DNA of 64,000 nt, from sequence record MT446423.1. The stretch is one strand, 5' to 3'. The position numbers and the translations under genes are program-made. This DNA comes from Escherichia virus TH58. How positions within the stretch are numbered: position 1 is the first letter of the stretch; every line of letters begins with the position of its first letter. The notes below the pieces were generated by a model that saw only the letters and a program-made list of their open reading frames with translations, searched no databases and had not been told where the DNA came from. This document shows, one piece after another, positions 1-64,000 of this stretch.

Positions 1-30
1 ATCTCTTATTCTAGCTATTCATTATGTCCT

Positions 31-369
31 ATGAGCCGAGCTCACGGTAAAGATGTATCATATCTTTCAATTCGGAAACGTGTAAACTTCAAACGTAGTA
101 CAGAGTATGTTGGTGGTCTCTTTGTTAAAGATAATAAAATAACCCGTATTAGTTATCCTTTAAGTGTAGGTCAAAAAGATGTTGATGTTGATTTAGACTT
201 AACTGAAAGTAACATTAATCGTATTGCTTCTGTATATTTTGATATCGATGAAAAAATTGTAGTGTGTGGATACGAATTACCACCTGAAGAAAAGGCTGAA
301 ACAATTGAAGTCGAATTAGAAATTTCTGTTGATGACCAAATATTTAATGCATTTATGAATCGAGGTTAA
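31..369 (+). CDS. hypothetical early protein
   Basis: ATG ORF upstream of primase in T4-like 61.x region; no recognisable motif. Confidence 0.4.
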   Translation: MSRAHGKDVSYLSIRKRVNFKRSTEYVGGLFVKDNKITRISYPLSVGQKDVDVDLDLTESNINRIASVYFDIDEKIVVCGYELPPEEKAETIEVELEISVDDQIFNAFMNRG

Positions 370-370
370 A

Positions 371-568
371 ATGACTACTGCAATTTGCACTGGTTCTAAA
401 ATTAGTGTTTTTACAAGTTTTGAAGATTATGAAGTTGTTTCAAAACACCAATGCCATATTAGCGTAAAAGCTAATGATGGTGTAATTTGGAATATTCCAC
501 ACTATGAAGACACTACATATGAAGTCACAGATGCGAACGGTGATAAAGCGATCTTTGTGATTGATTAA
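371..568 (+). CDS. hypothetical small early protein
   Basis: ATG ORF, tightly packed with neighbours. Confidence 0.35.
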   Translation: MTTAICTGSKISVFTSFEDYEVVSKHQCHISVKANDGVIWNIPHYEDTTYEVTDANGDKAIFVID

Positions 569-587
569 ATATACTCAGGAGGTACCT

Positions 588-1055
588 ATGGGTATTATTA
601 ACACTGCAATAGATTCTGTTTATGCATATAAGTTTATTCGACTAATGCAAAAACCTTTTACCGAATGGAAAGCATACGAAGCCAAAATCATCGATGAACG
701 TGGAAGTGTTCTTAAACGCCCTTCCACTCCCGAAGAGAAAGCTGCGTATACACCTTTTCATGCTTCAGTTCGTTCAATGAAGCGAATGATGAGCACTATT
801 CCAGGTCTTAATGGAATGGCCTCAATGATGTCTGCCTGGAGTGCTGTAGCTTCACGCTATAACATTACGGAAGAACAACAGAAAGAAATATTTAAAGAAC
901 TCCCTTTATTTGAGGATATGGTTGCTGGTGATTCAGGTGGCAGCCCTCAAGCTATTGCATCAGGAACAACTACAGGTGCAGTCGTAAATAAAGGTCCAGA
1001 AAAAATTCCTTCCAAGAAAAGAAAGCGAATTAAAGTAAATATTAATAAGTTGTGA
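588..1055 (+). CDS. hypothetical protein with basic C-terminal tail
   Basis: GGAGG RBS 7 nt before ATG at 588; C-terminal KKRKRIK. Confidence 0.45.
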   Translation: MGIINTAIDSVYAYKFIRLMQKPFTEWKAYEAKIIDERGSVLKRPSTPEEKAAYTPFHASVRSMKRMMSTIPGLNGMASMMSAWSAVASRYNITEEQQKEIFKELPLFEDMVAGDSGGSPQAIASGTTTGAVVNKGPEKIPSKKRKRIKVNINKL

Positions 1056-1094
1056 TATGATGGCCTTATTAATTTAAGGCCTCTGGAGAATACT

Positions 1095-2117
1095 ATGGCT
1101 GAATGGATAGATAATGAATTTGCTTATCGTGCGTTTTCTCACCTACCTCGTTTTAGACAAATCAATAATTCAAGCACATTTAAATTAACATTTCGATGCC
1201 CAGTTTGTGGCGACTCCCAGACAGATGCAATGAAAGCTCGCGGATGGTATTATGGCGGTACTCCAGGTAATGTGCATTGCTATAACTGTCAATATCATAA
1301 TACGATTTCCGGATACTTAAAAGAGTATGACGAAGAGCTTTATCGTGAATATCTAATGGAAGTTCGTAAAGAAAAAGCTAGAATGGAACCAAAGATTGAA
1401 AAGGTTCCTGAACATAAACCAGAACCGGAGAAAAAGACTATAAATTCTTTGCCGTCTTGTTCTCGTCTGGACAAGTTGCCTGAAGAGCATCCTATTGTGA
1501 AATATGTTAAGTCTCGGTGTATTCCTAAAGAATCATGGAACAGATTATGGTTCACATTAGAATGGCCTAAATTGGTCAACAAGATTCAACCAGGCACGTA
1601 TAAGAAAGAGATTCCAGAACCGCGTTTAGTGATTCCTATTTTTAATAAAGACGGGAAGGCTGAGTCATTTCAAGGACGTGCACTTCGCAAAGATGCTCCT
1701 CAGAAATATATCACTATTAAAGCGTTTGAGTCTGCAACAAAAATTTATGGTGTTGAACGTGTTAAGGAAGGAGACGTCTGGGTAATGGAAGGCCCTATTG
1801 ATAGTTTATTCATACCCAATGCAATCGCTATTACAGGCGGCTCAATAGATTTAGATGTGGTACCATTTAAAGAACGTCGGGTATGGGTGATGGATAATGA
1901 ACCTAGGCATCCGGATACTATAGCTCGTATGAAGCGATTAGTAGATGCAGGCGAACGTGTTATGTTCTGGGATAGAGCTCCATGGAGTTCAAAGGATGTG
2001 AATGATATGGTAATGAAAGAAAATGCAACACCACAAGAAATTTTAGAATATATGAAACAGAATATTTCAAGTGGGTTGCATGCTAAAATGAGATTATCTC
2101 GTTATTCGAAGATTTAA
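1095..2117 (+). CDS. 61: DNA primase (T4 gp61-like)
   Basis: 340 aa; N-terminal zinc ribbon CPVCG...CYNC; length and context match T4 gp61. Confidence 0.9.
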   Translation: MAEWIDNEFAYRAFSHLPRFRQINNSSTFKLTFRCPVCGDSQTDAMKARGWYYGGTPGNVHCYNCQYHNTISGYLKEYDEELYREYLMEVRKEKARMEPKIEKVPEHKPEPEKKTINSLPSCSRLDKLPEEHPIVKYVKSRCIPKESWNRLWFTLEWPKLVNKIQPGTYKKEIPEPRLVIPIFNKDGKAESFQGRALRKDAPQKYITIKAFESATKIYGVERVKEGDVWVMEGPIDSLFIPNAIAITGGSIDLDVVPFKERRVWVMDNEPRHPDTIARMKRLVDAGERVMFWDRAPWSSKDVNDMVMKENATPQEILEYMKQNISSGLHAKMRLSRYSKI

Positions 2118-2311
2118 ACAAGCCCTATAATAGCAAAGGCCAAATCAACTACAGTATCCAAAGGAACAGAAGGAACCATAACACCATGGGCAACTAACAA
2201 TGGTGCAATCCCGAAGTTCCATGAAATAATGCCACCTACAACTATTGCAGCGATAGCAGTTTTCTTTTTATTGCCTTTAATAGCGTTGATTAACGATGGA
2301 AGTTTAAACAT
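2114..2311 (-). CDS. small membrane protein (two predicted TM helices)
   Basis: 65 aa hydrophobic ORF on opposite strand; strong AAGGAGA RBS 6 nt upstream of ATG. Confidence 0.45.
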   Translation of the reverse strand: MFKLPSLINAIKGNKKKTAIAAIVVGGIISWNFGIAPLLVAHGVMVPSVPLDTVVDLAFAIIGLV

Positions 2312-2340
2312 AATATCTCCTTAGTTACCTTATTATTTAT

Positions 2341-2367
2341 TACGCTTTATAAAATTAATGTTAGAAT
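2341..2367 (+). promoter_or_regulatory. possible MotA-dependent middle promoter for gene 56
   Basis: MotA-box-like TACGCTTTA, 12-nt spacer, TAGAAT -10. Confidence 0.4.
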
Positions 2368-2401
2368 TAACTTCTCTTATACTGAATTGAAAGGAAAAAT
2401 A

Positions 2402-2923
2402 ATGGCGCACTTTAATGAATGTTCACAACTTATTTCTGGTGTTGATAAAGCAGAAGAAGCTTATTTTAATGCTCTGATTCACGAAGATAAAGACCCACTT
2501 CAGGTAATGCTTGATATGCAGAAATCTTTACAGGTTCGTCTGGCAAATGACAAGCCTGATCATAACAAACATCCTGATGAATTGGCCACTGCCGGCGATG
2601 TTGTTGATTGGTTGCGTAATCAGAAAGATTATATTGATGATGAATTCCGTGAACTGCTGACTTCACTTGGTGGTATGTCCAACGGTGAAAAAGCCGCTAG
2701 CTCTGTATGGAAGCCATGGAAAGCACAACATGCTGAATATCGAAATCGTCGTATCGATGAACTGTCTCCTGAAGACCAGCTTGAAATTAAATTCGAGATG
2801 ATTGATATCCTCCACTTTGTTCTGAATATGTTCCAAGGTCTGGGACTTTCCGCTGAAGAAATCTTTAAACTGTATTACTTGAAGAATGCTGAAAACTTCG
2901 CTCGCCAAAACCGAGGTTACTAA
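2402..2923 (+). CDS. 56: dCTP pyrophosphatase (dCTPase, T4 gp56-like, MazG fold)
   Basis: N-terminus MAHFNEC.. and overall sequence recognisably T4 gp56-like; start chosen at internal ATG after RBS. Confidence 0.85.
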   Translation: MAHFNECSQLISGVDKAEEAYFNALIHEDKDPLQVMLDMQKSLQVRLANDKPDHNKHPDELATAGDVVDWLRNQKDYIDDEFRELLTSLGGMSNGEKAASSVWKPWKAQHAEYRNRRIDELSPEDQLEIKFEMIDILHFVLNMFQGLGLSAEEIFKLYYLKNAENFARQNRGY

Positions 2924-2989
2924 TGGCTCGTTTAAATAAACGACAGCTTAAGAAAGCCCACAAGAAACGTATTGACCAGCTATTTAAAA

Positions 2990-3310
2990 ATGATAACAGT
3001 GAGCTTATTTGTAAGCTCCTGTCTAATCAGCTTCAGCATGTTAGTCAATTATCAGACCATCTACATATGGTTGATTGGGTTGCAAATGAAACTTGATTTT
3101 TATGCATGGCAAAAAGCCGGGAGACCGGCTAATAAAGCATTCGGCTCTGATGGATATAGTACTAGACTCCACTGGAAATTTAATACTCCGGATGATTATT
3201 CTCCGGTAATAATTAACGGTGATGTTGTTATATTAGCTAAATTCGGATATTTTATTGTCCCGAAGAAATTTATTATAAATACACCTGTAATTAAACAACA
3301 AAGGAGTTAA
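2990..3310 (+). CDS. hypothetical protein with N-terminal TM segment
   Basis: track ORF starts at TTG 2972; first ATG at 2990; hydrophobic N-terminus. Confidence 0.3.
   Translation: MITVSLFVSSCLISFSMLVNYQTIYIWLIGLQMKLDFYAWQKAGRPANKAFGSDGYSTRLHWKFNTPDDYSPVIINGDVVILAKFGYFIVPKKFIINTPVIKQQRS
3274..3281 (+). promoter_or_regulatory. late promoter (TATAAATA) for soc
   Basis: exact TATAAATA 32 nt upstream of soc ATG. Confidence 0.5.
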
Positions 3311-3312
3311 TT

Positions 3313-3549
3313 ATGGGTGGTTATGTAAACATCAAAACCTTTACGCATCCTGCTGGTGAAGGTAAAGAAGTTAAAGGCATGGAAGTTTCTGTACCGTTTG
3401 AGATTTATTCAAACGAACACCGGATTGCAGATTCTCATTACCAAATCTTTCCATCAGAAAAGGCAGCATATTCTACTGTAGTTTCTGATGCAGCTGATTG
3501 GAAAACTAAGAATGCTGCAATGTTTACGCCTACACCAGTAAGTGGTTAA
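3313..3549 (+). CDS. soc: small outer capsid protein Soc
   Basis: 78 aa; GYVNIKTF...HYQ.FPSEKAAYSTV motif matches T4 Soc; AAGGAG RBS. Confidence 0.8.
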   Translation: MGGYVNIKTFTHPAGEGKEVKGMEVSVPFEIYSNEHRIADSHYQIFPSEKAAYSTVVSDAADWKTKNAAMFTPTPVSG

Positions 3550-3558
3550 ATAATTTAA

Positions 3559-3585
3559 GGAATCCTTCGGGATTCCTTTTTTTGT
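3559..3585 (+). terminator. rho-independent terminator after soc
   Basis: GGAATCC-TTCG-GGATTCC hairpin plus T9. Confidence 0.7.
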
Positions 3586-3592
3586 TTCTACG

Positions 3593-3622
3593 GTTTACAA
3601 CCACTAAAAACTGTGTTAAGAT
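3593..3622 (+). promoter_or_regulatory. possible early promoter (weak -10)
   Basis: GTTTAC -35 after soc terminator; TAAGAT -10. Confidence 0.3.
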
Positions 3623-3650
3623 ATTCTTACTTACTCAAGAGGAGAACAAT

Positions 3651-3878
3651 ATGTTAAATCGTTGGATTAAACCTAATAACACATTAGGTGCTTTGATTGC
3701 TCAAGAAGTTTCGTTGAAATACGGCCTTGGATATTATGATGATGTAGTCGTACACTCATTCATGATGGATGGTGAAGACGTCAAATTTAATGCCGAAATT
3801 CGTTGGGATGATGGTGGTGTTCGTTTTGTTCGAGGAACAATTAATGCTTACGATGCTGAAGAAGTTGTTTGCTGTTAA
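3651..3878 (+). CDS. hypothetical protein
   Basis: ATG at 3651 after GAGGAGA RBS, downstream of terminator and promoter. Confidence 0.4.
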   Translation: MLNRWIKPNNTLGALIAQEVSLKYGLGYYDDVVVHSFMMDGEDVKFNAEIRWDDGGVRFVRGTINAYDAEEVVCC

Positions 3879-3891
3879 ACCAGGCGAAGGT

Positions 3892-4092
3892 ATGATGCCT
3901 ATTCCTGATACACACGAAAAAAGTTGGGAATATATCGGTGACGGAATGATGGAAGAAGTTGTTCGTCCAAAAGCAAAACATGTTAATGCTTCAAGCTCTT
4001 CCGATTATAATCATTCATACGTATCGTCTTGGCCTGGTGATTCTGGGCCAAGTTATTCTGATTGTGGTTCAAGCTCAGGGAGCTGCGAATGA
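3892..4092 (+). CDS. hypothetical protein, Ser/Cys-rich C-terminus
   Basis: ATG at 3892 just after upstream stop; C-terminal DCGSSSGSCE. Confidence 0.35.
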   Translation: MMPIPDTHEKSWEYIGDGMMEEVVRPKAKHVNASSSSDYNHSYVSSWPGDSGPSYSDCGSSSGSCE

Positions 4093-4268
4093 ACAAGATA
4101 GTTAAATGGTTTAAAAGCTGGAATGATGGAGTCGGTCCGGAAGATTGGCTGGATGTTCTTGAAGAGAATATGGCTAAAGAATTCCAGAAACACGAAGAGA
4201 AGCTCGTCGAAGATGAAGGCGAACGTATTGTAAAACTTTATATGGGTGAACCATCGAGGAAATTATAA
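4089..4268 (+). CDS. hypothetical acidic small protein
   Basis: ATG 4089 overlapping upstream stop; coupled to next ORF. Confidence 0.4.
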   Translation: MNKIVKWFKSWNDGVGPEDWLDVLEENMAKEFQKHEEKLVEDEGERIVKLYMGEPSRKL

Positions 4269-4732
4269 TGGATGCTATGTTATTTAAAATGTATTTGCTT
4301 GAAGCCAAGTCGTTTAAACATATACCAGTAGAAGATAAGACTCCACTGGAAATAGCTATTCTCATTAACAAAAGTCTAAATAACCCGCAATATATCGTAG
4401 AAGAATTCTGCAAATTGCAGATTCCTAAAGGTTACAAAATTCGTGTAGAGCGAGTTGGAGCTATTACTCGTTCTAAAAATTCTCCGTTTAGTCTTGAAGA
4501 AGGCATAAAGGACTTAGGTTATGAATCTACGGAAAATGCCGTTTATGTGAATCCTGAAAAGCGTTTAGACTTGTTTGAAAAGCGAGACCATAAGTATTTT
4601 GCCAAAAAATACTTTATTACATCATTAGCAGATTTAACCCATTTGCAACGAGCTATTTGGAAATTTTTTAAGACAAAAGGTGTAGCACTAGAAACATTCT
4701 CTGAACCTGCTAGTTTTTATCTCGGTGAATAA
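4268..4732 (+). CDS. hypothetical protein (occupies T4 mrh position)
   Basis: 154 aa ORF between soc and the Mod genes; positional only. Confidence 0.45.
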   Translation: MDAMLFKMYLLEAKSFKHIPVEDKTPLEIAILINKSLNNPQYIVEEFCKLQIPKGYKIRVERVGAITRSKNSPFSLEEGIKDLGYESTENAVYVNPEKRLDLFEKRDHKYFAKKYFITSLADLTHLQRAIWKFFKTKGVALETFSEPASFYLGE

Positions 4733-4733
4733 T

Positions 4734-4913
4734 ATGGACTTGATGAGTATGTTTGATGAGCCCGAAGTTGAGGCTCCTAAAGTGCATCGTAGTGAACTTG
4801 TTGATGAACTAGATAGTATTATAAAACGACACGGCTTTAGTTTACCTGTCGAAGCCCTGAAAGATCTTGCCTCTTATTATGACGACCCTCCACCATGGAG
4901 TCCTTGGAAATGA
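4734..4913 (+). CDS. hypothetical small protein
   Basis: first ATG at 4734 after stop of previous ORF. Confidence 0.35.
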   Translation: MDLMSMFDEPEVEAPKVHRSELVDELDSIIKRHGFSLPVEALKDLASYYDDPPPWSPWK

Positions 4914-5073
4914 AAGAGAAATTTAAAGAGAAATTCTTACTAGAAATCAAGGAAAAAGACTTTGAGACATGGTATCGAATGGTGAAAGGGTTGACATTGC
5001 TTTTTAAAGCATCATTATTCATGCTAGAACAACCTGGACCTGACGGACCTTTAGTAGGAAAGCTTAAAAAGTA

Positions 5074-5102
5074 GTTTACATTCCCTCCTCTCGTGTTATG
5101 AT
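5074..5102 (+). promoter_or_regulatory. T4-type early promoter
   Basis: GTTTAC -35, 17-nt spacer, TATGAT -10; upstream of Mod ART gene. Confidence 0.5.
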
Positions 5103-5129
5103 AGGCTTATCTTTAAATGGAGGTCTATC

Positions 5130-5711
5130 ATGACATGTCAATCTGAACTTCAAGAACGTGAATACCTAACAAATCTGATTGATAGCAAATTCACCCGCCA
5201 AGAACAAAACATTCTCTGGGCTTGCACTGATTCTAAGGAAGACCCGGATTTCCACTATGAATTAGACCATCTTGTTCGTAAGCATATGACTTCTACAGTA
5301 CCAGTAGAACTCTACCGTGGTGTAACTCCAGAAGAAGTAGAACGTCTTTCCCTTCTTTCTGTTGGATGTCATTGGTCTCCTGGACGAGTAACATCGTTCA
5401 CAACTGATTTCAGTACAGCTCGTCAATTCTCCGGGAGTTGGGAGTATCAGACGTACACTATTCTTAGTCTCAGGAATGCTCCATTCATTTTTGATTACTA
5501 CCAAAACATGATTAACATTGTACTTGCCGGAAAGAACCCTAAGCATGTTATGGAAGAAAAACGTGTTGACGTCCTAGATATGATTGAATCTGAACAAGAG
5601 TACATGGTCTCAGGTATCTCTAGATTTGAGATTGTGGAAATTGAAGACTTAGAATATGACCCTTTATCTCGATTATACAAAATCATTCATTTAAAAATGT
5701 TGAATTTTTAG
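5130..5711 (+). CDS. modB: Mod-family mono-ADP-ribosyltransferase (ModB position)
   Basis: R (LYRGV), S-x-S (FTTDFSTAR) and E-x-E (EQEYMV) motifs; GGAGG RBS; symbol assigned by T4 gene order only. Confidence 0.7.
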   Translation: MTCQSELQEREYLTNLIDSKFTRQEQNILWACTDSKEDPDFHYELDHLVRKHMTSTVPVELYRGVTPEEVERLSLLSVGCHWSPGRVTSFTTDFSTARQFSGSWEYQTYTILSLRNAPFIFDYYQNMINIVLAGKNPKHVMEEKRVDVLDMIESEQEYMVSGISRFEIVEIEDLEYDPLSRLYKIIHLKMLNF

Positions 5712-5740
5712 TGTACAAACTCTTCCGACGATGATACTAT
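5711..5740 (+). promoter_or_regulatory. T4-type early promoter
   Basis: GTGTAC -35, 18-nt spacer, TACTAT -10. Confidence 0.45.
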
Positions 5741-5768
5741 ACTTTTATCAACCACAGGAGAAACCTAA

Positions 5769-6377
5769 ATGTTTATGCCGTATAACGAGTGTGAAATTGA
5801 AGAAATGGTTCGTCGTGCTCAATGCCCGGATTATCAAGATATGCTTCAGTACAAAATCGATGAGCAATTCAGCGACATTGAACAAAGTGTACTATGGCAG
5901 TGTATGGAAAACAAGCCAGACAGCATCCAACAAGATTTAAGTGCAATTGTTCGTAGAAATTGGTCTTCTTCAGTTCCTGAGACAATGTATCGTGGAATCT
6001 CTAAGAAAACTATGGCCACACTTGATGATAAAGGCATAGGTAGTATTATTAAATTTGACAGAGTAATGAGCTTTAGTCCGGTGTTCGGTGTAGCACGTAA
6101 CTTCGCTTCATATAATTTTTACGGAACATTTAATATGTTCTGCATCAAAGATGCACCATTTGCTTTCAACTTCCGTGAACATATGCTTAACATGATTCTG
6201 GCTGCGCCATCTTGTGAGTTCAATGGAGCTTTCCCTGAAGCGACAAGACGGTCTAATGCTAGACTTATATCTGACGAATGTGAATTTATGCTCCCTATAG
6301 GGACTACACTGCGTGTAGATTCTATTATTCAAGATGGACGTTATACAATCTGGAATCTGTCTATTATCGGTTACTGA
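5769..6377 (+). CDS. modA: Mod-family mono-ADP-ribosyltransferase (ModA position)
   Basis: R (MYRGI), S-x-S (MSFSPVFG), E-x-E (ECEFML) motifs; tandem to previous ART; symbol positional. Confidence 0.7.
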   Translation: MFMPYNECEIEEMVRRAQCPDYQDMLQYKIDEQFSDIEQSVLWQCMENKPDSIQQDLSAIVRRNWSSSVPETMYRGISKKTMATLDDKGIGSIIKFDRVMSFSPVFGVARNFASYNFYGTFNMFCIKDAPFAFNFREHMLNMILAAPSCEFNGAFPEATRRSNARLISDECEFMLPIGTTLRVDSIIQDGRYTIWNLSIIGY

Positions 6378-6451
6378 CTGGATTGGAATAACCGGATGGA
6401 ACTCAGAACCATTATAACACATAAAAAATTAAAGCATTTTACGAAAAAAGT

Positions 6452-6480
6452 GTGTACACTACCTGAGGGCGTGATATTAT
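6452..6480 (+). promoter_or_regulatory. T4-type early promoter
   Basis: GTGTAC -35, 17-nt spacer, TATTAT -10, TAGACCTATC downstream box. Confidence 0.5.
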
Positions 6481-6530
6481 AGACCTATCAGCTAAATGAC
6501 CTTAACGTCCGTAAGACAGAGGAAAATATT

Positions 6531-7277
6531 ATGTTATCAAATAATAAAATTAACAAAATCAATCGTCGTCTTGACCACACCAGAGCTTCTGCGAAGAGAC
6601 GCTCTAAGGATTTTAACTTAGACTTTAATTACCTTAAAAACATTCTTGATCAAAAGGTCTGCGCTTACTCAGGTGAATCTTTCAATAACTCTGTTGAAGG
6701 TGAGAAATTATCCTTAGAACGTTTTAATAACGATATCGGCTACATTAAAGGTAATGTTATCCCAGTTAAGAAAAAATATAACACGGCTCGTTCTGATTTA
6801 ACATTAGAAGAACTTATTGAGAAACGTGATGCCATTGCAAGACGTATCGCTAATCCTTCTGCCCGTAAAGTAGAGAAACTTAATCTCGACGAGAAGAAAT
6901 GGGCCCAAATTAAAAAGGTTTATGATACTATTTTAAAAATCCGAGCAAAACGTGAAAATCGTGTTAAGCATATGGCGAACATGATGAAAAATCAACCTTT
7001 ATCTAACGAATCTAAACTTAAAATTGTTGCTTTGAAAGCACGCATTAATGGCTCACATCAAGCAGAAGGCCATGAACTTACTAAACTCAACGTTCTTCTT
7101 AAAGGCTCTGACTGGAAAACTAAAACTAAATTAACTGACGCTGAATCGCTTTTCGATACATATGATAAAGTTATCAAAGGTCTGCAACGTTTTGAAAAGA
7201 TCGGTTTCATTGGTAAATTAAAATTGAAACGTGGCTTACCACTTAGCGCATCATTATTCCAACTGATTAAAGGTTAA
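6531..7277 (+). CDS. hypothetical Lys-rich protein (occupies T4 srd position)
   Basis: 248 aa ORF between mod genes and dda; positional only. Confidence 0.5.
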   Translation: MLSNNKINKINRRLDHTRASAKRRSKDFNLDFNYLKNILDQKVCAYSGESFNNSVEGEKLSLERFNNDIGYIKGNVIPVKKKYNTARSDLTLEELIEKRDAIARRIANPSARKVEKLNLDEKKWAQIKKVYDTILKIRAKRENRVKHMANMMKNQPLSNESKLKIVALKARINGSHQAEGHELTKLNVLLKGSDWKTKTKLTDAESLFDTYDKVIKGLQRFEKIGFIGKLKLKRGLPLSASLFQLIKG

Positions 7278-7279
7278 TT

Positions 7280-7591
7280 ATGGTTTATGTATATGCAATA
7301 GTTTATCGAGATATGGAAGGATTTACTGTCCCGGTTCCACTCGATGAGCATCGTCCTGCAGTATTTTTTAGAAAGGATATTGCAGATAAAGTTTTCGATA
7401 CTTTGAAAACCCAGTATAAAACAGATTTAAAAATGGGAGCTCTAAGAATGGTCGAAACTCCGCGTAAGTTCTGGTTTAATAAGCTTGAAATGAAACACAT
7501 TAAACTAGATGCGGAGACGCAAAAATTGTATCAACGAATCCTGGATACAGGCCGTATTGTTAGTATTCCAATTGCAGGGACTTTACGATGA
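7280..7591 (+). CDS. hypothetical protein (dda.1 position)
   Basis: 103 aa; stop overlaps dda start (ATGA). Confidence 0.45.
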   Translation: MVYVYAIVYRDMEGFTVPVPLDEHRPAVFFRKDIADKVFDTLKTQYKTDLKMGALRMVETPRKFWFNKLEMKHIKLDAETQKLYQRILDTGRIVSIPIAGTLR

Positions 7592-8901
7592 CATTTGATG
7601 ATTTGACTGAAGGCCAGAAAAACGCCTTCAACGTTGTTATGAACGCTATTAAAGAAAAGAAACATCATGTAACTATTAATGGGCCTGCTGGTACAGGTAA
7701 AACAACCCTTACTAGATTCATCGTTGAAGCCCTTATTTCTTCTGGAGAATCAGGTATTATTTTAGCAGCCCCTACACATGCTGCTAAAAAGGTTCTAAGC
7801 AAACTTGCGGGTCAAGAAGCATCGACTATTCATAGCATTCTTAAAATCAACCCAACTACATACGAAGAAAACGTATTGTTTGAACAGAAAAAGGTTCCCG
7901 ACTTAGCCTTGTGTCGTGTACTGTTATTTGATGAAGCGTCAATGTGCGACCGTTCTCTGTTTAAAATAATGTTAGCTAGTATCCCTAAATGGTGTACAGT
8001 AATTGGAATCGGCGACAGATGCCAGATTCGTCCGGTAGACCCAGGCGAATCAACTGCGTATCTAAGTCCTTTCTTCACTCACAAAGACTTCGTGCAATGC
8101 AACCTTACAGAAGTTAAACGTAGCAATGCACCAATTATTGATGTTGCTACTGATATTCGTAATGGCAAATGGATCTACGATAAAGTAGTTGATGGGCACG
8201 GTGTTCATGGATATACAGACCTTAAATCGTATATGATGAACTATTTTAACGTCGTTAAAACTCCTGAAGACCTTTTCGAAAATCGAATGATGGCATTCAC
8301 AAATAAGTCGGTGGACAAGTTAAATTCAATTATTCGCCGAAAACTTCTTGAAACAGAAAAACCATTTATTAAAGACGAAGTCATTGTTCTACAGGAGCCA
8401 TTTACTAAGACATATAAGCTAGATGGTAAAAATATGACCGAAATGCTTTTCAATAACGGCCAATTCGTTCGTATTCGAGATGCTGTAGAAACGTCTACAT
8501 TCGTTAAAGCACGTGGTGTTTCAGGCGAATATATGATACGATACTGGAATCTTACAGTAGAAACATATGGGGATGATGAAGAATATATCCGTGAAGATAT
8601 AAAGGTTATTTCTTCTGAAGAAGAGCTTTATAAATTTAATTTGTTTTTAGCTAAGACCGCAGAAACATACAAATTTTGGAATAAAGGTGGTAAAGCTCCA
8701 TGGAGCGAATTCTGGGATGCTAAACGTATGTTCACTAAGGTGAAGGCACTACCAGTATCAACTTTCCATAAGGCCCAGGGTATGTCTGTTGACACGGCCT
8801 TTGTTTATACACCGTGTATCCATTATGCTGATTCAGAATTAGCTAAACAGTTATTGTATGTCGGCACAACTCGTGGTCGTTTTGACGTCCATTTTATTTG
8901 A
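7588..8901 (+). CDS. dda: Dda SF1B DNA helicase
   Basis: 437 aa; MTFDDLTEGQKNAFN.. Walker A GPAGTGKT; near-colinear with T4 Dda. Confidence 0.9.
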   Translation: MTFDDLTEGQKNAFNVVMNAIKEKKHHVTINGPAGTGKTTLTRFIVEALISSGESGIILAAPTHAAKKVLSKLAGQEASTIHSILKINPTTYEENVLFEQKKVPDLALCRVLLFDEASMCDRSLFKIMLASIPKWCTVIGIGDRCQIRPVDPGESTAYLSPFFTHKDFVQCNLTEVKRSNAPIIDVATDIRNGKWIYDKVVDGHGVHGYTDLKSYMMNYFNVVKTPEDLFENRMMAFTNKSVDKLNSIIRRKLLETEKPFIKDEVIVLQEPFTKTYKLDGKNMTEMLFNNGQFVRIRDAVETSTFVKARGVSGEYMIRYWNLTVETYGDDEEYIREDIKVISSEEELYKFNLFLAKTAETYKFWNKGGKAPWSEFWDAKRMFTKVKALPVSTFHKAQGMSVDTAFVYTPCIHYADSELAKQLLYVGTTRGRFDVHFI

Positions 8902-8910
8902 GAGAAAATT

Positions 8911-9588
8911 ATGAGCACTGATGTTATTATAGATTTTGAAACATTCGGCAATACATCAAAAGCGGCTGTTATTGACCTTGCGGTTATTGCATATAATTCC
9001 GACCCTGAAGTTGTTGAATCATTTGAAGAACTTGTTCAACGAGGTAAGCGAATTAAATTTAATCTAGCTTCTCAGAAAGGGAAGCGAGTTTTCGCTAAAT
9101 CCACTATGAAATGGTGGAAAGAGCAATCGGCTGAAGCACGTAAAAACTTGGCTCCATCTGAAGACGATGTCACTACGCTTGAAGGCATTAAAATCTTTTT
9201 AGACTATTGCCGAGCTAATAAAGTTGACCAATGGAAATCACAGATGTGGTGCCGTGGTATGAGCTTTGACTTCCCGATCTTGGTCGATTTGATTCGTGAC
9301 CTCTATCGTGATGAAGGTGTTCTTGAACCGGATATTGATACTGATAAATTAGAACCGGTTAAATTCTGGGCTCAACGTGATATTCGTACGGCAATCGAAG
9401 CTTACTCGTTGACACGAGGATTAAGTATGTGTCCATTACCGATGGGTACACTAAAAGGATTCGTTGCCCATGATAGTATTCATGATTGTGCTAAAGATAT
9501 TTTGATGTTAAAATATGCTCAGCGTTATGCGCTTGGTCTTGAAGATGTCCCTGAGAATCCTGACCCGTTAAGTGTAAAACAGCGATAA
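8911..9588 (+). CDS. dexA: exonuclease A (DexA, DEDD family)
   Basis: 225 aa; IDFETFG exonuclease motif; follows dda as in T4. Confidence 0.8.
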   Translation: MSTDVIIDFETFGNTSKAAVIDLAVIAYNSDPEVVESFEELVQRGKRIKFNLASQKGKRVFAKSTMKWWKEQSAEARKNLAPSEDDVTTLEGIKIFLDYCRANKVDQWKSQMWCRGMSFDFPILVDLIRDLYRDEGVLEPDIDTDKLEPVKFWAQRDIRTAIEAYSLTRGLSMCPLPMGTLKGFVAHDSIHDCAKDILMLKYAQRYALGLEDVPENPDPLSVKQR

Positions 9589-9593
9589 AACCA

Positions 9594-9623
9594 GTTTACA
9601 ACCAAGGATGGTTGGAGTATAAT
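9594..9623 (+). promoter_or_regulatory. T4-type early promoter with spacer hairpin
   Basis: GTTTAC, spacer AACCAAGGATGGTT inverted repeat, TATAAT. Confidence 0.55.
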
Positions 9624-9653
9624 CTTTCTATCTTAACCAAACAGGAAAACATT

Positions 9654-10148
9654 ATGAACATCAATACTACGGCTACTTACATCCTGAAAGACGAAAAACA
9701 AATCAACTGGTACGGTGCTTCAGTGCGAGCTTATGAAAAGTTTTGTGAAATTTTAGGTGCCACTCAAGGTAATAGTTTCACTATTGTTAACTTCATCAAA
9801 CAAGCTGAAGGTCCTTGGTTATTCTTAGAAATTAAAAATTCATATGGTACAATTTCTACTACCGCCCTTCCAAGCACCGACTTTGAACTGTTGATTGAAG
9901 AAGCACCTGTTAAAGATGGTCTCCACTTTGATATGGATATCGCTTGTATGTACGGTACTCTGATTAAGCCTATTGAGCCTACTGATTTGTTGTGTAAAGC
10001 TGTTTCGATTCGTCGTCCGTTTGCAGGTCCAGTGAGTGGATGGGTAACTGATCAGTGGATTGAAGACGGCGTTGAACTTCTGAACGTTGTTCATGCAGGT
10101 GATTTTAGTGTAGTTCCACGTAGTGCTGTGGTTAATATCCTTAATTAA
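9654..10148 (+). CDS. hypothetical protein, paralog 1 of tandem triplet
   Basis: C-terminal module GWVTDQWIEDGVELLNVVHAGDFSVV shared with next two ORFs. Confidence 0.55.
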   Translation: MNINTTATYILKDEKQINWYGASVRAYEKFCEILGATQGNSFTIVNFIKQAEGPWLFLEIKNSYGTISTTALPSTDFELLIEEAPVKDGLHFDMDIACMYGTLIKPIEPTDLLCKAVSIRRPFAGPVSGWVTDQWIEDGVELLNVVHAGDFSVVPRSAVVNILN

Positions 10149-10150
10149 TG

Positions 10151-10180
10151 TTGTACATCCAAGGATGGATGGAGTATAGT
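10151..10180 (+). promoter_or_regulatory. T4-type early promoter with spacer hairpin
   Basis: TTGTAC, spacer CATCCAAGGATGGATG, TATAGT. Confidence 0.45.
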
Positions 10181-10210
10181 GAATTCAATTTAAACAAAGA
10201 GAGAGAAATT

Positions 10211-10708
10211 ATGATTACTATTGGTGAAATCCTTCGTGTATCTCCTGCTTCTCGTTCTAAAGCTGCAGGTCGTCTGGTTGAAGTAGCAGGGCTTCGTACT
10301 AACGGCATGGGACGTGTTAAAGAAGTTAAAGTTCGAATCATGCCCAGTTTTGGCGGACAAGAGGCCCAGTATGCTTACGTAAGTCCTAAATTCCTGGAAA
10401 AACATATACGAGTCCAATTTGCTTCAAGCGAAGAAGTTGCACCTGCACACTTTGCTTCAAACGATATCGTTGAGCCTACTACACAGTTCAAATGGGCCCT
10501 TTGCAAAGGCGTTGAATTTATAACCGATAAAGAATTTGATTACATCGACGAATACGGTTATCCAAGCAAAACTGATATTATGTGCGGCTTCATTAGTGAC
10601 CAATGGGTTGAAGATGGTAAAAAGTTATACAATATTGTATTTTTAGGTGACTTCCGAGTTGTTGAAGAATCTGAAATCACTCGCTATGTTTCTCCTCGTA
10701 AAGCTTAA
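10211..10708 (+). CDS. hypothetical protein, paralog 2 of tandem triplet
   Basis: shares N-terminal ASRSK..LVEV and C-terminal GFISDQWVEDGKKLYNIVFLGDF with paralog 3; start at 10211 aligns with paralog 3 (an ATG at 10148 is also possible). Confidence 0.55.
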   Translation: MITIGEILRVSPASRSKAAGRLVEVAGLRTNGMGRVKEVKVRIMPSFGGQEAQYAYVSPKFLEKHIRVQFASSEEVAPAHFASNDIVEPTTQFKWALCKGVEFITDKEFDYIDEYGYPSKTDIMCGFISDQWVEDGKKLYNIVFLGDFRVVEESEITRYVSPRKA

Positions 10709-10717
10709 GGAATTATT

Positions 10718-11137
10718 ATGAATATTGCAAATCTCTCTATTGGTGATTATGTACACGTATCAGATGCTTCTCGCTCTAAAGTTGTCGGGAAGTTGGTCGA
10801 AGTTCTTTCTGTGAGTGATCCGGTTTTTGGACGTAACGAAGTTAAAGTTCGTGACGCTGATGGTAACATTGGTTACGTTAAAAGCCAATTCATTGAACCA
10901 GAAGAAAAAGCGTTCAAATGGAAACTGTGCAGATCGGTTTTAGTTGTAAAAGACCATGAATTTACTATTGCTGCTGCAACTGACGGGTCTCCATGGAAAA
11001 CTAAGCAAATAGCCGGATTTATTAGCGACCGTTGGGTAGAAGATGGTGTTAAGCTTTATAACATCGTTTTCGCTGGGCAGTTCATGGTAGTTCCTGAGTT
11101 CCAAATCAAAAAATATTGTCCAGCATCTTTTGCATAA
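10718..11137 (+). CDS. hypothetical protein, paralog 3 of tandem triplet
   Basis: GFISDRWVEDGVKLYNIVFAGQF module; AAGGA RBS. Confidence 0.55.
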   Translation: MNIANLSIGDYVHVSDASRSKVVGKLVEVLSVSDPVFGRNEVKVRDADGNIGYVKSQFIEPEEKAFKWKLCRSVLVVKDHEFTIAAATDGSPWKTKQIAGFISDRWVEDGVKLYNIVFAGQFMVVPEFQIKKYCPASFA

Positions 11138-11141
11138 AGTT

Positions 11142-11170
11142 GTTTACTTCTCCTCTAGATGTGTTACTAT
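11142..11170 (+). promoter_or_regulatory. T4-type early promoter
   Basis: GTTTAC, 17-nt spacer, TACTAT, TAGACCTATC box. Confidence 0.5.
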
Positions 11171-11198
11171 AGACCTATCAAAACAAGAGGAGAATATT

Positions 11199-11426
11199 AT
11201 GAAACGTCAAATCATTAAAAATGTAACTACTGATTCAAACATCGATGAGTTTGAAGATGTTCTGTTTAATCCTGATTTAGTTGTTGTACAGAAAAACTGG
11301 ACCGAATTTTTATGCTACACCGAAGTGGTTTACGTTTACGAAAAACTCGGTGATGAAATGCCTATCTACGGTATCTTCCGTGAAATCACTGAAAACGGTA
11401 CAACTTATTGGAAGGAAACTTACTAA
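11199..11426 (+). CDS. hypothetical small protein
   Basis: ATG 11199 after GAGGAG RBS, downstream of early promoter. Confidence 0.45.
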
Positions 11427-11836
11427 TGGCTAATAAATTCCGCGTTAACTCATGGTACCAATTTATAGATAAACGTGCCCAAGAAGAGTTTATTAAAGAC
11501 CACACTGATAATGGGATTTATGCACGACGTCTTGGCATGGAACCATTTAAAGTATTAGATGTTGACCATCTTGGTCGTCCTACTAAAATTGTGACATCTA
11601 CTGGCATGGTTGGATATGCAACAGGCGGTGATATCCTTGATGAAAACTTTATCTGGCTCTCCACGAATGAAGCAGAGTTCTTTGAAGAAGTTGGAAATCC
11701 ATATCAAGCGTCTGAAGAGCAAGATTCTGGTGAACTTGACGAATTGTCTGAATTTCCTGTGATGACGATTACTATCGAAAATAATGACCAGGCATGGTCT
11801 TTGTATCAAATGTTGAAAGCACATTTTAAGGAATAA
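11426..11836 (+). CDS. hypothetical acidic protein
   Basis: ATG 11426 with GGAAGGA RBS. Confidence 0.5.
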
Positions 11837-11838
11837 TA

Positions 11839-12018
11839 ATGCCGTTATACGACTATAAATGCCAATCTGAAGATTGTGGTCATGAATATGAAAAAATTAA
11901 AAGGATTTCTGAACGAGAAAACGATGTTTGCCCTGAATGTCATCGTCTGTCTACTCGTCGGGTTTCTGCTCCTAAACATGTGAACGGTGGTTTTTACGAC
12001 TTACTTAAGAAGGGTTAA
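11839..12018 (+). CDS. small zinc-ribbon protein (CxxxxC...CxxC)
   Basis: 59 aa ORF absent from track; CQSEDC...CPEC motif; start overlaps upstream stop. Confidence 0.45.
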   Translation: MPLYDYKCQSEDCGHEYEKIKRISERENDVCPECHRLSTRRVSAPKHVNGGFYDLLKKG

Positions 12019-12020
12019 TT

Positions 12021-12446
12021 ATGGCTTTTAAAGGTTTTGAAGTTGGTAAGAAATATCGTATTATCAAAGGACAGGAAGATAATTTCTTGAGACTTCTTAA
12101 TACGACTGGTAAACGTCTTAATACTAATCTGCATACTACTTTATTGTCCAAAGATTTTATTGTGGAAAAGATGATTGGTTACGGTGTTTCTGTGATTGCT
12201 GTAGAAGCCGTAGGCGATTATGGCCGAACTATTCATAGTATGCAAGGTGATATTCTGCTTTATGGTGCAGAATTTAAATTCTTTGAAGAAGTTCCGGAAC
12301 CAGATACAGCTGTCGATTTCAAAAAAGGCTCTGTAGAATTTGTTGATGGTTCGGTGATCGTATCAGGTGATGTGGTCATTACAGTTAAAAGTGAACAAGG
12401 GCGTTTGGCTGCAATTGATGCACTTCAGAAAATTAAATTTAAATAA
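12021..12446 (+). CDS. hypothetical protein
   Basis: 141 aa ORF followed by hairpin terminator. Confidence 0.5.
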   Translation: MAFKGFEVGKKYRIIKGQEDNFLRLLNTTGKRLNTNLHTTLLSKDFIVEKMIGYGVSVIAVEAVGDYGRTIHSMQGDILLYGAEFKFFEEVPEPDTAVDFKKGSVEFVDGSVIVSGDVVITVKSEQGRLAAIDALQKIKFK

Positions 12447-12464
12447 GGGCTTCGGCCCTTTTTG
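12447..12464 (+). terminator. rho-independent terminator
   Basis: GGGC-TTCG-GCCC hairpin plus TTTTT. Confidence 0.55.
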
Positions 12465-12487
12465 CTTTAGATTTCGGATGATAGAAT
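12461..12487 (+). promoter_or_regulatory. possible MotA-dependent middle promoter for gene 39
   Basis: TTTGCTTTA MotA box, 12-nt spacer, TAGAAT. Confidence 0.4.
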
Positions 12488-12509
12488 ACCTTCATAACGA
12501 GGAGACAAC

Positions 12510-14330
12510 ATGATTAAAAATGAAATTAAGGTATTGTCAGACGTAGAACATATTAAGAAACGTAGTGGCATGTATATTGGTTCTTCGGCCAAAGAAGCCC
12601 ACGAGCGTTTTTTGTTTGGTAAATATCAACAAGTTGAATATGTTCCTGGTCTGGTTAAATTAATCGATGAGATTATTGACAACTCGGTTGATGAAGCTAT
12701 TCGTACATCATTTAAGTTTGCAAATAAAATTGATGTGCAAATTAAAAATAATCAAGTTTCTGTTGAAGATAACGGACGTGGTATTCCTCAAGGTTTAGTT
12801 ACCGACCAAACAGGTGAACAAATTCCTGGGCCTGTAGCAGCCTGGACTATTCCAAAGGCTGGCGGTAACTTTGGTGATGACTCTGAACGTAAGACTGGTG
12901 GTATGAATGGCGTCGGTAGTAGTTTAACTAATATCTTCTCTACGTTGTTTACAGGCATCACGTCAGATGGTGAAAATGAAATCACTGTTAACTGTTCAAA
13001 TGGAATGGAAAACAAATCATGGACTTCTAAGAAATCTAAAGGTAAAGGCACTAAAGTAATCTTCACTCCTGATTTCTCTTCATTCGAAGAGCATAATTTA
13101 TCTCAAATTTATTTAGATATTACTTTAGACCGACTTCAAACATTGGCAGTCGTTTATCCTGATATCAAGTTCACATTTAATGGTAAAAAGGTTGATGGTA
13201 ATTTTAAACGATTTGCTAAACAATTTGGCGAAGATAACATCATTCAAGAAAATGATAAAGTCTCTATAGCATTCACAACATCACCAGACGGCTTCCGTCA
13301 TTTAACTTATGTGAATAACATCCATACCAAAAATGGCGGTCATCATGTTGAATGTGTAATGGATGATATCTGCGAACATCTTTTGCCGGGTATTAAAAAG
13401 AAATATAAGGGTATTGAAGTCACTAAAGCTCGTGTTAAAGAATGTCTCACAATGTTGATGTTTATTAGAGACATGAGCAACATGCGTTTTGATTCTCAGA
13501 CTAAAGAACGTTTAACGTCAACGTATGGTGATATTCGTAATCATATCCAATTGGATGCTAAGAAAATTGCTCAGGCACTTCTTAAAAACGAAGCCTTGAT
13601 TATGCCTATTGTTGAAGCAGCATTAGCTCGTAAATTGGCAGCAGAAAAGGCTGCAGAAACTAAAGCAGCTAAAAAGGCAACTAAAGCTAAGGTTCATAAG
13701 CATATTAAAGCTAACCAATGTGGTAAAGATGCAGATACGACATTGTTTTTAACAGAAGGTGATTCGGCAATTGGTTATCTCATTGATGTTCGTGACCGTG
13801 AACTACACGGCGGATTCCCATTACGTGGTAAGGTGATGAATAGCTGGGGTATGTCATATGCTGATATGATGAAGAACAAAGAGCTCTTTGATATCTGTGC
13901 TATCACAGGTCTTATTCTTGGTGAAAAGGCAGAGAATACAAACTATCGTAATATTGCAATTATGACCGATGCCGATCATGACGGTCTTGGAAGTATTTAC
14001 CCGGCTTTGCTTGCTTTCTTTAGTAATTGGCCTGAATTGTTTGAACAAGGACGTATTCGCTTTGTTAAAACACCTGTAATTATTGCACAAATTGGCAAAA
14101 CTCAAAAATGGTTTTATACTGTAGCTGAGTATGAAGAAGCCAAAGATACACTGCCTAAGCATAGTATTCGATACATCAAGGGATTGGGCTCACTTCAGCG
14201 GGATGAATATAAAGAAATGATTCAAAACCCTGTGTACGATGTAGTTAAACTTCCTGAAAATTGGAAAGAACTATTTGAAATGCTCATGGGTAACGACCCT
14301 GAACTCCGTAAAGACTGGATGCTTGGTTAA
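12510..14330 (+). CDS. 39: DNA topoisomerase II large (ATPase, GyrB-like) subunit, fused 39/60 form
   Basis: 606 aa; GHKL ATPase N-terminus and Toprim region; continuous ORF, not split as in T4. Confidence 0.9.
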   Translation: MIKNEIKVLSDVEHIKKRSGMYIGSSAKEAHERFLFGKYQQVEYVPGLVKLIDEIIDNSVDEAIRTSFKFANKIDVQIKNNQVSVEDNGRGIPQGLVTDQTGEQIPGPVAAWTIPKAGGNFGDDSERKTGGMNGVGSSLTNIFSTLFTGITSDGENEITVNCSNGMENKSWTSKKSKGKGTKVIFTPDFSSFEEHNLSQIYLDITLDRLQTLAVVYPDIKFTFNGKKVDGNFKRFAKQFGEDNIIQENDKVSIAFTTSPDGFRHLTYVNNIHTKNGGHHVECVMDDICEHLLPGIKKKYKGIEVTKARVKECLTMLMFIRDMSNMRFDSQTKERLTSTYGDIRNHIQLDAKKIAQALLKNEALIMPIVEAALARKLAAEKAAETKAAKKATKAKVHKHIKANQCGKDADTTLFLTEGDSAIGYLIDVRDRELHGGFPLRGKVMNSWGMSYADMMKNKELFDICAITGLILGEKAENTNYRNIAIMTDADHDGLGSIYPALLAFFSNWPELFEQGRIRFVKTPVIIAQIGKTQKWFYTVAEYEEAKDTLPKHSIRYIKGLGSLQRDEYKEMIQNPVYDVVKLPENWKELFEMLMGNDPELRKDWMLG

Positions 14331-14344
14331 TTGATAGATGTCCT

Positions 14345-14375
14345 AAGCTCCTGAAGGAGCTTCATTTTAATTTTT
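14345..14375 (+). terminator. rho-independent terminator after gene 39
   Basis: AAGCTCC-TGAA-GGAGCTT hairpin plus T-rich tail. Confidence 0.55.
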
Positions 14376-14389
14376 AATAAGGCTTAATT

Positions 14390-15490
14390 ATGAAAGTTAT
14401 GTTTATCCCATCTCGTGCGGTCCCATTTAATCCTGACCGTGTACAAGGTGGCCTTGAAGCAGTACATTTAAATGTGTTGAAATATTTAGTTTCTATTGGT
14501 GCTGATATTGATTATATCGGTTTTGATAATGACACGTTTGGTGACTGGAAAGTTACACACCATCCTGTTGGTCATCTGACTAAATTCAGTCTAGGTATGA
14601 GTTATACTATGGCTCGTAAGATTGTTGAACTAGCCGGCATCCATGAATACGATTTTGTTGTTACTATGGAACCGACTAAACTAACCGTTCAGGCAATTAA
14701 AGACGCAGGTCTCTCTAAAGTTCATAAGAATTTTATGGCAACACCATTTGAACCGGTATCTCGTGGCATTGTTCAAATTTGGGACCAGACTATTCAAATT
14801 CATAAGAATGGTGGTAAGAGTTATGCTCCTACTAAAGCCTTCCGTGAATTTGAACGTAAATATTGTTATATGACTTCAGGTCTGACTGACAAAATTGATT
14901 ATGATTATTGGCGAGCAAATCCGTTGTTTGAAGCCGAAGATTATCCGGTTATTTGTTTGAATGAGAAACCTGAAGTTCTTCCGGCGACTGATTTGATTAT
15001 TAGTGCACAACGTTATGACACTAAAATGCGTCGTACTGATGTTGCTCTTGAAGCGATTAAAGCACTAGGCGAAAATGGTGTAGGATATTGTCCAAGCAAA
15101 TGGGCACCACCAGCTAAATATCCTGTTATTATTGATGCTCAACATAGTGAAATCATGGAACGTCTTAAAACAGCTAAAGCACTTATTAATACGTGTCCTG
15201 ACACAGGTACGGTAGAGAATAGTTCTATTGAAGCCATCTCTAAAGGTGTCCCTGTAATCCAGTTAGTTTTTAAGGATTATCCTCATGCGACATTCGAATA
15301 CGACCCAGATACTGTGCGTGTAGAAATTGATTCCTCTACTCCTAAGAAAGAAGTAGTTGCGCTTTACACAAAAGCTGTATTAGAATTCACTGACACATAC
15401 GAAGCTCGAGTTAAACGTGCTGAAGCAGTATGGAAGAAGTATAATCGAGATGCAGTTGTTGCGATGTGGGATAAAATCTTCACAGCGTAA
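14390..15490 (+). CDS. putative GT-B fold DNA glycosyltransferase
   Basis: 366 aa; N-terminus resembles T4 alpha/beta-glucosyltransferase starts; C-terminal E...EA..G.PVI GT-B-like motif. Confidence 0.5.
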   Translation: MKVMFIPSRAVPFNPDRVQGGLEAVHLNVLKYLVSIGADIDYIGFDNDTFGDWKVTHHPVGHLTKFSLGMSYTMARKIVELAGIHEYDFVVTMEPTKLTVQAIKDAGLSKVHKNFMATPFEPVSRGIVQIWDQTIQIHKNGGKSYAPTKAFREFERKYCYMTSGLTDKIDYDYWRANPLFEAEDYPVICLNEKPEVLPATDLIISAQRYDTKMRRTDVALEAIKALGENGVGYCPSKWAPPAKYPVIIDAQHSEIMERLKTAKALINTCPDTGTVENSSIEAISKGVPVIQLVFKDYPHATFEYDPDTVRVEIDSSTPKKEVVALYTKAVLEFTDTYEARVKRAEAVWKKYNRDAVVAMWDKIFTA

Positions 15491-15582
15491 ATCCTGAATA
15501 GCCTGAGGCACTATTACACATAAGATGATAAATTATATGGTCTTTAGTAATAGTGCCCTAGCAATCTACTGAAGAGAATATT

Positions 15583-15783
15583 ATGAGAACGTATAACGTA
15601 GACTTGGAACTTTTTGATAAAGCAGTGCTCCGGGAATTCCGGCTTATCCAAAGATTTTTTGATATCGAATCAGCTGAAGCCTTTAAAGAACGCTTTAAGG
15701 AAATTCGATATAAAATACAAAACGATACAGCTACTAAAGAAGAACTTCTTGAAGTAGCAGAAATTTTTAAACGTAACTTGTGA
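15583..15783 (+). CDS. hypothetical small protein (rIIA.1 position)
   Basis: 66 aa ORF with GAAGAG RBS immediately upstream of rIIA. Confidence 0.45.
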   Translation: MRTYNVDLELFDKAVLREFRLIQRFFDIESAEAFKERFKEIRYKIQNDTATKEELLEVAEIFKRNL

Positions 15784-15795
15784 TGAGAGAAAAAT

Positions 15796-18009
15796 ATGAT
15801 TATTGAAACGGCTAAAGAAACGATTATTGGTTCAGGCGGTAAGAGCACAGCATTTACTATTCAAGGCAATAGCAAAGTTTATAAGATTTTGTCTAATGAC
15901 CTTTATACAAACAAAGAATTGGCTTGTGTACGTGAATTAATCACAAACTGTATCGATGGACAAATTCTTAACGGTTGCACTGATAAGTTTATTGTTCAGG
16001 CTCCAGGTCGTTTAGACCCGCGTTTTGTAGTTCGAGACTTTGGTCCTGGTATGAGTGATTTCACCATTCGAGGTAATGACGAAGAGCCAGGAATCTATAA
16101 CTCATATTTTGCTTCAACTAAAACATCGAGTAACGATTTCATTGGTGGATTCGGACTCGGCTCTAAAGCTCCACTAGCATATACCGATACGTTTAACCTT
16201 ACGTCTTATCACAACGGTGAAGTTCGTGGTTATGTAATTTATCAAGATGACAGTGGTCCACAAATTAAGCCAACCTTTGTAGATAAGATGGGCCCTGATG
16301 ACCGGACTGGCGTTGAAGTAGTTGTGCCTGTTAACCCAGAAGATTTTGAAAAGTTCGCATCTGAAATTGCATATGTTATGCGTCCTCTAGGTGATATTGC
16401 AGAAGTTCGTGGTGTTAAAGATATCAAATACTTCCCTGAATTTGACGATGTATATTTGGCCAAGGAAGCTCCATGGGGTGAACGCGGTAATATCATGGCT
16501 GTTTATGGCGGTATTGTATATCCAATCGGAAGTGTTATTAAAGAACAAACGTGGATGATGACGCGATGCACTACAGCTTATATTAAATTCCCTATGGGTG
16601 AACTAGATGTAGCTCCGTCTCGTGAAGCATTGTCATTTGATAAACGTACAGTAGCAAATATCCATAAACGTGTTGCAGAAATCGATGCTAAATTGTTCGC
16701 TGAAGATTCTAAGAAATGGATTGATTGTAAATACCCACGTCATGTGTTCCGTGAAATTGATTCTCTTGGCTATACCGCTCGTAAATACATGGAAAAGGCC
16801 GGGTCTAATATTGAATCACTGAAATACTCTAAAGAACAACTAACTTATTCTGAGTTGTACAAACGTTTTAAAATGGGGCCTGAGTGGTGTAATCTTGGTG
16901 TCGTATACGATATCGTTGAATCCCCTCGTCTTCGTCGTATTCGTGAAAGCGGTAGCTCAACGGCAACCATTTCAATTAACAGTCTGATTGGCATTAACAT
17001 TAAAAATGTTGAAATTGTTATTGACGACGTTAAGGGACGCGTTCCATTAATGCGAGCTCTTAATTCAATTGAAATGTCTAAAGACGAGGTTAAATTAACC
17101 GGTAAAGTTCCACGCGGTTTTGGTAAAAGCGTACTATTCGTTGACCCTACAGACGAAGATGCAATGAAACTTCTGGAACGCCTTAAAGTTATCTTTGATG
17201 GCGACAACATTAACATGTACAAGACTTCAGAGCTTTTACAAATCGTTAAGCCATGGATTGAAGTCAGGAAACGGACTAATGAGCCTCGTCCTAAATCGCC
17301 AAGTGCTCATCGATTCTTTAAGAATGAAAACGATGTTTGGGTATCAGAAGACCTCTTTATTCCGGCAAGTGAAGCAGATGAAATCCAAGGTTATGCTATA
17401 GTTCGTAATCGTTCTAATGCTGAATGTCTTGACGCAGATAAAGGTTGGTTGAACTATGACTCCAATTTCTTAACCCGTATTGCTGATTTGTCAGGTATTA
17501 AAGAGTTCACTGTAGTTCGTCCACAGATTGCTAAGAAAGTTCGTAAACTTGGTGAAGTAGAATGCTTGTTCGAAAAATCAATTAATGACTATATTACGCT
17601 AATCGATAAAGTGGATTATGATGAGTATGTATCACCAAGTCGTAGAGCACAGCCTTATTTGAATCATATTACTCGTAATGAAGAGCTTAACTTCCTTAGT
17701 AAGTATTTTAGCTCTAAGAACAAAGAAATCAGTAAAGACTTTGCAAAGCTCTCAACAGTAAATAATCGTTGGGGATGGAATCGATTCGCAGGTGCTACTA
17801 ATACAGACCTGAATAAGAAGTTAGAATTGTGTGCTAAAATTTTCGATAAGCTTAAAGATAATGCTTACGATAATGATGATAAAATGGTTATTGAATTTGA
17901 AACCAATTATCATATTGTGTCAGAATACATGGGACGACGTGGTACTCTTTCTAAAGAACAGGTCGCTCAAATCGTTAAATTCATGAAGGCCGTGGAAGCG
18001 GCCAAATAA
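15796..18009 (+). CDS. rIIA: rIIA protein
   Basis: 737 aa; size, position next to rIIB, GHKL-like N-terminal region. Confidence 0.85.
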   Translation: MIIETAKETIIGSGGKSTAFTIQGNSKVYKILSNDLYTNKELACVRELITNCIDGQILNGCTDKFIVQAPGRLDPRFVVRDFGPGMSDFTIRGNDEEPGIYNSYFASTKTSSNDFIGGFGLGSKAPLAYTDTFNLTSYHNGEVRGYVIYQDDSGPQIKPTFVDKMGPDDRTGVEVVVPVNPEDFEKFASEIAYVMRPLGDIAEVRGVKDIKYFPEFDDVYLAKEAPWGERGNIMAVYGGIVYPIGSVIKEQTWMMTRCTTAYIKFPMGELDVAPSREALSFDKRTVANIHKRVAEIDAKLFAEDSKKWIDCKYPRHVFREIDSLGYTARKYMEKAGSNIESLKYSKEQLTYSELYKRFKMGPEWCNLGVVYDIVESPRLRRIRESGSSTATISINSLIGINIKNVEIVIDDVKGRVPLMRALNSIEMSKDEVKLTGKVPRGFGKSVLFVDPTDEDAMKLLERLKVIFDGDNINMYKTSELLQIVKPWIEVRKRTNEPRPKSPSAHRFFKNENDVWVSEDLFIPASEADEIQGYAIVRNRSNAECLDADKGWLNYDSNFLTRIADLSGIKEFTVVRPQIAKKVRKLGEVECLFEKSINDYITLIDKVDYDEYVSPSRRAQPYLNHITRNEELNFLSKYFSSKNKEISKDFAKLSTVNNRWGWNRFAGATNTDLNKKLELCAKIFDKLKDNAYDNDDKMVIEFETNYHIVSEYMGRRGTLSKEQVAQIVKFMKAVEAAK

Positions 18010-18018
18010 GGAAACATT

Positions 18019-18966
18019 ATGTACAATATCAAATGCTTGTCCCAAGAAGAACAGTTAGAAGCTTACGGCCTGGTTGAATCAGGCAAATGGACTCGTAAAG
18101 AAATTGCTGATTACTTCGACATTTCAACAGATACTCTTCGTAAGATTGTTAAGAATTTTAAAGCTGAAGGCGTTGTCCCTGAAGCAAACGATGCCTCTTA
18201 TGTAATCGAAGAAGTTCCAGAAAATAATGAACCTATTATTACAGGTCACCGTCCAGAAATAGTATGGAACGCGTCATCTAAATTTATTTCAATCATTGAA
18301 GGACGCGTAGCATACAATGCGACCCCATCAAGTCATGCAAATTTTGAAGAAATTAAAGCTAATTTGGTCGCAGGAAACCTTAGTAAAGCTGTCGAACTTA
18401 TTAACATCAAGAAAGCTATTAGTAAGTTTGTTGACGGTAATGTTGTTATTGAAGGTGGTAGTTTATTTTATCAAGGTATAGAGATTCGTTCTGGTCTGGT
18501 TAATCGTATTATTGATTCTATGGAAAAAGGCGAAGACTTTAAATTCTATCTACCGTTCCTTGAAAACCTGTTAGAAAACCCAAGCGAAAAAGCTGTACAA
18601 CGTTTATTCGACTTCTTGGTTGCAAATGATATTGAAATCACTGAAGATGGGCATTTCTACGCGTGGAAAGTAGTTCGTAAAGATTATTTAGATTGCTATA
18701 GCGGTACATTTGATAACTCACCAGGTAAAGTTGTTTCAATGCCTCGTACTCGTGTTAACGATGATGATACACAAACCTGCTCCCGTGGTCTACATGTTTG
18801 CGCTAAATCGTATATTCGTTACTTTGGTTCTAGCTCAGATAAAGTTGTTAAGGTTAAAGTTCATCCACGTGATGTTGTGTCCATCCCAGTTGACTATGGC
18901 GATGCTAAGATGCGTACTTGTCGTTATGAAGTAATTTCAGACGTTACTGAATTATTTGCAGAATAA
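18019..18966 (+). CDS. rIIB: rIIB protein
   Basis: 315 aa; position and size match T4 rIIB (312 aa). Confidence 0.8.
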   Translation: MYNIKCLSQEEQLEAYGLVESGKWTRKEIADYFDISTDTLRKIVKNFKAEGVVPEANDASYVIEEVPENNEPIITGHRPEIVWNASSKFISIIEGRVAYNATPSSHANFEEIKANLVAGNLSKAVELINIKKAISKFVDGNVVIEGGSLFYQGIEIRSGLVNRIIDSMEKGEDFKFYLPFLENLLENPSEKAVQRLFDFLVANDIEITEDGHFYAWKVVRKDYLDCYSGTFDNSPGKVVSMPRTRVNDDDTQTCSRGLHVCAKSYIRYFGSSSDKVVKVKVHPRDVVSIPVDYGDAKMRTCRYEVISDVTELFAE

Positions 18967-18971
18967 TAATT

Positions 18972-18995
18972 GGGGACTTCGGTCCCCTTTTTTTC
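18972..18995 (+). terminator. rho-independent terminator after rIIB
   Basis: GGGGAC-TTCG-GTCCCC hairpin plus T8. Confidence 0.7.
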
Positions 18996-19008
18996 TTTAG
19001 GGGTAATT

Positions 19009-19296
19009 ATGATTCATCCATTTGACGTATCAGAATCCAAAATTGCTAATCTTCGTGGTCATCATAAGTGTAAATCAGTTTATTGTGCTAAATTGGTAAA
19101 ACATCCTGGCGATGCACACTACGGTTGGTTAGAATGCGACGAAGTTGTTATTGAAATCCCACCGGTAGATGCAGAATATCTTGAAGAAGGTGACCGCATT
19201 TATTTTGGCGAACTACACATCAGAGGTATCTATGGTAAAGACGAACTTGGGACTGTTGAGACTGAAGAATCTTCCGACATTTATCCTGTCGAATGA
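19009..19296 (+). CDS. hypothetical protein
   Basis: ATG 19009 after terminator; Cys/His-containing 95 aa. Confidence 0.4.
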   Translation: MIHPFDVSESKIANLRGHHKCKSVYCAKLVKHPGDAHYGWLECDEVVIEIPPVDAEYLEEGDRIYFGELHIRGIYGKDELGTVETEESSDIYPVE

Positions 19297-19312
19297 GTTT
19301 TTGACTAGTGAA

Positions 19313-19789
19313 ATGAAGGTGAAGATTGCTGACACTGCTCGGTATTCCCTGAGCCAAAATCCTGACCAAAACAAAGAAGATGTAGTTCGACGTTGTAAGG
19401 TTGCGGTCTTTGCAGAGTATGTAGTAGCAAATTGGCTAGACGGATATGTTAATAAAGGTATTGAAGATGTAGAAGACCCGTACACGTATGCATGGGACGT
19501 GTTAGCCCATCCCAAATATTGTGGAATTCGTGTAGAAGTCAAGACACACCAGATAGATTCTAAATGGATTTCTGTTACCACAGGATACAGTGGTGATTAT
19601 CCGGGTGGCAACGGAATCAATATAGGGCCCTTCTTGAACCATCGAGTCGCAGATTGCATTATTATATTAGATGTCAAAGAAACCTCACCTGACGTCTTCT
19701 CTTATTCTATAAAGTTCGTGGGAGACCATGAAGACCTAAAGAAAATCGTCCGCAAGAGCAACTACAATGGGTGGTATCTTCAACTTTAA
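19313..19789 (+). CDS. hypothetical protein (occupies T4 denB position)
   Basis: in-frame ATG at 19313; positional only. Confidence 0.4.
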   Translation: MKVKIADTARYSLSQNPDQNKEDVVRRCKVAVFAEYVVANWLDGYVNKGIEDVEDPYTYAWDVLAHPKYCGIRVEVKTHQIDSKWISVTTGYSGDYPGGNGINIGPFLNHRVADCIIILDVKETSPDVFSYSIKFVGDHEDLKKIVRKSNYNGWYLQL

Positions 19790-19801
19790 TTTCATAAAAG
19801 T

Positions 19802-19831
19802 GTTTACAACTAAGTAGGACTATGATATAGT
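19802..19831 (+). promoter_or_regulatory. T4-type early promoter inside inverted repeat (PeSL-like)
   Basis: GTTTAC, TATAGT; arms TAGGACTA/TAGTCCTA flank the -10. Confidence 0.55.
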
Positions 19832-19857
19832 AGTCCTATCTAAAAGAGGATAACATC

Positions 19858-20121
19858 ATGAAATTTAAATTTTTCTACGCAAAACATAAAGTAACAGGCG
19901 AATTTGTTTCAATGTACAACACTGCAGATGACGAAGGGATGATTTATACCCATTTGGGACTATCTCATTGGGACTCAGACGTGCCTTATATGTCATCTGA
20001 AGCCGAAATAACTCGTCTGGTTAATGGACATATGAACGACCATTTTAGTGTTATTCTTTCTAAAGACCTTAAAGAGGTTATCAACAAAGGATATATGGAA
20101 CTCGCGGAAGTTGAGATATGA
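19858..20121 (+). CDS. hypothetical protein
   Basis: 87 aa ORF downstream of early promoter. Confidence 0.45.
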   Translation: MKFKFFYAKHKVTGEFVSMYNTADDEGMIYTHLGLSHWDSDVPYMSSEAEITRLVNGHMNDHFSVILSKDLKEVINKGYMELAEVEI

Positions 20122-20204
20122 GCTCTAAAATGTGGATCGGAATATGGTTGCTTAGTATCCCTATGATTTGTATAATATTTTCAATTGCATTGAGGTACTT
20201 ATGA
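20118..20204 (+). CDS. putative 28-aa single-TM peptide
   Basis: ATGA overlap with upstream stop; hydrophobic; not in ORF track. Confidence 0.25.
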   Translation: MSSKMWIGIWLLSIPMICIIFSIALRYL

Positions 20205-20311
20205 AAAATGCACTTCTTATTGTACTAAGAACAATTTGCGATACAGGTTTTTACATCGCATGTTCGTTCACCGGAACATGGTTGGCTTTAACATATTTTA
20301 ATGTAATTTAA
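20201..20311 (+). CDS. putative 36-aa hydrophobic peptide
   Basis: ATGA overlap with previous peptide; not in ORF track. Confidence 0.25.
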   Translation: MKNALLIVLRTICDTGFYIACSFTGTWLALTYFNVI

Positions 20312-20313
20312 TT

Positions 20314-20343
20314 GTTTACATCAAGGTAGGATTATGGTATAGT
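20314..20343 (+). promoter_or_regulatory. T4-type early promoter inside inverted repeat (PeSL-like)
   Basis: GTTTAC, TATAGT; arms GTAGGATTA/TAGTCCTAC. Confidence 0.55.
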
Positions 20344-20371
20344 AGTCCTACTGAAACATGAGGAACACAAA

Positions 20372-20572
20372 ATGGCTAAGCTTTTTAAAGATGTTGAAAT
20401 TGGTGAAAAATTTGTTCTGAATAATGGTCAGCAGCTTATTCGTGTAGCTTCTATCGCCGGACAAACTCATAACTGTATCGCCCCAACGTGTTGGACTCGA
20501 TTCTTTATTGAAGATGATACTGAATGTTTAACTGTTGAAGAGCTTTTTGAACGTTCTGATATGGCCGAATAA
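20372..20572 (+). CDS. hypothetical protein
   Basis: 66 aa ORF with GAGGAA RBS after early promoter. Confidence 0.45.
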   Translation: MAKLFKDVEIGEKFVLNNGQQLIRVASIAGQTHNCIAPTCWTRFFIEDDTECLTVEELFERSDMAE

Positions 20573-20574
20573 AA

Positions 20575-20604
20575 TTGTACAAACTCTTGAGAGCAGAGTA
20601 TAAT
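20575..20604 (+). promoter_or_regulatory. T4-type early promoter inside inverted repeat (PeSL-like)
   Basis: TTGTAC, TATAAT; arms GAGAGC/GCTCTC. Confidence 0.5.
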
Positions 20605-20648
20605 GCTCTCATGGATTACAAAAACATTAATCAATTGAGGAAATTAGC

Positions 20649-21095
20649 ATGTCCAAATATTTAACTCGTAAAGACCTTCTGGCAGTTGGCGGTGAAGTTG
20701 TTGCAGTAGTTCGTAATGGCGAATACGGTTCTGAAGTTTCTAAAGAGTTTCGTTCTCGTGAAGGTTTTTACTTCTTTGTTAAAGGTTCATCTGATTGGCG
20801 TCAAGTAGCAGCACGATTCTTTGTAGGACGTCAACGTTCTAAACAAGGGTTGGATGCAATTCTTTCTCACATTCGTCAAGGCCGTTCGCAACTAGCCCGT
20901 ACCATGGGCACTAACAATATTGAATATGATGTAATCTTTGTTGCAGCTAAGAACATGAAACCACTGACTACTGGTTATGGTAAAGGACAATTGGCTCTAG
21001 CATTCACTCGCAATCATACATCAGAATATCAAACACTCACTGAAATGAACCGTCTTCTGGCAGATAATTTCAAATTCATTCTGCAGAGTTACTAA
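20649..21095 (+). CDS. ndd: nucleoid disruption protein Ndd
   Basis: 148 aa; FYVGxQRSKQG...LSHIRQ.RSQLART...[12 protein letters not shown] motif block matches T4 Ndd. Confidence 0.8.
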
Positions 21096-21102
21096 TTTAT
21101 AC

Positions 21103-21136
21103 GGGCCTATTAAGTTGGCCCTTTAATTTATTTTTT
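21103..21136 (+). terminator. rho-independent terminator after ndd
   Basis: GGGCC..GGCCC stem plus T-rich tail. Confidence 0.5.
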
Positions 21137-21148
21137 GAGGTAATTAAA

Positions 21149-21295
21149 ATGGTAACATGGATTATTGCATTGCTGTGTTGGACGTTTTTATTCGTTAACA
21201 CTTTAGTTACAGGCGAAACAACAGTATTTCAACAGGCGGTGTCACAAGGTACTTTAGCGGTCTTAGCTCTTTTTAACGTATTAAAAGGCGAGTAA
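21149..21295 (+). CDS. small membrane protein (possibly Ac-like)
   Basis: 48 aa two-TM ORF absent from track; T4 ac lies between ndd and 52. Confidence 0.35.
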   Translation: MVTWIIALLCWTFLFVNTLVTGETTVFQQAVSQGTLAVLALFNVLKGE

Positions 21296-21435
21296 TGATT
21301 AAGAAAATCTTAGCAGGAGCCTTCGGGCTCTTGTTGTTGCTTATGGTTCTGTACTATGGTGTGATGTTTGGACTAATCCAAGTAGTGCTTTTCATTTCAG
21401 ATGTTATAATGACTATTCGTTCATTAATATGGTGA
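21295..21435 (+). CDS. small membrane protein
   Basis: 46 aa hydrophobic ORF; TAATG overlap with previous ORF. Confidence 0.3.
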   Translation: MIKKILAGAFGLLLLLMVLYYGVMFGLIQVVLFISDVIMTIRSLIW

Positions 21436-21439
21436 AAAT

Positions 21440-22765
21440 ATGCAATTGAATTCTCGTAATCTAAAAAGTATTATTGATAACGAAGCCTTAGCATATGCTA
21501 TGTACACCGTTGAAAACCGTGCAATCCCAAACATGATTGATGGATTTAAGCCGGTTCAACGTTTTGTAGTTCATCGTGCATTAGATTTGGCTCGTGGTAA
21601 TAAAGAAAAATTTCATAAACTTGCGTCAATTGCAGGTGGTGTAGCAGACCTTGGATATCATCATGGTGAAATCTCTGCGCAAGACGCAGGTGCTTTGATG
21701 GCTAATACTTGGAATAATAACTTTCCTCTGTTAGATGGTCAAGGAAACTTTGGTTCTAGAACAGTCCAAAAAGCTGCAGCATCTCGTTATATTTTTGCTC
21801 GTGTAAGTAAAAATTTCTATAACGTATATAAAGATACTGAATATGCTCCAGCTCATGAAGATAAAGAACACGTTCCACCAAAATTCTATCTTCCTATTAT
21901 TCCGACAGTTCTTTTGAATGGTGTCTCCGGTATTGCAACCGGTTATGCAACAAATATTCTGCCTCATAGTTTTAAATCGGTCAAAAAGGCGGTATTACAA
22001 GCTCTTCAAGGTAAAAATGTCACTAAGCCAAAAGTTGAATTCCCAGAATTCCGTGGTGAAGTGCATGAAGTTGATGGGCGTTATGAGATTCACGGAACAT
22101 ACAAGTTCACATCTCGTACTCAAATGCAGATAACTGAAATCCCATATAAATTCGACCGTGAAACGTATGTGAGTAAGGTTCTTGACCCGTTGGAAGACAA
22201 AGGTCTAATCTCATGGGAAGATGATTGTGGTGAACACGGCTTTGGGTTTAAGGTGAAGTTCCGTAAAGAGTACTCGCTTCCTGATGATGAAGAGCTACGT
22301 CATGAAAAAATCATGAAAGATTTTAGTCTCATCGAACGTCGCTCACAAAACATCACAGTGATTAATGAAAAGGGTAAATTAGCGGTCTACGATAACGTAG
22401 TGGACTTAATCAAAGATTTTGTTGAAGTCCGTAAGACTTACGTTCAGAAACGTATTGACAACAAAATCCTTGAATCTGAAAAAGCATTTAAACTGGCTTT
22501 TGCTAAGGCACACTTCATCAAAAAAGTTATCAGTGGCGAAATTGTGATTCAAGGCAAGACCCGTAAAGCTTTGACTGAAGAGCTAGCACAAATCGAAATG
22601 TACAAAGAACATGTCGATAAACTGGTGGGTCTTAACATCTTCCATATCACTTCTGACGAAGCACGTAAACTGGCAGAAGAAGCTAAAGCTAAGAAAGAAG
22701 AAAATGAGTATTGGAAGTCTACTGATGTTGTGACAGAGTACACTAAAGACTTGGAGGCGCTTTGA
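21440..22765 (+). CDS. 52: DNA topoisomerase II medium (GyrA-like) subunit gp52
   Basis: 441 aa; N-terminus with ENRAIPNMIDGFKPVQRF GyrA-like block. Confidence 0.9.
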   Translation: MQLNSRNLKSIIDNEALAYAMYTVENRAIPNMIDGFKPVQRFVVHRALDLARGNKEKFHKLASIAGGVADLGYHHGEISAQDAGALMANTWNNNFPLLDGQGNFGSRTVQKAAASRYIFARVSKNFYNVYKDTEYAPAHEDKEHVPPKFYLPIIPTVLLNGVSGIATGYATNILPHSFKSVKKAVLQALQGKNVTKPKVEFPEFRGEVHEVDGRYEIHGTYKFTSRTQMQITEIPYKFDRETYVSKVLDPLEDKGLISWEDDCGEHGFGFKVKFRKEYSLPDDEELRHEKIMKDFSLIERRSQNITVINEKGKLAVYDNVVDLIKDFVEVRKTYVQKRIDNKILESEKAFKLAFAKAHFIKKVISGEIVIQGKTRKALTEELAQIEMYKEHVDKLVGLNIFHITSDEARKLAEEAKAKKEENEYWKSTDVVTEYTKDLEAL

Positions 22766-22841
22766 GTGCCCTAGCCTTAGGATTTCTCGGTGCAATAGCT
22801 GCACTAGTGATTTGGCTGTATTGGTTAGACAAACATGATTA

Positions 22842-22876
22842 GGGAGCTTCGGCTCCCTTTTGTGCATTTTTTTCTC
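22842..22876 (+). terminator. rho-independent terminator after gene 52
   Basis: GGGAGC-TTCG-GCTCCC hairpin plus T-rich tail. Confidence 0.65.
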
Positions 22877-22884
22877 ACAAAACA

Positions 22885-22913
22885 GTTTACATGTGCTTCA
22901 AACATGATATTAT
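22885..22913 (+). promoter_or_regulatory. T4-type early promoter upstream of motA
   Basis: GTTTAC, 17-nt spacer, TATTAT, TAGACCTATC box. Confidence 0.55.
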
Positions 22914-22952
22914 AGACCTATCAAAACAAAACAACCAAATTGGAGAAATAAA

Positions 22953-23585
22953 ATGTCTAAAGTTACTTACATCATCAAAGCTTCTGAAAACGCTCTGAAT
23001 GAAAAAACTGCTGCAATAATGGTTTATATCATTAAGAACAACTTCACCACTGCTGCCAATGTCCGTGAAGCTCTGGAAGCAGAATACAATGCATCAGTTG
23101 TTAACTCTAACATTGGTGTATTGATTAAGAAAGGTTTAGTCGAAAAATCAGGTGATGGACTTGTAGCAACAGGCGAAGCAATGGATATTATCCAAAAAGC
23201 CGCAGACCTCTTTGCCCAAGAAAATGCTCCAGAACTTCTTCAGAAACGTAACACCAGAAAAGCACGTGGAGTTACTCCTGAAATGCATGAATTAGCAAAC
23301 TTTGTTTTTGAAAATATTAAAGATAAAGTTGAAGTTAAAGAAATTGGCGAAAACCGTAGTAACTTAGAAGTTCGATTTGCAAAACGAGTTCTAGGTATTC
23401 GCCAGATCGAAATTCGTCGAGATGGTTCTCTTAGAATCTTTGCGTACAACATGTCAGAAACTGAATCAAAGCTGTTTACTTCTCTTGAAAATGATGTTAA
23501 GATTAAAATCGGTGGTAAATATACTTACATTGACTTCCCTAATGTGTCCAAAGAAATCATTACCCTTGTAACTAACGTACTGTGA
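22953..23585 (+). CDS. motA: middle-transcription activator MotA
   Basis: 210 aa; MSKVTYIIKAS..NSNIGVLIKKGLVEKSGDGL matches T4 MotA. Confidence 0.85.
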   Translation: MSKVTYIIKASENALNEKTAAIMVYIIKNNFTTAANVREALEAEYNASVVNSNIGVLIKKGLVEKSGDGLVATGEAMDIIQKAADLFAQENAPELLQKRNTRKARGVTPEMHELANFVFENIKDKVEVKEIGENRSNLEVRFAKRVLGIRQIEIRRDGSLRIFAYNMSETESKLFTSLENDVKIKIGGKYTYIDFPNVSKEIITLVTNVL

Positions 23586-23595
23586 GGAATACATA

Positions 23596-23925
23596 ATGAA
23601 TAAGCTGAATATTATTAACGAACTTCGTAAATGCGCAGAACCTACTCAGGAAGGATGGGATATTTGGTACCACGGAGCTTATCTTGGAACTATTGTAAAG
23701 ATTAAGACTGGTAAATACATGATTATTCGTGAATGTAAAGATGCTCCAGTAGGTATTCGCAATAATTTCATGGCAGCGATAAGTTCCTTTACAGATTCAG
23801 CTTACGAAATTTACCTTGCTGATTATAAAGAATTCCAGGAATCTCAACCAGTTATTCGCTCAATTGGTGTTAACAAAGCTCAACAGAAAACTTTGTGGCA
23901 ACGTATTAAAGGATGGTTTAAATGA
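23596..23925 (+). CDS. hypothetical protein
   Basis: 109 aa ORF in motA-asiA variable cluster. Confidence 0.45.
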   Translation: MNKLNIINELRKCAEPTQEGWDIWYHGAYLGTIVKIKTGKYMIIRECKDAPVGIRNNFMAAISSFTDSAYEIYLADYKEFQESQPVIRSIGVNKAQQKTLWQRIKGWFK

Positions 23926-24215
23926 ATATAAAGACAATCGAAGAGCAGTATAAAGATTACTCTAAGTTGGTTCATTCAGTAAAAACAATCAGCATTATTA
24001 ATCTTCAGGTTAATAATTTAACTCTTAATTTTGGTAATGAACTGGCTAAATATTGTTGTATTATTAATACAAATCTAACACCAGTTGATATGTATGGTTC
24101 ACGCCAAACTGCTGATATCAAGATTTCAGGTGAATCACTGAATGATGTATTAGATACCGCCGCCAAGATTCGAGCTTTCTGTGCAGTTAACAATTATGAG
24201 GCCTTAATCAAATGA
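23922..24215 (+). CDS. hypothetical protein
   Basis: 97 aa; ATGA coupling. Confidence 0.45.
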
Positions 24216-24673
24216 AAACTTTTAAAGAGCGCCTTGAACTTTTAGACCAGGCTTTATCGCGTGAGACTCCTGAAAGCCTAGCAGCTAAATTACAGTCCTA
24301 TGGTTATAATTATTCTGCTGATGATGTAATGAATGAAGTTCCTGAAATCTGTTGGCAAACGTGCTATTGGAATAATGACCAAAAAGTTCAACGTGTTATA
24401 GTATGTGCAGCTAATAGGTTTAAATTGAAGAGTGGTGGAACTCTGGTTATTCCTGGAGTTCGTCATTACTCTAAAGATATGGCTGAAGTACTTGATATAG
24501 TTGGTCCTCAATTAGTCTCGCAACAAGTTTGTGGTGACGACCAAGGCTTTATCGATCAATACTCTAATTACTGGACTCGTGAAGAAGCAATGATTATTGC
24601 AACGTATGCTGGACAGGTACGTATTGAACGTGGCGGAAGTGAGAAAGAACTTTATTCAGAGGACCTTTATTAA
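24212..24673 (+). CDS. hypothetical protein
   Basis: 153 aa; ATGA coupling. Confidence 0.45.
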
Positions 24674-24954
24674 TGAATATTAAACAACTGCAGAAAGATG
24701 CTATTGAATCACGTATCCAAGATATCAAACGTCTTAATCATATGATGGAAGAAAACTATGGTATGTATGCTAATCAGCCTGGTTGGGATGCTTTAGACCA
24801 TCCTTATTTGGTTAATTTATGTAAAGGTGATACGTTAGCAATTATTCGTGATGGGTTAAAACCTTTCTTGCGTGACATGTATATTAAAATGAACGAAGAA
24901 ATTATTAGCTCGTTGCAATATCAATTAAGGAAATTAGATGATGAGAATAATTGA
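24673..24954 (+). CDS. hypothetical protein
   Basis: 93 aa. Confidence 0.45.
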   Translation: MNIKQLQKDAIESRIQDIKRLNHMMEENYGMYANQPGWDALDHPYLVNLCKGDTLAIIRDGLKPFLRDMYIKMNEEIISSLQYQLRKLDDENN

Positions 24955-25156
24955 TTCTAAAGCAGATTATTTTAATTCTGTTAATGATAAGAATAAAGCT
25001 TTAATTCGTCACTTTATTACTGAGATGGGATATACCGACTCTAAAGATTTGAAAGAGCACATTGTCGAATGTTCTGTGGCTAAAAAGTTTTCTTTCACAG
25101 ACAAATGTTTAAACGAGGTTATAAATCATTATGAACAATCTTGTAGCAAAACATGA
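24938..25156 (+). CDS. hypothetical protein
   Basis: 72 aa, overlaps previous ORF end. Confidence 0.35.
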   Translation: MMRIIDSKADYFNSVNDKNKALIRHFITEMGYTDSKDLKEHIVECSVAKKFSFTDKCLNEVINHYEQSCSKT

Positions 25157-25239
25157 TTTCAATAAGGCTTCCGTCCATAAGGACAAGAAGAAATCAGAAC
25201 TTCAATCTAAACGTAAACAAAAACATAAGGGTAAAGACT

Positions 25240-25539
25240 ATGCTTACTAAAATCAAAGAAAATCCTGCCACTGAACTTGTTATTCGATGTGAAGAACTTG
25301 CAGAGCTTTATCAGGTTAACCGAGAAGTGTATCGTAGTGTTGTTGCAGATATGGCAGACGAAGTATGTTCTCGTATTCCTTTTAGTGTCGATTTCAATCA
25401 CATGAAGCCTGGTGAAATCACTATCGTCTTTGGTTCTGACTATACTGAAGAACGGGCTCTTAATGCCCTAGAATATGAAATGTCATTCTTTGACATACAG
25501 GACTATATTGATAGTTATAAGGAACGATATGAGTCATAA
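25240..25539 (+). CDS. hypothetical acidic protein (candidate DNA-mimic; Arn position)
   Basis: internal ATG 25240 after AAGGG RBS; Asp/Glu-rich; positional guess. Confidence 0.4.
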   Translation: MLTKIKENPATELVIRCEELAELYQVNREVYRSVVADMADEVCSRIPFSVDFNHMKPGEITIVFGSDYTEERALNALEYEMSFFDIQDYIDSYKERYES

Positions 25540-25693
25540 TCTTCAGAACGTAGTAGAGGCCGAACGTGAGCGTGAGGCTTTAGTCTATAATGAACTATTA
25601 GTTCCGTTCTTGGCCTTACACTCGTACGAACAAGAAGACTACATTGATTACGTTAAAAGCGTAGAAAAAGCCGTTTACAATCAACACCGATAA
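25529..25693 (+). CDS. hypothetical small protein
   Basis: ATG 25529 overlapping previous stop. Confidence 0.3.
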   Translation: MSHNLQNVVEAEREREALVYNELLVPFLALHSYEQEDYIDYVKSVEKAVYNQHR

Positions 25694-25736
25694 TGGTACT
25701 ATATCCATATCAACTAAGTGGAATGAATAAAACGTT

Positions 25737-26009
25737 ATGAATAAAGATATTGAAATCGTGCGTGAAATTATTACTATTGCTTCTATTTTGATTAAATTCT
25801 CTAGGGAAGATATTGTTGAAGACCGAGCAAGTTTCATCGGATTCTTGAATGAGATTGGAATTAAAAAAGATGGTCGGCAGCTAAATCAGAATTCGTTCAG
25901 AAAACTAATTACAAATTTAACTGCCGAAGAAAAGAAAACACTGATTAGTGAATTCAATGAAGGTTTTGAAAATATTTATCGTCATTTAGCGATGTATTCT
26001 AACAACTAA
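25737..26009 (+). CDS. asiA: anti-sigma70 factor AsiA
   Basis: 90 aa; MNK.I..VREIIT.ASILIKFSREDIVE.RA.FI.FLNEIG nearly colinear with T4 AsiA. Confidence 0.85.
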   Translation: MNKDIEIVREIITIASILIKFSREDIVEDRASFIGFLNEIGIKKDGRQLNQNSFRKLITNLTAEEKKTLISEFNEGFENIYRHLAMYSNN

Positions 26010-26669
26010 TTATTTAGCCCTTCCTAGTATTCGGACCGCTTGGTTGCATATAGCCGCTAAGCGATCCTCCTCAAGTATATTACTCCCCTTATACCAATAC
26101 ATCGTCACAGTTCCAGCATAGATGTTATCCAAATTAAAGTATGGGCAACTATACATATAAGAAAGTTCGGCAGTCTTAGATTTTGTAGGCAAAAATGCAA
26201 ATTCTGATTTAGATGAGAAATGACGGCCACTTAAATGAATTATATATTCATTAGCCGTTTTATCCACCGGGAATCCGCCAAGGGACTTTTCAGAAATTGT
26301 GCTAGGTAGTTTGCCTTCATAAGCTATAAGGTCGACGAAATAATTTAAGTTTTTAGGTCTGAAAGAATACACAGCACTAAAATCTGCACCAGATGAGATA
26401 TGAACTATTTGCAGTTGTTCTAGAGCCGCAGATTCAAAACGTAAAGCTCGTTCTTTTTGGATTACTTCAGTATAAGTATCATACTTAGCTCTTACATAAT
26501 AATCCAGCAAAATACTTCCTTTGTACCATATTAGTGCCATTAGGAACAAAAGAATAATTACCGCTACTCGGGATATTAAGACTTTCCCAGTAGCGTTATC
26601 TTTGAAAATACGATCTAGCAACCCAAATAGAATATCACTAGGCGAAAATGATACTTTTGGTGTTGCCAT
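26010..26669 (-). CDS. t: holin T
   Basis: 219 aa; near-colinear with T4 T holin. Confidence 0.9.
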   Translation of the reverse strand: MATPKVSFSPSDILFGLLDRIFKDNATGKVLISRVAVIILLFLMALIWYKGSILLDYYVRAKYDTYTEVIQKERALRFESAALEQLQIVHISSGADFSAVYSFRPKNLNYFVDLIAYEGKLPSTISEKSLGGFPVDKTANEYIIHLSGRHFSSKSEFAFLPTKSKTAELSYMYSCPYFNLDNIYAGTVTMYWYKGSNILEEDRLAAICNQAVRILGRAK

Positions 26670-26678
26670 AATACCTCC

Positions 26679-27230
26679 TCACTTAAAGATATTTATAATC
26701 GCTTTAATAATAGATTTGTTTTCAAGGTCAGGGAATTTAGGGAACTCGCCGCCAAGATGCTTGTGTTTTTCTAAAAGGGCAAAGAATTTTTTGAGCTCTT
26801 TAAATTTTTGTTTTTCTTCTCTATTAGCAACCTCAGCATCAATAAGAGAACTTAAAACACTGAATAATTTATAGAGTTCACGAATTTTCTTATCGCGTTG
26901 AACTGTGCGCTTATACACTTCATCTTCCTTCCATCCGTTGCCTGTCCAAAGGTCAAATTCACCCGGTTCTTCTGTGGTGACATTTTGAAGAGGGCCCAGA
27001 GTGTCAATAACAATTTTTTGCTTATCATAAGTCCATACTGTTTTTCCACGATGGTCTTCGATGTATTCCCAGTCCTTTTCACGTTCATTAAAAATAACAG
27101 CGTATCCATCTTTAGGTTCTAAAGGTGGTATTTCCGAGGAGTGTGCCGGTAATCCTAATCCCGGGATTACCGTATGGTCGGTTTCTTTATAAAATTCAAA
27201 TGTGTCATAATAATAGTGATAAATTTTCAT
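26679..27230 (-). CDS. 38: gp38 tail fibre assembly/receptor-recognition protein (T4-type, 183 aa)
   Basis: MKIYHYY.DT.EFYKE...GLGLPAHS...LEPK.GYAV matches T4 gp38. Confidence 0.85.
   Translation of the reverse strand: MKIYHYYYDTFEFYKETDHTVIPGLGLPAHSSEIPPLEPKDGYAVIFNEREKDWEYIEDHRGKTVWTYDKQKIVIDTLGPLQNVTTEEPGEFDLWTGNGWKEDEVYKRTVQRDKKIRELYKLFSVLSSLIDAEVANREEKQKFKELKKFFALLEKHKHLGGEFPKFPDLENKSIIKAIINIFK
26690..26697 (-). promoter_or_regulatory. late promoter for holin t
   Basis: TATAAATA on minus strand, followed by GAGGAGG RBS; lies just upstream of the gene 38 stop. Confidence 0.5.
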
Positions 27231-27256
27231 AATTAAAGGGGCTAACGCCCCTCTCC

Positions 27257-30200
27257 TTAGGCTAAGCGAACGATATAGTTAAAAGCAATGTTTTTAACAG
27301 TGTTTTCGGTGTTACCGGTGCTGTTAACAGTAATTGTATGGCCATGAGCAGCAATAGAAAACGTGTGAGTATGTGAACCTATAGCCACTGTATGGTTATG
27401 TGTACCGATATCAGTATAGTGACTATGTTCTGGAGCGACTGATGTAGTACCTGACCACGTGTGTGAGTGTAGACCATCCTCGTTAGTCCATGTCGTTGCT
27501 GTCTGACCGGAACTGGATGCTGCAAATCTACCGGACTGAACGTTAGCGTTGTTACCAAGTGAAGCAGTGTGTGCGTGCCTACCGTCAGTACTCGTTGTAC
27601 CGGATACTGTATGAGTATGTGCACCAGCGGTGTTAGTATGTTTACGGCCTAGATCTGTTGTACTAACAGTTTTAGTCCCTAAATCAGTAGCGCTTGTAGT
27701 ACCAGACAAAGCAGTAGTGGATGCAGAAGCAATATGGGTATGGGACTTAATACCATCAGCTTCAGCACTCAACACTGCGCGACCGCTCGGTTTACCCTTA
27801 ATAGTCTGCCCTCGCATATCAGGAATTACGCCACTAGGATACGCAACAGCTAGCTTTGGATATGCAGACTTATCAAAGGTCTGGCCTTCCATTAAAGCAA
27901 ATCCGGCTGGAACTGAATCACTCGGCCATGGAATCGGAGCACCGACCGGATAAGGTATCTGGGCATCAGAATACATCATATACACTTGTCCGAGTATATG
28001 GCCTGCAGGTAATTCTTCTACTGGTGTTTGGGCGCCGCTGTTAATCCCAACAACTGACACGGTGGAGTTGGCTGAGCACTCATATTCAACCACCAACGAG
28101 TTTGCATAGGCCCCAACATATACATAAACATCATACACATCACCGGAGGTATTCATGGTAGCAATATTAGTGAAACCCTTATCGGTACGAGACCATAAAG
28201 TAGCGTTAATGGCTTTAGGATTATTATTGCCTGTACGAAGAACAATTTCTGTAATAGTAGCTTGTTCCGGAGAATTGGCATTAAATCCACTACCACCCAT
28301 TACTTTAAAGCTTGCAGTCCCTACAGATTGTGGAATATTTACTGTAGCAAATTTATACCATCCAGCGCTTGCGCCTGCGGCACTCCAACCACCCGTATTA
28401 ACCTTACGGTCTAAAGTGGTGTTCAAGTTAGAAAAGTTACCAGTACCGCCAGTAATATTACCATCAGTTCCTAATTTAGTATTTCCTATTTTAAGAGGCT
28501 TAGTAATATCGACAGTATCAGAGTTTAATGCAATACCATGGGCGTAGGTGTAATTATGCATACGAACAATGTTTCCACCATCACCAATACCTACATACCA
28601 TTTTGTAACATCTGCTTTGCGTCCTTGGATGAAGTTAGAAGACTCTTGTGTTGGAGCATTTATTCTAATAGCATCGGCGGCAGTATTAACTGTTATACGC
28701 TGAGATGCTGTAGTACCTGATGTATCTACTTTAAACTTGCCCGCACCAATATCAACAACGTGATTCATAGAAACTGCGCCGGTGCCTAACTCAATACTAA
28801 ACGGGCGAAGGTTGTTTATTTCACCATTTTCCCCTTCATTTTCGTTAGTTGGGATAATATGTAATGATGTTTCTGAGCGTCGGAAAATGGCACCATAACG
28901 AGAGTTCCAAATTCTTAATGCATTGATGATGCCACCGATTTTAACTGGTCCATTTGCAGTTAAATTGTTGGTAAGTAAATTACCAAATGTCACAGTTTGA
29001 CCTTCACCGACGCCAAGGTTATTACGGGCAGCAGCTACAGAAGTCGCTCCAGTACCACCTAAATTAATCGGTTGAACACCAGATACAACTTCCTGCCATG
29101 CAGTCCACGATCCGCCTTGTCCGTAGCGAACATATACGCCTAAAGCATTACCGCTCTTTGTAGTAAAGGTCTGCTTACATGACCAGTCGCTATCGGAAAC
29201 TTTACGCAAAGACAGAACTTCGAGAACAAAGTTTCCATCAGAGGTAGGTTTGTTCAATATATTAGAACCACCACCAGAAGATGTACATTTATACAGCTTA
29301 CGAGTACCTAAATCTGAACGTCTAATAATCAGGCTATTAAGGTCAATAGTCTGGTCAGTAATATCAACTGCTTCTTCAACACCACGGTAAGTTTGCTTAA
29401 AAACTAAATCACCTTCTACTTCAAGACCGTTAGGTTTAATTAGAATATACTTACTAGGAGATGGAGTAACAACTGTAGGTTGATAACCAAATTGCACGTG
29501 TCCTTCAGGAGTAATTTTAAGCATTGCTACACCAGCGCCATCTCCAATTTTACGAGCAAGAGTTAATCTGCTATACTTATCAGATTCCTCTGAACCTAAA
29601 TCAACAAACGTTCCGTTGGTGTTTTCGACTTTTAAGTTAGCGTTAATAGTCAAGTTACCGGTCATGGTATCGCCGGTTTTACTTACTTTCTTATTATCAC
29701 CAGCAACAATGTCATTTTTAATAGAAGTCAAATAGTTGTTAAGGTTACCACCAAACAATGAACCTGACGTAATGTTACCGTCTTTGGTTAGCATCGCAGC
29801 CCCGCCGATTTTAACTGCTACAGGAACCTCAAATTGGCCATCAGAGCGGAAACTGTACTCGCCGGCAGAAACACCACCTGTGGTTTTTGCCCGAATACGT
29901 ACAGTGCCTAGGTCTGAGGTGTTTGGAGTAGCCCAAATCACACCACGTTCTATACCATTGTTATTTTCAAACCAAACATGTGTATTCGCATCGACATCTG
30001 GAGCACGAGCATAATAAGAACCAGACCGAGCATAATAAGTTGTTGCAATTATAGCGGCTCCAGAATTAATACCGCCCGTGGTATTAATACCAGCTAGAGT
30101 CTGAACATACGCACCATTTAATGTTAATTTACCGTTGATAGTCACATCACCATCGACTTGCCCACCTTTAGCGAAGCCAAGGTCGATAATTTGACCTGCA

Positions 30201-30328
30201 TCATCTTTAGTAAAAATTGTTCTATCTTTTAAGTTTATAGCCAATTCACCTTCGGCTAATACTGAAGCAGCAGGACGTGCACCTGCGGTTTTGCTTCTTT
30301 TAAATTGTATTTGTTTTAAAGTAGCCAT
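27257..30328 (-). CDS. 37: long tail fibre distal subunit gp37
   Basis: 1023 aa; size, order and His-x-His-rich C-terminal tip as in T4 gp37. Confidence 0.9.
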
Positions 30329-30336
30329 AAGTCCTC

Positions 30337-31002
30337 TTAATAATAGCCGAAATCTTGAACAGAATCCTTAATTACGATTTGGTCAAATCGTGGAACATGC
30401 GAAGGTTGAGATGCAGGATTCTGTGAGAAAAAGTTTGGCGCTGTTAAGTTACCTGTCATGGTATCACCTGACCGTAGCACCCTGGAATTTGCGTTATCTG
30501 TAACAATATTTATTCGTCCATCAACGTAATCTTTTCTTGTGAGATCATTCGCTGCTATAGGAGCAGTCGCATCACTTCTTACTTGACCAGCTGCCGACAC
30601 AACACCTTTTGTATTAATATCACCATTACGTGCATTAATTACAACAGTTCGGGCTGCTGAACCCTGTGATGATTTAAAACCAATGCCATTCCACGAAACA
30701 ATATCGATATTTGCTACAGCAAAAGTAGCATTATCACCGTTACCTGGATAAATACCACATGGGTTTGTATTGTTTACAGCATATGGTACTTGAACACCAG
30801 CATTAAATGTTACCTTTGATGCATAAGTACCGCCATTAGCTTTAGAAACGAAATCGTTATCAGCAGCTTGTGGTTTATTATATTCTGAATAAAGTTTAAA
30901 CGTTTTATACAGGACGTCATCACCTGCCGGCATTAAAGGGAAATTACCTTGATGCCATATAACGGCACCACCAGCTGTACTACCAGCTTTTAAATCGGCC
31001 AT
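30337..31002 (-). CDS. 36: long tail fibre small distal subunit gp36
   Basis: 221 aa as T4 gp36; position between 35 and 37. Confidence 0.85.
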
Positions 31003-31026
31003 AGTTGTCTCCTTATATGTATACCA

Positions 31027-31034
31027 TATTTATA
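31027..31034 (-). promoter_or_regulatory. late promoter for gene 36
   Basis: TATAAATA on minus strand between terminator hairpin and gp36 RBS. Confidence 0.55.
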
Positions 31035-31059
31035 CAAAAATGGGAGACCGAAGTCTCCC
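31035..31059 (-). terminator. rho-independent terminator after gene 35
   Basis: GGGAGAC-TTCG-GTCTCCC hairpin followed by T5 on minus strand. Confidence 0.55.
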
Positions 31060-31064
31060 TAAAT

Positions 31065-32192
31065 TTATTCTGATGCTTCTTTAAATTCTTGTCCAAATAC
31101 CTTACCAGTATCAGTTGAAGATTGAGTAGGTAATGTCATTATGTCTGGGGCACTTAAAGATTCTGAAACATAATTTACACGAATACCATTTATACCAAAC
31201 TCAGCAGGTTTTGAAACGCTTCCATTACCTGATACTTCAGTGAATATAATGTTTCTTAATCCGCCTTGTCCTATTGGAGCTGTACGATAACAATAAATCG
31301 TGAACCCGTCAGCACCAGCAGGAATTTCTATGTAGTCTTCATATATCTTCCATTCACCTGCGGCCCCATCAAAGTTTATATCCTTAAATGAAATAGGTGA
31401 AGTAGAAGGAGATTTAAAGAAACGAATAGAAAGACGTGTCGTTCCTTGTGCTAACAAATCAGCATCTGCCGTTAGTTGGAATTTCGTATAAAGGAAATTT
31501 CCGGGCTTCAATTTGTACCCAGCGAGAGGTGTAATAAGGGATGTTGTAGGCATCCTTTTAATTTCGTTATTAGTACCTCCAACAGCAGATAAAAATGTGT
31601 CTATCGATTCATACATACGTCTAGGGAAGCCAGTAGCACCAATATCATCAATCGTGTCATACACAACGTCAAGTGGTGTACTATAGTCAGTTGAAGTTTT
31701 CTTATTACTGTACTTAATATGTTCTAATGCTATAGCATTCTTACCGGAAATATAAAATGCTGAATAAGAAATGTCCACTATATTTAAAACTTGTTGTGCT
31801 AATGGAATAACAGAACTCCCGACTTTAGTAAACCATGCAAGAACTTCAGGAGGAAAGTTTGTTTTAGCATTAGTAACAAGGGCAAATATAAAATTAGAAG
31901 CATATGTGTCCATGTAAGTAACGAATGCACTCGACGTGGCGTCATTTACAGTAGAGAAATTATATGACTTAGATTCAACTACCGCACCTGTTGTAGGATT
32001 TATTACACGAACGTTTAATCCAACAGAAAAAACCTGAGACCCAAGTGGATTATCTTGGAACTTAATATAAGCAGGAGATGTTGATAGCGGGCAAGAGCCC
32101 GCTATGCTTAATTTAAATCGCACCGAATTGCTTTCCGATAAAAATGGCGTTTGGACATATCCTTGTCCAAACTTAGCCATAAATTTTTCCAT
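31065..32192 (-). CDS. 35: long tail fibre hinge connector gp35
   Basis: 375 aa; position between 34 and 36. Confidence 0.85.
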   Translation of the reverse strand: MEKFMAKFGQGYVQTPFLSESNSVRFKLSIAGSCPLSTSPAYIKFQDNPLGSQVFSVGLNVRVINPTTGAVVESKSYNFSTVNDATSSAFVTYMDTYASNFIFALVTNAKTNFPPEVLAWFTKVGSSVIPLAQQVLNIVDISYSAFYISGKNAIALEHIKYSNKKTSTDYSTPLDVVYDTIDDIGATGFPRRMYESIDTFLSAVGGTNNEIKRMPTTSLITPLAGYKLKPGNFLYTKFQLTADADLLAQGTTRLSIRFFKSPSTSPISFKDINFDGAAGEWKIYEDYIEIPAGADGFTIYCYRTAPIGQGGLRNIIFTEVSGNGSVSKPAEFGINGIRVNYVSESLSAPDIMTLPTQSSTDTGKVFGQEFKEASE

Positions 32193-32200
32193 AATACCTC

Positions 32201-35200
32201 TTATTCAATCCACTCGAATTTAACAGATTTATTCACAGGGTCTGGAATAATGCGGACATTACCAATTCGTAAGAAATCACGAATAGTAAGATTCCCCATT
32301 GTAGCATTATCAGACGGTAAAGCACCGATATCAGATGGTTGAGGAGGGTTACCTCCATCAAATACCTGAACAAAACTTGACCAAGAGTTTTTGGTTTTCT
32401 GCCATGTACGTGTCCAGCGAGTGGTACGCGCTTCTGGAGTTGTTGGATAAGTAATCCAATCTTGGTAAAGAGAATCAAGCGTATTACCAAACTGAGTCAA
32501 AGTACCAGGAGATTTAACTTCTTCGCCACGTTCTAAGTACGGAAGTCCAGTCACTTCATTAGTTTTTTCAACCATTTTAAAATAACCTGGGAACTGGTTA
32601 TAAGTGGCCGAATCATTAATGTCAATTGACCAGAATCCTACAGTATCAGATGTTGGCGCACGAGTATATAAATCAGATGTTTTAGTACCCTGAGAACGAA
32701 TTCTCGAGTTAACAGTCAAACCACCTGAATTTATAGTAGCACCTTTGGCAATGATTAAGCTTTCACCAATCGTAACCTGACCGGATTGATTATTAATTGA
32801 TAATGGACGTAATCCATTAAATCCACCGCTCTGATCACCTGCTGCAGTGAGCATAAAATAGGTGTCATTACCAGCATTACGAATAAAGAATCCGTAATTT
32901 CCGTTTATTGCTCTAAAAGCATTTGACGATTTACTGATAATTTCGCCGGTTGCAGTAACTGAACTACCGAATGTTGCAACGCCATTCGCATTCAATGAAC
33001 CCGAAGCATTTACATTTATCGGCATTACAGTACCATTGATATTAAACATTATATTTCCGGCTGTATTGCGCTGAGAATAAAAGTGATGAGATGTTTCATC
33101 ACCAACTTCAAATACAGTAGAACGCGTTGTATCTGGTCTGTCACTAAACTGATTTCCCCAAACTTTGATATCCATCGTCTGTGCTGGGTTAGTTCCAGTT
33201 TGAGGTCCTTTCTCAAAAATCAAACGAGATGCTGTTCCAGTTTTAGAAATAGTTAATGTATTTACCGTAACTGCCCCACCAAACGTAGCAGTACTAGATG
33301 ATACAAGAGGGGCACTCAGATTCGTTTGTTGGGTTAAGGTTAGTGAACCATTAACCGTCTGTGCAATGTCCCTACGAATGAACTGAGATGAATCTAGGCC
33401 ATCTAATAAATTTGCGTCAGCAGCTTTTGCTTTTAATGGCAAATAATTTGCTAATACACGGTTTAATTCATATGGTGATACCGCATAGCTATTTTTCTCA
33501 TATGATTCTAAAGGTTGTGTTGAACCAACTGTATCATCACCAACGAATGTAATAGAACCGGATGAAGTTTTAACGAATCCACGAATTGCCGTAGTAGCAG
33601 CCCATGTTGGTTCAGACTGGACAATCCATTTTAAATTCTTAGGCGATACAGCAGTATTAGCAGAAGTTCCTGTTACAGTTTCAGCCCGAGTAGCAACCTT
33701 AATTACGCCTTCAGACGTTTCAGTGGACTTAGTCCCTAAAAGCTTTTTAGGAGTAATAAGAACATCATCTAAAGTTCCTGCATTAGATTCTGCCTGAGTC
33801 GCTACGCGAAGTGTACCGCGTTGTGTTTCATTTGCTTTAGAAATATCAAGAGTATAATGGTTCCACAAGGTTCCTTCTTCAATAAGTCCGGAATCAGAAT
33901 TAACACTGGTACGGTCAGAAGAATCAAAATAAGTTTTAATTTTCAGTGGAGTCGAGATACGAGTATCATCAGTTCCAGTATCAAATTCAACTTGCGTAGC
34001 AATTTCGGCTATGCCGGATAATCCTTCCGTAGCTTTCCTACCATTTAATGTCTTAGGCGTTACTGCACGTGTATAATCAGTCCCAGCATTAGTTTCTGTT
34101 TGCGTAGCAATTTCAATTAAACCAATACGTCCATCAGTAGAAGTTTTCTTATGTAGTGTTTCAGGAGTTACTACAGCGTGAGAATAACCTGCTTGTGATT
34201 GTCCAGCAATAACTTCACTATCAACAGCTAAAATTACTGCACCTTGTTGAGCATAAGTTGCTTTATATTGGTCAAGGGCTTTAGGAGAAATAGTTAAATT
34301 ATTTACTGTTTTATTATAAACGTTAGTGCCTGCAGCCCCACGAGTTTCAGCAGGAGTAGCAGAAGTAGTCGATACATATTTAACTATACCCGATAGTGTT
34401 TCGGAACCCTGACGTGCCTGTAATTTCTTAGGCGTAATAATCGTTGTGTCATCAATACCAGCATCAGTTTCAGCCTGAGTAGCAATTTCAGCAAGACCAC
34501 GACGAGTTTCAGTTGCTGTACGCTCATTTAGTTTTTTAGGCGTAACAATAGTATCGTCCACAAATGATGCTATGGAATTCTGGTTAACTTGCGCTGTTGT
34601 AGCAATTTTGGCGATACCACGTCGAGCTTCAGTTGCTGTACGATTTGCCAACGTTTCAGGAGTAATAGCCACTTCTTTAGCTGGAGTATTCTCTAAATCA
34701 ACATTTGCTTGCGCTTGAGTAGCAAGAGCAATAACACCTAAACGAGCTCGTGTAGCATCAGATCCAGCATCAACGCGTTCTACCGTAGGGACATTCTGTT
34801 GCACAACCCAATAACGTGTACCAGCAACGGTGTCTTCGATATACGATAATTCTAATACAGGAACATATGAAGTAGTGCCATTGAATTCTAGTTCAGTAAC
34901 AGAGACCCATTGAGCATCAGGTGGATATTCAGAACGTTTAGGGAACTGAAGCAACGCAACAGAAGAAGCAATTGTATCACCTTCGGCAGCTTTAATTTTT
35001 ACTGTTTGGCCTTTACGCATGTAGTTCATTGAAATTTTAACGGTGTCACCACTCAAAATTCCGGTAGGCAGCGTAAGATTAATAGTTCCGGTTGCATCGT
35101 TATTTGTGCCAAAAATAAGAACTTCTTCATTTGGACGAATATTTGAATCCGCACGGATAATACGAAGACGCGATTTCTGGTCGCCTTCCCATATACGCCA

Positions 35201-36073
35201 TAAACTATTTGCAGCATCAAAAACAAAAAACGCGTCGGAGTCATTTCTGCCTTCGGCAATATGAGTCCCGACTTCACCAATAGACGTTGTATCATCAAAT
35301 GTTTTAACAATTGTATGATACAGTGGGTTTAATTTATCTAAATCGACTAGGCTGATTATATCGCCATTGTTAGCATTACGTGGAAGTGTAATGTTGATTG
35401 GTGCTGCACTAGTAAAACGACGAACGATAAAATCATTTGCTTGCGCTTGATATGGTGCTGCAGGTGTAACAGTGATTGATTCTTTACCATAATCAATGAT
35501 ATACATCTGCCACAAACGATTACTAAACACAAACACTAGTTGTGAACGTGGTCGCGTCATTAAAACTGAACGAACTTGTTCACCTCTAAAGTTTAAAATA
35601 CTCTGAACAGACGCGTTAATCTGTACTTTAACTGTCCCGGTTCTTCCACCAATATCAGCCAAAACAACAGTATCACCATCAACCGGTGTATTTGGCAATG
35701 TGAAAACCATATCATTGCCGGCACCAGTGTTAACCGAAATCGAATCACCTGAAGAAAGTTGATAAGTCCCAGAAGCGACAGTTATCCATTGTGCATCGGT
35801 ACGAACTGCACGCCATTGTAAAAGGTTAAATGCCCCGGAAGGAGACACGATATCATTTATTGCTTGATATAAACGGTTGTCATAAAGAACAACAAATCCT
35901 TTGTTATATCCACGCGTAGAATCATATACTTGAACGGTGTTTTCTTGTACCAGGAAGTCAACGTTTACGCCATCAGTACCTACTGTACGGTCGGCTAATG
36001 CTACGTTAACAATCTTGTCGCCACCGGCGTCCAGACCGTCTTCGGCTCTGAACTTACGTTTGATGTCGGCCAT
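32201..36073 (-). CDS. 34: long tail fibre proximal subunit gp34
   Basis: 1290 aa (T4 gp34 1289 aa); late promoter upstream. Confidence 0.9.
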   Translation of the reverse strand: MADIKRKFRAEDGLDAGGDKIVNVALADRTVGTDGVNVDFLVQENTVQVYDSTRGYNKGFVVLYDNRLYQAINDIVSPSGAFNLLQWRAVRTDAQWITVASGTYQLSSGDSISVNTGAGNDMVFTLPNTPVDGDTVVLADIGGRTGTVKVQINASVQSILNFRGEQVRSVLMTRPRSQLVFVFSNRLWQMYIIDYGKESITVTPAAPYQAQANDFIVRRFTSAAPINITLPRNANNGDIISLVDLDKLNPLYHTIVKTFDDTTSIGEVGTHIAEGRNDSDAFFVFDAANSLWRIWEGDQKSRLRIIRADSNIRPNEEVLIFGTNNDATGTINLTLPTGILSGDTVKISMNYMRKGQTVKIKAAEGDTIASSVALLQFPKRSEYPPDAQWVSVTELEFNGTTSYVPVLELSYIEDTVAGTRYWVVQQNVPTVERVDAGSDATRARLGVIALATQAQANVDLENTPAKEVAITPETLANRTATEARRGIAKIATTAQVNQNSIASFVDDTIVTPKKLNERTATETRRGLAEIATQAETDAGIDDTTIITPKKLQARQGSETLSGIVKYVSTTSATPAETRGAAGTNVYNKTVNNLTISPKALDQYKATYAQQGAVILAVDSEVIAGQSQAGYSHAVVTPETLHKKTSTDGRIGLIEIATQTETNAGTDYTRAVTPKTLNGRKATEGLSGIAEIATQVEFDTGTDDTRISTPLKIKTYFDSSDRTSVNSDSGLIEEGTLWNHYTLDISKANETQRGTLRVATQAESNAGTLDDVLITPKKLLGTKSTETSEGVIKVATRAETVTGTSANTAVSPKNLKWIVQSEPTWAATTAIRGFVKTSSGSITFVGDDTVGSTQPLESYEKNSYAVSPYELNRVLANYLPLKAKAADANLLDGLDSSQFIRRDIAQTVNGSLTLTQQTNLSAPLVSSSTATFGGAVTVNTLTISKTGTASRLIFEKGPQTGTNPAQTMDIKVWGNQFSDRPDTTRSTVFEVGDETSHHFYSQRNTAGNIMFNINGTVMPINVNASGSLNANGVATFGSSVTATGEIISKSSNAFRAINGNYGFFIRNAGNDTYFMLTAAGDQSGGFNGLRPLSINNQSGQVTIGESLIIAKGATINSGGLTVNSRIRSQGTKTSDLYTRAPTSDTVGFWSIDINDSATYNQFPGYFKMVEKTNEVTGLPYLERGEEVKSPGTLTQFGNTLDSLYQDWITYPTTPEARTTRWTRTWQKTKNSWSSFVQVFDGGNPPQPSDIGALPSDNATMGNLTIRDFLRIGNVRIIPDPVNKSVKFEWIE

Positions 36074-36103
36074 TCGTTTTTCCTTTATTGTTTCAATAAT
36101 ACT

Positions 36104-36111
36104 TATTTATA
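36104..36111 (-). promoter_or_regulatory. late promoter for gene 34
   Basis: TATAAATA on minus strand about 30 nt upstream of gp34 ATG. Confidence 0.55.
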
Positions 36112-36114
36112 CCA

Positions 36115-36144
36115 GTTTACGCTTTCAAATGAGTATGTTACTAT
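36115..36144 (+). promoter_or_regulatory. T4-type early promoter upstream of rnh
   Basis: GTTTAC, TACTAT, followed by palindrome TAGTCAAGTTGACTA. Confidence 0.5.
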
Positions 36145-36176
36145 AGTCAAGTTGACTAACTGAACAAGAGGTTCAT

Positions 36177-37094
36177 ATGGATTTAGAAATGATGTTGGAT
36201 GAAGATTACAAAGAAGGTATTGCACTTGCTGATTTTAGTAACATTGCATTGGCAGCCGCATTAAACAACTTTGAAGACGGCGATAAAATTACTGTTCCGA
36301 TGGTTCGACATGTAATCTTGAATTCAATTCGTAAAAACGTAGTGATGTTCCGTAAGCAAGGCTATACAAAATTTGTATTGTGTATGGATAATGCTACTTC
36401 AGGTTATTGGCGTCGTGACTTTGCTTACTATTACAAGAAAAATCGTAAAACCGATCGTGAAGCTTCAAAGTGGGATTGGGAAGGATATTTTACTGCACTC
36501 CATCAAGTTGTTGATGAGATTAAGAAATACATGCCATACGTTGTAATGGATATTGACAAGTATGAAGCGGATGACCATATTGGTGTATTAACTAAATATT
36601 TGTCATTAGCTGGACATAAGGTATGTATTGTTGCATCAGACGGTGACTTTACACAATTACACAAATATCCTAACGTTAAACAGTGGTCACCACCACAGAA
36701 AAAATGGGTTAAAATTAAGAACGGTTCTGCTGAAATTGATTGCATGACTAAAATTCTTAAAGGCGACCGTAAAGACGGCGTTGCATCTGTTCGAGTTCGT
36801 GGCGACTTCTGGTTTACTAGAGTTGATGGTGAACGAACTCCGAGCATGAAAACAACGATTATTGAAGCAATTGCCAATGACCGTTCTCAAGCTGAAGTAT
36901 TATTAAGTGCAGAAGAATATAAACGGTATCAAGAAAATTTGGTTCTCATTGATTTTGATTATATCCCTGATAATATTGCTTCAACCATTATAGAGTATTA
37001 TAACTCATATAAACCACAACCTAAAGGCAAGATTTATTCATACTTTGTAAAATCTGGTCTTTCTAAATTAACAAGTGTAATTAATGAATTCTGA
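36177..37094 (+). CDS. rnh: RNase H (5'-3' flap exonuclease)
   Basis: 305 aa; near-colinear with T4 RNase H. Confidence 0.9.
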   Translation: MDLEMMLDEDYKEGIALADFSNIALAAALNNFEDGDKITVPMVRHVILNSIRKNVVMFRKQGYTKFVLCMDNATSGYWRRDFAYYYKKNRKTDREASKWDWEGYFTALHQVVDEIKKYMPYVVMDIDKYEADDHIGVLTKYLSLAGHKVCIVASDGDFTQLHKYPNVKQWSPPQKKWVKIKNGSAEIDCMTKILKGDRKDGVASVRVRGDFWFTRVDGERTPSMKTTIIEAIANDRSQAEVLLSAEEYKRYQENLVLIDFDYIPDNIASTIIEYYNSYKPQPKGKIYSYFVKSGLSKLTSVINEF

Positions 37095-37101
37095 GGTAAA
37101 C

Positions 37102-37371
37102 ATGGCTAAGAAAGAAGCAGTTGAATTTAATCAAGATGTGCATGGTGAAGAACTGGCTAAACTAGTCAAGGAAGCTTCCGATAACAAACTTAAAATTTCT
37201 GGTTATAATGAACTGATTAAAGACATTCGTACTCGTGCTAAAGAAGAGCTTGGCGTCGATGGAAAAATGTTTAACCGTTTGTTGGCTCTTTATCATAAAG
37301 ACGCTCGTGATCAATTTGAAGCTGAAAACGAAGAGGTAGTCGAGCTTTATGACACAGTTTTCACTAAGTGA
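37102..37371 (+). CDS. dsbA: dsDNA-binding late transcription protein DsbA
   Basis: 89 aa from ATG 37102; MAKKE.VEF...HGE.LAK..KEASD.KLKISGYNELIKDIR matches T4 DsbA. Confidence 0.8.
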   Translation: MAKKEAVEFNQDVHGEELAKLVKEASDNKLKISGYNELIKDIRTRAKEELGVDGKMFNRLLALYHKDARDQFEAENEEVVELYDTVFTK

Positions 37372-37687
37372 TATTAAACCGGTTGATGAGACCGGTTTAT
37401 CTGAACAAGAATTAGCAGTAAAACACGATAAAGATGATATCGCTAAATTGCTTGACCGACAAGAAAATGGATTCATTATCGAATCCATGGTTGAACAATT
37501 TGGTATGTCTTATTTAGAAGCAACAACTGCTTTCTTGGAAGAAAATTCTATTCCAGAAACACAATTTGCTAAATTTATTCCTACAGGAATTGTTGAAAAA
37601 ATTACAAGCGAAGCAATTGACGAAAATATGCTTCGCCCATCAGTTGCTCGTGGTGAAAAAACTAATACGTTAGATTTCTTATTATGA
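37349..37687 (+). CDS. 33: late transcription co-activator gp33
   Basis: 112 aa; MTQFSL.DI.PVDETGLSE.EL matches T4 gp33. Confidence 0.8.
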   Translation: MTQFSLSDIKPVDETGLSEQELAVKHDKDDIAKLLDRQENGFIIESMVEQFGMSYLEATTAFLEENSIPETQFAKFIPTGIVEKITSEAIDENMLRPSVARGEKTNTLDFLL

Positions 37688-38337
37688 TTAAAATACGCAT
37701 GCCTCCTGATGGAGAACGTTATATTAACGGAAAATCGGTATACAAACTATACTTGATGTGCAAACAACATTTTAATGGTCGGTATGACGTAATCAAATAT
37801 AACTGGTGCATGCGTGTTTCGGATAATGCGTATCAAAAACGCCGAGATAAATATTTCTTTGAAAAACTAGCAGAGAAATATAAATTGAAGGAACTCACCT
37901 TGATATTCATAAGTAACTTAGTTGCTAACCAAGACGCATGGATTGGTGAGATATCAGACGCTGATGCATTAGTTTTCTATAGGGAATATATTGGACGTCT
38001 CAAACAAGCCAAGGAGACGTTTGCTGAAGATGTACGTAACATCTACTATTTCGGTAGGAAAGTTGAAGTTAGCGCGCTTCAAGAGATATTTGATTATAAT
38101 AATAAAGTTCAGTCGAGCTACATATTTAAATTGCTACAAAGCAATATAATTTCATTTGAAACCTTCTTGTTGTTAGATTCATTTTTGAATATTATAGATA
38201 AGCACGACGAACTCACCGATAACTTAGTCTGGCAAAATTATTCTACCAAATTAAAGGCATATCGAAAAATACTTCAAATCGATGGAAATGCTGCTAAGAA
38301 ATTGTTCATAGAAACAATCAAATCATGTAAGTATTAA
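37684..38337 (+). CDS. 59: helicase loader gp59
   Basis: 217 aa; near-colinear with T4 gp59. Confidence 0.85.
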   Translation: MIKIRMPPDGERYINGKSVYKLYLMCKQHFNGRYDVIKYNWCMRVSDNAYQKRRDKYFFEKLAEKYKLKELTLIFISNLVANQDAWIGEISDADALVFYREYIGRLKQAKETFAEDVRNIYYFGRKVEVSALQEIFDYNNKVQSSYIFKLLQSNIISFETFLLLDSFLNIIDKHDELTDNLVWQNYSTKLKAYRKILQIDGNAAKKLFIETIKSCKY

Positions 38338-38361
38338 GCTTTATTTCTTGTGTGTTAAAAT
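38336..38361 (+). promoter_or_regulatory. possible middle promoter for gene 32
   Basis: AAGCTTTA box, 12-nt spacer, TAAAAT. Confidence 0.35.
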
Positions 38362-38366
38362 TACTT

Positions 38367-38374
38367 TATAAATA
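38367..38374 (+). promoter_or_regulatory. late promoter for gene 32
   Basis: exact TATAAATA about 80 nt upstream of gp32 ATG. Confidence 0.5.
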
Positions 38375-38455
38375 AATCATACCAGCTACGAGGTATAAGT
38401 GTCGTAGCAACCAACTGTAAATAAATTAAATAATCTAAATAAAAGGTAATAATCC
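38375..38455 (+). promoter_or_regulatory. gene 32 5' leader: hairpin plus AU-rich tract (autoregulatory operator-like)
   Basis: stem GCTACGA/TCGTAGC (38385-38408) followed by A/U-rich unstructured run to the start codon. Confidence 0.45.
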
Positions 38456-39358
38456 ATGTTTAAACGTAAATCTACTGCTGACCTCGCTGCTCAAATGGCT
38501 AAACTGAATGGTAACAAAGGTTTCTCTTCAGAAGATAAAGGCGAATGGAAGCTGAAGCTAGATGCATCCGGTAATGGTCAAGCGGTAATTCGTTTCTTGC
38601 CAGCAAAAACTGATGATGCACTACCATTTGCAATTCTTGTTAACCACGGTTTCAAGAAAAATGGTAAATGGTATATTGAAAATTGCTCTTCTACACATGG
38701 TGATTACGACTCTTGTCCTGTATGTCAGTACATTAGTAAAAATGACCTGTACAATACAAACAAAGCTGAATATTCTCAACTGAAACGTAAAACTTCTTAT
38801 TGGGCTAATATTCTGGTTGTTAAAGACCCTCAAGCTCCAGATAACGAAGGTAAAGTATTTAAATATCGTTTCGGTAAAAAGATTTGGGACAAAATCAATG
38901 CAATGATTGCAGTTGATACCGAAATGGGTGAAACTCCGGTTGATGTTACTTGTCCGTTTGAAGGTGCTAACTTCGTTCTGAAAGCTAAGCAGGTTTCTGG
39001 TTTTAGCAACTATGACGAATCTAAATTCTTGGGTCAATCTGAAATTCCTCGTATTAATGACGAAGCATTCCAGAAAGAACTATATGACCAGATGGTAGAC
39101 CTTACAACTTTAACGGCTAAAGACCAGTTCAAATCATTTGAAAAATTAAATGAATCTTTCGCTAAGGTTCTTGGTACTGCCGCTCTTGGTGGTGCAGCAG
39201 CCGCAGCAGCTTCTGTTGCAGATAAAGTTGCTTCTGACCTTGACGATTTTGATAAAGACATGGAAGCCTTTAGTTCTGCAAAAACTGAAGATGACTTCAT
39301 GAGCTCTACCTCATCCTCTGATGATGGTGACCTCGATGACCTGTTAGCTGGTCTATAA
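38456..39358 (+). CDS. 32: single-stranded DNA-binding protein gp32
   Basis: 300 aa; [35 protein letters not shown] and zinc site C..H..C..C; acidic C-terminus. Confidence 0.9.
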
Positions 39359-39364
39359 TAAATC

Positions 39365-39387
39365 GGGAGACTTCGGTCTCCCTTTTG
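39365..39387 (+). terminator. rho-independent terminator after gene 32
   Basis: GGGAGAC-TTCG-GTCTCCC hairpin plus TTTT. Confidence 0.65.
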
Positions 39388-39413
39388 AGTATCTGTAAAT
39401 TGCCGAAAAAGTT

Positions 39414-39442
39414 GTTTACTTCTTCCCTGGATGTGTTAGTAT
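39414..39442 (+). promoter_or_regulatory. T4-type early promoter
   Basis: GTTTAC, 17-nt spacer, TAGTAT. Confidence 0.5.
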
Positions 39443-39471
39443 AGTCATATCAACAACATGAGGAAATCAAA

Positions 39472-39876
39472 ATGGAAATCGGAAAATCTTATATCATTAA
39501 CCCTTTATTTAAAGACGACTTTGTTCAAGAAGCACCACATAATAACGCTAAGATGTTAAAACTGATTGAACTCCATGGGCCTAGTTTTGTTGTAAACGGA
39601 ATGGAACCTGATTATGATAGCGATACGTCAAACGTAGTAAGTGTAACTATGGAAGATGGTACTGTATGTTCTGCCGGTGGTGAAATTGAAACTTATTTTG
39701 AGATTTATCCCGACGAGTTTAAATACTTTATTGAGTACTTTACTGAGGTAGATTTAGTAAAGCCTCAACCTACTAACGAAGGTATAACTTTAGGTGTAAC
39801 AAAAATCCATTGTATCGTAGATGAAACCAACGTCGACGAAATCATCAAACTTTTGCAAAAAACTTTTAAAAAGTAA
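39472..39876 (+). CDS. hypothetical protein (frd.x region)
   Basis: 134 aa after early promoter. Confidence 0.5.
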   Translation: MEIGKSYIINPLFKDDFVQEAPHNNAKMLKLIELHGPSFVVNGMEPDYDSDTSNVVSVTMEDGTVCSAGGEIETYFEIYPDEFKYFIEYFTEVDLVKPQPTNEGITLGVTKIHCIVDETNVDEIIKLLQKTFKK

Positions 39877-39905
39877 TATACAATCAGATAGGGTTATGTT
39901 ATAGT
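39877..39905 (+). promoter_or_regulatory. possible early promoter inside inverted repeat
   Basis: weak -35 TATACA, TATAGT -10, arms ATAGGG/CCCTAT. Confidence 0.35.
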
Positions 39906-39940
39906 AGCCCTATCAAATCAAAAGTGAAGCGGAGAATAAA

Positions 39941-40189
39941 ATGAGATTGCAACGCCAGAGCATCAAAGATTCTGAAGTTAGAGGTAAATGGTACTTCAAC
40001 ATCGTCGGTAAAGACGCTGAACTCCTTGAACAAGCTGAAGAAGCTTTACGCGAAATGGGTTGGAACGAAGAATGTGACAGATGTCCACTCTACGAAGATG
40101 GTGAAAGTGCAGGATTCTGGATTTATCATTCTGACGTCGATCAGTTTAAAGCTGATTGGAAAGTTGTTAAGAAAAATCTGAGGAAATAA
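39941..40189 (+). CDS. hypothetical protein
   Basis: 82 aa after promoter-like element. Confidence 0.45.
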   Translation: MRLQRQSIKDSEVRGKWYFNIVGKDAELLEQAEEALREMGWNEECDRCPLYEDGESAGFWIYHSDVDQFKADWKVVKKNLRK

Positions 40190-40191
40190 TT

Positions 40192-40440
40192 ATGAATGTT
40201 GTTGTTGAATACTCCCAAGGCGCTGATGTCGGATATGAAGTTTATACTTCAGTTAATTTAGACCATCCGGATTTGGCTGAATTCATTGGTGACGCATTTG
40301 ATTTATCCGGGCGATACACAACAAAACCTCGCGTTTGTGTTACAACATTTGACCAAACCGATGGTTTGGAAATTCAGACAGAACTAGTTTCGTCTAAATC
40401 AAAAATCCAAAAAGTTATTAAAGGACTTAAAAATGCTTAA
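40192..40440 (+). CDS. hypothetical protein
   Basis: 82 aa. Confidence 0.45.
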   Translation: MNVVVEYSQGADVGYEVYTSVNLDHPDLAEFIGDAFDLSGRYTTKPRVCVTTFDQTDGLEIQTELVSSKSKIQKVIKGLKNA

Positions 40441-41020
40441 ATTAGTATTCGCATGTGCTCCGTCTAAAACAGTTGATGATAAACTGGAATATGCTTTTGG
40501 GTTAGGTGATGGGCTGCCGTGGAAGCATATCAAACAAGATATGAGTAACTTTGTTGCTCGCACTAAAAACACTTTAATGGTTATGGGTGCTAAGACTTTT
40601 GCATCATTACCTCGTCTACTCCCAGATCGTACTCATGTGGTTGTCACTGATATGGCCAGAAAACTGCCTAGGACTAAAACTGATGAACTTGCACGGTTCT
40701 ATATCACCCAAGCAGAATTTATTACCCTGGTGACTGGTAGTGAAATTAACTTGTTCGGCCCTTCAACAGACGTACCGTTTAAACTTTCTACTGAACATGT
40801 TGATGTATCTGTTATCGGCGGTCCTGCTCTATTAAAACAAGCACTGCCTTATGCCGATGAAATTGTGATGACTAAAATCATTAAGAAATGTCGTGTTAAT
40901 TCCGATGTTCAACTTGATAAAGATTTCGTCCAAGATATTATGCTTCAACGTTCTATGGTAGAATCTCATTACTACAGAATCGATGAACTCACCGAAATTA
41001 CTGAGAGCGTTTATAAATGA
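40433..41020 (+). CDS. frd: dihydrofolate reductase
   Basis: 195 aa; N-terminal VFACAP...GLGDGLPW DHFR signature; adjacent to td. Confidence 0.8.
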   Translation: MLKLVFACAPSKTVDDKLEYAFGLGDGLPWKHIKQDMSNFVARTKNTLMVMGAKTFASLPRLLPDRTHVVVTDMARKLPRTKTDELARFYITQAEFITLVTGSEINLFGPSTDVPFKLSTEHVDVSVIGGPALLKQALPYADEIVMTKIIKKCRVNSDVQLDKDFVQDIMLQRSMVESHYYRIDELTEITESVYK

Positions 41021-41877
41021 AACAATACCAATACCTAATTAAAGATATCTTAGAAAATGGCTACGAAACAGACGACCGTACAGGCACAGGAACAATTGCC
41101 CTGTTCGGAACTAAATTACGTTGGGACCTGACTAAAGGATTCCCTGCAGTAACAACTAAGAAATTAGCATGGAAAGCTTGTATTGCCGAGTTACTGTGGT
41201 TCATGTCTGGTTCTACTAATGTTAATGAATTACGTCTTCGTACTCATGGTAGTCTAATTGAAGGTAAAACTATTTGGGATGATAATTACGAAAATCAGGC
41301 AAAAGACCTTGGGTACCATAGCGGTGAACTTGGTCCTATATATGGTAAGCAATGGCGTGATTTTGGTGGTGTAGACCAATTAGTTGAAACAATCAACCGT
41401 ATTAAAAAATTACCAACTGACCGTCGTCAAATAGTTTCTGCATGGAACCCTGCCGAAATTGACCAAATGGCTCTTCCTCCTTGTCATATGTTCTATCAAT
41501 TTAATGTGCGTAATGGTCATCTTGATTTACAATGGTACCAGAGAAGTGTCGATGTTTTCTTGGGTTTGCCGTTCAACATTGCCTCGTACGCTGCCTTGAC
41601 GCATATTGTAGCGAAGATGTGTAACCTTATCCCAGGTGATTTAGTGTTCTCAGGCGGCAACACGCATATCTACAGCAATCATGTAGAACAATGCAAAGAA
41701 GTTCTTCGTCGTGAGCCTAAAGAACTGTGTGAATTAGTTATTAATGGATTACCATACAAATTTAGACATCTATCAACCGAAGAACAAATCGAATATGTAT
41801 TAAAACTTCGTCCTAAAGACTTTATTCTTAAAAATTACGAATCTCATCCAACTATCAAAGCTAAAATGGCGGTATAA
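41017..41877 (+). CDS. td: thymidylate synthase (intron-less)
   Basis: 286 aa continuous ORF; active-site block PPCHMFYQF. Confidence 0.9.
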   Translation: MKQYQYLIKDILENGYETDDRTGTGTIALFGTKLRWDLTKGFPAVTTKKLAWKACIAELLWFMSGSTNVNELRLRTHGSLIEGKTIWDDNYENQAKDLGYHSGELGPIYGKQWRDFGGVDQLVETINRIKKLPTDRRQIVSAWNPAEIDQMALPPCHMFYQFNVRNGHLDLQWYQRSVDVFLGLPFNIASYAALTHIVAKMCNLIPGDLVFSGGNTHIYSNHVEQCKEVLRREPKELCELVINGLPYKFRHLSTEEQIEYVLKLRPKDFILKNYESHPTIKAKMAV

Positions 41878-42132
41878 ATGATTTTACGTTTTATTAATTC
41901 ATATGGCACAACAATTTTTGAAATGAAAAATCCAAGTGAACTGGATATCCCTTCACCAAATAGTGAAATCACAGTTAAAGGTGAACGATTCATTTGCTAT
42001 TCACACGAACGAATTTATGAATATCGTGAATTTTGTGGTGGATTCGGTATAGAAAAAGAACCGTTGGTTTATTTCGATATCACGGTCTTGACACCTAAAG
42101 AATACGAAGAAATTATTGCTGAGGATAATTAA
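41878..42132 (+). CDS. hypothetical protein
   Basis: 84 aa between td and nrdA. Confidence 0.4.
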   Translation: MILRFINSYGTTIFEMKNPSELDIPSPNSEITVKGERFICYSHERIYEYREFCGGFGIEKEPLVYFDITVLTPKEYEEIIAEDN

Positions 42133-42156
42133 CGCTTCAGTTTAAAAGTGTATAAT
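42132..42156 (+). promoter_or_regulatory. possible middle promoter for nrdA
   Basis: ACGCTTCA box, 11-nt spacer, TATAAT. Confidence 0.4.
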
Positions 42157-42219
42157 AAATTAACGGGATAAATACTATCCCGTTTGGAGTAATGTCTATC
42201 AACCTATACTGAGGAATAT

Positions 42220-44475
42220 ATGCAAGTAACTAAGAGCAGTGGGGTATCCCAAAATTTTGATGCACAGAAAATTATTCAAGTCTTAACTTGGCAATGTGAA
42301 GGAACACAAATCGACCCATATGAATTGTACGAAGAAATTAAGACCCATCTTGTCGATGGGATGAGCACCAAAGATATCCAGAAGATTTGTATTAAAGTTG
42401 CAGCTAACTCGATTTCTGTCGAAGAACCTGACTATCAATATGTCGCTGCCAAAGGGCTGATGTTTGCACTTCGTAAAGATGTATACGGACAGTTTGAACC
42501 ACCTGCTTTTATCGACCATATTTCTTACTGTGTTAATGAAGGCAAATATGACCCTGAGTTGTTGTCTAGATATTCTGCAGAAGAAATCATTTATCTTGAT
42601 TCTCGGATTAAACATGAGCGAGATTTTGACCTGACTTATGCTGGTGCTATGCAGCTTAAAGAAAAATATCTAGTTAAAGATAAAACAACTGGGAAGATTT
42701 ATGAAACTCCTCAGTTTGCTATCATGGCTATTGGTATGGCCTTACACCAAGACGAAACCCATGACCGTTTGAAACATATTATTCGTTTTTATGATGCCGT
42801 TTCTACTCATCAAGTTTCATTGCCAACCCCAATTATGGCAGGTGCTCGTACTCCAACTCGCCAGTTCTCTAGTTGTGTAGTTATTGAAGCAGGTGATTCG
42901 TTAAAATCTATTAACAAAACTTCAGCGTCAATTATCGAATATATTTCTAAACGAGCTGGCATTGGTATTAACGTTGGTATGCTTCGTGCAGAAGGTTCTA
43001 AGATCGGTATGGGTGAAGTTCGACATACGGGTGTTATTCCATTCTGGAAACATTTCCAAACTGCAGTAAAATCTTGTTCTCAAGGTGGTATTCGCGGTGG
43101 TGCTGCTACAGCGTATTATCCGATGTGGCACTTAGAAGTAGAGAACCTATTAGTTCTGAAAAATAACAAAGGCGTGGATGAAAACCGTATTCGACATATG
43201 GACTACGGAATTCAGATTAACGACCTCATGATGGAACGCCTTGGCAAAAATGATTATATTACTTTATTTAGCCCTCACGAAATGTCAGGCGATCTATATT
43301 ACTCATTCTTTGAAGATCAAGATAAATTCCGTGAGCTTTATGAGAAAGCTGAAAAAGACCCCACAATCAGAAAGAAAAGAATCAAAGCACTAGAACTCTT
43401 TGAATTGTTCATGACTGAACGTTCTGGTACTGCTCGAATTTATCCACAGTTTGTTGATAACACGAATAACTACACTCCATTTATTCGTGAAAAAGCTCCA
43501 ATTCGTCAGAGTAACTTATGTTGTGAAATCGCTATTCCAACTAATGATGTGAATGGTCCTGACGCTGAAATTGGTTTATGTACGTTATCTGCTTTTGTAT
43601 TGGATAAATTTGATTGGCAAGACCAAGATAAAATTAATGAACTTGCTGAAGTACAAGTACGTGCACTTGATAACCTGTTAGACTATCAAGATTATCCGGT
43701 TCCAGAAGCTTTAAAAGCCAAAAAGCGTCGAAATCTCGGTGTTGGTGTGACGAACTATGCTGCATGGTTAGCTTCTAACTTTGCTTCATATGAAGACGCT
43801 AACGATTTGACTCATGAATTGTTTGAGAGATTGCAATATGGCCTTATCAAAGCTTCAATCAAACTCGCCAAAGAAAAAGGACCTTGTGAGTATTATTCAG
43901 ACACTAAATGGTCTAGAGGCGAATTACCTATCGACTGGTACAATAAAAAAATTGACCAAATCGCAGCCCCGAACTACGTCTGTGACTGGGAAGAACTTCG
44001 AGCTGAACTCAAAGAACATGGAATTCGTAACTCAACGTTGTCTGCACTCATGCCTTGTGAGTCAAGCAGTCAAGTATCTAACTCTACAAACGGGATTGAG
44101 CCACCACGCGGTCCAGTAAGTATTAAAGAATCTAAAGAAGGTAACTTCCGTCAGGTTGTTCCTAATATAGAACATAACATGGGTCTTTACGACTACGCGT
44201 GGAAACTTGCTAAGAAAGGTAATAAACCTTATTTGACCCAAGTTGCTATCATGTTGAAATGGGTGTGCCAATCTGCTTCTGCTAATACTTACTATGACCC
44301 TGCAGTATTTGAGAAAGGTAAAGTGCCAATGTCAGTAATGCTTGACGATCTGCTTTACTTCTGGTACTTTGGCGGAAAAAACCTCTACTATCATAACACT
44401 CGTGATGGGTCAGGTACAGATGACTATGAATTAGAAACACCTAAAGCTGAAGATTGTTCTGCTTGTAAGCTTTAA
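42220..44475 (+). CDS. nrdA: ribonucleotide reductase class Ia large subunit
   Basis: 751 aa; ATP-cone N-terminus, C-terminal Cys pair; T4 NrdA-like. Confidence 0.9.
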   Translation: MQVTKSSGVSQNFDAQKIIQVLTWQCEGTQIDPYELYEEIKTHLVDGMSTKDIQKICIKVAANSISVEEPDYQYVAAKGLMFALRKDVYGQFEPPAFIDHISYCVNEGKYDPELLSRYSAEEIIYLDSRIKHERDFDLTYAGAMQLKEKYLVKDKTTGKIYETPQFAIMAIGMALHQDETHDRLKHIIRFYDAVSTHQVSLPTPIMAGARTPTRQFSSCVVIEAGDSLKSINKTSASIIEYISKRAGIGINVGMLRAEGSKIGMGEVRHTGVIPFWKHFQTAVKSCSQGGIRGGAATAYYPMWHLEVENLLVLKNNKGVDENRIRHMDYGIQINDLMMERLGKNDYITLFSPHEMSGDLYYSFFEDQDKFRELYEKAEKDPTIRKKRIKALELFELFMTERSGTARIYPQFVDNTNNYTPFIREKAPIRQSNLCCEIAIPTNDVNGPDAEIGLCTLSAFVLDKFDWQDQDKINELAEVQVRALDNLLDYQDYPVPEALKAKKRRNLGVGVTNYAAWLASNFASYEDANDLTHELFERLQYGLIKASIKLAKEKGPCEYYSDTKWSRGELPIDWYNKKIDQIAAPNYVCDWEELRAELKEHGIRNSTLSALMPCESSSQVSNSTNGIEPPRGPVSIKESKEGNFRQVVPNIEHNMGLYDYAWKLAKKGNKPYLTQVAIMLKWVCQSASANTYYDPAVFEKGKVPMSVMLDDLLYFWYFGGKNLYYHNTRDGSGTDDYELETPKAEDCSACKL

Positions 44476-44528
44476 GACTTTTGATTATAATTTACTCATG
44501 GATGAGTTAAACTAAGTGAGAAAATATA

Positions 44529-45668
44529 ATGAGTACAGTTTTTAACACGCAACAAGTCGATGTTTTGAATGAACCAATGTTCTTTGGTTCTGGTCTTGGC
44601 CTCGCACGTTATGATATTCAGCGACATAAAGTTTTTGAAGAACTTATTGAAAAGCAATTGTCGTTTTTCTGGCGCCCAGAAGAGGTAAACTTGATGTTGG
44701 ACTCTGCGCAGTTCAATAAGCTTCCTCAGTTCCAACAGGACATCTTTACAAACAATCTTAAGTATCAATCATTATTAGATTCTATCCAAGGCAGGGCCCC
44801 ATCTGCGGTACTTATGGCACTGATTTCCGACCCTTCATTAGATACGTGGGTTGCAACATGGACATTCAGTGAAACTATTCACTCTCGTTCGTACACTCAT
44901 ATTATGCGAAATCTTTATACCGATCCATCTAAGGTATTTGATGAAATTGTATTAGACGAAGCAATCATGAAACGAGCTGAATCAATAGGTAAATATTACG
45001 ATGATGTTCTAGTCAAGACTCGCCTTTACCAGAATGCTTTAGAAGAATATCACGAGTTTAGCGAAGGCGTAAAACAGGCTAAATACGAACTAATGCGTTC
45101 TCTTTACCTCTGTCTGCACGTAATCAACGCTCTGGAAGCTATTCGTTTTTACGTATCATTTGCATGTACTTTCAACTTCCATAAAAATATGGAAATCATG
45201 GAAGGTAATGCAAAGATTATGAAGTTCATTGCTCGTGACGAACAACTCCACCTCAAGGGTACTCAGTACATTATTCGTCAACTTCAATCCGGTATTGACG
45301 GCGATGAGTGGGTTAAAATTGCCCAAGAGTGTGAACAAGAAGCAGTTGATATTTTCATGGAAGTTAACCGTCAAGAGAAGGAATGGGCTGCACACCTCTT
45401 TAAAGATGGTACATGTCCAGGTATCAATACGCAGAGTATGTGTGCTTTTGTTGATTACTTGACTGTGTCTCGTATGAAACAGTGTGGTTTGCCATGCCCA
45501 ATCACTGATGCTCCGACCAAGCATCCGTATCCTTGGATTCGTGAATATCTGAACTCTGATTTAGTTCAAGCAGCTCCTCAGGAAGTTGAAATCAGTTCTT
45601 ATCTTGTCGCACAAATTGATAATGATGTAGACCAAAATGTAATCAATTCATACAAAAAATATTTCTAA
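44529..45668 (+). CDS. nrdB: ribonucleotide reductase class Ia small subunit
   Basis: 379 aa continuous ORF directly after nrdA. Confidence 0.9.
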   Translation: MSTVFNTQQVDVLNEPMFFGSGLGLARYDIQRHKVFEELIEKQLSFFWRPEEVNLMLDSAQFNKLPQFQQDIFTNNLKYQSLLDSIQGRAPSAVLMALISDPSLDTWVATWTFSETIHSRSYTHIMRNLYTDPSKVFDEIVLDEAIMKRAESIGKYYDDVLVKTRLYQNALEEYHEFSEGVKQAKYELMRSLYLCLHVINALEAIRFYVSFACTFNFHKNMEIMEGNAKIMKFIARDEQLHLKGTQYIIRQLQSGIDGDEWVKIAQECEQEAVDIFMEVNRQEKEWAAHLFKDGTCPGINTQSMCAFVDYLTVSRMKQCGLPCPITDAPTKHPYPWIREYLNSDLVQAAPQEVEISSYLVAQIDNDVDQNVINSYKKYF

Positions 45669-45672
45669 GGAC

Positions 45673-45694
45673 GGGACTTCGGTCCCACTTTATT
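45673..45694 (+). terminator. hairpin (weak terminator) after nrdB
   Basis: GGGAC-TTCG-GTCCC with short T-rich tail. Confidence 0.4.
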
Positions 45695-46105
45695 ATGAAA
45701 GATATCGCCGCCGAATATTCCTTTATTAAATATACAGAATTGGAGCTATTAGAAGATGCAACAATTAAAACAGTTGATGTCCCTAATAAGAAAAATGTCA
45801 TATACGCTATTGCTATAGATGACGAACTTGTGTATATTGGTAAAACCAAGAATTTAAAGAAACGCATTAACTATTATCGAACAGCCATAAATCGAAAAGA
45901 CCAGACTTCAGATTCAAGAAAATCACTTATGATTTTGGATGCCTTAATGCAAGGCAAAAAGGTTGAATTCTGGGCCCGCCAATGTTTTGACCTTTCAGTC
46001 ACCAACGAACTTGGTTCAATGACCATCGCAACAATGGACCTTGAAGAACCGCTTTTTATCAAAAAGTTCAACCCGCCTTGGAATATCCAACATAAGAAAA
46101 AGTAG
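45695..46105 (+). CDS. denA: endonuclease II (GIY-YIG fold)
   Basis: 136 aa as T4 EndoII; VIYAI...LVYIGKT GIY-YIG-like motif; between nrdB and RNA ligase. Confidence 0.6.
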   Translation: MKDIAAEYSFIKYTELELLEDATIKTVDVPNKKNVIYAIAIDDELVYIGKTKNLKKRINYYRTAINRKDQTSDSRKSLMILDALMQGKKVEFWARQCFDLSVTNELGSMTIATMDLEEPLFIKKFNPPWNIQHKKK

Positions 46106-46134
46106 TTTACACACCACAAGGATTGTGGTACAAT
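46105..46134 (+). promoter_or_regulatory. T4-type early promoter with spacer hairpin
   Basis: GTTTAC, spacer CCACAAGGATTGTGG, TACAAT. Confidence 0.5.
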
Positions 46135-46152
46135 TTAAAAAAAACTAACTGA

Positions 46153-47286
<1,134 letters not shown>

Positions 47287-47288
47287 CG

Positions 47289-47318
47289 GTTTACAAACAC
47301 CAAGGATGGTGATACTAT
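47289..47318 (+). promoter_or_regulatory. T4-type early promoter with spacer hairpin
   Basis: GTTTAC, spacer CACCAAGGATGGTG, TACTAT. Confidence 0.5.
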
Positions 47319-47347
47319 GGCTTTATCAACAACACGAGGAGAAAATT

Positions 47348-47848
47348 ATGAATATGCAATTGATTACTAACGATATGGTTGTGGCAGCATTTGGTGATTC
47401 TACAGATGGAATCCGGGTCTTTAAGAAAGGCCGTGCAGTTGGTTATCTTACAGACCTTCGTACTACTCTAGCGAAAAATGCTAAAAAGAAATTAAAGCAA
47501 AAGGAATATTCCACCCGATACGCTGAAGAGAAACGTGAAGCAATGCCGGAAGCAGTTAATGCTATGGTAGAATTTCTTCAAAACAATTTGACTAAATACG
47601 ACGCTAATGTGTTCGTTAATATTAGTCAACCTAACGTACATATCGCGGGTATAAAATTCTACATCATTTGCGACCCTCTTACCGACAAATTCAACCGTCT
47701 CGGAATTTCAAGTCCGTATCATACAGCAGAAGAGTTGTGTGTATTGTTTGAATCGTACAAAATTCAGTGTGATGGTCCGAAAACCGTTCTTATCAATGGA
47801 TTATCCCGAGATGAAATCATTGAGATTATTAAAACATGCTTAAAGTAA
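47348..47848 (+). CDS. alc: Alc, inhibitor of host transcription on C-containing DNA
   Basis: 167 aa from ATG 47348 (as T4 Alc); position between RNA ligase and pseT. Confidence 0.55.
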   Translation: MNMQLITNDMVVAAFGDSTDGIRVFKKGRAVGYLTDLRTTLAKNAKKKLKQKEYSTRYAEEKREAMPEAVNAMVEFLQNNLTKYDANVFVNISQPNVHIAGIKFYIICDPLTDKFNRLGISSPYHTAEELCVLFESYKIQCDGPKTVLINGLSRDEIIEIIKTCLK

Positions 47849-48192
47849 ATGCATCATATATTGTAGTGGCAGCTTTTGCGGTTGTTGCTACTGTAACAAT
47901 AGCATTTCTGAACCATAAAGTCGATTCGCTGAATACTGAATTGGCTTCTGTTAAAGAGACTGCTAAAAACAATGCTAAAGTATTAGACGACTTCAAGATT
48001 CAATATCAGTCTATAGAAGAAATGACATATAAGAATCGTGTTTTAGTTGACCAACTTAAGGCTGAAAATGAAAAGCTCCGTAAGGATTCGAAGAAGAAGA
48101 ACGTGGTGGCAAGTAAGCCAGGATTGGTCGAAAAACAAATCAACAGGTCCTTCGATTCCTTTGCAGAAGACCTCAGGAAGCTCTCAGAATGA
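47836..48192 (+). CDS. i-spanin (Rz-like; T4 pseT.3 equivalent)
   Basis: N-terminal TM helix followed by coiled-coil-like region. Confidence 0.6.
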   Translation: MLKVNASYIVVAAFAVVATVTIAFLNHKVDSLNTELASVKETAKNNAKVLDDFKIQYQSIEEMTYKNRVLVDQLKAENEKLRKDSKKKNVVASKPGLVEKQINRSFDSFAEDLRKLSE

Positions 48193-48479
48193 TTAAATTA
48201 ACTGTGGCTGTATTATCTATTGGTCTCCTAGTTGGATGTACTCAGGATGTGCCAGTAAGCCCTAAAGAAACTTTACATCCTTCATGGCCTACGCCTATTT
48301 CCGAATACAACCAGAAATGGCAAGTAAAGGTTATTGATGGTAATCCATGGGTTGGAATGCCGTTTGAAGACTCTCAAGAATTTCGTATCTGGTTAAACGA
48401 CGTAAAAAGATATGTACATGACCAGAAGACTATGTTATGTTATTATCGTAGTGGTTTAAAAGAGGAAAAATGCCAATGA
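48189..48479 (+). CDS. o-spanin lipoprotein (Rz1-like; T4 pseT.2 equivalent)
   Basis: signal peptide with lipobox LLVGC; immediately follows i-spanin. Confidence 0.6.
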   Translation: MIKLTVAVLSIGLLVGCTQDVPVSPKETLHPSWPTPISEYNQKWQVKVIDGNPWVGMPFEDSQEFRIWLNDVKRYVHDQKTMLCYYRSGLKEEKCQ

Positions 48480-48694
48480 CTAAAGAACAGCATGAATACA
48501 TTAAAGGGCTTATCTATGAATCTGAAATGGCGGCTATGATTTATGGGCGACAGATTCAACGATTAGAATCTTTGCCTCCGACTAATGACCGCTTGTTAGT
48601 TCAGTCTCGTGCTAATCTGAAAAATGAATATCAGAATAAGTGGGCAGTAGCTACTAAAGCTCTTCATGAGTATATTGGATCTTTAGTAAAATAG
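48470..48694 (+). CDS. hypothetical protein
   Basis: 74 aa. Confidence 0.45.
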   Translation: MPMTKEQHEYIKGLIYESEMAAMIYGRQIQRLESLPPTNDRLLVQSRANLKNEYQNKWAVATKALHEYIGSLVK

Positions 48695-48723
48695 TTTACA
48701 AACTCTCGGGAGCGGAGTATAAT
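48694..48723 (+). promoter_or_regulatory. T4-type early promoter inside inverted repeat (PeSL-like)
   Basis: GTTTAC, TATAAT; arms GGGAGC/GCTCC. Confidence 0.55.
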
Positions 48724-48751
48724 GCTCCTATGGATAATTGAGGAAATCTAA

Positions 48752-49050
48752 ATGAAAACATTACTAGAGAATTACATCAAACGGTCCGATGAGTATATTG
48801 ATATCTGCCGTGGAATGTCACTTGCCAATTATGACAAAGATGCAGCAAAGGCATTAGATGAAGCAGGTAAAGCTCTTCGTAAAGCTGCTAAAGAAAAAGG
48901 GGTGGATTTGCAACAACTCAAAAGTCATATGATTAAATTTATTTCTTCAAACGTTAGAAGTAAGTCAATTAATAAAAACGTTGCTGAAATTAATAAAGAC
49001 CGTCGCGAGCATAACATTCGTATTCTTGAAACTTTCTTAGGAATAAAATA

Positions 49051-49051
<1 letters not shown>
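48752..49051 (+). CDS. hypothetical protein
   Basis: 99 aa after early promoter. Confidence 0.45.
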
Positions 49052-50137
<1,086 letters not shown>

Positions 50138-50138
<1 letters not shown>

Positions 50139-50329
50139 TGAAACGATTATATGAAGTGATTGAGGCCATCGAACAGCATAAAGAATATTTGTTTGTAGCC
50201 TGGCCTTTAGTAAATGGACAATTCGGTATTGATGTGCTGGACTATGAGCATGAAGAACGTTTGGACGGCGGTATATTTGATAACGTCGACCAGGCAATTG
50301 AATGGTTAAATGAAAACTATGTACGATAA
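50138..50329 (+). CDS. hypothetical protein
   Basis: 63 aa. Confidence 0.4.
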
Positions 50330-50534
50330 ACATCATGAAATCGAAGATGAAGCATACAAAATGCTTCGTAAACTAGTGGGACTTAATATGAGTCCTACAT
50401 TAATTAACAAACTCGCAGGAATTCGTAATGATCTGAATACTCGTTACAAAGGCGAATATCATGTAGAGTTTGTTCCTGTAGGTGAACCGACCGAGCGATT
50501 TGTTGTTCGAGTTAAAGTAAATACTGTACACTGA
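50310..50534 (+). CDS. hypothetical protein
   Basis: 74 aa. Confidence 0.4.
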   Translation: MKTMYDKHHEIEDEAYKMLRKLVGLNMSPTLINKLAGIRNDLNTRYKGEYHVEFVPVGEPTERFVVRVKVNTVH

Positions 50535-50541
50535 GGTAATT

Positions 50542-50817
50542 ATGTTCCCAACTTATTCTGAAATTGTAAAGGTAGTCTTCAGTCAGATTATTGCTAATAA
50601 TATGTTTGAAGTGCTTGATAATGCAGCCGAACTCAGAGTTCATTCTCAACTAACTCATGTACTCAATGCTTTGCTCCCAGACCAAGTAGATTCTATTGCT
50701 ATTACTCTTCTCCCTGGGTCTGCACACGCCATAGTGGTATTTGATCTTGACGGCGATTTAGTTATCCAATGTGATATCAATTTCGGTACACAAAAAATTG
50801 AATGCAAAGCAATTTAA
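50542..50817 (+). CDS. hypothetical protein
   Basis: 91 aa. Confidence 0.4.
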   Translation: MFPTYSEIVKVVFSQIIANNMFEVLDNAAELRVHSQLTHVLNALLPDQVDSIAITLLPGSAHAIVVFDLDGDLVIQCDINFGTQKIECKAI

Positions 50818-50819
50818 TG

Positions 50820-50849
50820 GTTTACAACATGGTGGAGTTGTGATACTAT
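50820..50849 (+). promoter_or_regulatory. T4-type early promoter with spacer hairpin
   Basis: GTTTAC, spacer ACAAC..GTTGT, TACTAT. Confidence 0.5.
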
Positions 50850-50877
50850 AACTCTACCAACAAATGAGGAAATAGAA

Positions 50878-51114
50878 ATGCTAAGTGAAAACCCAATTAC
50901 AGTACACGAATTTCAGATTAAAGTAAAAGAATTTGCTCAAGCACTCATCAATAAAGTGTCTGAACGTTTCCAAGATGCAACATTACGAGTTATTCAAGAA
51001 TCTCCACGTTCTTTTCTCATAATCGTTAATCCTAAAGATGGTGACCAAATTACTAATCTTAAATTAGGCAGTGATGGTCTTGTTGAAGCAACTCGAGTAT
51101 ACGGAACACTATAA
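50878..51114 (+). CDS. hypothetical protein
   Basis: 78 aa after early promoter. Confidence 0.45.
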   Translation: MLSENPITVHEFQIKVKEFAQALINKVSERFQDATLRVIQESPRSFLIIVNPKDGDQITNLKLGSDGLVEATRVYGTL

Positions 51115-51234
51115 TGAGAGCTATCTCATTACTATCGAGAATGGTCATAAATCTGAGCACTACCAACTTAGCCTGTCTAATCCGGTTAAAGGTATTGTTG
51201 AATCAGAATCTTTTTATATCTCCTAAGGATTGTT

Positions 51235-52227
51235 ATGTTACCTGTCGTCAGAAAACTTATTTCTCCAAAAGAACTGGCTGAGATTATTCCTTTGTCGGAA
51301 GCTTACGCATCACAAGTGGCTTCTCATCGCGAACAAGTTAATTCGATTATGAATGGTGAAGACCCACGCAAACTTATTGTTGTAGGTCCTTGTTCAATTC
51401 ATGACCCTATTGCTGCTGTTGAATACGGCAAACGACTGGCTGAACTTCAAACTCGTCTTCCTAATGTTCTGTTAGTGATGCGCGTTTATTTTGAAAAGCC
51501 TCGAACTACCGTAGGTTGGAAAGGTCTTGTAAATGATCCATATCTTGACGGAAGCTTTGATATGAACCACGGTCTTATAGTTGCACGAACATTGTGTCGT
51601 AAACTTCTACGTATGGGACTTCCATTAGCAACTGAAGTATTAGACCCATTCACGATTAAGTATCTTTCTGGTATTTTCTCATGGGTTGCTATTGGCGCCC
51701 GTACGACTGAAAGTCAGACACATCGTGAAATTGCTTCAGGTCTACCGATGTGCGTAGGCTTCAAGAACGCAACTAATGGTTCTATTAAAGTAGCTACAGA
51801 CGCGATGTATAGTGCCGCCTGGCCTCATCGGTATATGGGTATGGACGTCGATGGTACTGTAGGCATTGTTGAAGCTGAAGGTAATCAGAATACGCATATC
51901 GTATTGCGTGGCGGGACTAACGGCCCGAACTATCATTCTTCTGATATTCAAGAAGCTTCTAACAAAGCAAGTGCATTAGGTCTGAATCATTATGTAATGG
52001 TTGACTGTAGCCATGCAAACGCTGATGGGTATTATAGCAATCAAATTGGTATTGGTAAAAATTTAGCAGCTAATGATTTGGTCAAAGGAATTATGATAGA
52101 ATCATTCCTACATGAAGGAAATCAAAAAATTTCTGATAATATGTCCTATGGCGTTTCCATTACCGATGCGTGTATCAGTTGGGAACAAACTAAAGAGCTG
52201 TTAACTTATATTAATAAGGTTCAATAA
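51235..52227 (+). CDS. class I (AroG/AroF/AroH-type) 3-deoxy-D-arabino-heptulosonate-7-phosphate (DAHP) synthase
   Basis: 330 aa; blocks VGPCSIHDP, RVYFEKPRTTVGWKGL, IGARTTESQ and VESFLHEGNQ match E. coli AroG active-site regions; TAAGGA RBS. Confidence 0.8.
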   Translation: MLPVVRKLISPKELAEIIPLSEAYASQVASHREQVNSIMNGEDPRKLIVVGPCSIHDPIAAVEYGKRLAELQTRLPNVLLVMRVYFEKPRTTVGWKGLVNDPYLDGSFDMNHGLIVARTLCRKLLRMGLPLATEVLDPFTIKYLSGIFSWVAIGARTTESQTHREIASGLPMCVGFKNATNGSIKVATDAMYSAAWPHRYMGMDVDGTVGIVEAEGNQNTHIVLRGGTNGPNYHSSDIQEASNKASALGLNHYVMVDCSHANADGYYSNQIGIGKNLAANDLVKGIMIESFLHEGNQKISDNMSYGVSITDACISWEQTKELLTYINKVQ

Positions 52228-52808
52228 TGAAAGCTAGCACATATCTTCAAATTGCTTATTTGATTTCTCAAGAATCAAAATGTTGTTCATGGAAAGTTGG
52301 TGCCGTCATTGAAAAAGATGGACGCATTATCTCTACTGGATATAATGGTTCACCGGCCGGTGGCGTTAACTGTTGTGAACATGCATCTGAAAATGGTTGG
52401 TTGAAGAATAAACCAAGCCCGGTCATCGTTGCTGGCCATAAAGAAGGCACTACAGCATTTGGACGGGTAGATAATTTTGTTTTAGCTAAAGAACATCGGG
52501 CCGCTCATAGTGCATGGTCTGCTAATAATGAAATCCATGCAGAATTGAATGCAATTTTGTTTGCAGCTCGTAAAGGTAATTCTATTGAAGGTGCTACGTT
52601 ATATACGACGCTTTCCCCATGTCCTGATTGCACTAAAGCTATTACGCAGTCAGGTATTAAAAAGGTTGTATACGCAGAATTATACGATCGATCTCCTGAA
52701 AATTGGGCAGACATTCTAAAACAAGCAGGTATTGAAGTAATTCAGTACTCTCGTAATAATCTTCGTTCTCTGAATTGGGAACAAATTCGAAACTTTTGTG
52801 GTGAATAA
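52227..52808 (+). CDS. cd: dCMP deaminase
   Basis: 193 aa; zinc motifs HAE and PCxxC (SPCPDC); start overlaps DAHPS stop (TAATG). Confidence 0.85.
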   Translation: MKASTYLQIAYLISQESKCCSWKVGAVIEKDGRIISTGYNGSPAGGVNCCEHASENGWLKNKPSPVIVAGHKEGTTAFGRVDNFVLAKEHRAAHSAWSANNEIHAELNAILFAARKGNSIEGATLYTTLSPCPDCTKAITQSGIKKVVYAELYDRSPENWADILKQAGIEVIQYSRNNLRSLNWEQIRNFCGE

Positions 52809-52809
52809 T

Positions 52810-53106
52810 ATGATTTTAACTGAACAAGAAACTATGGTTCTTCGTGAACGTATTAAAACTATTCTGTCTGTAGGCGTTCATTGTGTTGTATTTGAAAAGG
52901 CTAACGGCGAGGTACGCACCATGTTTGCTTCGCGCGATGAACTTGAAGTCAAATATGAAAATAACAATCCAGCAACAGAAGTTCGTTATGAACCTCGTGA
53001 ATCAGTTCGAGCATTCGATACCAAGTTAGGTCAGTGGCGTTCTTTCCGCCTTGATAAAGTAATTTCGGTTGATGGTACTCCGGTAGAACGTTTGCTTCTT
53101 ATGTAA
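52810..53106 (+). CDS. hypothetical protein
   Basis: 98 aa from ATG 52810. Confidence 0.45.
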   Translation: MILTEQETMVLRERIKTILSVGVHCVVFEKANGEVRTMFASRDELEVKYENNNPATEVRYEPRESVRAFDTKLGQWRSFRLDKVISVDGTPVERLLLM

Positions 53107-53133
53107 TATGCTTTACGAATAGTATGGTATTAT
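53107..53133 (+). promoter_or_regulatory. MotA-dependent middle promoter for gene 31
   Basis: TATGCTTTA MotA box, 12-nt spacer, TATTAT. Confidence 0.5.
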
Positions 53134-53163
53134 TAATCTATCGTCAAATAACAAGGAAATAAG

Positions 53164-53496
53164 ATGTCTGAAGTACAACTCCCAATTCGTGCTGTTGGTG
53201 AATATGTCATTCTGGTTTCTGAACCCGCTCAAGCAGGTGATGAAGAAGTTACCGAATCAGGACTTGTGATTGGTAAACGTGTTCAAGGTGAAGTTCCTGA
53301 ACTATGTGTAGTTCATTCTGTAGGTCCTGATGTTCCTGAAGGTTTTGTTGAAGTCGGTGATTTGACTCCACTGCCAGTTGGACAAATTCGAAATGTTCCA
53401 CATCCATTTGTGGCTTTGGGACTTAAACAACCTAAAGAAATTAAACAGAAATTCGTAACATGCCACTATAAAGCTATTCCATGTCTTTATAAGTGA
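53164..53496 (+). CDS. 31: GroES-like co-chaperonin gp31
   Basis: 110 aa; almost identical to remembered T4 gp31. Confidence 0.9.
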
Positions 53497-53504
53497 TATA
53501 AATA
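53497..53504 (+). promoter_or_regulatory. late promoter upstream of rIII
   Basis: exact TATAAATA immediately after gene 31 stop. Confidence 0.45.
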
Positions 53505-53620
53505 ACTATATGAAGAGAACACTCTTCTAAGCGGTAGCCTACAACTGAGAGACTTGTCGAAAGAAGGTGAAATTCAGACGAACGTGGCTACTAAATATTA
53601 TCTCGAATTGAGAATTTAAA

Positions 53621-53869
53621 ATGATTAAACAATTACAACACGCTCTCGAACTGCAACGCAACGCATGGAATAACGGTCATGAAAACTACGGTGCATCTAT
53701 TGATGTTGAAGCCGAAGCTCTTGAAATCTTACAGTATTTCAAACATCTGAATCCAGCACAAGCCGATCTTCGCGATATCCTGGTCCAGAAAGATGAATTG
53801 AAATATGCTAAGCCTCTGGCTTCTGCAGCACGTAAAGCAGTTCGTCATTTTGTTATTACCCTGAAGTAA
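53621..53869 (+). CDS. rIII: rIII lysis-inhibition accessory protein
   Basis: 82 aa; near-colinear with T4 rIII. Confidence 0.8.
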   Translation: MIKQLQHALELQRNAWNNGHENYGASIDVEAEALEILQYFKHLNPAQADLRDILVQKDELKYAKPLASAARKAVRHFVITLK

Positions 53870-53947
53870 GTTAAATCGAGGAGCCGTCGAACTGTTTGAT
53901 TAATGATTTGCGAATCATTATAGTTTTAAGACCTCAACAGTTTTACG

Positions 53948-53976
53948 GTGTACCTCTTGAATGTATTTTGTACTAT
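53948..53976 (+). promoter_or_regulatory. possible early promoter
   Basis: GTGTAC -35, 17-nt spacer, TACTAT -10; begins long structured leader. Confidence 0.4.
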
Positions 53977-54133
53977 CACGCGTCAGAAAAAGGTTATCTG
54001 TCTAAGTCGTGGTCGGTATGATGACGGGTTTATGGTTATCCTGTCGTTAAATATCCAAAAACCTATGTTCCCCTCGAGGGCTTGCGCAGGCAATGTCAAT
54101 AAGTCCTGCATTTTCATTTAAAGAGAATTTATA

Positions 54134-54313
54134 ATGGCAAAACAAGCTAAAGCAAAGAAAGCAGTTGAAAAGAAAGTTGATGGTACCTCTAAACGCGCTG
54201 GATACAAGCGTGGGTCGAACTCTCGTATTAATCAAACAGTTGAGAAGATCATGCGCAGAGCACGTGCAGTTCTTCGAGATGATGCTTCTCGTTTTGGAAA
54301 GGTTGTTGCATAA
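54134..54313 (+). CDS. small highly basic protein (59 aa)
   Basis: ATG 54134; Lys/Arg-rich; followed by strong terminator; not in ORF track. Confidence 0.45.
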   Translation: MAKQAKAKKAVEKKVDGTSKRAGYKRGSNSRINQTVEKIMRRARAVLRDDASRFGKVVA

Positions 54314-54318
54314 TTTTA

Positions 54319-54341
54319 GGGAGACCGAAGTCTCCCTTTTG
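54319..54341 (+). terminator. rho-independent terminator after small basic ORF
   Basis: GGGAGAC-CGAA-GTCTCCC hairpin plus TTTT. Confidence 0.65.
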
Positions 54342-54373
54342 TGCGTTTAGGGCAGAAAAAGTTTAAAAAAGAT

Positions 54374-54402
54374 GTTTACTCTCCTGTAGGATGTGTTACT
54401 AT
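54374..54402 (+). promoter_or_regulatory. T4-type early promoter
   Basis: GTTTAC, 17-nt spacer, TACTAT, TAGACTTGTACC box. Confidence 0.5.
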
Positions 54403-54443
54403 AGACTTGTACCACCTAATCAATAAAACAATCGGAGAATAAA

Positions 54444-54812
54444 ATGAAAATCAATCTGAACTCATACATCAAATGTAAAGACCACGATGGTTATAAAGCT
54501 ATCGAAATTAAAGAATTCCAGTGGATGTTATACAAAGAGCAATTTGAGTTCGTAGGTTGTATGACACCTGAAGGTCCTTCAGATGATTTCTCTTGGAAAA
54601 TTGTGTTAGCAAACTTTTTCACAGGTGACACATACGAATTAAAAACTATTATTACCGGTAAAATTCGTTCAGAAACATATGTTGACGAAGAAACTGGTTA
54701 CTCTGAAGATGTTACATGGTATCAAAATGGACGCATTACAGCAGATAACCTGATCGAAAAAATGAAAGCCAAAGGTGTTTTAAATTTAGACAATTGGATT
54801 AAAGTTGCATAA
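54444..54812 (+). CDS. hypothetical protein
   Basis: 122 aa; own early promoter cassette; GGAGAA RBS. Confidence 0.5.
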   Translation: MKINLNSYIKCKDHDGYKAIEIKEFQWMLYKEQFEFVGCMTPEGPSDDFSWKIVLANFFTGDTYELKTIITGKIRSETYVDEETGYSEDVTWYQNGRITADNLIEKMKAKGVLNLDNWIKVA

Positions 54813-54816
54813 AACA

Positions 54817-54845
54817 GTTTACTTTGGTACAGGTTATGTTATTAT
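54817..54845 (+). promoter_or_regulatory. T4-type early promoter inside inverted repeat (PeSL-like)
   Basis: GTTTAC, TATTAT; 10-bp arms TTGGTACAGG/CCTGTACCAA flank -10. Confidence 0.55.
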
Positions 54846-54886
54846 AGACCTGTACCAACAAACAACTTAAACATCTGGAGAATAAA

Positions 54887-55252
54887 ATGAACTACACCAA
54901 CTTCGAACGTAAATATGTTTCTAACGGTATCGCTGGTTCTATTGATACGATTTGTTTATGGAAACATAAAAATGGTTCAGTATGTGAAATTGAGCAGTAT
55001 ATGACTCCTAATTACGTTTATATGCGATTTGAAAATGGCATCACGGTTTCAGTCACAATGGAAGGTTCCAACTTCAAAATTGCATTAGATGACGATTTCC
55101 GTCAACGTGATTTAGGTACTCATCCTTGCTGGAACGGTGTTAATCGTAAACTTCTGGTTAAAACTTGGATTCGTCATATCCTGAGTAACCGAGCTAAACC
55201 TGAACATCTCGAAGCAATCTTTGATGTAGTTCTTAACGAATTCGATATCTAA
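54887..55252 (+). CDS. hypothetical protein
   Basis: 121 aa; own early promoter cassette. Confidence 0.5.
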   Translation: MNYTNFERKYVSNGIAGSIDTICLWKHKNGSVCEIEQYMTPNYVYMRFENGITVSVTMEGSNFKIALDDDFRQRDLGTHPCWNGVNRKLLVKTWIRHILSNRAKPEHLEAIFDVVLNEFDI

Positions 55253-55287
55253 TTTAACTGGGAGCCGAAGCTCCCAGTGAGGAAATT

Positions 55288-55902
55288 ATGTTTAAAGTTA
55301 ATACTTTTTATAAAATGAATTTTAAAAATGGGGATATTACTCCACGCCTTAAAAACATGTTCTCATATGACCTTATTGAGCCTTTTGAAGTTTTAGAAGT
55401 TACTGATGCCGGCTCGGTTTGTGAAATTAGAACTTCTGAAGGTAAAATTTATCAGGCAGGTGTTGGTAAATTTAGTAATTGTTTTACTTTAATATTCTCG
55501 ACCGATTTAGATGAGCATTTTATTGAATGTCCTAACCCTAAGGTCTACGAAGTTCCACATCAAGAAACTAAGAAAAACGGCCCGCACGAATATACGAAGG
55601 TTGAAACTCCTCACGGCGTGATGTGGCGTCATAACTCTCCTTTTGGAAGTAAAGGAACATTTGCTCAACCATCTAAACCGTATGACGATGAAAAATACAT
55701 CGTCGTCTTTTTATCTGAACAGGGTACTCAAGACCGTGGATGCCAACGAAGTGGTTTACTAAGTGAACTTGAAGCTCATAACCAAGCACGTGAATTCGTT
55801 GAGAAAAATCCTGGTTCTGAAGCTCTAGTCATGAAAGCAATTACTCAATATATCACTGCTCAACCTGTTGTTCATCCGGTAGAAATTAATTTCGTTAAGT
55901 AG
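55288..55902 (+). CDS. hypothetical protein
   Basis: 204 aa. Confidence 0.5.
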   Translation: MFKVNTFYKMNFKNGDITPRLKNMFSYDLIEPFEVLEVTDAGSVCEIRTSEGKIYQAGVGKFSNCFTLIFSTDLDEHFIECPNPKVYEVPHQETKKNGPHEYTKVETPHGVMWRHNSPFGSKGTFAQPSKPYDDEKYIVVFLSEQGTQDRGCQRSGLLSELEAHNQAREFVEKNPGSEALVMKAITQYITAQPVVHPVEINFVK

Positions 55903-55932
55903 TTTACATCCAAGGACGGATTAGAGTATAAT
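55902..55932 (+). promoter_or_regulatory. T4-type early promoter with spacer hairpin
   Basis: GTTTAC, spacer ATCCAAGGACGGAT, TATAAT. Confidence 0.5.
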
Positions 55933-55955
55933 GATTTCTTTAGTAAGTGGAAAAT

Positions 55956-56153
55956 ATGAAATTTTTAATAGCACAAACAGTCCAATTAAAAGGTGTTGGA
56001 ATCCCTGGGATGATTTTTAAAGTTCTCCATGAATTTAAAACCGCTGCTGGAATTATCAATGAAGCGTATGCTGTTCAATGGGTTGATGGGACTTCTGACA
56101 TACGTATGGGTAAAGAGTTATCTCCTATTAAAGGGTTGAAACATGTTGAATAA
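55956..56153 (+). CDS. hypothetical small protein
   Basis: ATG 55956 after early promoter. Confidence 0.4.
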   Translation: MKFLIAQTVQLKGVGIPGMIFKVLHEFKTAAGIINEAYAVQWVDGTSDIRMGKELSPIKGLKHVE

Positions 56154-56355
56154 ATTAATCCAGAAATTTTTTGGTACGGAAATGATTGAAGTTACGTATC
56201 GTGTGACTGATGTAAGCCCGTGGGCCCGAAAAGTTGAACCATATACTAAAACAATTAAAATGCTGAAATATGACGGTGGATTATCTATCAAAGACCGTCT
56301 ACCGGCTTATGGACATTGGGCTGATGTTGAAATTATAAGTGTTAAAGATGTCTGA
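56143..56355 (+). CDS. hypothetical small protein
   Basis: 70 aa. Confidence 0.4.
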   Translation: MLNKLIQKFFGTEMIEVTYRVTDVSPWARKVEPYTKTIKMLKYDGGLSIKDRLPAYGHWADVEIISVKDV

Positions 56356-56806
56356 GTTAGAGATTAGAAGCAATTTTAGATGGCCGTCATGTGCATTAAG
56401 TAACTTTGCTCAATGGCCTTTTGTTATGGATGGTATTCAATTCGGAGGTCTTGAAGGATTTCTCCAAGGATGTAAGGTGAAAAATGTTGAACAACAAAAA
56501 CGTATATTTGGGTTGTCTGGATTGGCTGCACAGCAAGCTGGAAGGTCTTATGCAAGAGCTCAGGACCGTGGGACTCTCTTCTGGTTAGGAGTTCCATTTT
56601 CAAGATACTCCGAAGCGTGGAAAGAATTATACACAAATGCATATTTTGAAGCCGCGATCCAAAATAAGGGGTTTCGTGATGCCTTACAAGCCTCTAAAGG
56701 AAAAATTTTGAAGCACAGCATGGCCAGCCATCTAACAAAAGATGATACAATATTAACCGAAGCCGAATTTATTGATGTGTTAAACCTATTAAGAGACTCT
56801 TTATGA
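56348..56806 (+). CDS. NADAR (YbiA/DUF1768)-like protein
   Basis: LSNFAQWPF..DG..F...E..LQ..K resembles the NADAR N-terminal signature. Confidence 0.5.
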   Translation: MSELEIRSNFRWPSCALSNFAQWPFVMDGIQFGGLEGFLQGCKVKNVEQQKRIFGLSGLAAQQAGRSYARAQDRGTLFWLGVPFSRYSEAWKELYTNAYFEAAIQNKGFRDALQASKGKILKHSMASHLTKDDTILTEAEFIDVLNLLRDSL

Positions 56807-57627
56807 AACCTACTATTTTGACTGATATTGATGGTGTATGTTTAAGCTGGCAATCTGGACTTCCTTATTTTGCCCAAAAATATAATCTTCCATTAGAACA
56901 TATTTTAAAAATGATTCAGGACGAAAAATTTATTTCTCCTGGTAAACTATTCAATACCGATGATAACCTTGGTAAACAATTAATAGAAAAATATAATAGC
57001 TCTGATTTTATTCGTTACTTAGCGCCTTATTCAGATGCTCTTCGAGTTATCAATAAACTAAAAGAAGACTATAATTTTGTAGCCGTGACGGCGCTAGGTG
57101 ATTCAATTGATGCTCGATTGAATAGACAATTTAATTTGAATGCTTTGTTCCCAGGCGCCTTTTCTGAAGTAATGATGTGTGGACATGATTCTTCAAAGGA
57201 ACAATTATTCGAACTAGCTAAAACAAAATATAACGTGATTTGTTACGTTGACGATTTAGCTCATCACTGTGACCATGCAGCAGAAATTCTTAATGTACCG
57301 ATTTATTGGTTGGCTCGTGGTGAACGTGATGATATTCCTCGCGCTGCACAACGTGTACACACGTGGGATGATATTGAATCTCGTTTGGTTCCACCAGAGC
57401 ATAATTCAGATTCAGATCGTGAAGACCTTTTAAAACGATTGGCGGATTTGCTTAAAGAATCTGGTGCAACAAGTCCAGGTGCATGGCCTAATCAAATTGG
57501 TGGCCCCTCGACAACACGTACTCCATATACCTGGCGAACCCCAGGACCAACTGATATGCAGCCGTGGTGGACGATTCAAAACTTTCCTTTAGATTCGTCT
57601 AAATGGACTTGGTCTATAAATTGTTAA
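56803..57627 (+). CDS. HAD-superfamily phosphatase-like protein with Trp-rich C-terminal tail
   Basis: N-terminal HAD motif I (TDIDGV); ATGA coupling to NADAR gene. Confidence 0.5.
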   Translation: MKPTILTDIDGVCLSWQSGLPYFAQKYNLPLEHILKMIQDEKFISPGKLFNTDDNLGKQLIEKYNSSDFIRYLAPYSDALRVINKLKEDYNFVAVTALGDSIDARLNRQFNLNALFPGAFSEVMMCGHDSSKEQLFELAKTKYNVICYVDDLAHHCDHAAEILNVPIYWLARGERDDIPRAAQRVHTWDDIESRLVPPEHNSDSDREDLLKRLADLLKESGATSPGAWPNQIGGPSTTRTPYTWRTPGPTDMQPWWTIQNFPLDSSKWTWSINC

Positions 57628-57636
57628 GGGTTAATT

Positions 57637-57906
57637 ATGTTTGTAGTTCATGATATTACAGATGGCAAAAACACCACACGTGACTACGGTCACGTTAACA
57701 TGTTCTTTCGAGACTGGCCATTGTTTCGTTCAGTAAAAGACGCAGAAATATTTAAAGAGTGTGTTGAACAAGGGTTCATCTACATTTCAGAATACTATGT
57801 TGAAGGACTCGGTAAATGGATTACCACTTATCAGAAAACGCTGAAATCGCTTCTAGATGAAGTGGCTTATAATAGAACCGTAACCAAAATCGAGGACATC
57901 AAATGA
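57637..57906 (+). CDS. hypothetical protein
   Basis: 89 aa; coupled to ligase start. Confidence 0.45.
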   Translation: MFVVHDITDGKNTTRDYGHVNMFFRDWPLFRSVKDAEIFKECVEQGFIYISEYYVEGLGKWITTYQKTLKSLLDEVAYNRTVTKIEDIK

Positions 57907-59396
57907 TTTTAGATATTTTAAACCAAATAGCTGCGATCGGTTCTACTAAAACAAAACAAGAAATCCTTAAGAAAAATAAGGACAACAAATTACTTGAACG
58001 TGTGTTTCGTTTAACATATGCACGTGGTATCCAGTATTATATTAAGAAATGGCCAGGACCGGGTGAAAGGTCTCAAGCATATGGTCTTCTTGAATTAGAT
58101 GACATGTTGGATTTTATTGAGTTCACATTAGCCACTCGTAAACTCACTGGTAATGCTGCAATTAAAGAGCTCATGGGTTATATCGCTGACGGTAAACCTG
58201 ATGATGTAGAAGTCCTTCGTCGTGTAATGATGCGCGACCTTGAAGTAGGTGCTTCAGTGTCTATCGCGAATAAGGTGTGGCCTGGACTTATTCAATTGCA
58301 ACCGCAGATGTTAGCATCTGCATATGATGAGAAATTGATTACTAAAAATATTAAATGGCCCGCATTTGCCCAATTAAAAGCAGATGGTGCTCGTTGTTTC
58401 GCTGAAGTTCGCGATGATGGCGTTCAATTCTTTTCTCGTGCCGGTAACGAATACCATGGTCTTACTCTATTAGCAGATGAACTAATGGAAATGACTAAAG
58501 AAGCTCGTGAAAGACACCATAATGGGGTTTTAATCGACGGTGAATTAGTTTATCATTCATTCGATATTAAAAAGGCTGTGAGCTCAGGAAATGACCTGTC
58601 GTTCTTATTTGGTGATAATGAAGAATCCGAAGAAGTACAAGTTGCAGACCGTAGCACTTCAAATGGTTTAGCAAATAAATCTCTTCAAGGGACTATTTCT
58701 CCTAAAGAAGCGGAAGGTATGGTTCTTCAAGCCTGGGACTATGTTCCTTTAGATGAAGTCTATTCTGATGGCAAAATTAAAGGTCAGAAATACGATGTTC
58801 GTTTTGCTGCTCTTGAAAATATGGCTGAATGCTTTAAGCGAATTGAGCCAATTGAAAATCAGTTAGTTCGTAATCTTGATGAAGCTAAATTGGTTTATAA
58901 GAAATATGTTGACCAAGGTCTTGAAGGTATTATCCTTAAAAACCGTGATTCATATTGGGAAAACAAACGCTCTAAGAACCTAATTAAATTTAAAGAAGTT
59001 ATTGATATCGCTTTAGAAGTTGTAGGATACTATGAACACTCTAAAGACCCTAACAAATTAGGTGGTGTCGAACTCGTATCACGTTGTCGTCGTATTACAA
59101 CCGATTGTGGTTCAGGGTTTAAAGATACAACTCATAAAACAGTTGACGGTGTAAAGGTTCTTATTCCTTTAGACGAACGTCATGATTTGGACCGTGAACG
59201 ATTAATGTCCGAAGCTCGTGAAGGTAAATTAATTGGACGTATCGCTGATTGTGAATGTAATGGTTGGGTTCATTCTAAAGGCCGTGAAGGTACTGTAGGT
59301 ATTTTCCTTCCAATTATTAAAGGGTTCCGTTTTGATAAAACAGAAGCGGATTCATTTGAAGACGTATTTGGACCGTGGTCCCAGACAGGTTTATAA
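57903..59396 (+). CDS. 30: ATP-dependent DNA ligase
   Basis: 497 aa; KADG adenylation motif; near-colinear with T4 DNA ligase. Confidence 0.9.
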   Translation: MILDILNQIAAIGSTKTKQEILKKNKDNKLLERVFRLTYARGIQYYIKKWPGPGERSQAYGLLELDDMLDFIEFTLATRKLTGNAAIKELMGYIADGKPDDVEVLRRVMMRDLEVGASVSIANKVWPGLIQLQPQMLASAYDEKLITKNIKWPAFAQLKADGARCFAEVRDDGVQFFSRAGNEYHGLTLLADELMEMTKEARERHHNGVLIDGELVYHSFDIKKAVSSGNDLSFLFGDNEESEEVQVADRSTSNGLANKSLQGTISPKEAEGMVLQAWDYVPLDEVYSDGKIKGQKYDVRFAALENMAECFKRIEPIENQLVRNLDEAKLVYKKYVDQGLEGIILKNRDSYWENKRSKNLIKFKEVIDIALEVVGYYEHSKDPNKLGGVELVSRCRRITTDCGSGFKDTTHKTVDGVKVLIPLDERHDLDRERLMSEAREGKLIGRIADCECNGWVHSKGREGTVGIFLPIIKGFRFDKTEADSFEDVFGPWSQTGL

Positions 59397-59584
59397 TGAA
59401 AGCTTATTTAGAAACAGTTATTGTAGCTAAGAAGGAAGGTGGAGATGTTTCCACCTCTTGTTCCCAAATTGTATTAGATTTTCCTAATAACGATTCCTAT
59501 AATATTTTTATGGACAATTTTGATAAGTACGAAAAAGGCCCTAATTTTGAAGTTTATCGTACTTTGCTCCTGATTGTGGATTAA
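59396..59584 (+). CDS. hypothetical small protein
   Basis: ATG overlapping ligase stop (TAATG); followed by terminator. Confidence 0.4.
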   Translation: MKAYLETVIVAKKEGGDVSTSCSQIVLDFPNNDSYNIFMDNFDKYEKGPNFEVYRTLLLIVD

Positions 59585-59603
59585 GAGCCTTCGGGCTCTT
59601 TTT
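59584..59603 (+). terminator. rho-independent terminator upstream of alt
   Basis: AGAGCC-TTCG-GGCTCT hairpin plus TTTT. Confidence 0.6.
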
Positions 59604-59605
59604 GG

Positions 59606-59619
59606 CATAAATATAAATT
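59606..59619 (+). promoter_or_regulatory. possible late promoter for alt (near-consensus)
   Basis: CATAAATATAAATT, two overlapping near matches to TATAAATA. Confidence 0.3.
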
Positions 59620-59639
59620 ATTACTAAAAGGAAAACACT

Positions 59640-61727
59640 ATGTCTGAACAATTAAATGAAGTGTTTGAATCTGAAGGCAGTCTTCCTGTCGTCAATTTGA
59701 ACCCTAAAGCTAAAGTTCCACAAGTCTGGAAAATTGGTGATATCGATACAAACATCGTAGTTCGTTTATTCTCTTACCTTTCCGAAGGCGATGCTGTAAA
59801 ACAAGTTAAACTTGGTGACAAATACGCTCATGTCGTTATTATGAGTCTTTCTGAAAAGGGTAATCTCGCTGAATTGAAAAATGGCCTTGGTCCTGCTCCT
59901 ATTGATGCAATCAACACCATTTTCAATACGGTATATGAACAGGTTAAAGCTCTTCGTATGGATGCAGTTCTGTTCCGATTCCCTACCAAGAAATTGAAAG
60001 GACGTGGACAACAACTTCAAACTCTTCTTGCTCGTTTAGTTTCTACTAAAACCGGTGGTCGTTTTAAAGTATTGTCTGCAATGTATCAATTCACAGGTAA
60101 ACACACATATGTGATGATGGTTCGTAAAAATGCCGACATTGAAGATATTAAAGGCATCCCTAACATTAACACAGAGTTGTACACGAAAGTAGATTCTGAT
60201 GTTGGTGAAGTTTATGTGAGTAAAAAGACTGGCGAAAAAGTCACCAAAGAAATGGCTATCGCTGGTTCTATTGCTGCTGTAGAAGAAAAACGTAAAGATA
60301 AGCCTGTTATTGCTCGTACTAAAATTTCTCGTCGCGCTATTGCAGCAAGTCAATCTTTAGAAGCTGACCGCCAAGAAGGTGAGCTATTCCAGAAATACGA
60401 AAATTCTGCTAAAGAAGTTAGTGGCCCAGCTACAGCTGAATTACTTCCTGAAGCATATGAAATCGTACTAGCCCAAGCATCGTCCACAGCAAAAGGCACT
60501 TTAGTTGCTGATATCGAAAATAAGATTTATAATCGTATTGATGAATCCTTTAGATTTGCTGATGAAGTTTCTTATGGCAGTGTTATTAAGCCAACTTTAG
60601 AAAAGTTTGCTAAGAAAATTAAAACTGAAAAAACAACATCTGTTAAAGCATTAGCTGCTTTTGTTGAAGCTGCAAACGAAATTGCAGACTCTATTAAAGA
60701 CGAATGGTTTGAAGATTTTAGACGAGATAATTTCCAACTGGCTGACGACGTTTTAGCTGAAGTATCTGAAAAAACTTGGAAACAACGTAAATCAGCGTTC
60801 TTGTCTAATGTGATGTATACTTATGCACGAGAATCGGCTAGAGGCACCTTTAATATAACAATGAATCGGGACCCTAAACAATACTCTGTTGCTGAAAAAC
60901 GAGCTATTCGTGAATATGCCTCTTCTGCGTATACCGATATCAATAATATGTTGTTAGGCCGTTATAAACCGGATTTTTACGATGTTGCAGATGAAGATGA
61001 AGTTAAACGCGCTATCGATGGTCTTGATTCGGCGTTTTTAAATGGAGACCGTTTACCTGAAGGACTAACGTTATATAGAGCTCAGTCTATCAGAATGCCT
61101 ATTTACGAAGCAATGGTTAAAAATAAGGTATTCTACTTCAGAAACTATGTTTCCACTTCACTAGCTCCTATTATTTTCGGTGGGTTTAAAGAGAACGTTG
61201 CCCTTGGACTTGCTCCTGAAGAAGTTCGCAAAGAGCTTAACATTGACAATAATGACGAAGGTGTTACTATTTCTCCTAGTCAAGTAAGAACAGCTATGCA
61301 TGCACCAGAACAAATCCGTGTTAACGTTGGATGGGCTATTGATGGCGCCCATAAAGTTAACGTGATTTATCCTGGACAGTTGAGTAATCACCCTAATGAG
61401 CAAGAAATTATTTTGCCTAGAGGCATTCTCTTGCAGATAAATAAAATTACGGATGCGTCATCTGACACTGGTGCAGGTTTAGAATCCAACCTTAAATTTA
61501 TTCAAGCTGAAGTCATGTCCTCAGACCAGTTGGACGAAGCTGTCATTTACGATGGTGATGTTCTCATGGAAACAGGCGAGGTTGTTGCTATGACTGGTGA
61601 AATCGAATCGGATGAGCCGGTATCGTTCTCTTCATTTGTAGAAAAAACTAGTGCTCCTAAAGGATTGAAATTGTTAGCATCTTTAATGGATTTAGAATCA
61701 GTTCCGTTTAAATTTGTCCAAGGATAG
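59640..61727 (+). CDS. alt: Alt ADP-ribosyltransferase (virion-packaged)
   Basis: 695 aa; R (LYRAQS), STS (YVSTSLAP), E-x-E (EQEIILPRG) in C-terminal part; T4 Alt size and position. Confidence 0.85.
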   Translation: MSEQLNEVFESEGSLPVVNLNPKAKVPQVWKIGDIDTNIVVRLFSYLSEGDAVKQVKLGDKYAHVVIMSLSEKGNLAELKNGLGPAPIDAINTIFNTVYEQVKALRMDAVLFRFPTKKLKGRGQQLQTLLARLVSTKTGGRFKVLSAMYQFTGKHTYVMMVRKNADIEDIKGIPNINTELYTKVDSDVGEVYVSKKTGEKVTKEMAIAGSIAAVEEKRKDKPVIARTKISRRAIAASQSLEADRQEGELFQKYENSAKEVSGPATAELLPEAYEIVLAQASSTAKGTLVADIENKIYNRIDESFRFADEVSYGSVIKPTLEKFAKKIKTEKTTSVKALAAFVEAANEIADSIKDEWFEDFRRDNFQLADDVLAEVSEKTWKQRKSAFLSNVMYTYARESARGTFNITMNRDPKQYSVAEKRAIREYASSAYTDINNMLLGRYKPDFYDVADEDEVKRAIDGLDSAFLNGDRLPEGLTLYRAQSIRMPIYEAMVKNKVFYFRNYVSTSLAPIIFGGFKENVALGLAPEEVRKELNIDNNDEGVTISPSQVRTAMHAPEQIRVNVGWAIDGAHKVNVIYPGQLSNHPNEQEIILPRGILLQINKITDASSDTGAGLESNLKFIQAEVMSSDQLDEAVIYDGDVLMETGEVVAMTGEIESDEPVSFSSFVEKTSAPKGLKLLASLMDLESVPFKFVQG

Positions 61728-61756
61728 TTTACAAACACATGGATGTGTGATACTAT
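61727..61756 (+). promoter_or_regulatory. T4-type early promoter with spacer hairpin
   Basis: GTTTAC, spacer ACACATGGATGTGT, TACTAT. Confidence 0.5.
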
Positions 61757-61785
61757 CATCCCATCAACAACATGAGGAAAACGTT

Positions 61786-62079
61786 ATGAAATCTATGCTT
61801 CGCTTTAATGGTCAAGAACTAGTAGTTGAAGATGCTATCCCAGCGGATGATGTTTTTAACGAAGCTGTGATTGACGAATTGAATCGAGTATTCCCAGGTG
61901 CATTCCATATTGCTATGGAACCTCTTAAAAACTTTCGTGACCCTGAGCACACTGATCAAATTTTTGTCGGTGTAGTGACAGGTCATTTAGAAACAGAGGT
62001 ACCAATGGTCGTATTAGTTAAATACTCTAAAGATGATACTCCATTCCGAGCACCAGCATTCCTTTCATTCCGTAAATAA
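61786..62079 (+). CDS. hypothetical protein
   Basis: 98 aa from ATG 61786 after early promoter; followed by terminator. Confidence 0.45.
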   Translation: MKSMLRFNGQELVVEDAIPADDVFNEAVIDELNRVFPGAFHIAMEPLKNFRDPEHTDQIFVGVVTGHLETEVPMVVLVKYSKDDTPFRAPAFLSFRK

Positions 62080-62088
62080 ACCCCTAAA

Positions 62089-62112
62089 GGGAGACAACGT
62101 CTCCCTTTTTTC
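62089..62112. terminator. terminator between convergent genes (alt-distal ORF and gene 54)
   Basis: GGGAGAC-AAC-GTCTCCC hairpin plus T7 on + strand. Confidence 0.6.
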
Positions 62113-63075
62113 TTATAGACCTAAAACTCTTGATGTAGAATTCACCATACCTGTCATTGTGTTTATATTAGACACACCTCCAGCGGTCCCACCTAATCTA
62201 GAAAGTCTTGATACTGCACTTCCTAGCCCAGAATCATTCTGATTATTCCCAAACATTCCTGAAACACTACTAATAAGTCCTGATTCCAGCCATTCTAAAG
62301 CAGCCTGTCTATTTACAGCACCTGATTGCATAACGCGATAAGCAAATGTTACATCAAAAACTGTTATCTGATTATCACCATCATACGTTAACTCAGGAGA
62401 AGAGACACTAACAGGAATACATCCTGTGAACATGACAGCGGTATGTGGTAAACCATTTCGTGCATGTAAATTAACCTGAATATCTGCTTCGACGTCTTGT
62501 GGTAAAGCACGAAGACCTGTTACAGGGTCTTGGACCGAGTTTACCCAGTCTTGCATTGCTCTAAAGTTAGATGCTTCGGAATCCATTCTAAAGCTTATTA
62601 CTAACGGGTCCATTTCACGACCGGTAATTCGGATATTCGGGGAGTTATAGTTGAAATCCGTTTCATAAGATAATCGGTTCTCAGGCATTTTTACAGAATA
62701 AATCATTAAACCCGTATTATTATATGCCATATTGAAGAAGTCTATCAGATAAGTTCCTACTGTGAACTCACCTAACAAGCTTTGTACCGTACGTTGACTC
62801 ATTGCTCCAATCAGATATTTACTTGCACCCGATTTTCGAATTAATTTCTGTGTTCCTGCTGTAATCAAGGTTGTTACGCCCTGATTGATATCACCTTGAG
62901 ACAATCCTAGCCAATCTGAATCCAACCCTAAGTTATTATAAGCAAAACTACCAATTGACGAAATTAGTGAAGACGATTTGGTTGATGGTGTAGTAGCAAA
63001 TACACAACTAAACATATTGTTTCGTTGGAAATCTGCATTTATAGCTTGGTTATTAAATTCTTCTAAAGAGTACAT
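62113..63075 (-). CDS. 54: baseplate tail tube initiator gp54
   Basis: 320 aa as T4 gp54; adjacent to alt and 48. Confidence 0.8.
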   Translation of the reverse strand: MYSLEEFNNQAINADFQRNNMFSCVFATTPSTKSSSLISSIGSFAYNNLGLDSDWLGLSQGDINQGVTTLITAGTQKLIRKSGASKYLIGAMSQRTVQSLLGEFTVGTYLIDFFNMAYNNTGLMIYSVKMPENRLSYETDFNYNSPNIRITGREMDPLVISFRMDSEASNFRAMQDWVNSVQDPVTGLRALPQDVEADIQVNLHARNGLPHTAVMFTGCIPVSVSSPELTYDGDNQITVFDVTFAYRVMQSGAVNRQAALEWLESGLISSVSGMFGNNQNDSGLGSAVSRLSRLGGTAGGVSNINTMTGMVNSTSRVLGL

Positions 63076-64000
63076 TAGAAAGTCCCCGCATAAAGTGAAG
63101 AACGGTTTAATGTAATAATTTCTCGCATTGTTATCTCTAACGTAAATGTTGACGGTAAGTTAGGAGCAACAGCAAGACCATTAAATTGTCCATTTGGAGT
63201 TTTATCAAAACGTACGCTTTGAATTTGGCATGGGCCAAATACGTCAGTTAATCCATCAAATTTAGACGTATAACCAAAGTTTTTAACCATCCAAATTGTA
63301 GGGTTGCTTACAACTAATACGTTTGTTAATGACGCAGTAATCTTTTCAAACAATGTCTTATTTTTTACTGCATCATCCGGCGTCATAGGCTCAATAAACG
63401 TTGAACGGTACCATTCGTCTAAATAACTTTTAATCTCTTGGGCGTACTGTGATTTACCGGTCTCACCATATGAGAAATAGTTAAAATACTGGTAAATGTT
63501 TATAATAGCCATAAGGTCTTCAGTTGAACGTGGAGTTAAATCCCATGTAAAGACTTTAGTACGGTTCTCAGCACCGCCATACATACTACGAGAAGTCGTA
63601 TAAATCTGTTCGTTATTATCAGCCATAAGCCCTTGAGTAATAGAATCTAATGCACCAAAAACTGCAGTAGAAGCAATGTTACTTAAAACACCTGTAGCAG
63701 TACCTCCACCTTTAGTAATAAGGCTATCACCGATATCATTAAAACGATGTGAAGTTGTATCAACGTCAGATTTGGAACGTGGCAAAAGTATATTAGCAAC
63801 AGGAGTTTTATTTATAGTAGGTTTATTAGCTCCGGCAGGAAGCAACCCATTAGAGAATTTAGTCACTGCATCTTTCACATTATCAGTTAAATCTGATATG
63901 ATACCGTTAGATGAAGTGCCGGCATATGCAGGACGTAAATTCCTGAGGGATCCTGAATCGCGTGCAGACATATTGTACGCGGTAAATAATAATCCGTTCT
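63075..64000 (-). CDS. 48: baseplate tail tube cap gp48 (partial, 5' end beyond window)
   Basis: reading frame stays open to window edge; T4 gp48 is 364 aa; order 48-54. Confidence 0.7.
   Translation of the reverse strand, partial: NGLLFTAYNMSARDSGSLRNLRPAYAGTSSNGIISDLTDNVKDAVTKFSNGLLPAGANKPTINKTPVANILLPRSKSDVDTTSHRFNDIGDSLITKGGGTATGVLSNIASTAVFGALDSITQGLMADNNEQIYTTSRSMYGGAENRTKVFTWDLTPRSTEDLMAIINIYQYFNYFSYGETGKSQYAQEIKSYLDEWYRSTFIEPMTPDDAVKNKTLFEKITASLTNVLVVSNPTIWMVKNFGYTSKFDGLTDVFGPCQIQSVRFDKTPNGQFNGLAVAPNLPSTFTLEITMREIITLNRSSLYAGTF

Follow-up and report, generated by a model that had tools for sequence, protein, structure and literature searches.

What does a stable RNA hairpin do when it stands immediately before a start codon and lacks the T tract of a terminator? 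Escherichia virus TH58 was predicted to carry two such stem-loops, one before a gene called as primase (site 1) and one before an open reading frame beginning at 55288 (site 2), with RNase processing or translational control as the proposed functions. We examined both in the 64-kb window (the whole stretch of DNA analysed), which belongs to an RB69-like Mosigvirus of the T4 group and is 97–98% identical to CEV1, CAU_ECP01, and PECP20. Read directly, the sequence contained both stem-loops where they had been placed, without T tracts and 6–13 nt ahead of a Shine-Dalgarno (SD)/ATG, and the gene call held up: the ORF after 1062–1081 is primase (gene 61). ORF 55288 is gp30.6A. Stable intercistronic hairpins in T4 mRNA are a classic observation, known since 1988 (Tuerk et al. 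1988, summarised in PMC4371310; PMC1702504).

Structure and setting of the two stem-loops

Site 1 lay in a 39-nt gap between the gp61.1 homologue and primase gene 61 (Table 1). The TGA stop codon of the gp61.1 homologue (1053–1055) adjoined the element, and the stem was followed by TCTGGAGAATACT and then by the ATG at 1095. The stem of 7 bp (4 G:C) had a folding energy of -12.0 kcal/mol (z = -2.05), and 8 of 200 shuffled sequences were equally stable, so that site 1 taken alone was only marginally beyond chance and its reality rests on conservation. Two T residues were present in the 8 nt 3' of the stem, and the terminator scan made no call there. The primase SD GGAGAATACTA fitted the RegB/S1 consensus GGAGRAYARAA at 9 of 11 positions, with a disfavoured C at position 9, a base reported to be absent from good sites at this position (PMC1702504). 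The C-terminal ~50 aa of the 164-aa upstream ORF matched the entire 54-aa gp61.1 of T4, and the RB69 annotation gives a gp61.1 of 92 aa; the length of this gene is thus very variable between genera.

Site 2 occupied a 35-nt gap between the homologue of gene 30.7 and 30.6A. Its core, CTGGGAGC-CGAA-GCTCCCAG, spanned 55258–55277, and a flanking A and T extended the stem by one pair to the coordinates in Table 1; GAGGAAATT came next, and then the ATG at 55288. The hairpin folded with -16.9 kcal/mol (z = -5.3), and none of 200 shuffles was as stable. One T was found in the 8 nt 3' of the stem, again with no call by the terminator scan. The promoter-like sites before 30.7 and after 30.6A place the site 2 hairpin inside a two-gene early unit. 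The SD of 30.7 in T4 is a known RegB site, and the SD of 30.6A is GAGG and lacks GGAG; the site 2 stem does contain GGAG, in structured form and so of the RegB-resistant class. A terminator on the opposite strand, which reads C(UUCG)G at site 2, was rejected: there is no minus-strand T tract, the flanking genes are on the plus strand, and relatives carry UUCG on the plus strand. At both sites the SD and AUG lay 3' of the stem and were unpaired in the MFE and centroid folds.

Table 1 Features of the two sites and hairpin classes in the 64-kb window.
Feature	Coordinates	Strand	Details
gp61.1 homologue, long	561..1055	+	164 aa; from ORF list; matches to phrog_2086 and phrog_1823
TGn, -10-like hexamer and GG (TGA TATGAT GG)	1053..1063	+	conserved TAtaATGG; probable -35-independent promoter core
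Site 1 stem-loop	1062..1081	+	GGCCTTA (1062-1068) / loop TTAATT (1069-1074) / TAAGGCC (1075-1081); no T tract
Primase SD and start	1085..1097	+	GGAG (1085-1088), ATG (1095-1097); SD 3 nt 3' of stem
DNA primase, gene 61	1095..2117	+	identity confirmed
Early-promoter-like site before 30.7, which it would drive	54818..54845	+	TTTACT-16-TATTAT with TG; equivalent -35/-10 signals annotated in TuIa (AJ621579)
30.7 SD	54877..54887	+	GGAGAATAAAA; perfect RegB/S1 target consensus (PMC1702504)
Gene 30.7 homologue	54887..55252	+	121 aa; 96% identical to T4 gp30.7
Site 2 stem-loop	55257..55278	+	ACTGGGAGC / CGAA / GCTCCCAGT; 9 bp, 6 G:C; no T tract
30.6A SD and ATG	55279..55290	+	GAGG, within conserved TGAGGAAA; RBS annotated in TuIa
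gp30.6A	55288..55902	+	204 aa
Next early-promoter-like site	55903..55932	+	TTTACA-18-TATAAT, 11 of 12; equivalent annotated in TuIa and NBG1
Hairpin class 1: UUCG hairpins with T tracts	3557, 12445, 18972, 22841, 31042 (minus), 39365, 54318, 59583, 62086		terminators
Hairpin class 2: PeSL-like early promoters	19814, 20325, 39887, 50830 and others		GTTTACA, then stem-loop enclosing -10
Hairpin class 3: bare hairpins directly 5' of SD			small class; includes site 1 and site 2

Strong perfect hairpins were ~6-fold enriched in the window: counting stems ≥7 bp long that include four or more G:C pairs, we found 21, compared to 3.24 ± 1.62 in 100 dinucleotide shuffles. Under a stricter definition (8 bp, 5 G:C) there were five, site 2 among them, compared to 0.32 in shuffles. 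A census over all intergenic gaps divided the hairpins of the window into the three classes of Table 1. A permissive scan of both site regions with Rfam covariance models returned nothing near the gathering score, only noise.

The second class recalls the PeSL (promoter-early stem-loop) cassettes of RB49/phi1 and other T4-like phages, which run from a stop codon through a stem-loop attenuator and one or more promoter boxes to an SD and start; in one subclass the stem-loop lies just 3' of the -10 box, and PeSL units occur at points of gene gain or loss (Arbiol et al. 2010; Comeau et al. 2014). The PeSL-like units of the window (19814–19839, 20325–20352, 39887–39914, 50830–50859, 20588–20611, and 48708–48729) have GTTTACA as the -35 element and then a stem-loop of 9–13 bp, with the -10 box inside the loop or an arm and an SD and ATG following.

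Several other hairpins in the window deserve mention. Stable hairpins without a clear T tract also stand just 5' of starts at 42162–42184, 45673–45686, and 27235–27254 (minus strand); at the last of these the stem AGAGGGGC may take in the SD of a minus-strand gene. A GGGAG(A)C...G(T)CTCCC stem is common to six hairpins (22841, 31042, 39365, 54318, 55257, and 62086), most of which are terminators, and stems of this type contain GGAG in the structured, RegB-resistant class of Durand et al. (PMC1702504). The hairpin at 62086–62108, AAAGGGAGAC-AAC-GTCTCCCTTT, separates convergent genes, is flanked on its two sides by A and T runs, and looks like a bidirectional terminator.

Conservation of the hairpins in related phages

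Relatives of site 1 were collected from IMG/VR loci by an alignment-based primase scan, and 27 distinct hairpin-bearing variants were compared. A hairpin of this type stood 8–20 nt 5' of the primase ATG in Dhaka-, Winkler-, Kanagawa-, Gapriver-, and many other lineages, down to ~52% primase identity, and at least 14 different, fully complementary stems were present among the 27 variants. The closest case, from Dhakavirus (GGCTCTA-TTAATT-TAGAGCC), has two compensatory pair changes and the same loop. Across 18 distinct arm pairs, 97.6% of cells were paired compared to 52% in shuffles, the percentage being inflated because the variants were selected for having a hairpin. Double changes occurred at all seven pair positions, and by direct counting none of 1,000 shuffles matched the observed covariation. 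The T tract was variable: 11 of the 27 orthologues have at least 5 T in 8 nt, as in GGGACCT-AATA-GGGTCCC-TTTTTATTTG, eight are intermediate, and eight, including this phage, have two or fewer, which we counted as absent. Kosakonia phage 305 is among the phages whose orthologue carries a T tract.

The site 1 element is not tied to primase. T4 has neither the element nor a spacer, the 61.1 stop lying 2 nt ahead of the gene 61 ATG. In lineages with a mobE insertion, the hairpin and SD stay as a unit by the 61.1 stop, ahead of mobE, and primase is left without a hairpin. In Klebsiella phage 5N (locus L022, 215–271) and Edwardsiella phage PEi20 (locus L024, 241–305), mobE was inserted exactly 3' of the hairpin and SD, which it uses, and the primase start overlaps the end of mobE. 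A primase-specific operator at site 1 was ruled out on these two grounds, the missing spacer in T4 and the position of the element before mobE.

For site 2 we compared 30 distinct junctions after gene 30.7 from IMG/VR and GenBank loci, reaching down to ~47% gp30.7 identity. A hairpin was present in nearly all 30, in at least eight genera (Mosig-, Tequatro-, Winkler-, Karam-, Jiaoda-, Gelderland-, and other viruses), as a G+C stem of 5–9 bp with a tetraloop, followed after 0–10 nt by TTGAGGAA. The loop is mostly TTCG, and TTTG, TTCA, TACG, GAAA, and CGAA also occur. T residues after the stem never exceeded three in any lineage, so that none of the 30 junctions has a T tract. At its 30.7/30.6 junction, at about 129,463–129,503 in T4T coordinates, T4 has a different hairpin in the same place, GAGGGGC-TTCA-GCCCCTT, followed by the TGAGGAAA SD and likewise without a T tract. 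The inner five pairs were paired in 105 of 105 cells, a figure somewhat inflated since the 21 distinct variants were selected for a tetraloop hairpin and anchored on the loop. Double changes (G-C to A-U or C-G) were found at four of these five pairs; none of 500 shuffles reached the score, and controls with slid partners collapsed. In one IMG/VR locus (L132, 2706796116) the hairpin is cleanly lost and the stop codon is directly followed by TTGAGGAATTGAAAATG, and two further lineages have degenerate hairpins.

The original prediction had named absence from relatives as the finding that would speak against it. Both hairpins are instead kept as structures across genera with compensatory changes, and this structural conservation marks them as functional elements and not chance palindromes. 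The comparison also went beyond what had been predicted, in the conserved -10-like TATAATGG motif at site 1, in the 11 of 27 site 1 orthologues that are terminators, and in a GenBank stem_loop annotation for site 2.

That annotation means that site 2 was already known, having been annotated since about 2004–2006. The 1.4-kb TuIa entry AJ621579 labels the hairpin 'stem_loop' and follows it with an RBS and '30.6A' (204 aa), with early-promoter signals on either side. The window is 94% identical to TuIa over 86 nt, a match that covers the annotated stem_loop and RBS. The two thus share locus, position, stem (TGGGAGC-TTCG-GCTCCCA in TuIa), RBS, and 30.6A, and differ in that the loop is inverted in the window (CGAA for TTCG) and the stem has one or two extra base pairs. 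A conserved stem-loop in the 30.x gene cluster was reportedly described by Truncaite et al. (2006, Virology 344:378), to which the GenBank annotation lends only indirect support. In the TuIa entry (our locus L148) the minus_10_signal and minus_35_signal labels at 78–106 and 1164–1194 are apparently swapped, GTTTAC lying at the feature called -10.

Loop inversion was seen at a second hairpin. Both 54318–54337 and 55257–55278 have CGAA loops on the plus strand. The loop is TTCG at either position in NBG1, the IMG/VR relative L009, and TuIa, whereas Shigella phage SSE1 combines TTCG at the 54318-type site with CGAA at the 55257-type site. These flips are independent 4-nt inversions in a perfect palindrome, consistent with strand-switching, and through them the extra-stable C(UUCG)G of the mRNA becomes C(CGAA)G.

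Such events at palindromes occur at the level of DNA, and they are one of several observations that would fit the hairpins being recombination or module-junction sequences, PeSL-like, at which neighbouring genes are swapped and for which a role in RNA would be secondary. The gene after the site 2 hairpin varies (30.6 in T4, 30.6A, and others) while the hairpin and SD are retained as a unit, mobE entered exactly after the corresponding unit at site 1, and PeSLs provide a precedent. Recombination by homology, however, needs conserved sequence, and the stems covary and diverge; moreover, their complementarity is kept through double changes, which points to selection on a folded single strand. We consider a module-junction function improbable.

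A -10-like motif adjoining the hairpin before gene 61

In 26 of the 27 hairpin-bearing variants of site 1, a -10-like hexamer was found at a fixed register, right after the stop codon and abutting the 5' arm. It reads TATGAT in this phage and TATAAT, TATTAT, TAAAAT, TACAAT, TAATAT, or TAAGAT in relatives; T1, A2, A5, T6, and the GG that comes next never change, in contrast to positions 3 and 4. A TGn extension is present in 15 of the 26 variants, with the TG supplied by the TGA stop codon, and is missing from 11. The -35 region had a mean of 2.3 matches in 6 compared to a background of 2.5, and no MotA box of the form GCTT(N11-16)TAnnnT was found in window positions 1–1100, that is, over the 1.1 kb 5' of primase. 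A classical -35/-10 promoter and a MotA-box middle promoter were both rejected on this basis, and a promoter here, if there is one, is of the -35-independent TGn/-10 type. Its activity is uncertain given the random -35 region and the variants lacking TGn.

Promoters of the TGn/-10 type, which have TG at -15/-14 and a TAnnnT hexamer and are active without a -35 box, are immune to AsiA (T4 transcription review, PMC2988021). We read TGA TATGAT GG as a probable -35-independent, AsiA-insensitive promoter. In T4, gene 61 has its own mapped promoter, P61 (PMC2988021), which sets a precedent for a dedicated primase promoter; we located the MotA box and -10 of P61 at the start of T4 61.1.

The geometry of the site 1 unit is consistent with such a promoter. 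Since the 5' arm is always 5–8 nt long, the seventh nucleotide 3' of the hexamer lands in the loop or on the closing base, as it does in 25 of the 26 variants; 18 of the 26 have a purine there. A promoter at site 1 would thus start at ~1068, at the top of the hairpin. With a start inside the hairpin, transcripts from this promoter would lack the 5' arm and could not form it. The combination of hexamer and hairpin occurs once within the window. Other TAnnnT-plus-hairpin matches in the window are a TAA stop and then A/T ahead of ordinary terminators; the site 1 hexamer, unlike these trivial TAA-derived matches, lies entirely 3' of the stop codon.

We also considered a mini-ORF or reinitiation relay from the invariant AUG within TATAATGG. 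It was rejected, as peptides, frames, and stops are inconsistent across lineages (MMALLI-stop, MALLI-stop, MGL-stop, in-frame fusions, and out-of-frame run-ons), and the conservation of T0/A1 would be left unexplained. In the literature searched, the cross-genus TATAATGG-hairpin unit before gene 61 was nowhere described; it is a variant of known terminator/promoter composites.

Candidate functions of the hairpins

The reading we favour, though we put it at somewhat less than an even chance, is that both sites are conserved intercistronic stem-loops that mark transcript boundaries in early and middle units and act as weak attenuators and RNase barriers, the one at site 1 being joined in addition to the probable promoter. 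We infer its functional steps, every one of them, from hairpins that exist, are conserved, and covary, from the motif with its geometry, and from the variable T tracts. The hairpin would form in read-through RNA from the upstream gene. With no U tract, RNA polymerase would be poorly stopped, which makes it a weak attenuator at most. In the finished mRNA, it may obstruct 3'-to-5' exonucleases as well as the decay cascade of RegB and RNase G/E, which runs 5' to 3'. The upstream cistron (61.1, or 30.7 with its perfect RegB site at the SD) and the downstream one (primase or 30.6A) would thereby have separate lifetimes, while the downstream SD and AUG would stay single-stranded. Decay of T4 early mRNA proceeds by RegB cleavage and then 5'-to-3' cuts by RNase G/E, together with 3' exonucleases (PMC3014915), and RNA structure blocks RegB (PMC1702504). 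The identity of the loop is dispensable and conservation extends only to the pairing, a pattern that suits a purely structural barrier and speaks against a site bound by a protein. As T4 lacks the site 1 element and L132 the site 2 hairpin, neither is essential.

Hairpins acting in this way are familiar from bacteria as mRNA-stabilising terminal stem-loops and obstacles to RNase E scanning, for example the 5' stem-loop of ompA and the 3' hairpins of REP elements. The likeness to our sites, which we draw by analogy, lies in a stable hairpin, not conserved in sequence, that would stand in the way of exonucleases or of RNase E/G acting from the 5' end.

Another family likeness is to the C(UUCG)G hairpins of T4, which are short G+C stems between genes, some with and some without U tracts (PMC4371310, PMC1702504). 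Most site 2 orthologues, among them those of TuIa, NBG1, and the majority of genera, have C(UUCG)G on a GGAG-containing stem. The window differs: the plus-strand RNA of site 2 has C(CGAA)G, a loop that lacks the extra stability, and site 1 has a UUAAUU hexaloop. With PeSLs, both sites share a stable stem-loop in a single intergenic unit that ends in the SD and start of the next gene. In contrast to PeSLs, site 1 has only a -10, with or without TGn, no -35 or AT-rich UP element, and an upstream part that is coding, and site 2 has no promoter. True PeSL-like units elsewhere in the window look different from both. Full PeSL membership, which takes a complete sigma70-type promoter, was accordingly rejected for lack of the -35/UP part.

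Compared to intrinsic terminators, both sites have the G+C-rich hairpin at a gene end, and site 1 orthologues are canonical terminators in Kanagawa-, Winkler-, and several other lineages; both differ in having no U tract (about five or more U in 8 nt) and in that the RBS of a gene in the same orientation comes immediately afterwards. These features bear on the possibility that the hairpins are leaky rho-independent terminators, at which termination sets the ratio of upstream to downstream gene expression and, for instance, keeps primase low relative to the genes before it. TransTermHP/WebGeSTer labels of 'terminator' at both sites in OL960576, and at site 2 also in ATK47/48, agree with this, as do the true T tracts in 11 of the 27 site 1 orthologues and the terminators at 22841, 39365, and 54318, in which a stem of this GGGAG(A)C type is followed by a T tract. 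It is opposed by the presence of only two and one T in the 8 nt after the stems, with neither called by the terminator scan, and by site 2, where selection has kept the hairpin in its 30 variants and never the tract that termination needs. Leaky termination as the main function is therefore unlikely in our view.

RNase processing, one of the two functions originally proposed, would have RNase E/G cut 5' of the stem, or RegB cut in a GGAG SD 3' of it, and leave the hairpin as a protective 5' or 3' end. Each stem has an A/U-rich single-stranded stretch directly on its 5' side (UGAUAUGAU; UAAUUUA), many lineages have GGAG with an A-rich tail as the primase SD, and cleavage by RNase E beside structures is documented for T4 gene 32 (PMC3014915). 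On the other hand, the primase SD of this phage carries the disfavoured C noted above and the SD of 30.6A is GAGG, not GGAG. Judged from these sequence features, processing is plausible but, as the primary role, rather unlikely, and it overlaps largely with the barrier reading without excluding it.

Translational control, through a repressor operator or by tuning how efficiently the next RBS is used, fared worse than RNase processing and has only a slight chance of being correct. It drew on the position of the hairpins immediately 5' of the SD, from which 3 nt separate the stem at site 1 and 0–4 nt at site 2, on the conservation of the TGAGGAAA SD together with the site 2 hairpin, and on the hairpin operators of T4, such as that of gene 43. 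However, the SD and AUG are outside the stems at both sites, in contrast to the SD-sequestering hairpins of T4 e, soc, and mobE. The pairing is conserved but not the sequence of stem or loop, which makes a site for a sequence-specific protein less likely, and stem-to-SD spacing among relatives of both sites ranges from 0 to about 10 nt. T4 expresses primase without the site 1 element, which goes with mobE rather than with primase where mobE has taken it over, and the mini-ORFs from the embedded AUG have no consistent frame or stop position.

Within the favoured reading of the hairpins as boundary-marking attenuators and barriers, site 1 may have a further property. It is possible, though somewhat doubtful on the sequence evidence, that the unit before gene 61 in most Tevenvirinae other than T4 is a compact 'self-bypassing terminator-promoter'. 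Read-through RNA would form the hairpin, and terminate there given a U tract, while RNA started at the promoter would always reach primase. In sister lineages with a U tract, the unit would be a terminator bypassed only by promoter-initiated transcripts. Primase would in this way be insulated from upstream early transcription and stay expressed once AsiA has silenced the promoters that depend on a -35 box.

In its present form the finding is nothing out of the ordinary in T4 biology. For annotators, it means that TransTermHP/WebGeSTer 'terminator' calls at both sites in Mosigvirus are unlikely to mark efficient terminators. If the self-bypassing arrangement at site 1 is real, it would explain AsiA-resistant transcription of primase without a MotA box in many T4 relatives, where T4 uses P61, and would offer synthetic biology a natural design for a terminator that is bypassed by the transcripts of one promoter. 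If the favoured reading of both sites is correct, the hairpins would help T4-type phages to give genes within one transcript different mRNA lifetimes and levels.

Follow-up and report, generated by a model that had tools for sequence, protein, structure and literature searches.

Judged from comparative sequence data, the 65-aa open reading frame (ORF) on the minus strand between genes 61 and 56 is a genuine gene, since it is kept in synteny across nine genera, matches the phrog_2024 profile over its full length, shows dN/dS values well below 1 and changes predominantly at third codon positions. It is probably a protein-coding late gene, the product of which is predicted to be an inner-membrane protein with a single span. 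It is also an already catalogued hypothetical gene of T4-like (RB69-type) phages, annotated as hypothetical in hundreds of T4-like genomes. For its function, a set of graded possibilities can be put forward, among which a role in lysis timing or in the late envelope is our preferred guess; we offer it as a guess and not as a finding.

Locus, distribution and selection

The window, i.e., the complete stretch of 64,000 nucleotides of Escherichia virus TH58 that was analyzed, is approximately 97% identical to RB69-like phages (Mosigvirus) across positions 1000-3600 and is itself a Mosigvirus genome. The following features make up the locus:

1095-2117, plus strand: gene 61, DNA primase, an early gene (phrog_47, E 3.8e-102; annotations in relatives)
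2114-2117: TTAA, common to the stop codons of gene 61 (plus strand) and the 65-aa ORF (minus strand)
2114-2311, minus strand: coding sequence of the 65-aa ORF, a predicted small membrane protein, with an ATG start; ortholog of RB69ORF029w, phrog_2024
2316-2322, minus strand: Shine-Dalgarno sequence AAGGAGA, 4 nt upstream of the ATG of the 65-aa ORF
2334-2341, minus strand: late-promoter-like octamer AATAAATA, which is the T4 consensus TATAAATA with A at -13
2344-2367, plus strand: MotA-type middle-promoter-like site for gene 56 (GCTTTA, 12-nt spacer, TAGAAT), outside the 65-aa gene
2402-2923, plus strand: gene 56, dCTPase / NTP pyrophosphohydrolase (phrog_173, E 3.3e-45; annotations in relatives)

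The ATG-started ORF that the first-pass annotation had placed on the minus strand between genes 61 and 56 is present, and it does run against its early plus-strand neighbors. Two details of that description have to be adjusted. The canonical AAGGAGA is there, but the gap to the ATG is 4 nt and not 6 nt; likewise, the ORF indeed converges with the primase gene, yet the two are more than tail-to-tail, as their stop codons overlap by 4 nt. The same 4-nt stop overlap is seen at the Mosig-, Tequatro-, Gapriver-, Dhaka-, Moon-, Gelderland- and Kanagawavirus loci. The intergenic space between the convergent gene 61 and the 65-aa ORF is nil, and no terminator-like site was found between them. The 284 nt from 2118 to 2401 contain no plus-strand gene. 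In the 90-nt spacer upstream of the 65-aa gene, the middle-promoter-like site of gene 56 stands back to back with the late octamer. A like arrangement (GCTT(T/C)A, 11 nt, TATAAT) is seen in T6, VR26 and JS10, and the T4 record annotates the mot-box promoter P(M)16.53 ahead of gene 56/69, in parallel to the MotA-type site of the window.

The phrog_2024 profile covers the protein end to end (residues 1-65 of 65; E 2.6e-27) and also matches 11 out of 11 diverse orthologs over their full length; named members of this family are RB32ORF030w, VR7ORF033w and Moon gp35. The RB69 reference genome encodes a counterpart with 95% identity, RB69ORF029w. The exact sequence of the 65-aa protein occurs on 156 public contigs, each time under the name 'hypothetical protein', while close relatives annotate the ortholog as a hypothetical or 'putative transmembrane' protein. 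By translated searches and locus inspection, syntenic orthologs of 61-69 aa, located on the opposite strand and convergent with gene 61, were identified in nine genera, i.e., Mosigvirus, Tequatrovirus (T4, T6), Gaprivervirus, Dhakavirus, Mosugukvirus, Moonvirus, Gelderlandvirus, Jiaodavirus and Kanagawavirus. The first-pass annotation had named conservation of the ORF and its ribosome binding site in relatives as one of its checks, and frame, length and Shine-Dalgarno sequence are indeed kept across these nine genera, with AGGAG(G) located 3-6 nt ahead of the start in 10 out of 10 loci compared. In Gaprivervirus, the gene occurs as tandem paralogs. The flank away from gene 61 differs between phages, with dam in T4 and extra ORFs in Moon and PEi20.

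The ORF is absent from this locus in Krischvirus, Pseudotevenvirus, Slopekvirus and phage JC221, where gene 56 follows gene 61 within approximately 15 nt and leaves no space for it. In Tulanevirus (Aeromonas) and Lazarusvirus (Acinetobacter), other co-oriented genes come after gene 61 and no opposite-strand ORF is annotated. As the loci outside the subfamily do not carry the ORF beside gene 61, the gene appears, from these comparisons, to be an innovation of the Tevenvirinae. A profile search with the A-type sequences against 1.84 billion representative proteins, a library that carries neither names nor genomic context, yielded 6 hits (44-72 aa), all of which scored as family members. With all three sequence types as a query against a set of 5.8 billion proteins, 66 hits of 33-69 aa were obtained; the named sources among them are T4-like phages, and several hits are located on contigs of phage size. 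These large profile searches returned no family member in another context and none with a bacterial, non-phage annotation.

The orthologs fall into three sequence types with a mutual identity of only 18-31%, and five residues are invariant across all of them (W31, N32, P37, G43 and P47 in the numbering of the window protein). Pairwise dN/dS amounts to 0.13-0.34 for ortholog pairs with unsaturated dS. When the window is compared to the T4 ortholog, the differences by codon position are 30, 12 and 40, respectively, so third positions dominate.

The T4 ortholog itself comprises 66 aa (17738-17938) and is equipped with GATAAATA and AGGAGG. It is unannotated, as NC_000866 leaves the interval from dam to gene 61 (17626-17934) empty. 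The exact protein has no NCBI accession and is absent from the 1984 record as well; the reference annotations of JS10 and PEi20 also omit their ortholog. Because of its absence from the reference annotation, T4 genetic, proteomic and knock-down screens that rely on annotation would have missed this ortholog. Its addition is a cheap annotation correction and yields a directly testable small gene.

Late promoter and expression

The octamer AATAAATA (2341 to 2334, minus strand) is located 22 nt ahead of the ATG, which would place the transcription start near 2328 and give a leader of approximately 17 nt. In T4, the late promoter reads TATAAATA at -13 to -6; A at -13 is its commonest variant (9 out of 50 listed sites), and other sites among these 50 carry single deviations as well (PMC2988020). 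Position -13 is poorly conserved in the late promoters of RB69 and other relatives (PMC1524935). Across the 10 loci compared, TAAATA occurs without exception 12-22 nt before the ATG, either as NATAAATA or, in Moonvirus and Gelderlandvirus, as ATTAAATA, and is then followed by AGGAG(G). The spacers around it range from 23 to 112 nt and are otherwise unalignable. The chance product of this placement in 10 loci is approximately 6e-20, a value that treats the lineages as independent and thereby overstates their independence. Every lineage has an octamer that differs from TATAAATA at -13, and in Moonvirus and Gelderlandvirus two positions deviate, so the putative late promoter may be weak.

An octamer at 20-31 nt ahead of the ATG is also found at four known late genes of the window, i.e., soc, holin t, gp36 and gp34:

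3274-3281, plus strand: octamer TATAAATA before soc, which is 1 kb from the 65-aa ORF
26697, minus strand: octamer before holin t
31034, minus strand: octamer before gp36
36111, minus strand: octamer before gp34

The 65-aa ORF shares its strand with t, 34 and 36. The sequence AATAAATA is depleted in the 64-kb window, with 2 occurrences versus 9.0 +/- 3.0 expected, which would fit selection against stray late promoters.

The first-pass annotation had proposed an own promoter of either the middle or the late class. An own predicted promoter is very probably present, in view of the octamer and the 10 out of 10 TAAATA motifs, and it is the late class that fits. The middle class drops out, because all early and middle transcripts of T4 run in the direction of genes 61 and 56 and thus opposite to the 65-aa gene (PMC2988020). 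No sigma-70-like promoter was found on the minus strand in the spacer upstream of the ORF. Based on its sequence context, the gene is most likely late-only. Searches of the literature on T4 ribosome profiling, unannotated T4 ORFs, RB69ORF029w and Mosigvirus transcriptomes yielded no transcript, protein or functional data on the ORF.

Expression could then proceed as follows. Late in infection, RNA polymerase programmed by gp55, gp33 and gp45 would start at the variant late promoter at 2334-2341 on the minus strand, a step that we infer from the conserved motif, the orientation of the gene and established T4 biology. The resulting short-leader mRNA would be opposite in direction to the early genes 61 and 56, and its AAGGAGA would drive translation of the 65-aa protein.

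Predicted architecture and candidate functions

The protein is strongly hydrophobic (GRAVY 1.20). Its N-terminal 17 residues comprise five Lys and no acidic residue (net +5), residues 18-43 are hydrophobic, and so are the C-terminal 22 residues, which include two Asp (net -2). The best 19-aa hydropathy window scores 1.5-2.7 in six representative orthologs, and the charge asymmetry recurs in every lineage, with +1 to +5 for the N-terminal flank and 0 to -2 for the C-terminal flank. AlphaFold2 predicts helices at residues 4-11, 15-41 and 51-62 when supplied with a 50-sequence alignment (pLDDT 85.6, pTM 0.63) and at 3-12, 15-41 and 51-62 with a 13-sequence alignment (pLDDT 79). The N-terminal helix (4-11) is short and amphipathic in these models. 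The C-terminal helix has 12 residues, among which Arg, His or Ser occur in other genera; as 12 residues are too short to cross the bilayer, it is not expected to form a second membrane span. The protein is therefore predicted to have one transmembrane helix, and the charge asymmetry between both flanks suggests a cytoplasmic N-terminus and a periplasmic C-terminus. The earlier description as a hydrophobic two-helix membrane protein agrees with GRAVY, hydropathy and AlphaFold2 as far as hydrophobicity and the membrane are concerned, but 'two-helix' fits only loosely, as the protein has a single predicted span and forms no true hairpin in the models.

Conservation is strongest in the outer helix half and the loop that follows (W-N-x4-P-x5-G-x3-P). 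The hydrophobic core measures at least 19 residues, and Gly, Ala, Ser and Thr, in which the cores of signal-anchor-release (SAR) domains are rich, account for 4-11 of 26 residues, depending on the lineage. Polar residues also occur in the helix, i.e., an Asn in all lineages and an additional Asp in the B-type. Polar Asn residues inside membrane helices classically drive the association of helices, and an action by docking or oligomerization is favored for this reason. The protein would insert into the inner membrane as a single span with its Lys-rich N-terminus in the cytoplasm, a helix of approximately 26 residues across the membrane and a 22-residue hydrophobic, slightly acidic tail in the periplasm. 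The invariant Trp-Asn and the P..G...P juxtamembrane motif would subsequently mediate helix-helix docking in the late envelope, with either another copy of the protein or a larger membrane protein as the partner; this docking step is one that we only infer.

Similarity searches give little guidance on function. Scans of the 65-aa protein and diverse orthologs against Pfam, NCBIfam and PADLOC revealed nothing above chance, searches of the PDB and fold libraries revealed no structural relatives of the protein, and Pfam at E <= 5 produced only two chance-level matches for 11 orthologs. A few database names do suggest a function, namely 'putative head morphogenesis protein' (T6 annotation), 'DNA packaging ATPase' (SAKp28 and P8 annotations) and 'Holin' (a single automatic UniRef name). 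They have no supporting similarity and are considered annotation-transfer noise.

Small late phage membrane proteins are most often lysis-related, and the lysis genes of T4 are scattered rather than clustered. Because the 65-aa protein appears to be such a small late membrane protein with an orientation like that of holin T, and because lysis genes may lie at scattered positions, control of lysis timing or hole formation is ranked first, albeit tentatively. That the protein regulates another membrane complex, of the host or of the phage, is possible and comes second. A function beyond the categories named here is rather doubtful, and both membrane-linked morphogenesis and superinfection exclusion are unlikely.

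A stricter version of the lysis reading, in which the protein is a second holin, pinholin or antiholin of the lysis-cassette type, is improbable, although it survives best among the alternatives. The protein is small, probably late and membrane-spanning with an N-in/C-out topology like holin T, its helix contains polar residues, and one UniRef entry bears the name of this class. Nonetheless, no holin family in Pfam, NCBIfam or PHROGs matches, phrog_2024 being listed as 'unknown function', and while a transmembrane segment is present, the C-terminus does not have the charged hydrophilic tail that is typical of holins. Moreover, the window already encodes a T-type holin (phrog_860). T4 t mutants fail to lyse, so the 65-aa protein is not a sufficient holin. 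Homologs of the RI antiholin also occur in Pseudotevenvirus and in Klebsiella phages of Slopekvirus size and are thus more widespread than the 65-aa gene, which is absent at the 61/56 junction of Pseudotevenvirus (Miller) and Slopekvirus (NU-KP11). As RI occurs in genera where the gene is absent from this locus, the protein is not an obligatory partner of the lysis-inhibition pair. For the lysis idea in general, this phyletic comparison with RI is uninformative to mildly negative.

The first-pass annotation had suggested an immunity or superinfection-exclusion protein, which would alter the inner membrane and block incoming phage DNA. Such a role would suit a small, predicted inner-membrane protein, the location of sp, imm and imm.1, the known genes for envelope protection in RB69, a few kb upstream in this region, the fast sequence divergence between genera and the tandem paralogs of Gaprivervirus. 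Against it, superinfecting phage has to be excluded within minutes of infection, when T4 Imm and Sp are already being made, and the timing of a late-only gene does not suit this task well. The ORF lies on a strand used only by late transcription, downstream of a late-type promoter, and both this polarity and the lack of a minus-strand sigma-70-like site in the spacer point away from early expression of the Imm type. In addition, the protein resembles neither Imm nor any Pfam family and has no Pfam link to Sp, and the gene occupies one fixed locus throughout the subfamily, unlike a variable accessory cassette. The suggestion is therefore not upheld and an exclusion role has a low probability.

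It is less likely still that the protein is a pre-peptide, of which residues 1-43 would act as a long signal that signal peptidase I cuts after A41-H42-G43, with release of a hydrophobic periplasmic peptide of approximately 22 aa. The pattern (A/S/T)-bulky-G does directly follow the helix in 11 out of 11 lineages and, as a pattern match, fits the -3/-1 rule of signal peptidase. A Pro at -7 and the invariant Pro at +4 are compatible with cleavage, and the helix predicted by AlphaFold2 stops exactly at residue 41. Yet, a core of this length and an N-region of 17 residues are long for a cleaved signal. Signal sequences with a long core and N-region usually stay in place as anchors. The most conserved residues, W31 and N32, would moreover sit inside the supposedly disposable part. 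Given both the length of the hydrophobic core and the conservation of the 'signal', cleavage is unlikely.

Alternatively, the RNA could be the important product, in that late antisense transcription into gene 61 stops primase synthesis and the ORF is incidental or secondary. The overlapping stops of gene 61 and the ORF are not followed by a terminator-like site on the minus strand, all genera preserve the tail-to-tail junction with gene 61 but differ in the other flank, and T4 has known sites at which one strand is transcribed at one time and the other strand at another (PMC2988020). On the contrary, the purifying selection acts on the amino-acid sequence, and the invariant residues, the strong Shine-Dalgarno sequence and the preserved length point to a protein. 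Neither an Rfam match at E <= 1 nor an unusual fold (z-score -0.69) was obtained for the RNA. Selection on the protein together with this unremarkable RNA argues against an RNA role as the main constraint, which makes this reading very improbable; an antisense side-effect of late transcription on gene 61 is nevertheless compatible with the data. Finally, a chance ORF in an AT-rich spacer could be suspected from its shortness and from its omission in the reference annotations of T4, JS10 and PEi20, but the conservation of frame, length, Shine-Dalgarno sequence, promoter motif and five residues across nine genera, along with the low dN/dS, effectively refutes it and leaves it a negligible probability.

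Significance and comparison with known systems

As a sequence feature, the 65-aa gene is ordinary and its value modest. It does represent a subfamily-wide, apparently late membrane protein under purifying selection in the best-studied group of phages, in which questions persist about late membrane events such as the timing and inhibition of lysis or the assembly of membrane-bound heads. The gene would gain in significance should its product turn out to be a player so far missing from T-even lysis or envelope control. That it is an overlooked, late-made membrane component of this kind, for instance a helix-docking modulator of holin T, is a speculative proposal with a rather low chance of being correct.

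Among known systems, RB69ORF029w (phrog_2024) is the same gene in the same position and orientation, and nothing material differs. The genes for Imm and Sp of T4 and RB69 lie in the same genome region and specify small envelope proteins, but they are early genes on the early strand, and their products have no sequence similarity to the 65-aa protein. The E. coli proteins MgrB, AcrZ and SafA are small single-span proteins that act by binding a larger membrane protein. They resemble the predicted protein in size, single helix and short exposed tail, a likeness that is to be read as analogy and not as homology. T4 soc is a small late gene with its own late-type octamer and Shine-Dalgarno sequence inside an early block, as the 65-aa gene appears to be. 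However, soc has the orientation of the early genes, and its product is soluble and decorates the capsid, whereas the 65-aa ORF lies on the opposite strand and encodes a predicted membrane protein. In T4 holin T and antiholin RI, the periplasmic domains are sizeable, compared to only approximately 22 residues outside the membrane for the 65-aa protein, and neither T nor RI shares sequence or fold similarity with it. The predicted 65-aa protein has in common with them a probably late synthesis, a place in the inner membrane, a membrane segment near the N-terminus and a C-terminus in the periplasm, and the holin t gene in the window has the same promoter and start layout and lies on the same strand as the 65-aa ORF.

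Late-promoter-like motifs and neighbouring elements

Counted on both strands of the whole window, AATAAATA occurs twice, compared with 9.0 +/- 3.0 occurrences expected from shuffled sequences, while TATAAATA is found seven times, against an expectation of 7.05. The window holds only 15 NATAAATA sites. Besides the site of the 65-aa ORF, six of these have an in-frame ATG 20-45 nt downstream, counted as such when it is the in-frame start of an ORF of at least 78 aa. Four of the six precede the confirmed late genes soc, t, 36 and 34, at distances of 20-31 nt, and the other two belong to a 695-aa ORF at 59606 and a 751-aa ORF at 42167. Three further elements lie near the locus:

1062-1081: palindrome GGCCTTA-ttaatt-TAAGGCC, within the 39-nt spacer that separates the 61.1-like ORF from gene 61
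2344-2367, + strand: MotA-box-like GCTTTA, 12-nt spacer and TAGAAT
3557-3578: perfect, GC-containing 9-bp hairpin just past soc

The GCTTTA/TAGAAT element, which probably serves gene 56 as a middle promoter, adjoins the late octamer on the opposite strand, and in T6 the late octamer is located within the spacer of the middle promoter. The hairpin carries a T-run on the + strand and scores as terminator-like on both strands, and is therefore probably a terminator that closes the 56-soc unit; in KAW3E185, a terminator is annotated at the equivalent place. The palindrome, whose spacer is bounded by the end of the 61.1-like ORF (1055) and the start of gene 61 (1095), has no T-run behind it.

Family members and their annotation

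The following relatives carry the family gene at the positions listed:

T4, NC_000866.4 17738-17938 (3239-3439, + strand, of comparison locus L004): 66-aa ortholog, 55% identical
VR26 (Gaprivervirus), 1501-1698 and 1707-1907 of comparison locus L006: tandem paralogs, one A-type and one B-type

The T4 ortholog, with GATAAATA and AGGAGG upstream, lies between dam and gene 61, in a 310-nt gap that carries no annotation. It is omitted from the 1984 record (X01416.1), and the exact protein has no accession at NCBI. The gene is likewise absent from the annotation of the reference records of JS10 (NC_012741) and PEi20 (NC_028683). The VR26 paralogs are 8 nt apart, the second having a GGTGG ribosome-binding site and no promoter motif of its own; two matching places likewise occur in ESCO47 and several TH phages. 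In T6 (comparison locus L005), an ATT at 1492-1494 takes the place of the ATG that starts the gene in T4, and the T6 record has the CDS begin five codons further on, with the following in-frame ATG.

Public annotations also contain wrong product names for this protein of 60-70 aa. 'Putative head morphogenesis protein' (T6), 'DNA packaging ATPase' (Klebsiella phage SAKp28, Yersinia phage P8), 'thymidylate synthase' (phage 04086) and 'Holin' (UniRef, OE5505) are clearly mis-transferred.

Gene 61 loci of more distant phages

We compared six gene 61 loci, from a Tulane-, Lazarus-, Slopek-, Krisch- and Pseudotevenvirus and from phage JC221. Gene 56 follows gene 61 on the same strand after 8-15 nt in four (JC221, Slopek-, Krisch- and Pseudotevenvirus); in the remaining two, from Aeromonas (Tulanevirus) and Acinetobacter (Lazarusvirus) phages, different co-oriented genes lie downstream of gene 61. 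Because gene 61 is thus followed by gene 56 or other co-oriented genes in all six, the opposite-strand gene looks like a Tevenvirinae-specific insertion.

Follow-up and report, generated by a model that had tools for sequence, protein, structure and literature searches.

An earlier note on the DNA of Escherichia virus TH58 (sequence record MT446423.1) described seven promoters in which the spacer between the -35 and -10 elements contains a short palindrome, and the question that they raise is what such a palindrome is for and at which level, DNA or RNA, it is read. The window analysed here is the whole stretch of 64,000 nucleotides in which the seven promoters were described.

The seven sites are T4-type early promoters

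The 3-kb stretch around the promoter sites is 96-97% identical to the RB69-like T-even coliphages F2, NBG1, ST0, and HX01 of the genus Mosigvirus, and the window is RB69-like T-even coliphage DNA of this genus. Using ORF sizes, synteny, and the annotations in related records, we assigned the gene order modA/srd/dda/dexA/motB/cef/goF/39, followed by tail-fibre genes on the - strand and then by 32/frd/td/nrdA/nrdB/denA/rnlA/alc/pseT/cd/30. Early transcription in the window runs along the + strand. The homologue of T4 motB.2 is annotated as MotB-like in related records.

All seven sequences were found where the earlier note had placed them (Table 1). Each site has a GTTTAC(A/T) -35 element at 16-18 nt from a TAnnnT -10 element, except that the GTTTACA said to be shared by all of them is replaced at 10151 by the variant TTGTACA. 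All seven lie at the upstream stop codon or within a few bases after it, and 23-30 nt 5' of an SD sequence and ATG. The intergenic gaps are only about 55-60 nt long and are occupied by the promoter. A TGn extended -10 is found at 46105, 47289, 50820, and 61727, and GAG stands in its place at 9594, 10151, and 55902. The site at 9594 is the best sigma-70 match within the first 20 kb (11/12), and its orthologue in phage NBG1 (record MH243438) is annotated 'promoter'. GTTTACA alone is not enriched in the window (19 matches vs 13.4 expected).

T4 early promoters have been described as 'uber' sigma-70 promoters composed of an UP element, a GTTTAC -35, TGn, and a -10 (Miller 2003, Nolan 2006, Hinton 2010). 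The window sites share with them the -35, the spacing of 16-18 nt, the GT-rich extended -10, TAnnnT, the A-rich -40 region, C-3, A+1, and the location before early genes. From 113 non-redundant promoters with a 17-nt spacer, we derived an early-promoter consensus with T-17, G-16, T-15, G-14, A-40, an A-rich stretch from -40 to -44, C at -3, and A at +1, the start being an A about 7 nt past the -10. Each of the seven belongs to the classical early sigma-70 promoters of the T4 type, an already known kind; the proposal of a separate promoter class was not supported, since the standard T4 early consensus is followed in the -35, in the extended -10 (TGn/GT-rich), and in the -10 alike. In this consensus, the spacer is C-rich in its 5' half (-28 to -25) and G/T-rich in its 3' half (-20 to -14, with G-20 and R-19), so some self-complementarity is expected. 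Published accounts of T4 early promoters treat the spacer as extra consensus without known meaning.

Table 1. Early promoters and associated hairpins at the seven sites of the window
Feature	Positions	Strand	Sequence	Remarks
Early promoter	9594..9623	+	GTTTACA / 17-nt spacer / TATAAT	5' of motB.2 homologue, start 9654
Spacer hairpin	9599..9614	+	CAACCA-AGGA-TGGTTG	hexaloop reading AACC-AAGGAT-GGTT; then GGAG before -10
Early promoter	10151..10180	+	-35 TTGTACA, -10 TATAGT	5' of motB, start 10211
Spacer hairpin	10156..10171	+	CATCCA-AGGA-TGGATG	
Early promoter	46105..46134	+		5' of rnlA (gene 63), start 46162
Spacer hairpin	46113..46129	+	ACCACAA-GGA-TTGTGGT	7-nt loop reading CCAC-AAGGATT-GTGG; -7.2 kcal/mol
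Early promoter	47289..47318	+		5' of alc, start 47348
Spacer hairpin	47298..47311	+	CACCA-AGGA-TGGTG	
Early promoter	50820..50849	+		different structural type from the other six
Hairpin centred on -10	50830..50859	+	UGGUGGAGUUGUG-AUAC-UAUAACUCUACCA	13 bp, with G.U pairs
Early promoter	55902..55932	+	18-nt spacer	5' of 65-aa ORF, start 55956
Spacer hairpin	55908..55921	+	ATCC-AAGGAC-GGAT	weak, about -3 kcal/mol
Early promoter	61727..61756	+		5' of 97-aa ORF, start 61786
Spacer hairpin	61735..61748	+	ACACA-TGGA-TGTGT	

Six of the spacers contain a hairpin with an ANGGAN loop

The palindromes were confirmed within the spacer at six of the seven sites; at 50820, the structure is a hairpin of 13 bp around the -10. 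We found that the six have a common motif, in which a stem of 4-6 bp, with C-G as its invariant closing pair, encloses an ANGGAN loop. GGA is located in the loop of a short hairpin at these six sites and in 22 further instances. The hairpin at 9599..9614 is predicted to fold as RNA with -6.9 kcal/mol (z = -2.3) and is identical in the related loci L001 and L058. As a group, the ANGGAN hairpins are weak: their energies span -3.5 to -7.5 kcal/mol, and z lies between -0.1 and -2.3 only. Rfam gave no match when the window was scanned with gathering cutoffs.

In the window, a perfect stem of 4 bp or more was found in 7 of the 22 spacers of early promoters; the expectation under three nulls, namely mononucleotide shuffles, column permutation, and random genomic 17-mers, is 1.8-3.0 (p 0.002-0.02). 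This in-window palindrome signal is modest and, with some copies being paralogous, suggestive only. A wider sample was assembled from T4, the window, and about 90 T4-like viral contig loci gathered around rnlA, dda, motB, and DNA ligase; it holds 176 unique early-promoter cores, which are not independent, and orthologues and possibly copied cassettes raise the counts. The results showed that, in the register that gives a hexaloop (NNGGAN), 24 of 71 spacer GGA triplets are enclosed by a stem of 4 bp or more; after a shift of the 3' partner by 1-3 nt, the count is 0-9. Closure by such a stem was found for 22 of the 32 triplets with A at loop position 1, and for 2 of the 39 without that A. The closing pair is C-G in all 22 closed ANGGAN sites, while C-G and A-U interchange in stem pairs 2-4, with both-side changes in 8-10 sequences each. 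Paired cells amount to 74.6% in the motif alignment, vs 54% in shuffles and 27-49% in slid controls, and the covariation score is 0.455 vs 0.171 in shuffles, none of 500 shuffles being as high. Such joint change of both arms is the signature of base pairing and not of two half-sites held to a protein consensus.

The stems are diverse. Distinct versions are CCACA/TGTGG, CACCA/TGGTG, ACACA/TGTGT, GCACA/TGTGT (with a G.U pair), GCAC/GTGC, TCACC/GGTGA, ACAACC/GGTTGT, AACC/GGTT, and ATCC/GGAT, together with AGCC/GGCT and TTATACC/GGTATAA in T4. The loops read AAGGAU, AUGGAU, ACGGAU, AAGGAC, AAGGAA, AUGGAA, or AUGGAG, and the nucleotide after GGA is U in 13, C in 6, A in 3, and G in 1 of 23 instances. 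The motif occurs more often on the sense strand: in the window, 12 sense vs 3 antisense copies were counted (shuffles 5.2 +/- 2.2, 1 of 200 as high), and in T4 17 vs 5.

Part of this motif comes free, because the general promoter consensus, which half of it overlaps, already includes the 3' arm and the G at -20. As a chimeric-spacer null, we combined 5' and 3' halves taken from different spacers, and found 33 local stems of at least 5 bp in the real spacers vs 16.7 in the null (null maximum 29), an excess of about 2-fold. Counted genome-wide, hairpins with any GGA loop and a stem of at least 5 bp are only in mild excess (18 vs 10.7 in shuffles). The tighter ANGGAN definition is needed because such generic GGA-loop hairpins exceed shuffles only mildly. 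The motif nearly always adjoins a -10 element, with its GGA at a distance of 5 to 10 nt from it, and is carried by only about 14% of early promoters.

The hairpin is kept across genera at some loci and lineage-restricted at others

Conservation of the palindromes in orthologous promoters was found for 61727 and 46105, but not throughout: the hairpins at 9594, 10151, and 47289 are lineage-restricted, the first two being conserved within Mosigvirus only, and the promoter at 55902 is absent in other genera, where the gene at this position is translationally coupled via TAATG. The MotB-based search for related loci returned 3 loci only, so orthologues of 9594 and 10151 are few and all belong to Mosigvirus; those of the 10151 promoter are in loci L001, L058, L059, and L060.

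At the 61727 locus, orthologues retain the hairpin though the downstream protein is only 31-51% identical, and the flanks diverge across genera while the motif persists; 4 of 18 hits are without it. The orthologous stems read GCACA/TGTGT (with a G.U pair), CCACA/TGTGG, CCAC/GTGG, and GCAC/GTGC, their loops contain TGGA, AGGA, CGGA, AAGGAC, or AAGGAA, and positions -28 and -15 form a series from A-T through G.T to G-C. In T4, rnlA has a MotA box in place of the -35 and is preceded by a middle promoter, yet CCACA-TGGAG-TGTGG is kept before the -10. The suggestion that the spacer holds a second conserved signal beyond sigma-70 recognition was borne out by this retention at T4 rnlA and in the 61727 orthologues. 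The T4 genome has further early promoters with the motif at 2458 (before rIIA.1), 50973 (before nrdC.4), and 167086, and two junctions, at 49893 and 53333, with the motif but without an early -35. We also searched for the exact 16-mer CCACAAGGATGTGGTA and found 64 occurrences in IMG/VR, 30 of them in early-promoter context; in T4-like contigs, it stands in this context 5' of at least 10 unrelated genes.

Repetition of this kind is known from the promoter-early stem-loop (PeSL) cassettes of T4-type phages (Arbiol 2010, Comeau 2014). PeSLs are likewise repeated early-promoter cassettes with a stem-loop. They are tied to modular exchange, in which genes are inserted, deleted, or replaced among close relatives, a link that the window cassettes may share; the cassette type switches here at orthologous positions. 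However, the PeSL stem-loop lies just 5' of the -35 and is a terminator (GN-loop-CN in RB49; AGNA-loop-TCNT in T4/PST), whereas the window hairpins lie between the -35 and the -10 and are short, with a conserved loop and no U tract. A terminator scan flagged none of the seven sites, and no U tract follows the stems. In our analysis, the idea of a recombination hotspot, raised for these palindromes before, would match the PeSL cassettes and the switching of spacer type at orthologous sites, and the palindrome itself would not be required for it.

Copying of this kind could also account for the palindromes without any function, as a by-product of a C/A-rich 5' half meeting the TGTG of the extended -10, spread by PeSL-like cassette copying or recombination. 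The C-rich and G/T-rich halves of the consensus, the 16.7 stems that the chimeric null already yields, and the identical 16-mers 5' of many unrelated genes agree with this explanation, and promoter cassettes are known recombination substrates. It does not account for the failure of the slid-register and shuffle controls to reproduce the pairing, for the dependence of closure on the loop A, for a closing C-G that stays invariant while the inner pairs covary, or for a motif kept at one locus across genera with diverged flanks. We consider a hairpin without function unlikely.

Early-promoter spacers pair in three interchangeable ways

In the collected cores, we found three ways in which a spacer can contribute the 5' arm to a hairpin, namely by pairing with the SD downstream, around the -10, or locally. 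Anti-SD spacers are present in about 30 orthologues of the alc promoter from many genera, with the SD partner 35-45 nt downstream, and their arms undergo extensive compensatory change (TCTCCATTTGGTT/AACCAAATGGAGA, TCCTCATCAG/CTGATGAGGA, CCTCTCGTTTTTG/CAAAAACGAGAGG); the alc orthologues in loci L003 and L045 have ANGGAN hairpins. In the second kind, the partner of the spacer is the stretch of 10-16 nt directly 3' of the -10, which leaves the -10 in or near the loop, with arms such as GGTAGGACT/AGTCCTACC, CCGGAAGT/ACTTCCGG, and TGGGTGTAAGG/CCTTACACCCA. The promoters at 50820, 19802, 20575, and 54817 are its members in the window, and 48694 is alike with a shorter stem of 5 bp. The hairpin at 50830..50859, in which the spacer pairs with the bases just 3' of the -10 hexamer, reaches -16.9 kcal/mol (z = -4.4), and 0 of 200 shuffles were equally stable. 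Orthologues of 50820 have compensated arms, GGTAGAGTT/AGCTCTACC in T4 and the first two of the arm pairs just given in others.

RNAalifold on 18 alc-promoter orthologues gave no consensus structure, as their arm registers differ from one genus to another, and pairing was judged instead by per-sequence complementarity against a null in which spacers were re-paired with the downstream regions of other promoters. The results showed 26 anti-SD runs of at least 8 bp vs 2.3 expected, and 24 vs 1.1 around the -10. In the long stems, G.U outnumbers A.C by 7 to 2, which leans toward pairing at the RNA level and is not significant.

The kinds exclude one another: 24 cores are anti-SD, 31 pair around the -10, and 25 have the ANGGAN hairpin, and the overlap of ANGGAN with the other two is zero. 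The kinds replace each other at orthologous positions. At the alc and motB.2 positions, T4 has anti-SD spacers and the window ANGGAN hairpins; at the motB position, T4 pairs around the -10 (GGGACC/GGTCCC) and the window has ANGGAN; and locus L027 has ANGGAN where L028 pairs around the -10. At the cited promoters, the longest complement between spacer and SD is at most 5 nt, so the SD is not covered by the 3' arm; the SD-sequestering feature is found at the neighbouring promoter 11142 and in most alc orthologues.

The T4 genes e, soc, 49, and I-TevI are reported to have hairpins by which the ribosome-binding site is sequestered in read-through transcripts alone. Their logic is shared, in that the promoter lies in or just after the 5' arm and only upstream transcripts carry the structure, and the anti-SD spacers at neighbouring early promoters are its direct analogue. 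The T4 cases differ in having late promoters and direct SD/AUG pairing, whereas the ANGGAN hairpins do not pair with the SD. Since the ANGGAN element lies 5' of its own start site, the hairpin would form only in RNA that reads through from upstream. Read-through is plausible because the sole strong terminator upstream of 46105-61727 is at 39365, and it is the classical source of delayed-early RNA (Hinton 2010). Together with the covariation, these positions make a role of the hairpin at the RNA level probable in our judgement.

An RNA hairpin need not have a specific reader. It could be a stabiliser of 3' ends after processing, or a pause or barrier element, with its GGA derived from the G-rich preference at -20/-19. 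That two other covarying spacer hairpin types occur at the same junctions agrees with such a generic role, as do the location just past stop codons and the G at -20 and purine at -19 of the general consensus. On the other hand, stems of 4-6 bp with -3.5 to -7.5 kcal/mol would be poor exonuclease barriers, the position of GGA shifts by 5 nt relative to the -10, and the loop is conserved far beyond composition, with A1 and GGA invariant and closure needing the A. A generic hairpin is, in our view, quite improbable.

The loop resembles the binding site of CsrA

The reading that we prefer is that of normal T4-type early promoters with a spacer hairpin acting in read-through RNA and the host protein CsrA as candidate reader; we hold it tentatively, at slightly less than even confidence. 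The identification of CsrA as this reader, taken by itself, is possible and distinctly less secure than a role in RNA. The optimal site of CsrA/RsmE is A/U-CANGGANG-U/A. The CsrA SELEX consensus is RUACARGGAUGU, in which ACA and GGA are invariant; AC...GU closes its six-nt loop, and its stems have about four pairs. Among the phage versions of the motif, the commonest, ACAAGGAUGU, is this consensus, and 12 of the 18 unique motif sites read A-CANGGANG-T. The motif thus shares with CsrA/RsmE hairpins the invariant GGA and upstream A, the six-nt loop, the AC...GU closure, and the short stems. It differs from known targets in its location in a promoter spacer, so that only a subset of transcripts would carry it.

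CsrA dimers can bridge two sites 10-63 nt apart, and glgC is repressed through such bridging. A second GGA is present in the SD 33-38 nt downstream in five of the six ANGGAN sites of the window (the leader at 10151 is without GGA), and likewise at 34 nt at 50820 with its -10-centred hairpin, but an SD GGA is equally common in all early leaders (88% vs 89%), which makes this two-site geometry uninformative. No CsrA homologue was found by tblastn in the window or the related loci, and the literature that we searched has no report of CsrA acting on T4-like mRNAs. CsrB is reported to be stabilised during T4 infection, and knock-down of csrA to raise host fitness against several phages.

The GGA loop also makes the phage endoribonuclease RegB a second candidate reader, after CsrA. 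RegB cuts GG^AG/U within intergenic stretches of early mRNAs, and would, on this explanation, cleave read-through RNA at the unpaired GGA of the junction without ribosomal protein S1, with decay to follow. RegB alone recognises GGA, and is efficient when GGA is unpaired and the fourth nucleotide partly constrained. The hairpins are in early intergenic regions, regB is widespread among T4 relatives, and most loops are GGAU, in which the U could pair with the loop A, while T4 rnlA has GGAG. Against RegB, about 40% of the loops are not GGAG/U but have C or A as the fourth base; the A-rich 3' context of the strong, S1-dependent sites (GGAGRAYARAA) is missing, its place being taken by GUGGUA, a G/U-rich stem arm; and neither the invariant loop A nor the C-G closure, both determinants of CsrA/RsmE, is known to be required by RegB. 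We regard cleavage by RegB as improbable.

The same data bear on the proposal of the earlier note that the palindrome is bound as DNA by a dimeric phage or host protein; an early-promoter shut-off factor would be an instance. The size of a 5-4-5 palindrome would suit a dimer, the motif and the core promoter overlap, a -10 nearly always adjoins the motif, also at the T4 sites without an early -35, and the mechanism of early-promoter shut-off is still unknown according to the literature (Hinton 2010). Yet the half-sites vary in compensatory fashion, the asymmetric centre has its GGA on the sense strand in every case, its register with -35 and -10 shifts by 5 nt, sense-strand G.T pairs are present (locus L074 and T4 50973), and a motif in about 14% of early promoters is too rare for general shut-off. 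The proposal was not supported, and an operator of this kind is very unlikely. We rejected DNA cruciform extrusion in view of arms of 4-6 bp, which are too short, a fixed RNA-polymerase contact in view of the varying register, an internal SD or start site in view of the varying loop N and the lack of a following ORF, and an antisense promoter because the - strand match at 46133 merely mirrors the palindrome.

A model for the spacer hairpin in read-through RNA

On the preferred reading, a spacer hairpin in read-through RNA with CsrA as candidate reader, host sigma-70 RNA polymerase would read the sites as normal early promoters, and a second code would be written into the free positions of the promoter, in gaps that offer little other room. 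The 3' arm would reuse the GT-rich extended -10 (TGTGG), and the 5' arm (CCACA and its variants) would have evolved to pair with it. Lying 5' of its own start site, the hairpin would be absent from the transcripts of its own promoter and present only on polycistronic read-through RNA, where it would flag the boundary to the following cistron. Anchored on this hairpin, a CsrA dimer could then bridge to the GGA-containing SD downstream and keep the next gene from being translated, but on read-through RNA only. The outcome would be the same as that of anti-SD spacers, reached in trans via CsrA in the one case and in cis via the anti-SD in the other, and a CsrA effect that duplicates the anti-SD effect would fit the interchangeability of the spacer kinds. 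In its broadest form, the proposal would be that T-even phages embed consensus CsrA-type hairpins in about one in seven early-promoter spacers, and that host CsrA binds the read-through (delayed-early) RNA only, either silencing the next cistron or being titrated by early RNA; we put this forward as a doubtful possibility.

Significance for T-even phages

T4 early promoters have long been a model, and both the extra conservation of their spacer and the regulation of early versus delayed-early genes are only partly explained (Hinton 2010). Promoters and PeSL cassettes of this kind were already known. What appears to be new here is the covarying ANGGAN spacer hairpin as one of three interchangeable spacer-encoded RNA pairings; we found no description of a covarying ANGGAN-loop hairpin within early-promoter spacers in the literature searched. 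If the spacer also serves as an RNA signal that only read-through transcripts carry, this would explain promoter information beyond the sigma-70 elements, and junctions of 55-60 nt would encode transcription and post-transcriptional control together. For annotation, it would mean that logos of early promoters blend three or more RNA codes that overlap. If the link to CsrA is true, a global regulator of the host would join the temporal gene control of T-even phages, interchangeably with cis-acting anti-SD spacers.

Retention and possible copying of the spacer hairpin

Upstream of rnlA, the promoter at 46105 has an orthologue in T4 in which a MotA box (ATGCTTC) replaces the -35, and the T4 promoter therefore looks, from its sequence, like a middle promoter. 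Despite the MotA box, this promoter retains its hairpin, CCACA-TGGAG-TGTGG, together with a TACTAT -10.

The motB.2 homologue (9654) and motB (10211) have separate promoters, at 9594 and 10151, with the near-identical sequence (A/T)CCAAGGATGG(T/A)TGGAGTATA. Behind motB, near 10718, comes a paralogue with about 40% identity, and some of the likeness between the two promoters may therefore come from copying of a promoter cassette. The T4 counterparts of these promoters carry other spacer types.

Other pairings and promoter sequences

We observed that the spacers of many early promoters form anti-Shine-Dalgarno arms, complementary to the Shine-Dalgarno sequence of the downstream gene (Table). At the alc promoter, this pairing showed extensive compensatory change between genera. 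Such an arm would mask the Shine-Dalgarno sequence on read-through RNA, and RNA started at the proximal promoter would stay open.

In a second hairpin type, the spacer pairs with the bases directly 3' of the -10 hexamer, so that the hexamer itself lies within the loop or close to it. These stems reach 13-14 bp, include G.U pairs and showed strong compensation between phages; they may be the AGNA-loop-TCNT stem-loops described for the published promoter-early stem-loop cassettes (PeSLs) of T4/PST.

We also noted a promoter subfamily with (G/A)GAG directly 5' of TATAAT, where TGn is usual. The T4 sequence listed with it has the same GGAGTATAAAT 3' of an AGCC-AAGGAT-GGCT hairpin, at a junction without an early -35.

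Features and their locations (window coordinates unless stated)
Feature	Location	Detail
Anti-Shine-Dalgarno spacer	11142-11200	promoter 11142; TCTCCTCT/AGAGGAGA
Further anti-Shine-Dalgarno spacers	5074; 54374	
Anti-Shine-Dalgarno spacers, alc promoter	comparison loci L004-L042	downstream of rnlA
Hairpins around the -10	50830-50859; 19810-19840; 20586-20615; 48705-48730; 54824-54860	
Hairpins around the -10	T4 57990; 65799; 73939	
(G/A)GAG subfamily	9614-9623; 10171-10180; 20592-20602; 48711-48721; 55922-55932	
(G/A)GAG subfamily sequence	T4 49880-49893	
motB.2 homologue, motB and paralogue	9654-11137	
T4 orthologue of 46105 promoter	T4 ~137480; comparison loci L004-L008	~60 nt upstream of rnlA
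Junction hairpin	44494-44507	ACTC-ATGGAT-GAGT; between nrdA and nrdB
9-bp hairpin	32149-32172, - strand	perfect stem GTTTGGACA / TGTCCAAAC; AAGGATA loop
Hairpin 14-mer	contig L123 (IMGVR_UViG_3300020045_009460, 64 kb), 2154	CCACAAGGATGTGG

Hairpins in other settings

The nrdA/nrdB hairpin has an ANGGAN loop and lies immediately 3' of a TATAAT-like sequence, outside any early-promoter spacer. The 9-bp hairpin lies within a 375-aa ORF, 20-43 nt from its 5' end; this ORF comes after a 1290-aa tail-fibre gene and is probably gene 35.

In the viral contig L123, the hairpin 14-mer occupies the spacer, 17 nt long, between the TTGACA and TATGAT elements of a canonical promoter. Since this contig is not of T4 size, the spacer hairpin motif may extend beyond the T-even phages.

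Follow-up and report, generated by a model that had tools for sequence, protein, structure and literature searches.

The three consecutive small genes between dexA and cef in the DNA analysed here very probably constitute the motB.1-motB-motB-like array of an RB69-type (Mosigvirus-like) phage of the T4 group. The DNA is a stretch of 64,000 nucleotides from Escherichia virus TH58 (MT446423.1), referred to below as the window. Judged from its sequence, the window is from a T4-type phage, and its closest relatives over positions 9500-11300 were RB69-like (Mosigvirus) genomes and phage F2, with 93-97% nucleotide identity. The three open reading frames (ORFs), called paralogs 1, 2 and 3 here, are present exactly as the initial annotation had described them, and their placement in the variable region that runs from dexA to gene 39 was also confirmed. 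The genes of the locus and the modules within the three paralogs were assigned as follows.

7588-8901, plus strand: dda, which precedes dexA
8911-9588, plus strand: dexA, directly upstream of the triplet
9654-10148, plus strand: paralog 1, an intact motB.1 ortholog of 164 aa (PHROG 2333, PF17613, identity to T4 MotB.1)
9969-10145, plus strand: C-terminal module of paralog 1, from alignments
10211-10708, plus strand: paralog 2, a motB ortholog of 165 aa with a basic KOW-like head, a disordered linker and a C-terminal barrel
10484-10705, plus strand: C-terminal module of paralog 2, from motif, model and alignment
10718-11137, plus strand: paralog 3, a second, shorter motB copy of 139 aa (PF17613; PHROG 1671, 5e-51; equivalent to RB69p010)
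10910-11134, plus strand: C-terminal module of paralog 3, from motif and alignment
11199-11426, plus strand: cef, downstream of paralog 3
11426-11836, plus strand: goF, after cef
11839-12018, plus strand: a zinc-ribbon gene, after goF
12021-12446, plus strand: an ORF of 141 aa, after which topoisomerase gene 39 follows, as seen in phage F2

The initial annotation did not recognise the named motB/motB.1 family. Its observation of a triplet was correct but is already published. Patterson-West et al. (2021, PMC7827196) aligned 102 phage homologs and described a conserved C-terminal domain common to MotB and MotB.1 and N-terminal regions that differ. They also proposed that one of the two genes stems from duplication of the other, and reported that RB69 has motB twice, motB.1 once and, in addition, a peptide of 29 aa. 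Because this pattern and the LSm-like head of MotB.1 are in print (PMC7827196, PMC12152347), the first observation is a correct rediscovery. As a discovery it carries little weight, since the family, its C-terminal domain, its N-termini and the copy number of RB69-type phages were all described before.

The assignment is carried by profile matches and by full-length comparison with T4 and RB69. All three products passed the curated gathering cut-off of 25 bits for the Pfam family PF17613 (MotB, modifier of transcription): paralog 1 scored 36.8 bits, over its C-terminal part only, paralog 2 scored 125.1 and paralog 3 scored 82.8. Along its entire length, paralog 2 was 45% identical to T4 MotB, and it covered the PF17613 model from end to end. 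Paralog 3 was 39% identical to T4 MotB, and its counterpart in RB69, RB69p010, is annotated as MotB-like. Both proteins were collinear with T4 MotB over the full length, and both genes occupy the position of motB proper, from dexA to cef in the early rightward dda-to-39 block, where T4 motB likewise lies behind an early-type promoter. They also share with T4 MotB a KOW-like head and a C-terminal barrel. The window differs from T4 in having two motB copies in tandem instead of one, and its paralog 3 lacks a linker of about 26 residues, distributes charge between its domains in the opposite way, and starts 9 nt past the stop codon of paralog 2 with its own AAGGA ribosome-binding site.

Paralog 1 matched PHROG 2333 (1.5e-81) across residues 1-164 and was 45% identical to T4 MotB.1; identity to T4-type MotB.1 proteins was 45-55% end to end. 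It carries a MotB.1-type N-terminal domain followed by the module DPTDLLC...GWVTDQWIEDGVELLNVVHAG, the arrangement that marks the MotB.1 subfamily, and its N-terminal 100 residues gave no alignment with MotB. It resembles T4 MotB.1 in its predicted LSm-like head, its MotB.1-type module and its place just upstream of motB; unlike the T4 protein, it has 164 aa and an extra FDMDIACMYGTLIKP linker segment. The RB69 locus, motB.1/ORF012/motB/ORF010/motB.2 (PMC7827196), has the same gene order and the same three family members. It differs from the window in two ways: motB.1 is split by two single-base indels in the RB69 reference but is one intact gene in the window, and motB.2, present in RB69, is absent from the window. 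In relatives motB.2 usually lies between paralog 3 and cef; it is missing from the window and from F2. We considered whether the "fourth transcriptional regulator" annotated in phage AV111 is a fourth paralog and rejected it: this gene is motB.2, unrelated in sequence and with no Pfam match.

Pairwise BLASTP gave E-values of 3e-10 for paralogs 1 and 2, 7e-11 for paralogs 1 and 3, and 8e-30 for paralogs 2 and 3, the last pair being 41% identical across nearly the whole length. The proposed C-terminal block is therefore significant by pairwise alignment, and its motif, G[FW][IV][ST]D[QR]W[IV]EDG..L.N[IV]V..G.F.VV, was matched by all three proteins; the segment ASRSK..G.LVEV...VKV was found in paralogs 2 and 3, as had been stated. 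A block of about 45 aa had been described. That it is shared holds, but its extent is better given as a near-invariant core of about 30 aa inside a domain of 55-75 aa that is predicted to form a five-strand beta-barrel. When each C-terminal segment was compared with the 64-kb window by six-frame tblastn, only the three copies appeared at E<=1e-8; a fourth copy was not found in the window, the next best match having E>1.

Two rival explanations were refuted. The shortness of the core, about 30 aa, is the sole point in favour of a chance or compositional resemblance. That idea is refuted by the BLASTP E-values (3e-10 to 8e-30), by the lack of further matches in the window and by the Pfam gathering score that all three proteins exceed, and we regard it as virtually impossible. 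It is extremely unlikely, too, that the ORFs are pieces of one frameshifted gene or decaying duplicates without function, an idea that draws on the broken appearance of motB.1 in two reference genomes, as a 119-aa form in T4 and as a 132-aa ORF plus a 29-aa ORF in RB69. Those breaks are single-base indels that are missing from resequenced or related genomes. In the window, no ORF shares its start, Shine-Dalgarno sequence or stop with another, and each aligns end to end with full-length orthologs. Against three related phages, F2, AV111 and NBG1, dN/dS came to 0.01-0.02 in paralog 1, 0.14-0.25 in paralog 2 and 0.13-0.19 in paralog 3. Every gene of the triplet is intact and evolves under purifying selection, which refutes the broken-gene reading for the window.

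The reference sequences deserve attention in their own right. The T4 reference motB.1 encodes 119 aa ("13.8 kDa") and ends in WIGRWR* through one extra G. Removing this G restored DQWIEDGVELLNVVHAGEYSVVPRSAVVAILN and an intact product of 143 aa, which is identical to a protein present on 256 contigs. Among annotated phages, thirteen other T4 records, together with RB55 and RB59, matched over 511 bases, versus 512 in the T4 reference; the two records that we inspected, MT984581 and T4T (HM137666), lack the extra G, and the MotB.1 that they annotate has 143 aa. The T4 motB.1 site was not found in IMG/VR by exact-pattern scans, whether with or without the extra G. In the T4 reference, the extra G is a one-base error or a variant. 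Kim et al. obtained their MotB.1 constructs by gene synthesis, cited NC_000866.4 coordinates for the amber constructs and reported a product of 13.8 kDa (PMC12152347). Because of the cited record and the reported mass, the truncated MotB.1 was probably the form that they tested. The RB69 reference has a motB.1 of 132 aa and an ORF012 of 29 aa (LKTVVELLNVVHAGDFSVVPRSAVVNILN), which together correspond to one gene with two single-base indels relative to the window. Read against the window, the "29-aa peptide" of RB69 is the out-of-frame tail of motB.1, and the split gene therefore accounts for the "Category 3 peptide" of PMC7827196.

We built AlphaFold2 models of paralogs 1 and 2 from family alignments. 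Both models showed two confident domains with a low-confidence linker between them. In paralog 2 (mean pLDDT 75.9) the N-terminal domain spans residues 1-65, the linker 66-91 and the C-terminal domain 92-165; in paralog 1 (mean pLDDT 70.1) the corresponding ranges are 1-86, 87-109 and 110-164. According to these models and the alignments, each product is predicted to consist of a variable small beta-barrel at the N-terminus and, at the C-terminus, a conserved barrel of five strands and 55-75 aa, whose conserved block begins at the end of strand 2 and takes in strands 3 and 4. Paralogs 2 and 3 are predicted to have a KOW-like head, and paralog 1 an LSm-like one. Where the initial annotation had spoken of N-terminal diversification, one domain has instead been replaced by an unrelated one, the LSm-like MotB.1 head as against the KOW-like head.

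The N-terminal domain of MotB.1 was grouped with GoF and Frd.2 in a family whose fold is LSm-like (Kim et al. 2025, PMC12152347), defined by a bent five-stranded antiparallel beta-sheet that resembles Hfq/LSm or the SH3 barrel of FeoA type. In a Foldseek search with the paralog 1 model, relatives of MotB.1 came up, and GoF as a weak match (E 0.019). When PDB sequences were searched with a profile of the KOW-like head, the only matches were to SH3, NusG and uL24 proteins and fell below the threshold (best E 0.0039), and the same kind of search found no relatives of the C-terminal module. The KOW domains of NusG/Spt5 and the Tudor/PWWP barrels of the "Royal family" share 9-18% identity with the window proteins, a resemblance of fold without detectable sequence relation or family membership. 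An origin of the two barrels by internal duplication of one was rejected, the profile-profile probability between module and KOW head being 0.3%.

The MotB C-terminal domain has been proposed to be an OB-fold DNA-binding domain, the fold that HHpred favoured (PMC7827196). An OB fold of the cold-shock type is a five-strand barrel that has its helix between strands 3 and 4 and resembles the C-terminal domain of eIF5A. In both of our models a three-residue helix instead lies between strands 4 and 5. The models suggest that the topology may be SH3-like and not OB; the accompanying fold searches used whole two-domain models and are not domain-resolved. The distribution of charge also differs among the proteins. 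The KOW head of paralog 2 has a pI of 10.4, paralog 1 is acidic throughout (pI 4.65), and paralog 3 shows the pattern opposite to that of paralog 2, with pI 5.7 in the N-terminal and 9.0 in the C-terminal domain. The invariant core of the module, D-x-W-x-E-x-G ... N-x-V, is acidic and aromatic, not basic.

The PF17613 family is small and restricted to phages. A profile made from the three modules and run against 1.84 billion representative proteins retrieved only 27 clusters at 50% identity, and most of those inspected had the layout of a KOW domain plus the C-terminal domain. In a collection of annotated phages the core of the module occurred at 1716 places in 820 records, all of them T4-group phages of enterobacteria, and a copy of the paralog 3 type was present in about 207 records. 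The comparison of copy number across related phages gave one to three copies; among the records listed, RB69-like phages mostly had three and T4-like phages mostly two. The MotB.1-type module, at 76-88% identity, was found in related phages on at least four N-terminal layouts:

layout 1, 143-169 aa: an LSm-like head
layout 2, 244-252 aa: an LSm-like head and a second domain
layout 3, 177-183 aa: the second domain alone
layout 4, 145-149 aa: a KOW head

From the common motif AEF.LF.E we read the second domain of layouts 2 and 3 as GoF-like. Given that heads have been exchanged on the same module, the N-termini differ by domain replacement and not by rapid divergence. Metagenomic chimeras were also found, in which the head of paralog 2 or that of T4 MotB is joined to the tail of paralog 3, which suggests unequal crossing-over within the conserved block. 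The claim of a tandem array that arose by local duplication, with a common C-terminal module and different N-termini, is supported. We infer that an ancestor with a KOW domain and the C-terminal domain was tandemly duplicated and that an N-terminal domain was then replaced. The array would be continually reshuffled by recombination both in the conserved C-terminal block and between repeated promoter/stem-loop cassettes, of which the following were identified.

9595-9623, plus strand: early-type promoter-like site TTTACA-17-TATAAT upstream of paralog 1 (11/12 match)
10152-10180, plus strand: promoter-like site TGTACA-17-TATAGT upstream of paralog 2 (9/12 match, weak)
11142-11201, plus strand: hybrid promoter/ribosome-binding-site cassette upstream of cef, from alignment with the AV111 cassettes that flank motB.2

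The site upstream of paralog 1 contains a 6-bp stem, ACAACC/GGTTGG, between its -35 and -10 hexamers, and a promoter is annotated at the matching place in phage NBG1. The site upstream of paralog 2 has the same stem with a compensatory pair (ACATCC/GGATGG). An early promoter had been proposed between paralogs 1 and 2. The promoter scan alone does not favour it, because a 9/12 site is at chance level in the window (13 sites found versus 11.6 expected), but two other observations do. The site belongs to a 61-nt direct repeat (9597-9657 versus 10154-10214, 74% identity) of the 11/12 cassette at 9595-9657, a repeat that spans promoter, leader and start codon, and T4 has an 11/12 site, TTTACA-17-TATAAT, in the homologous position between its own motB.1 and motB genes.

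The cassette upstream of cef contains an inverted repeat (11148-11166 and 11176-11194). In AV111, motB.2 is flanked by two similar cassettes, whereas the window and F2 have a single hybrid of both at 11142-11201. By this comparison the hybrid marks the junction where the motB.2 gene of most relatives is absent. Promoter-early stem-loop (PeSL) elements of T4-type phages mediate the gain and loss of the genes flanked by them (Arbiol et al. 2010, Comeau et al. 2014; PMC2839356, PMC4122927). The window cassettes have the sequence features of PeSLs, namely an early-promoter consensus, an embedded stem-loop, repetition beside variable genes and a chimeric cassette at an indel junction where a gene is present or absent. 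They differ in that their stems are short (6 bp), and the comparison covers two or three cassettes. We infer that the cassettes act as promoters or terminators and in recombination.

What the array does is best approached from T4 MotB, an abundant early protein that is toxic to E. coli and binds both unmodified and T4-modified DNA with no detectable specificity (PMC6070864, PMC7827196). When DNA is present, H-NS and StpA co-purify with it, and at proV it overrides the footprint of H-NS. It also raised the expression of 75 host genes, about one third of them in the H-NS regulon, and doubled the burst size (PMC6070864, PMC7827196). A DNA-independent contact between MotB and H-NS could not be shown (PMC7827196). 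The genes had been described as typical of host-takeover or anti-defence families. Host takeover is supported by homology, because T4 MotB is toxic, binds DNA and alters H-NS binding; anti-defence found no support, and the genes are under purifying selection.

With 39-45% identity to T4 MotB as the basis for transfer, early and abundant production would be expected of paralog 2 and probably of paralog 3. These proteins would coat DNA without sequence preference, which would alter the placement of H-NS and StpA on the host nucleoid and so lead to a better phage yield. In paralog 2, the basic KOW head would be the likeliest part to contact DNA. Paralog 3 may not behave like T4 MotB, because its charge pattern is reversed and its linker is missing, and the two motB copies may plausibly divide the work between them. 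Paralog 1 is unlikely to coat DNA, because the protein is acidic overall. Most likely it shares whatever the C-terminal module contacts and not bulk DNA binding, since only this module is common to it and MotB. In T4, amber and deletion mutants of motB.1 had no laboratory phenotype, and MotB.1 had little effect in an RNA reporter, the one functional assay reported (PMC12152347).

Two other views of the function were weighed against this reading. The array could be a counter-immunity family whose N-termini diversified in an arms race with host defence systems, as its location in a variable early region might lead one to think, along with the variation from one to three copies among phages, the swapping of N-terminal domains between relatives and the presence or absence of the neighbouring motB.2 cassette among close relatives. 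We consider this improbable. Strong purifying selection (dN/dS 0.01-0.25 in all three genes) and the nearly invariant C-terminal block argue against an arms race; the sole characterised member acts on H-NS-bound DNA by non-specific DNA binding and has no immune-system target, and the literature that mentions motB.1 reports no defence phenotype.

Somewhat less doubtful, though still unlikely, is the idea that the three proteins act as a set in which the C-terminal module serves for docking or oligomerisation, as a barrel of the Tudor/SH3 type, instead of being an OB-fold DNA binder. The module would then direct three different heads, two of KOW type (one basic, one near-neutral) and one that is LSm-like and acidic, to a single shared target on the host nucleoid. 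Alternatively, the proteins would form mixed oligomers in which the acidic MotB.1 tempers the coating of DNA by MotB. The acidic and aromatic core, the overall acidity of paralog 1 and the short helix that separates strands 4 and 5, a feature of SH3-like barrels, all fit this idea, as do the retention of the module at 76-88% identity while heads were exchanged and the partial migration of T4 MotB.1 as a dimer (PMC12152347). It is weakened by the use of whole two-domain models in our fold searches, whose Tudor-type matches could reflect the N-terminal domain, by the published HHpred preference for the OB fold and by the failure to show a DNA-independent contact between MotB and H-NS (PMC7827196). 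AlphaFold3 also gave no confident MotB.1 homomultimers (PMC12152347), though probably with the truncated sequence. If the proteins do act as a set, the published negative results on MotB.1 would carry no information, because a synthesised construct was used and the cited T4 reference misses about the last 27 residues of the module.

Of the initial interpretation, we retain duplication and, by homology with T4 MotB, host takeover. Beside it, the junction at 11142-11201 would offer a clean example of gene gain or loss mediated by promoter cassettes. A one-base change in the T4 reference removes half of the conserved module from the MotB.1 protein that has been studied. The intact motB.1 of the window shows the form of the full protein, which should be useful for work on the early genes of T4.

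We compared motB.1, the first of the three tandem paralogs, with its counterparts in the two reference genomes:

NC_000866.4 3792-4151, minus strand: T4 reference motB.1 (119 aa, UniProt P39415), the counterpart of window 9654-10148
NC_004928 4877-5373, minus strand: RB69 motB.1 (132 aa) together with RB69p012, a 29-aa ORF

Sequence comparison placed one additional G within the T4 reference motB.1 (TGGATTGGAAGATGG). This base was absent from both of the resequenced T4 genomes inspected, and the remaining resequenced T4 records were all shorter than the T4 reference by one base. The intact T4 product has 143 aa and carries the complete conserved C-terminal module. Because the MotB.1 constructs of the published study were made by synthesis, with the reference sequence cited and the product given as 13.8 kDa, the truncated form of MotB.1 was probably the one tested. 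When compared with the window, RB69 motB.1 and RB69p012 make up one gene that two one-base indels have split. Patterson-West et al. (2021) left a 29-aa 'Category 3' peptide of RB69 unexplained; the split motB.1 gene accounts for it.

The start of paralog 2, the motB ortholog, differs among annotations (window 10148-10210). The F2 RefSeq annotation and the AV111 GenBank record, both from related phages, use the ATG equivalent to window 10148, giving 186 aa; this start overlaps the stop of paralog 1 and reads across the promoter-like site. The start at 10211 (165 aa) corresponds to residue 1 of T4 MotB and agrees with the annotation of a third relative, NBG1, and is therefore the likelier start.

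Repeats and a junction were found within and around the paralogs:

9597-9657 and 10154-10214: direct repeat, 61 nt, 74% identity
10415-10477: short tandem repeat of 30 nt at 33-nt spacing, 73% identity, internal to paralog 2's disordered linker
11142-11201: hybrid junction at the missing motB.2, compared with AV111 4640-4700 and 5224-5238
11148-11166 and 11176-11194: inverted repeat, 79% complementary
11678-11709 and 12279-12310: 32-nt repeat encoding FFEEV

For paralogs 1 and 2 alike, the direct repeat takes in the promoter spacer, -10 box, leader and start codon. Its two copies differ by a compensatory base pair in the 6-bp stem that lies between -35 and -10. This repeated promoter/stem arrangement is like the PeSL (promoter-early stem-loop) cassette of T4-type phages. 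The linker repeat units of paralog 2 encode QFASSEEVAP and HFASNDIVEP; paralog 3, the shorter motB copy, entirely lacks this repeat-bearing linker. Three proteins from metagenomic contigs (P0147, P0149 and P0151) join an N-terminal half of paralog 2 type or T4 MotB type to a C-terminal half of paralog 3 type; these chimeras resemble what unequal crossing-over of the tandem motB copies would produce.

Most RB69-like phages carry motB.2 (174 aa), a gene that neither the window nor F2 has. In AV111 a promoter/ribosome-binding-site cassette lies on either side of motB.2, and the junction left where motB.2 is missing is a hybrid of these two, the pattern that would be expected from recombination between the cassettes. 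In the inverted repeat the promoter spacer pairs with the cef ribosome-binding site (AGAGGAGAA); such pairing could mask this site in read-through transcripts, and transcripts from the local promoter would keep it unpaired.

The FFEEV-encoding repeat is common to goF and a 141-aa ORF (12021-12446), and the extra middle domain of MotB.1-type proteins of 177-252 aa ends in a similar motif, AEF.LF.E. These likenesses suggest that the dexA-to-39 block may hold several members of an LSm-like small-barrel family.
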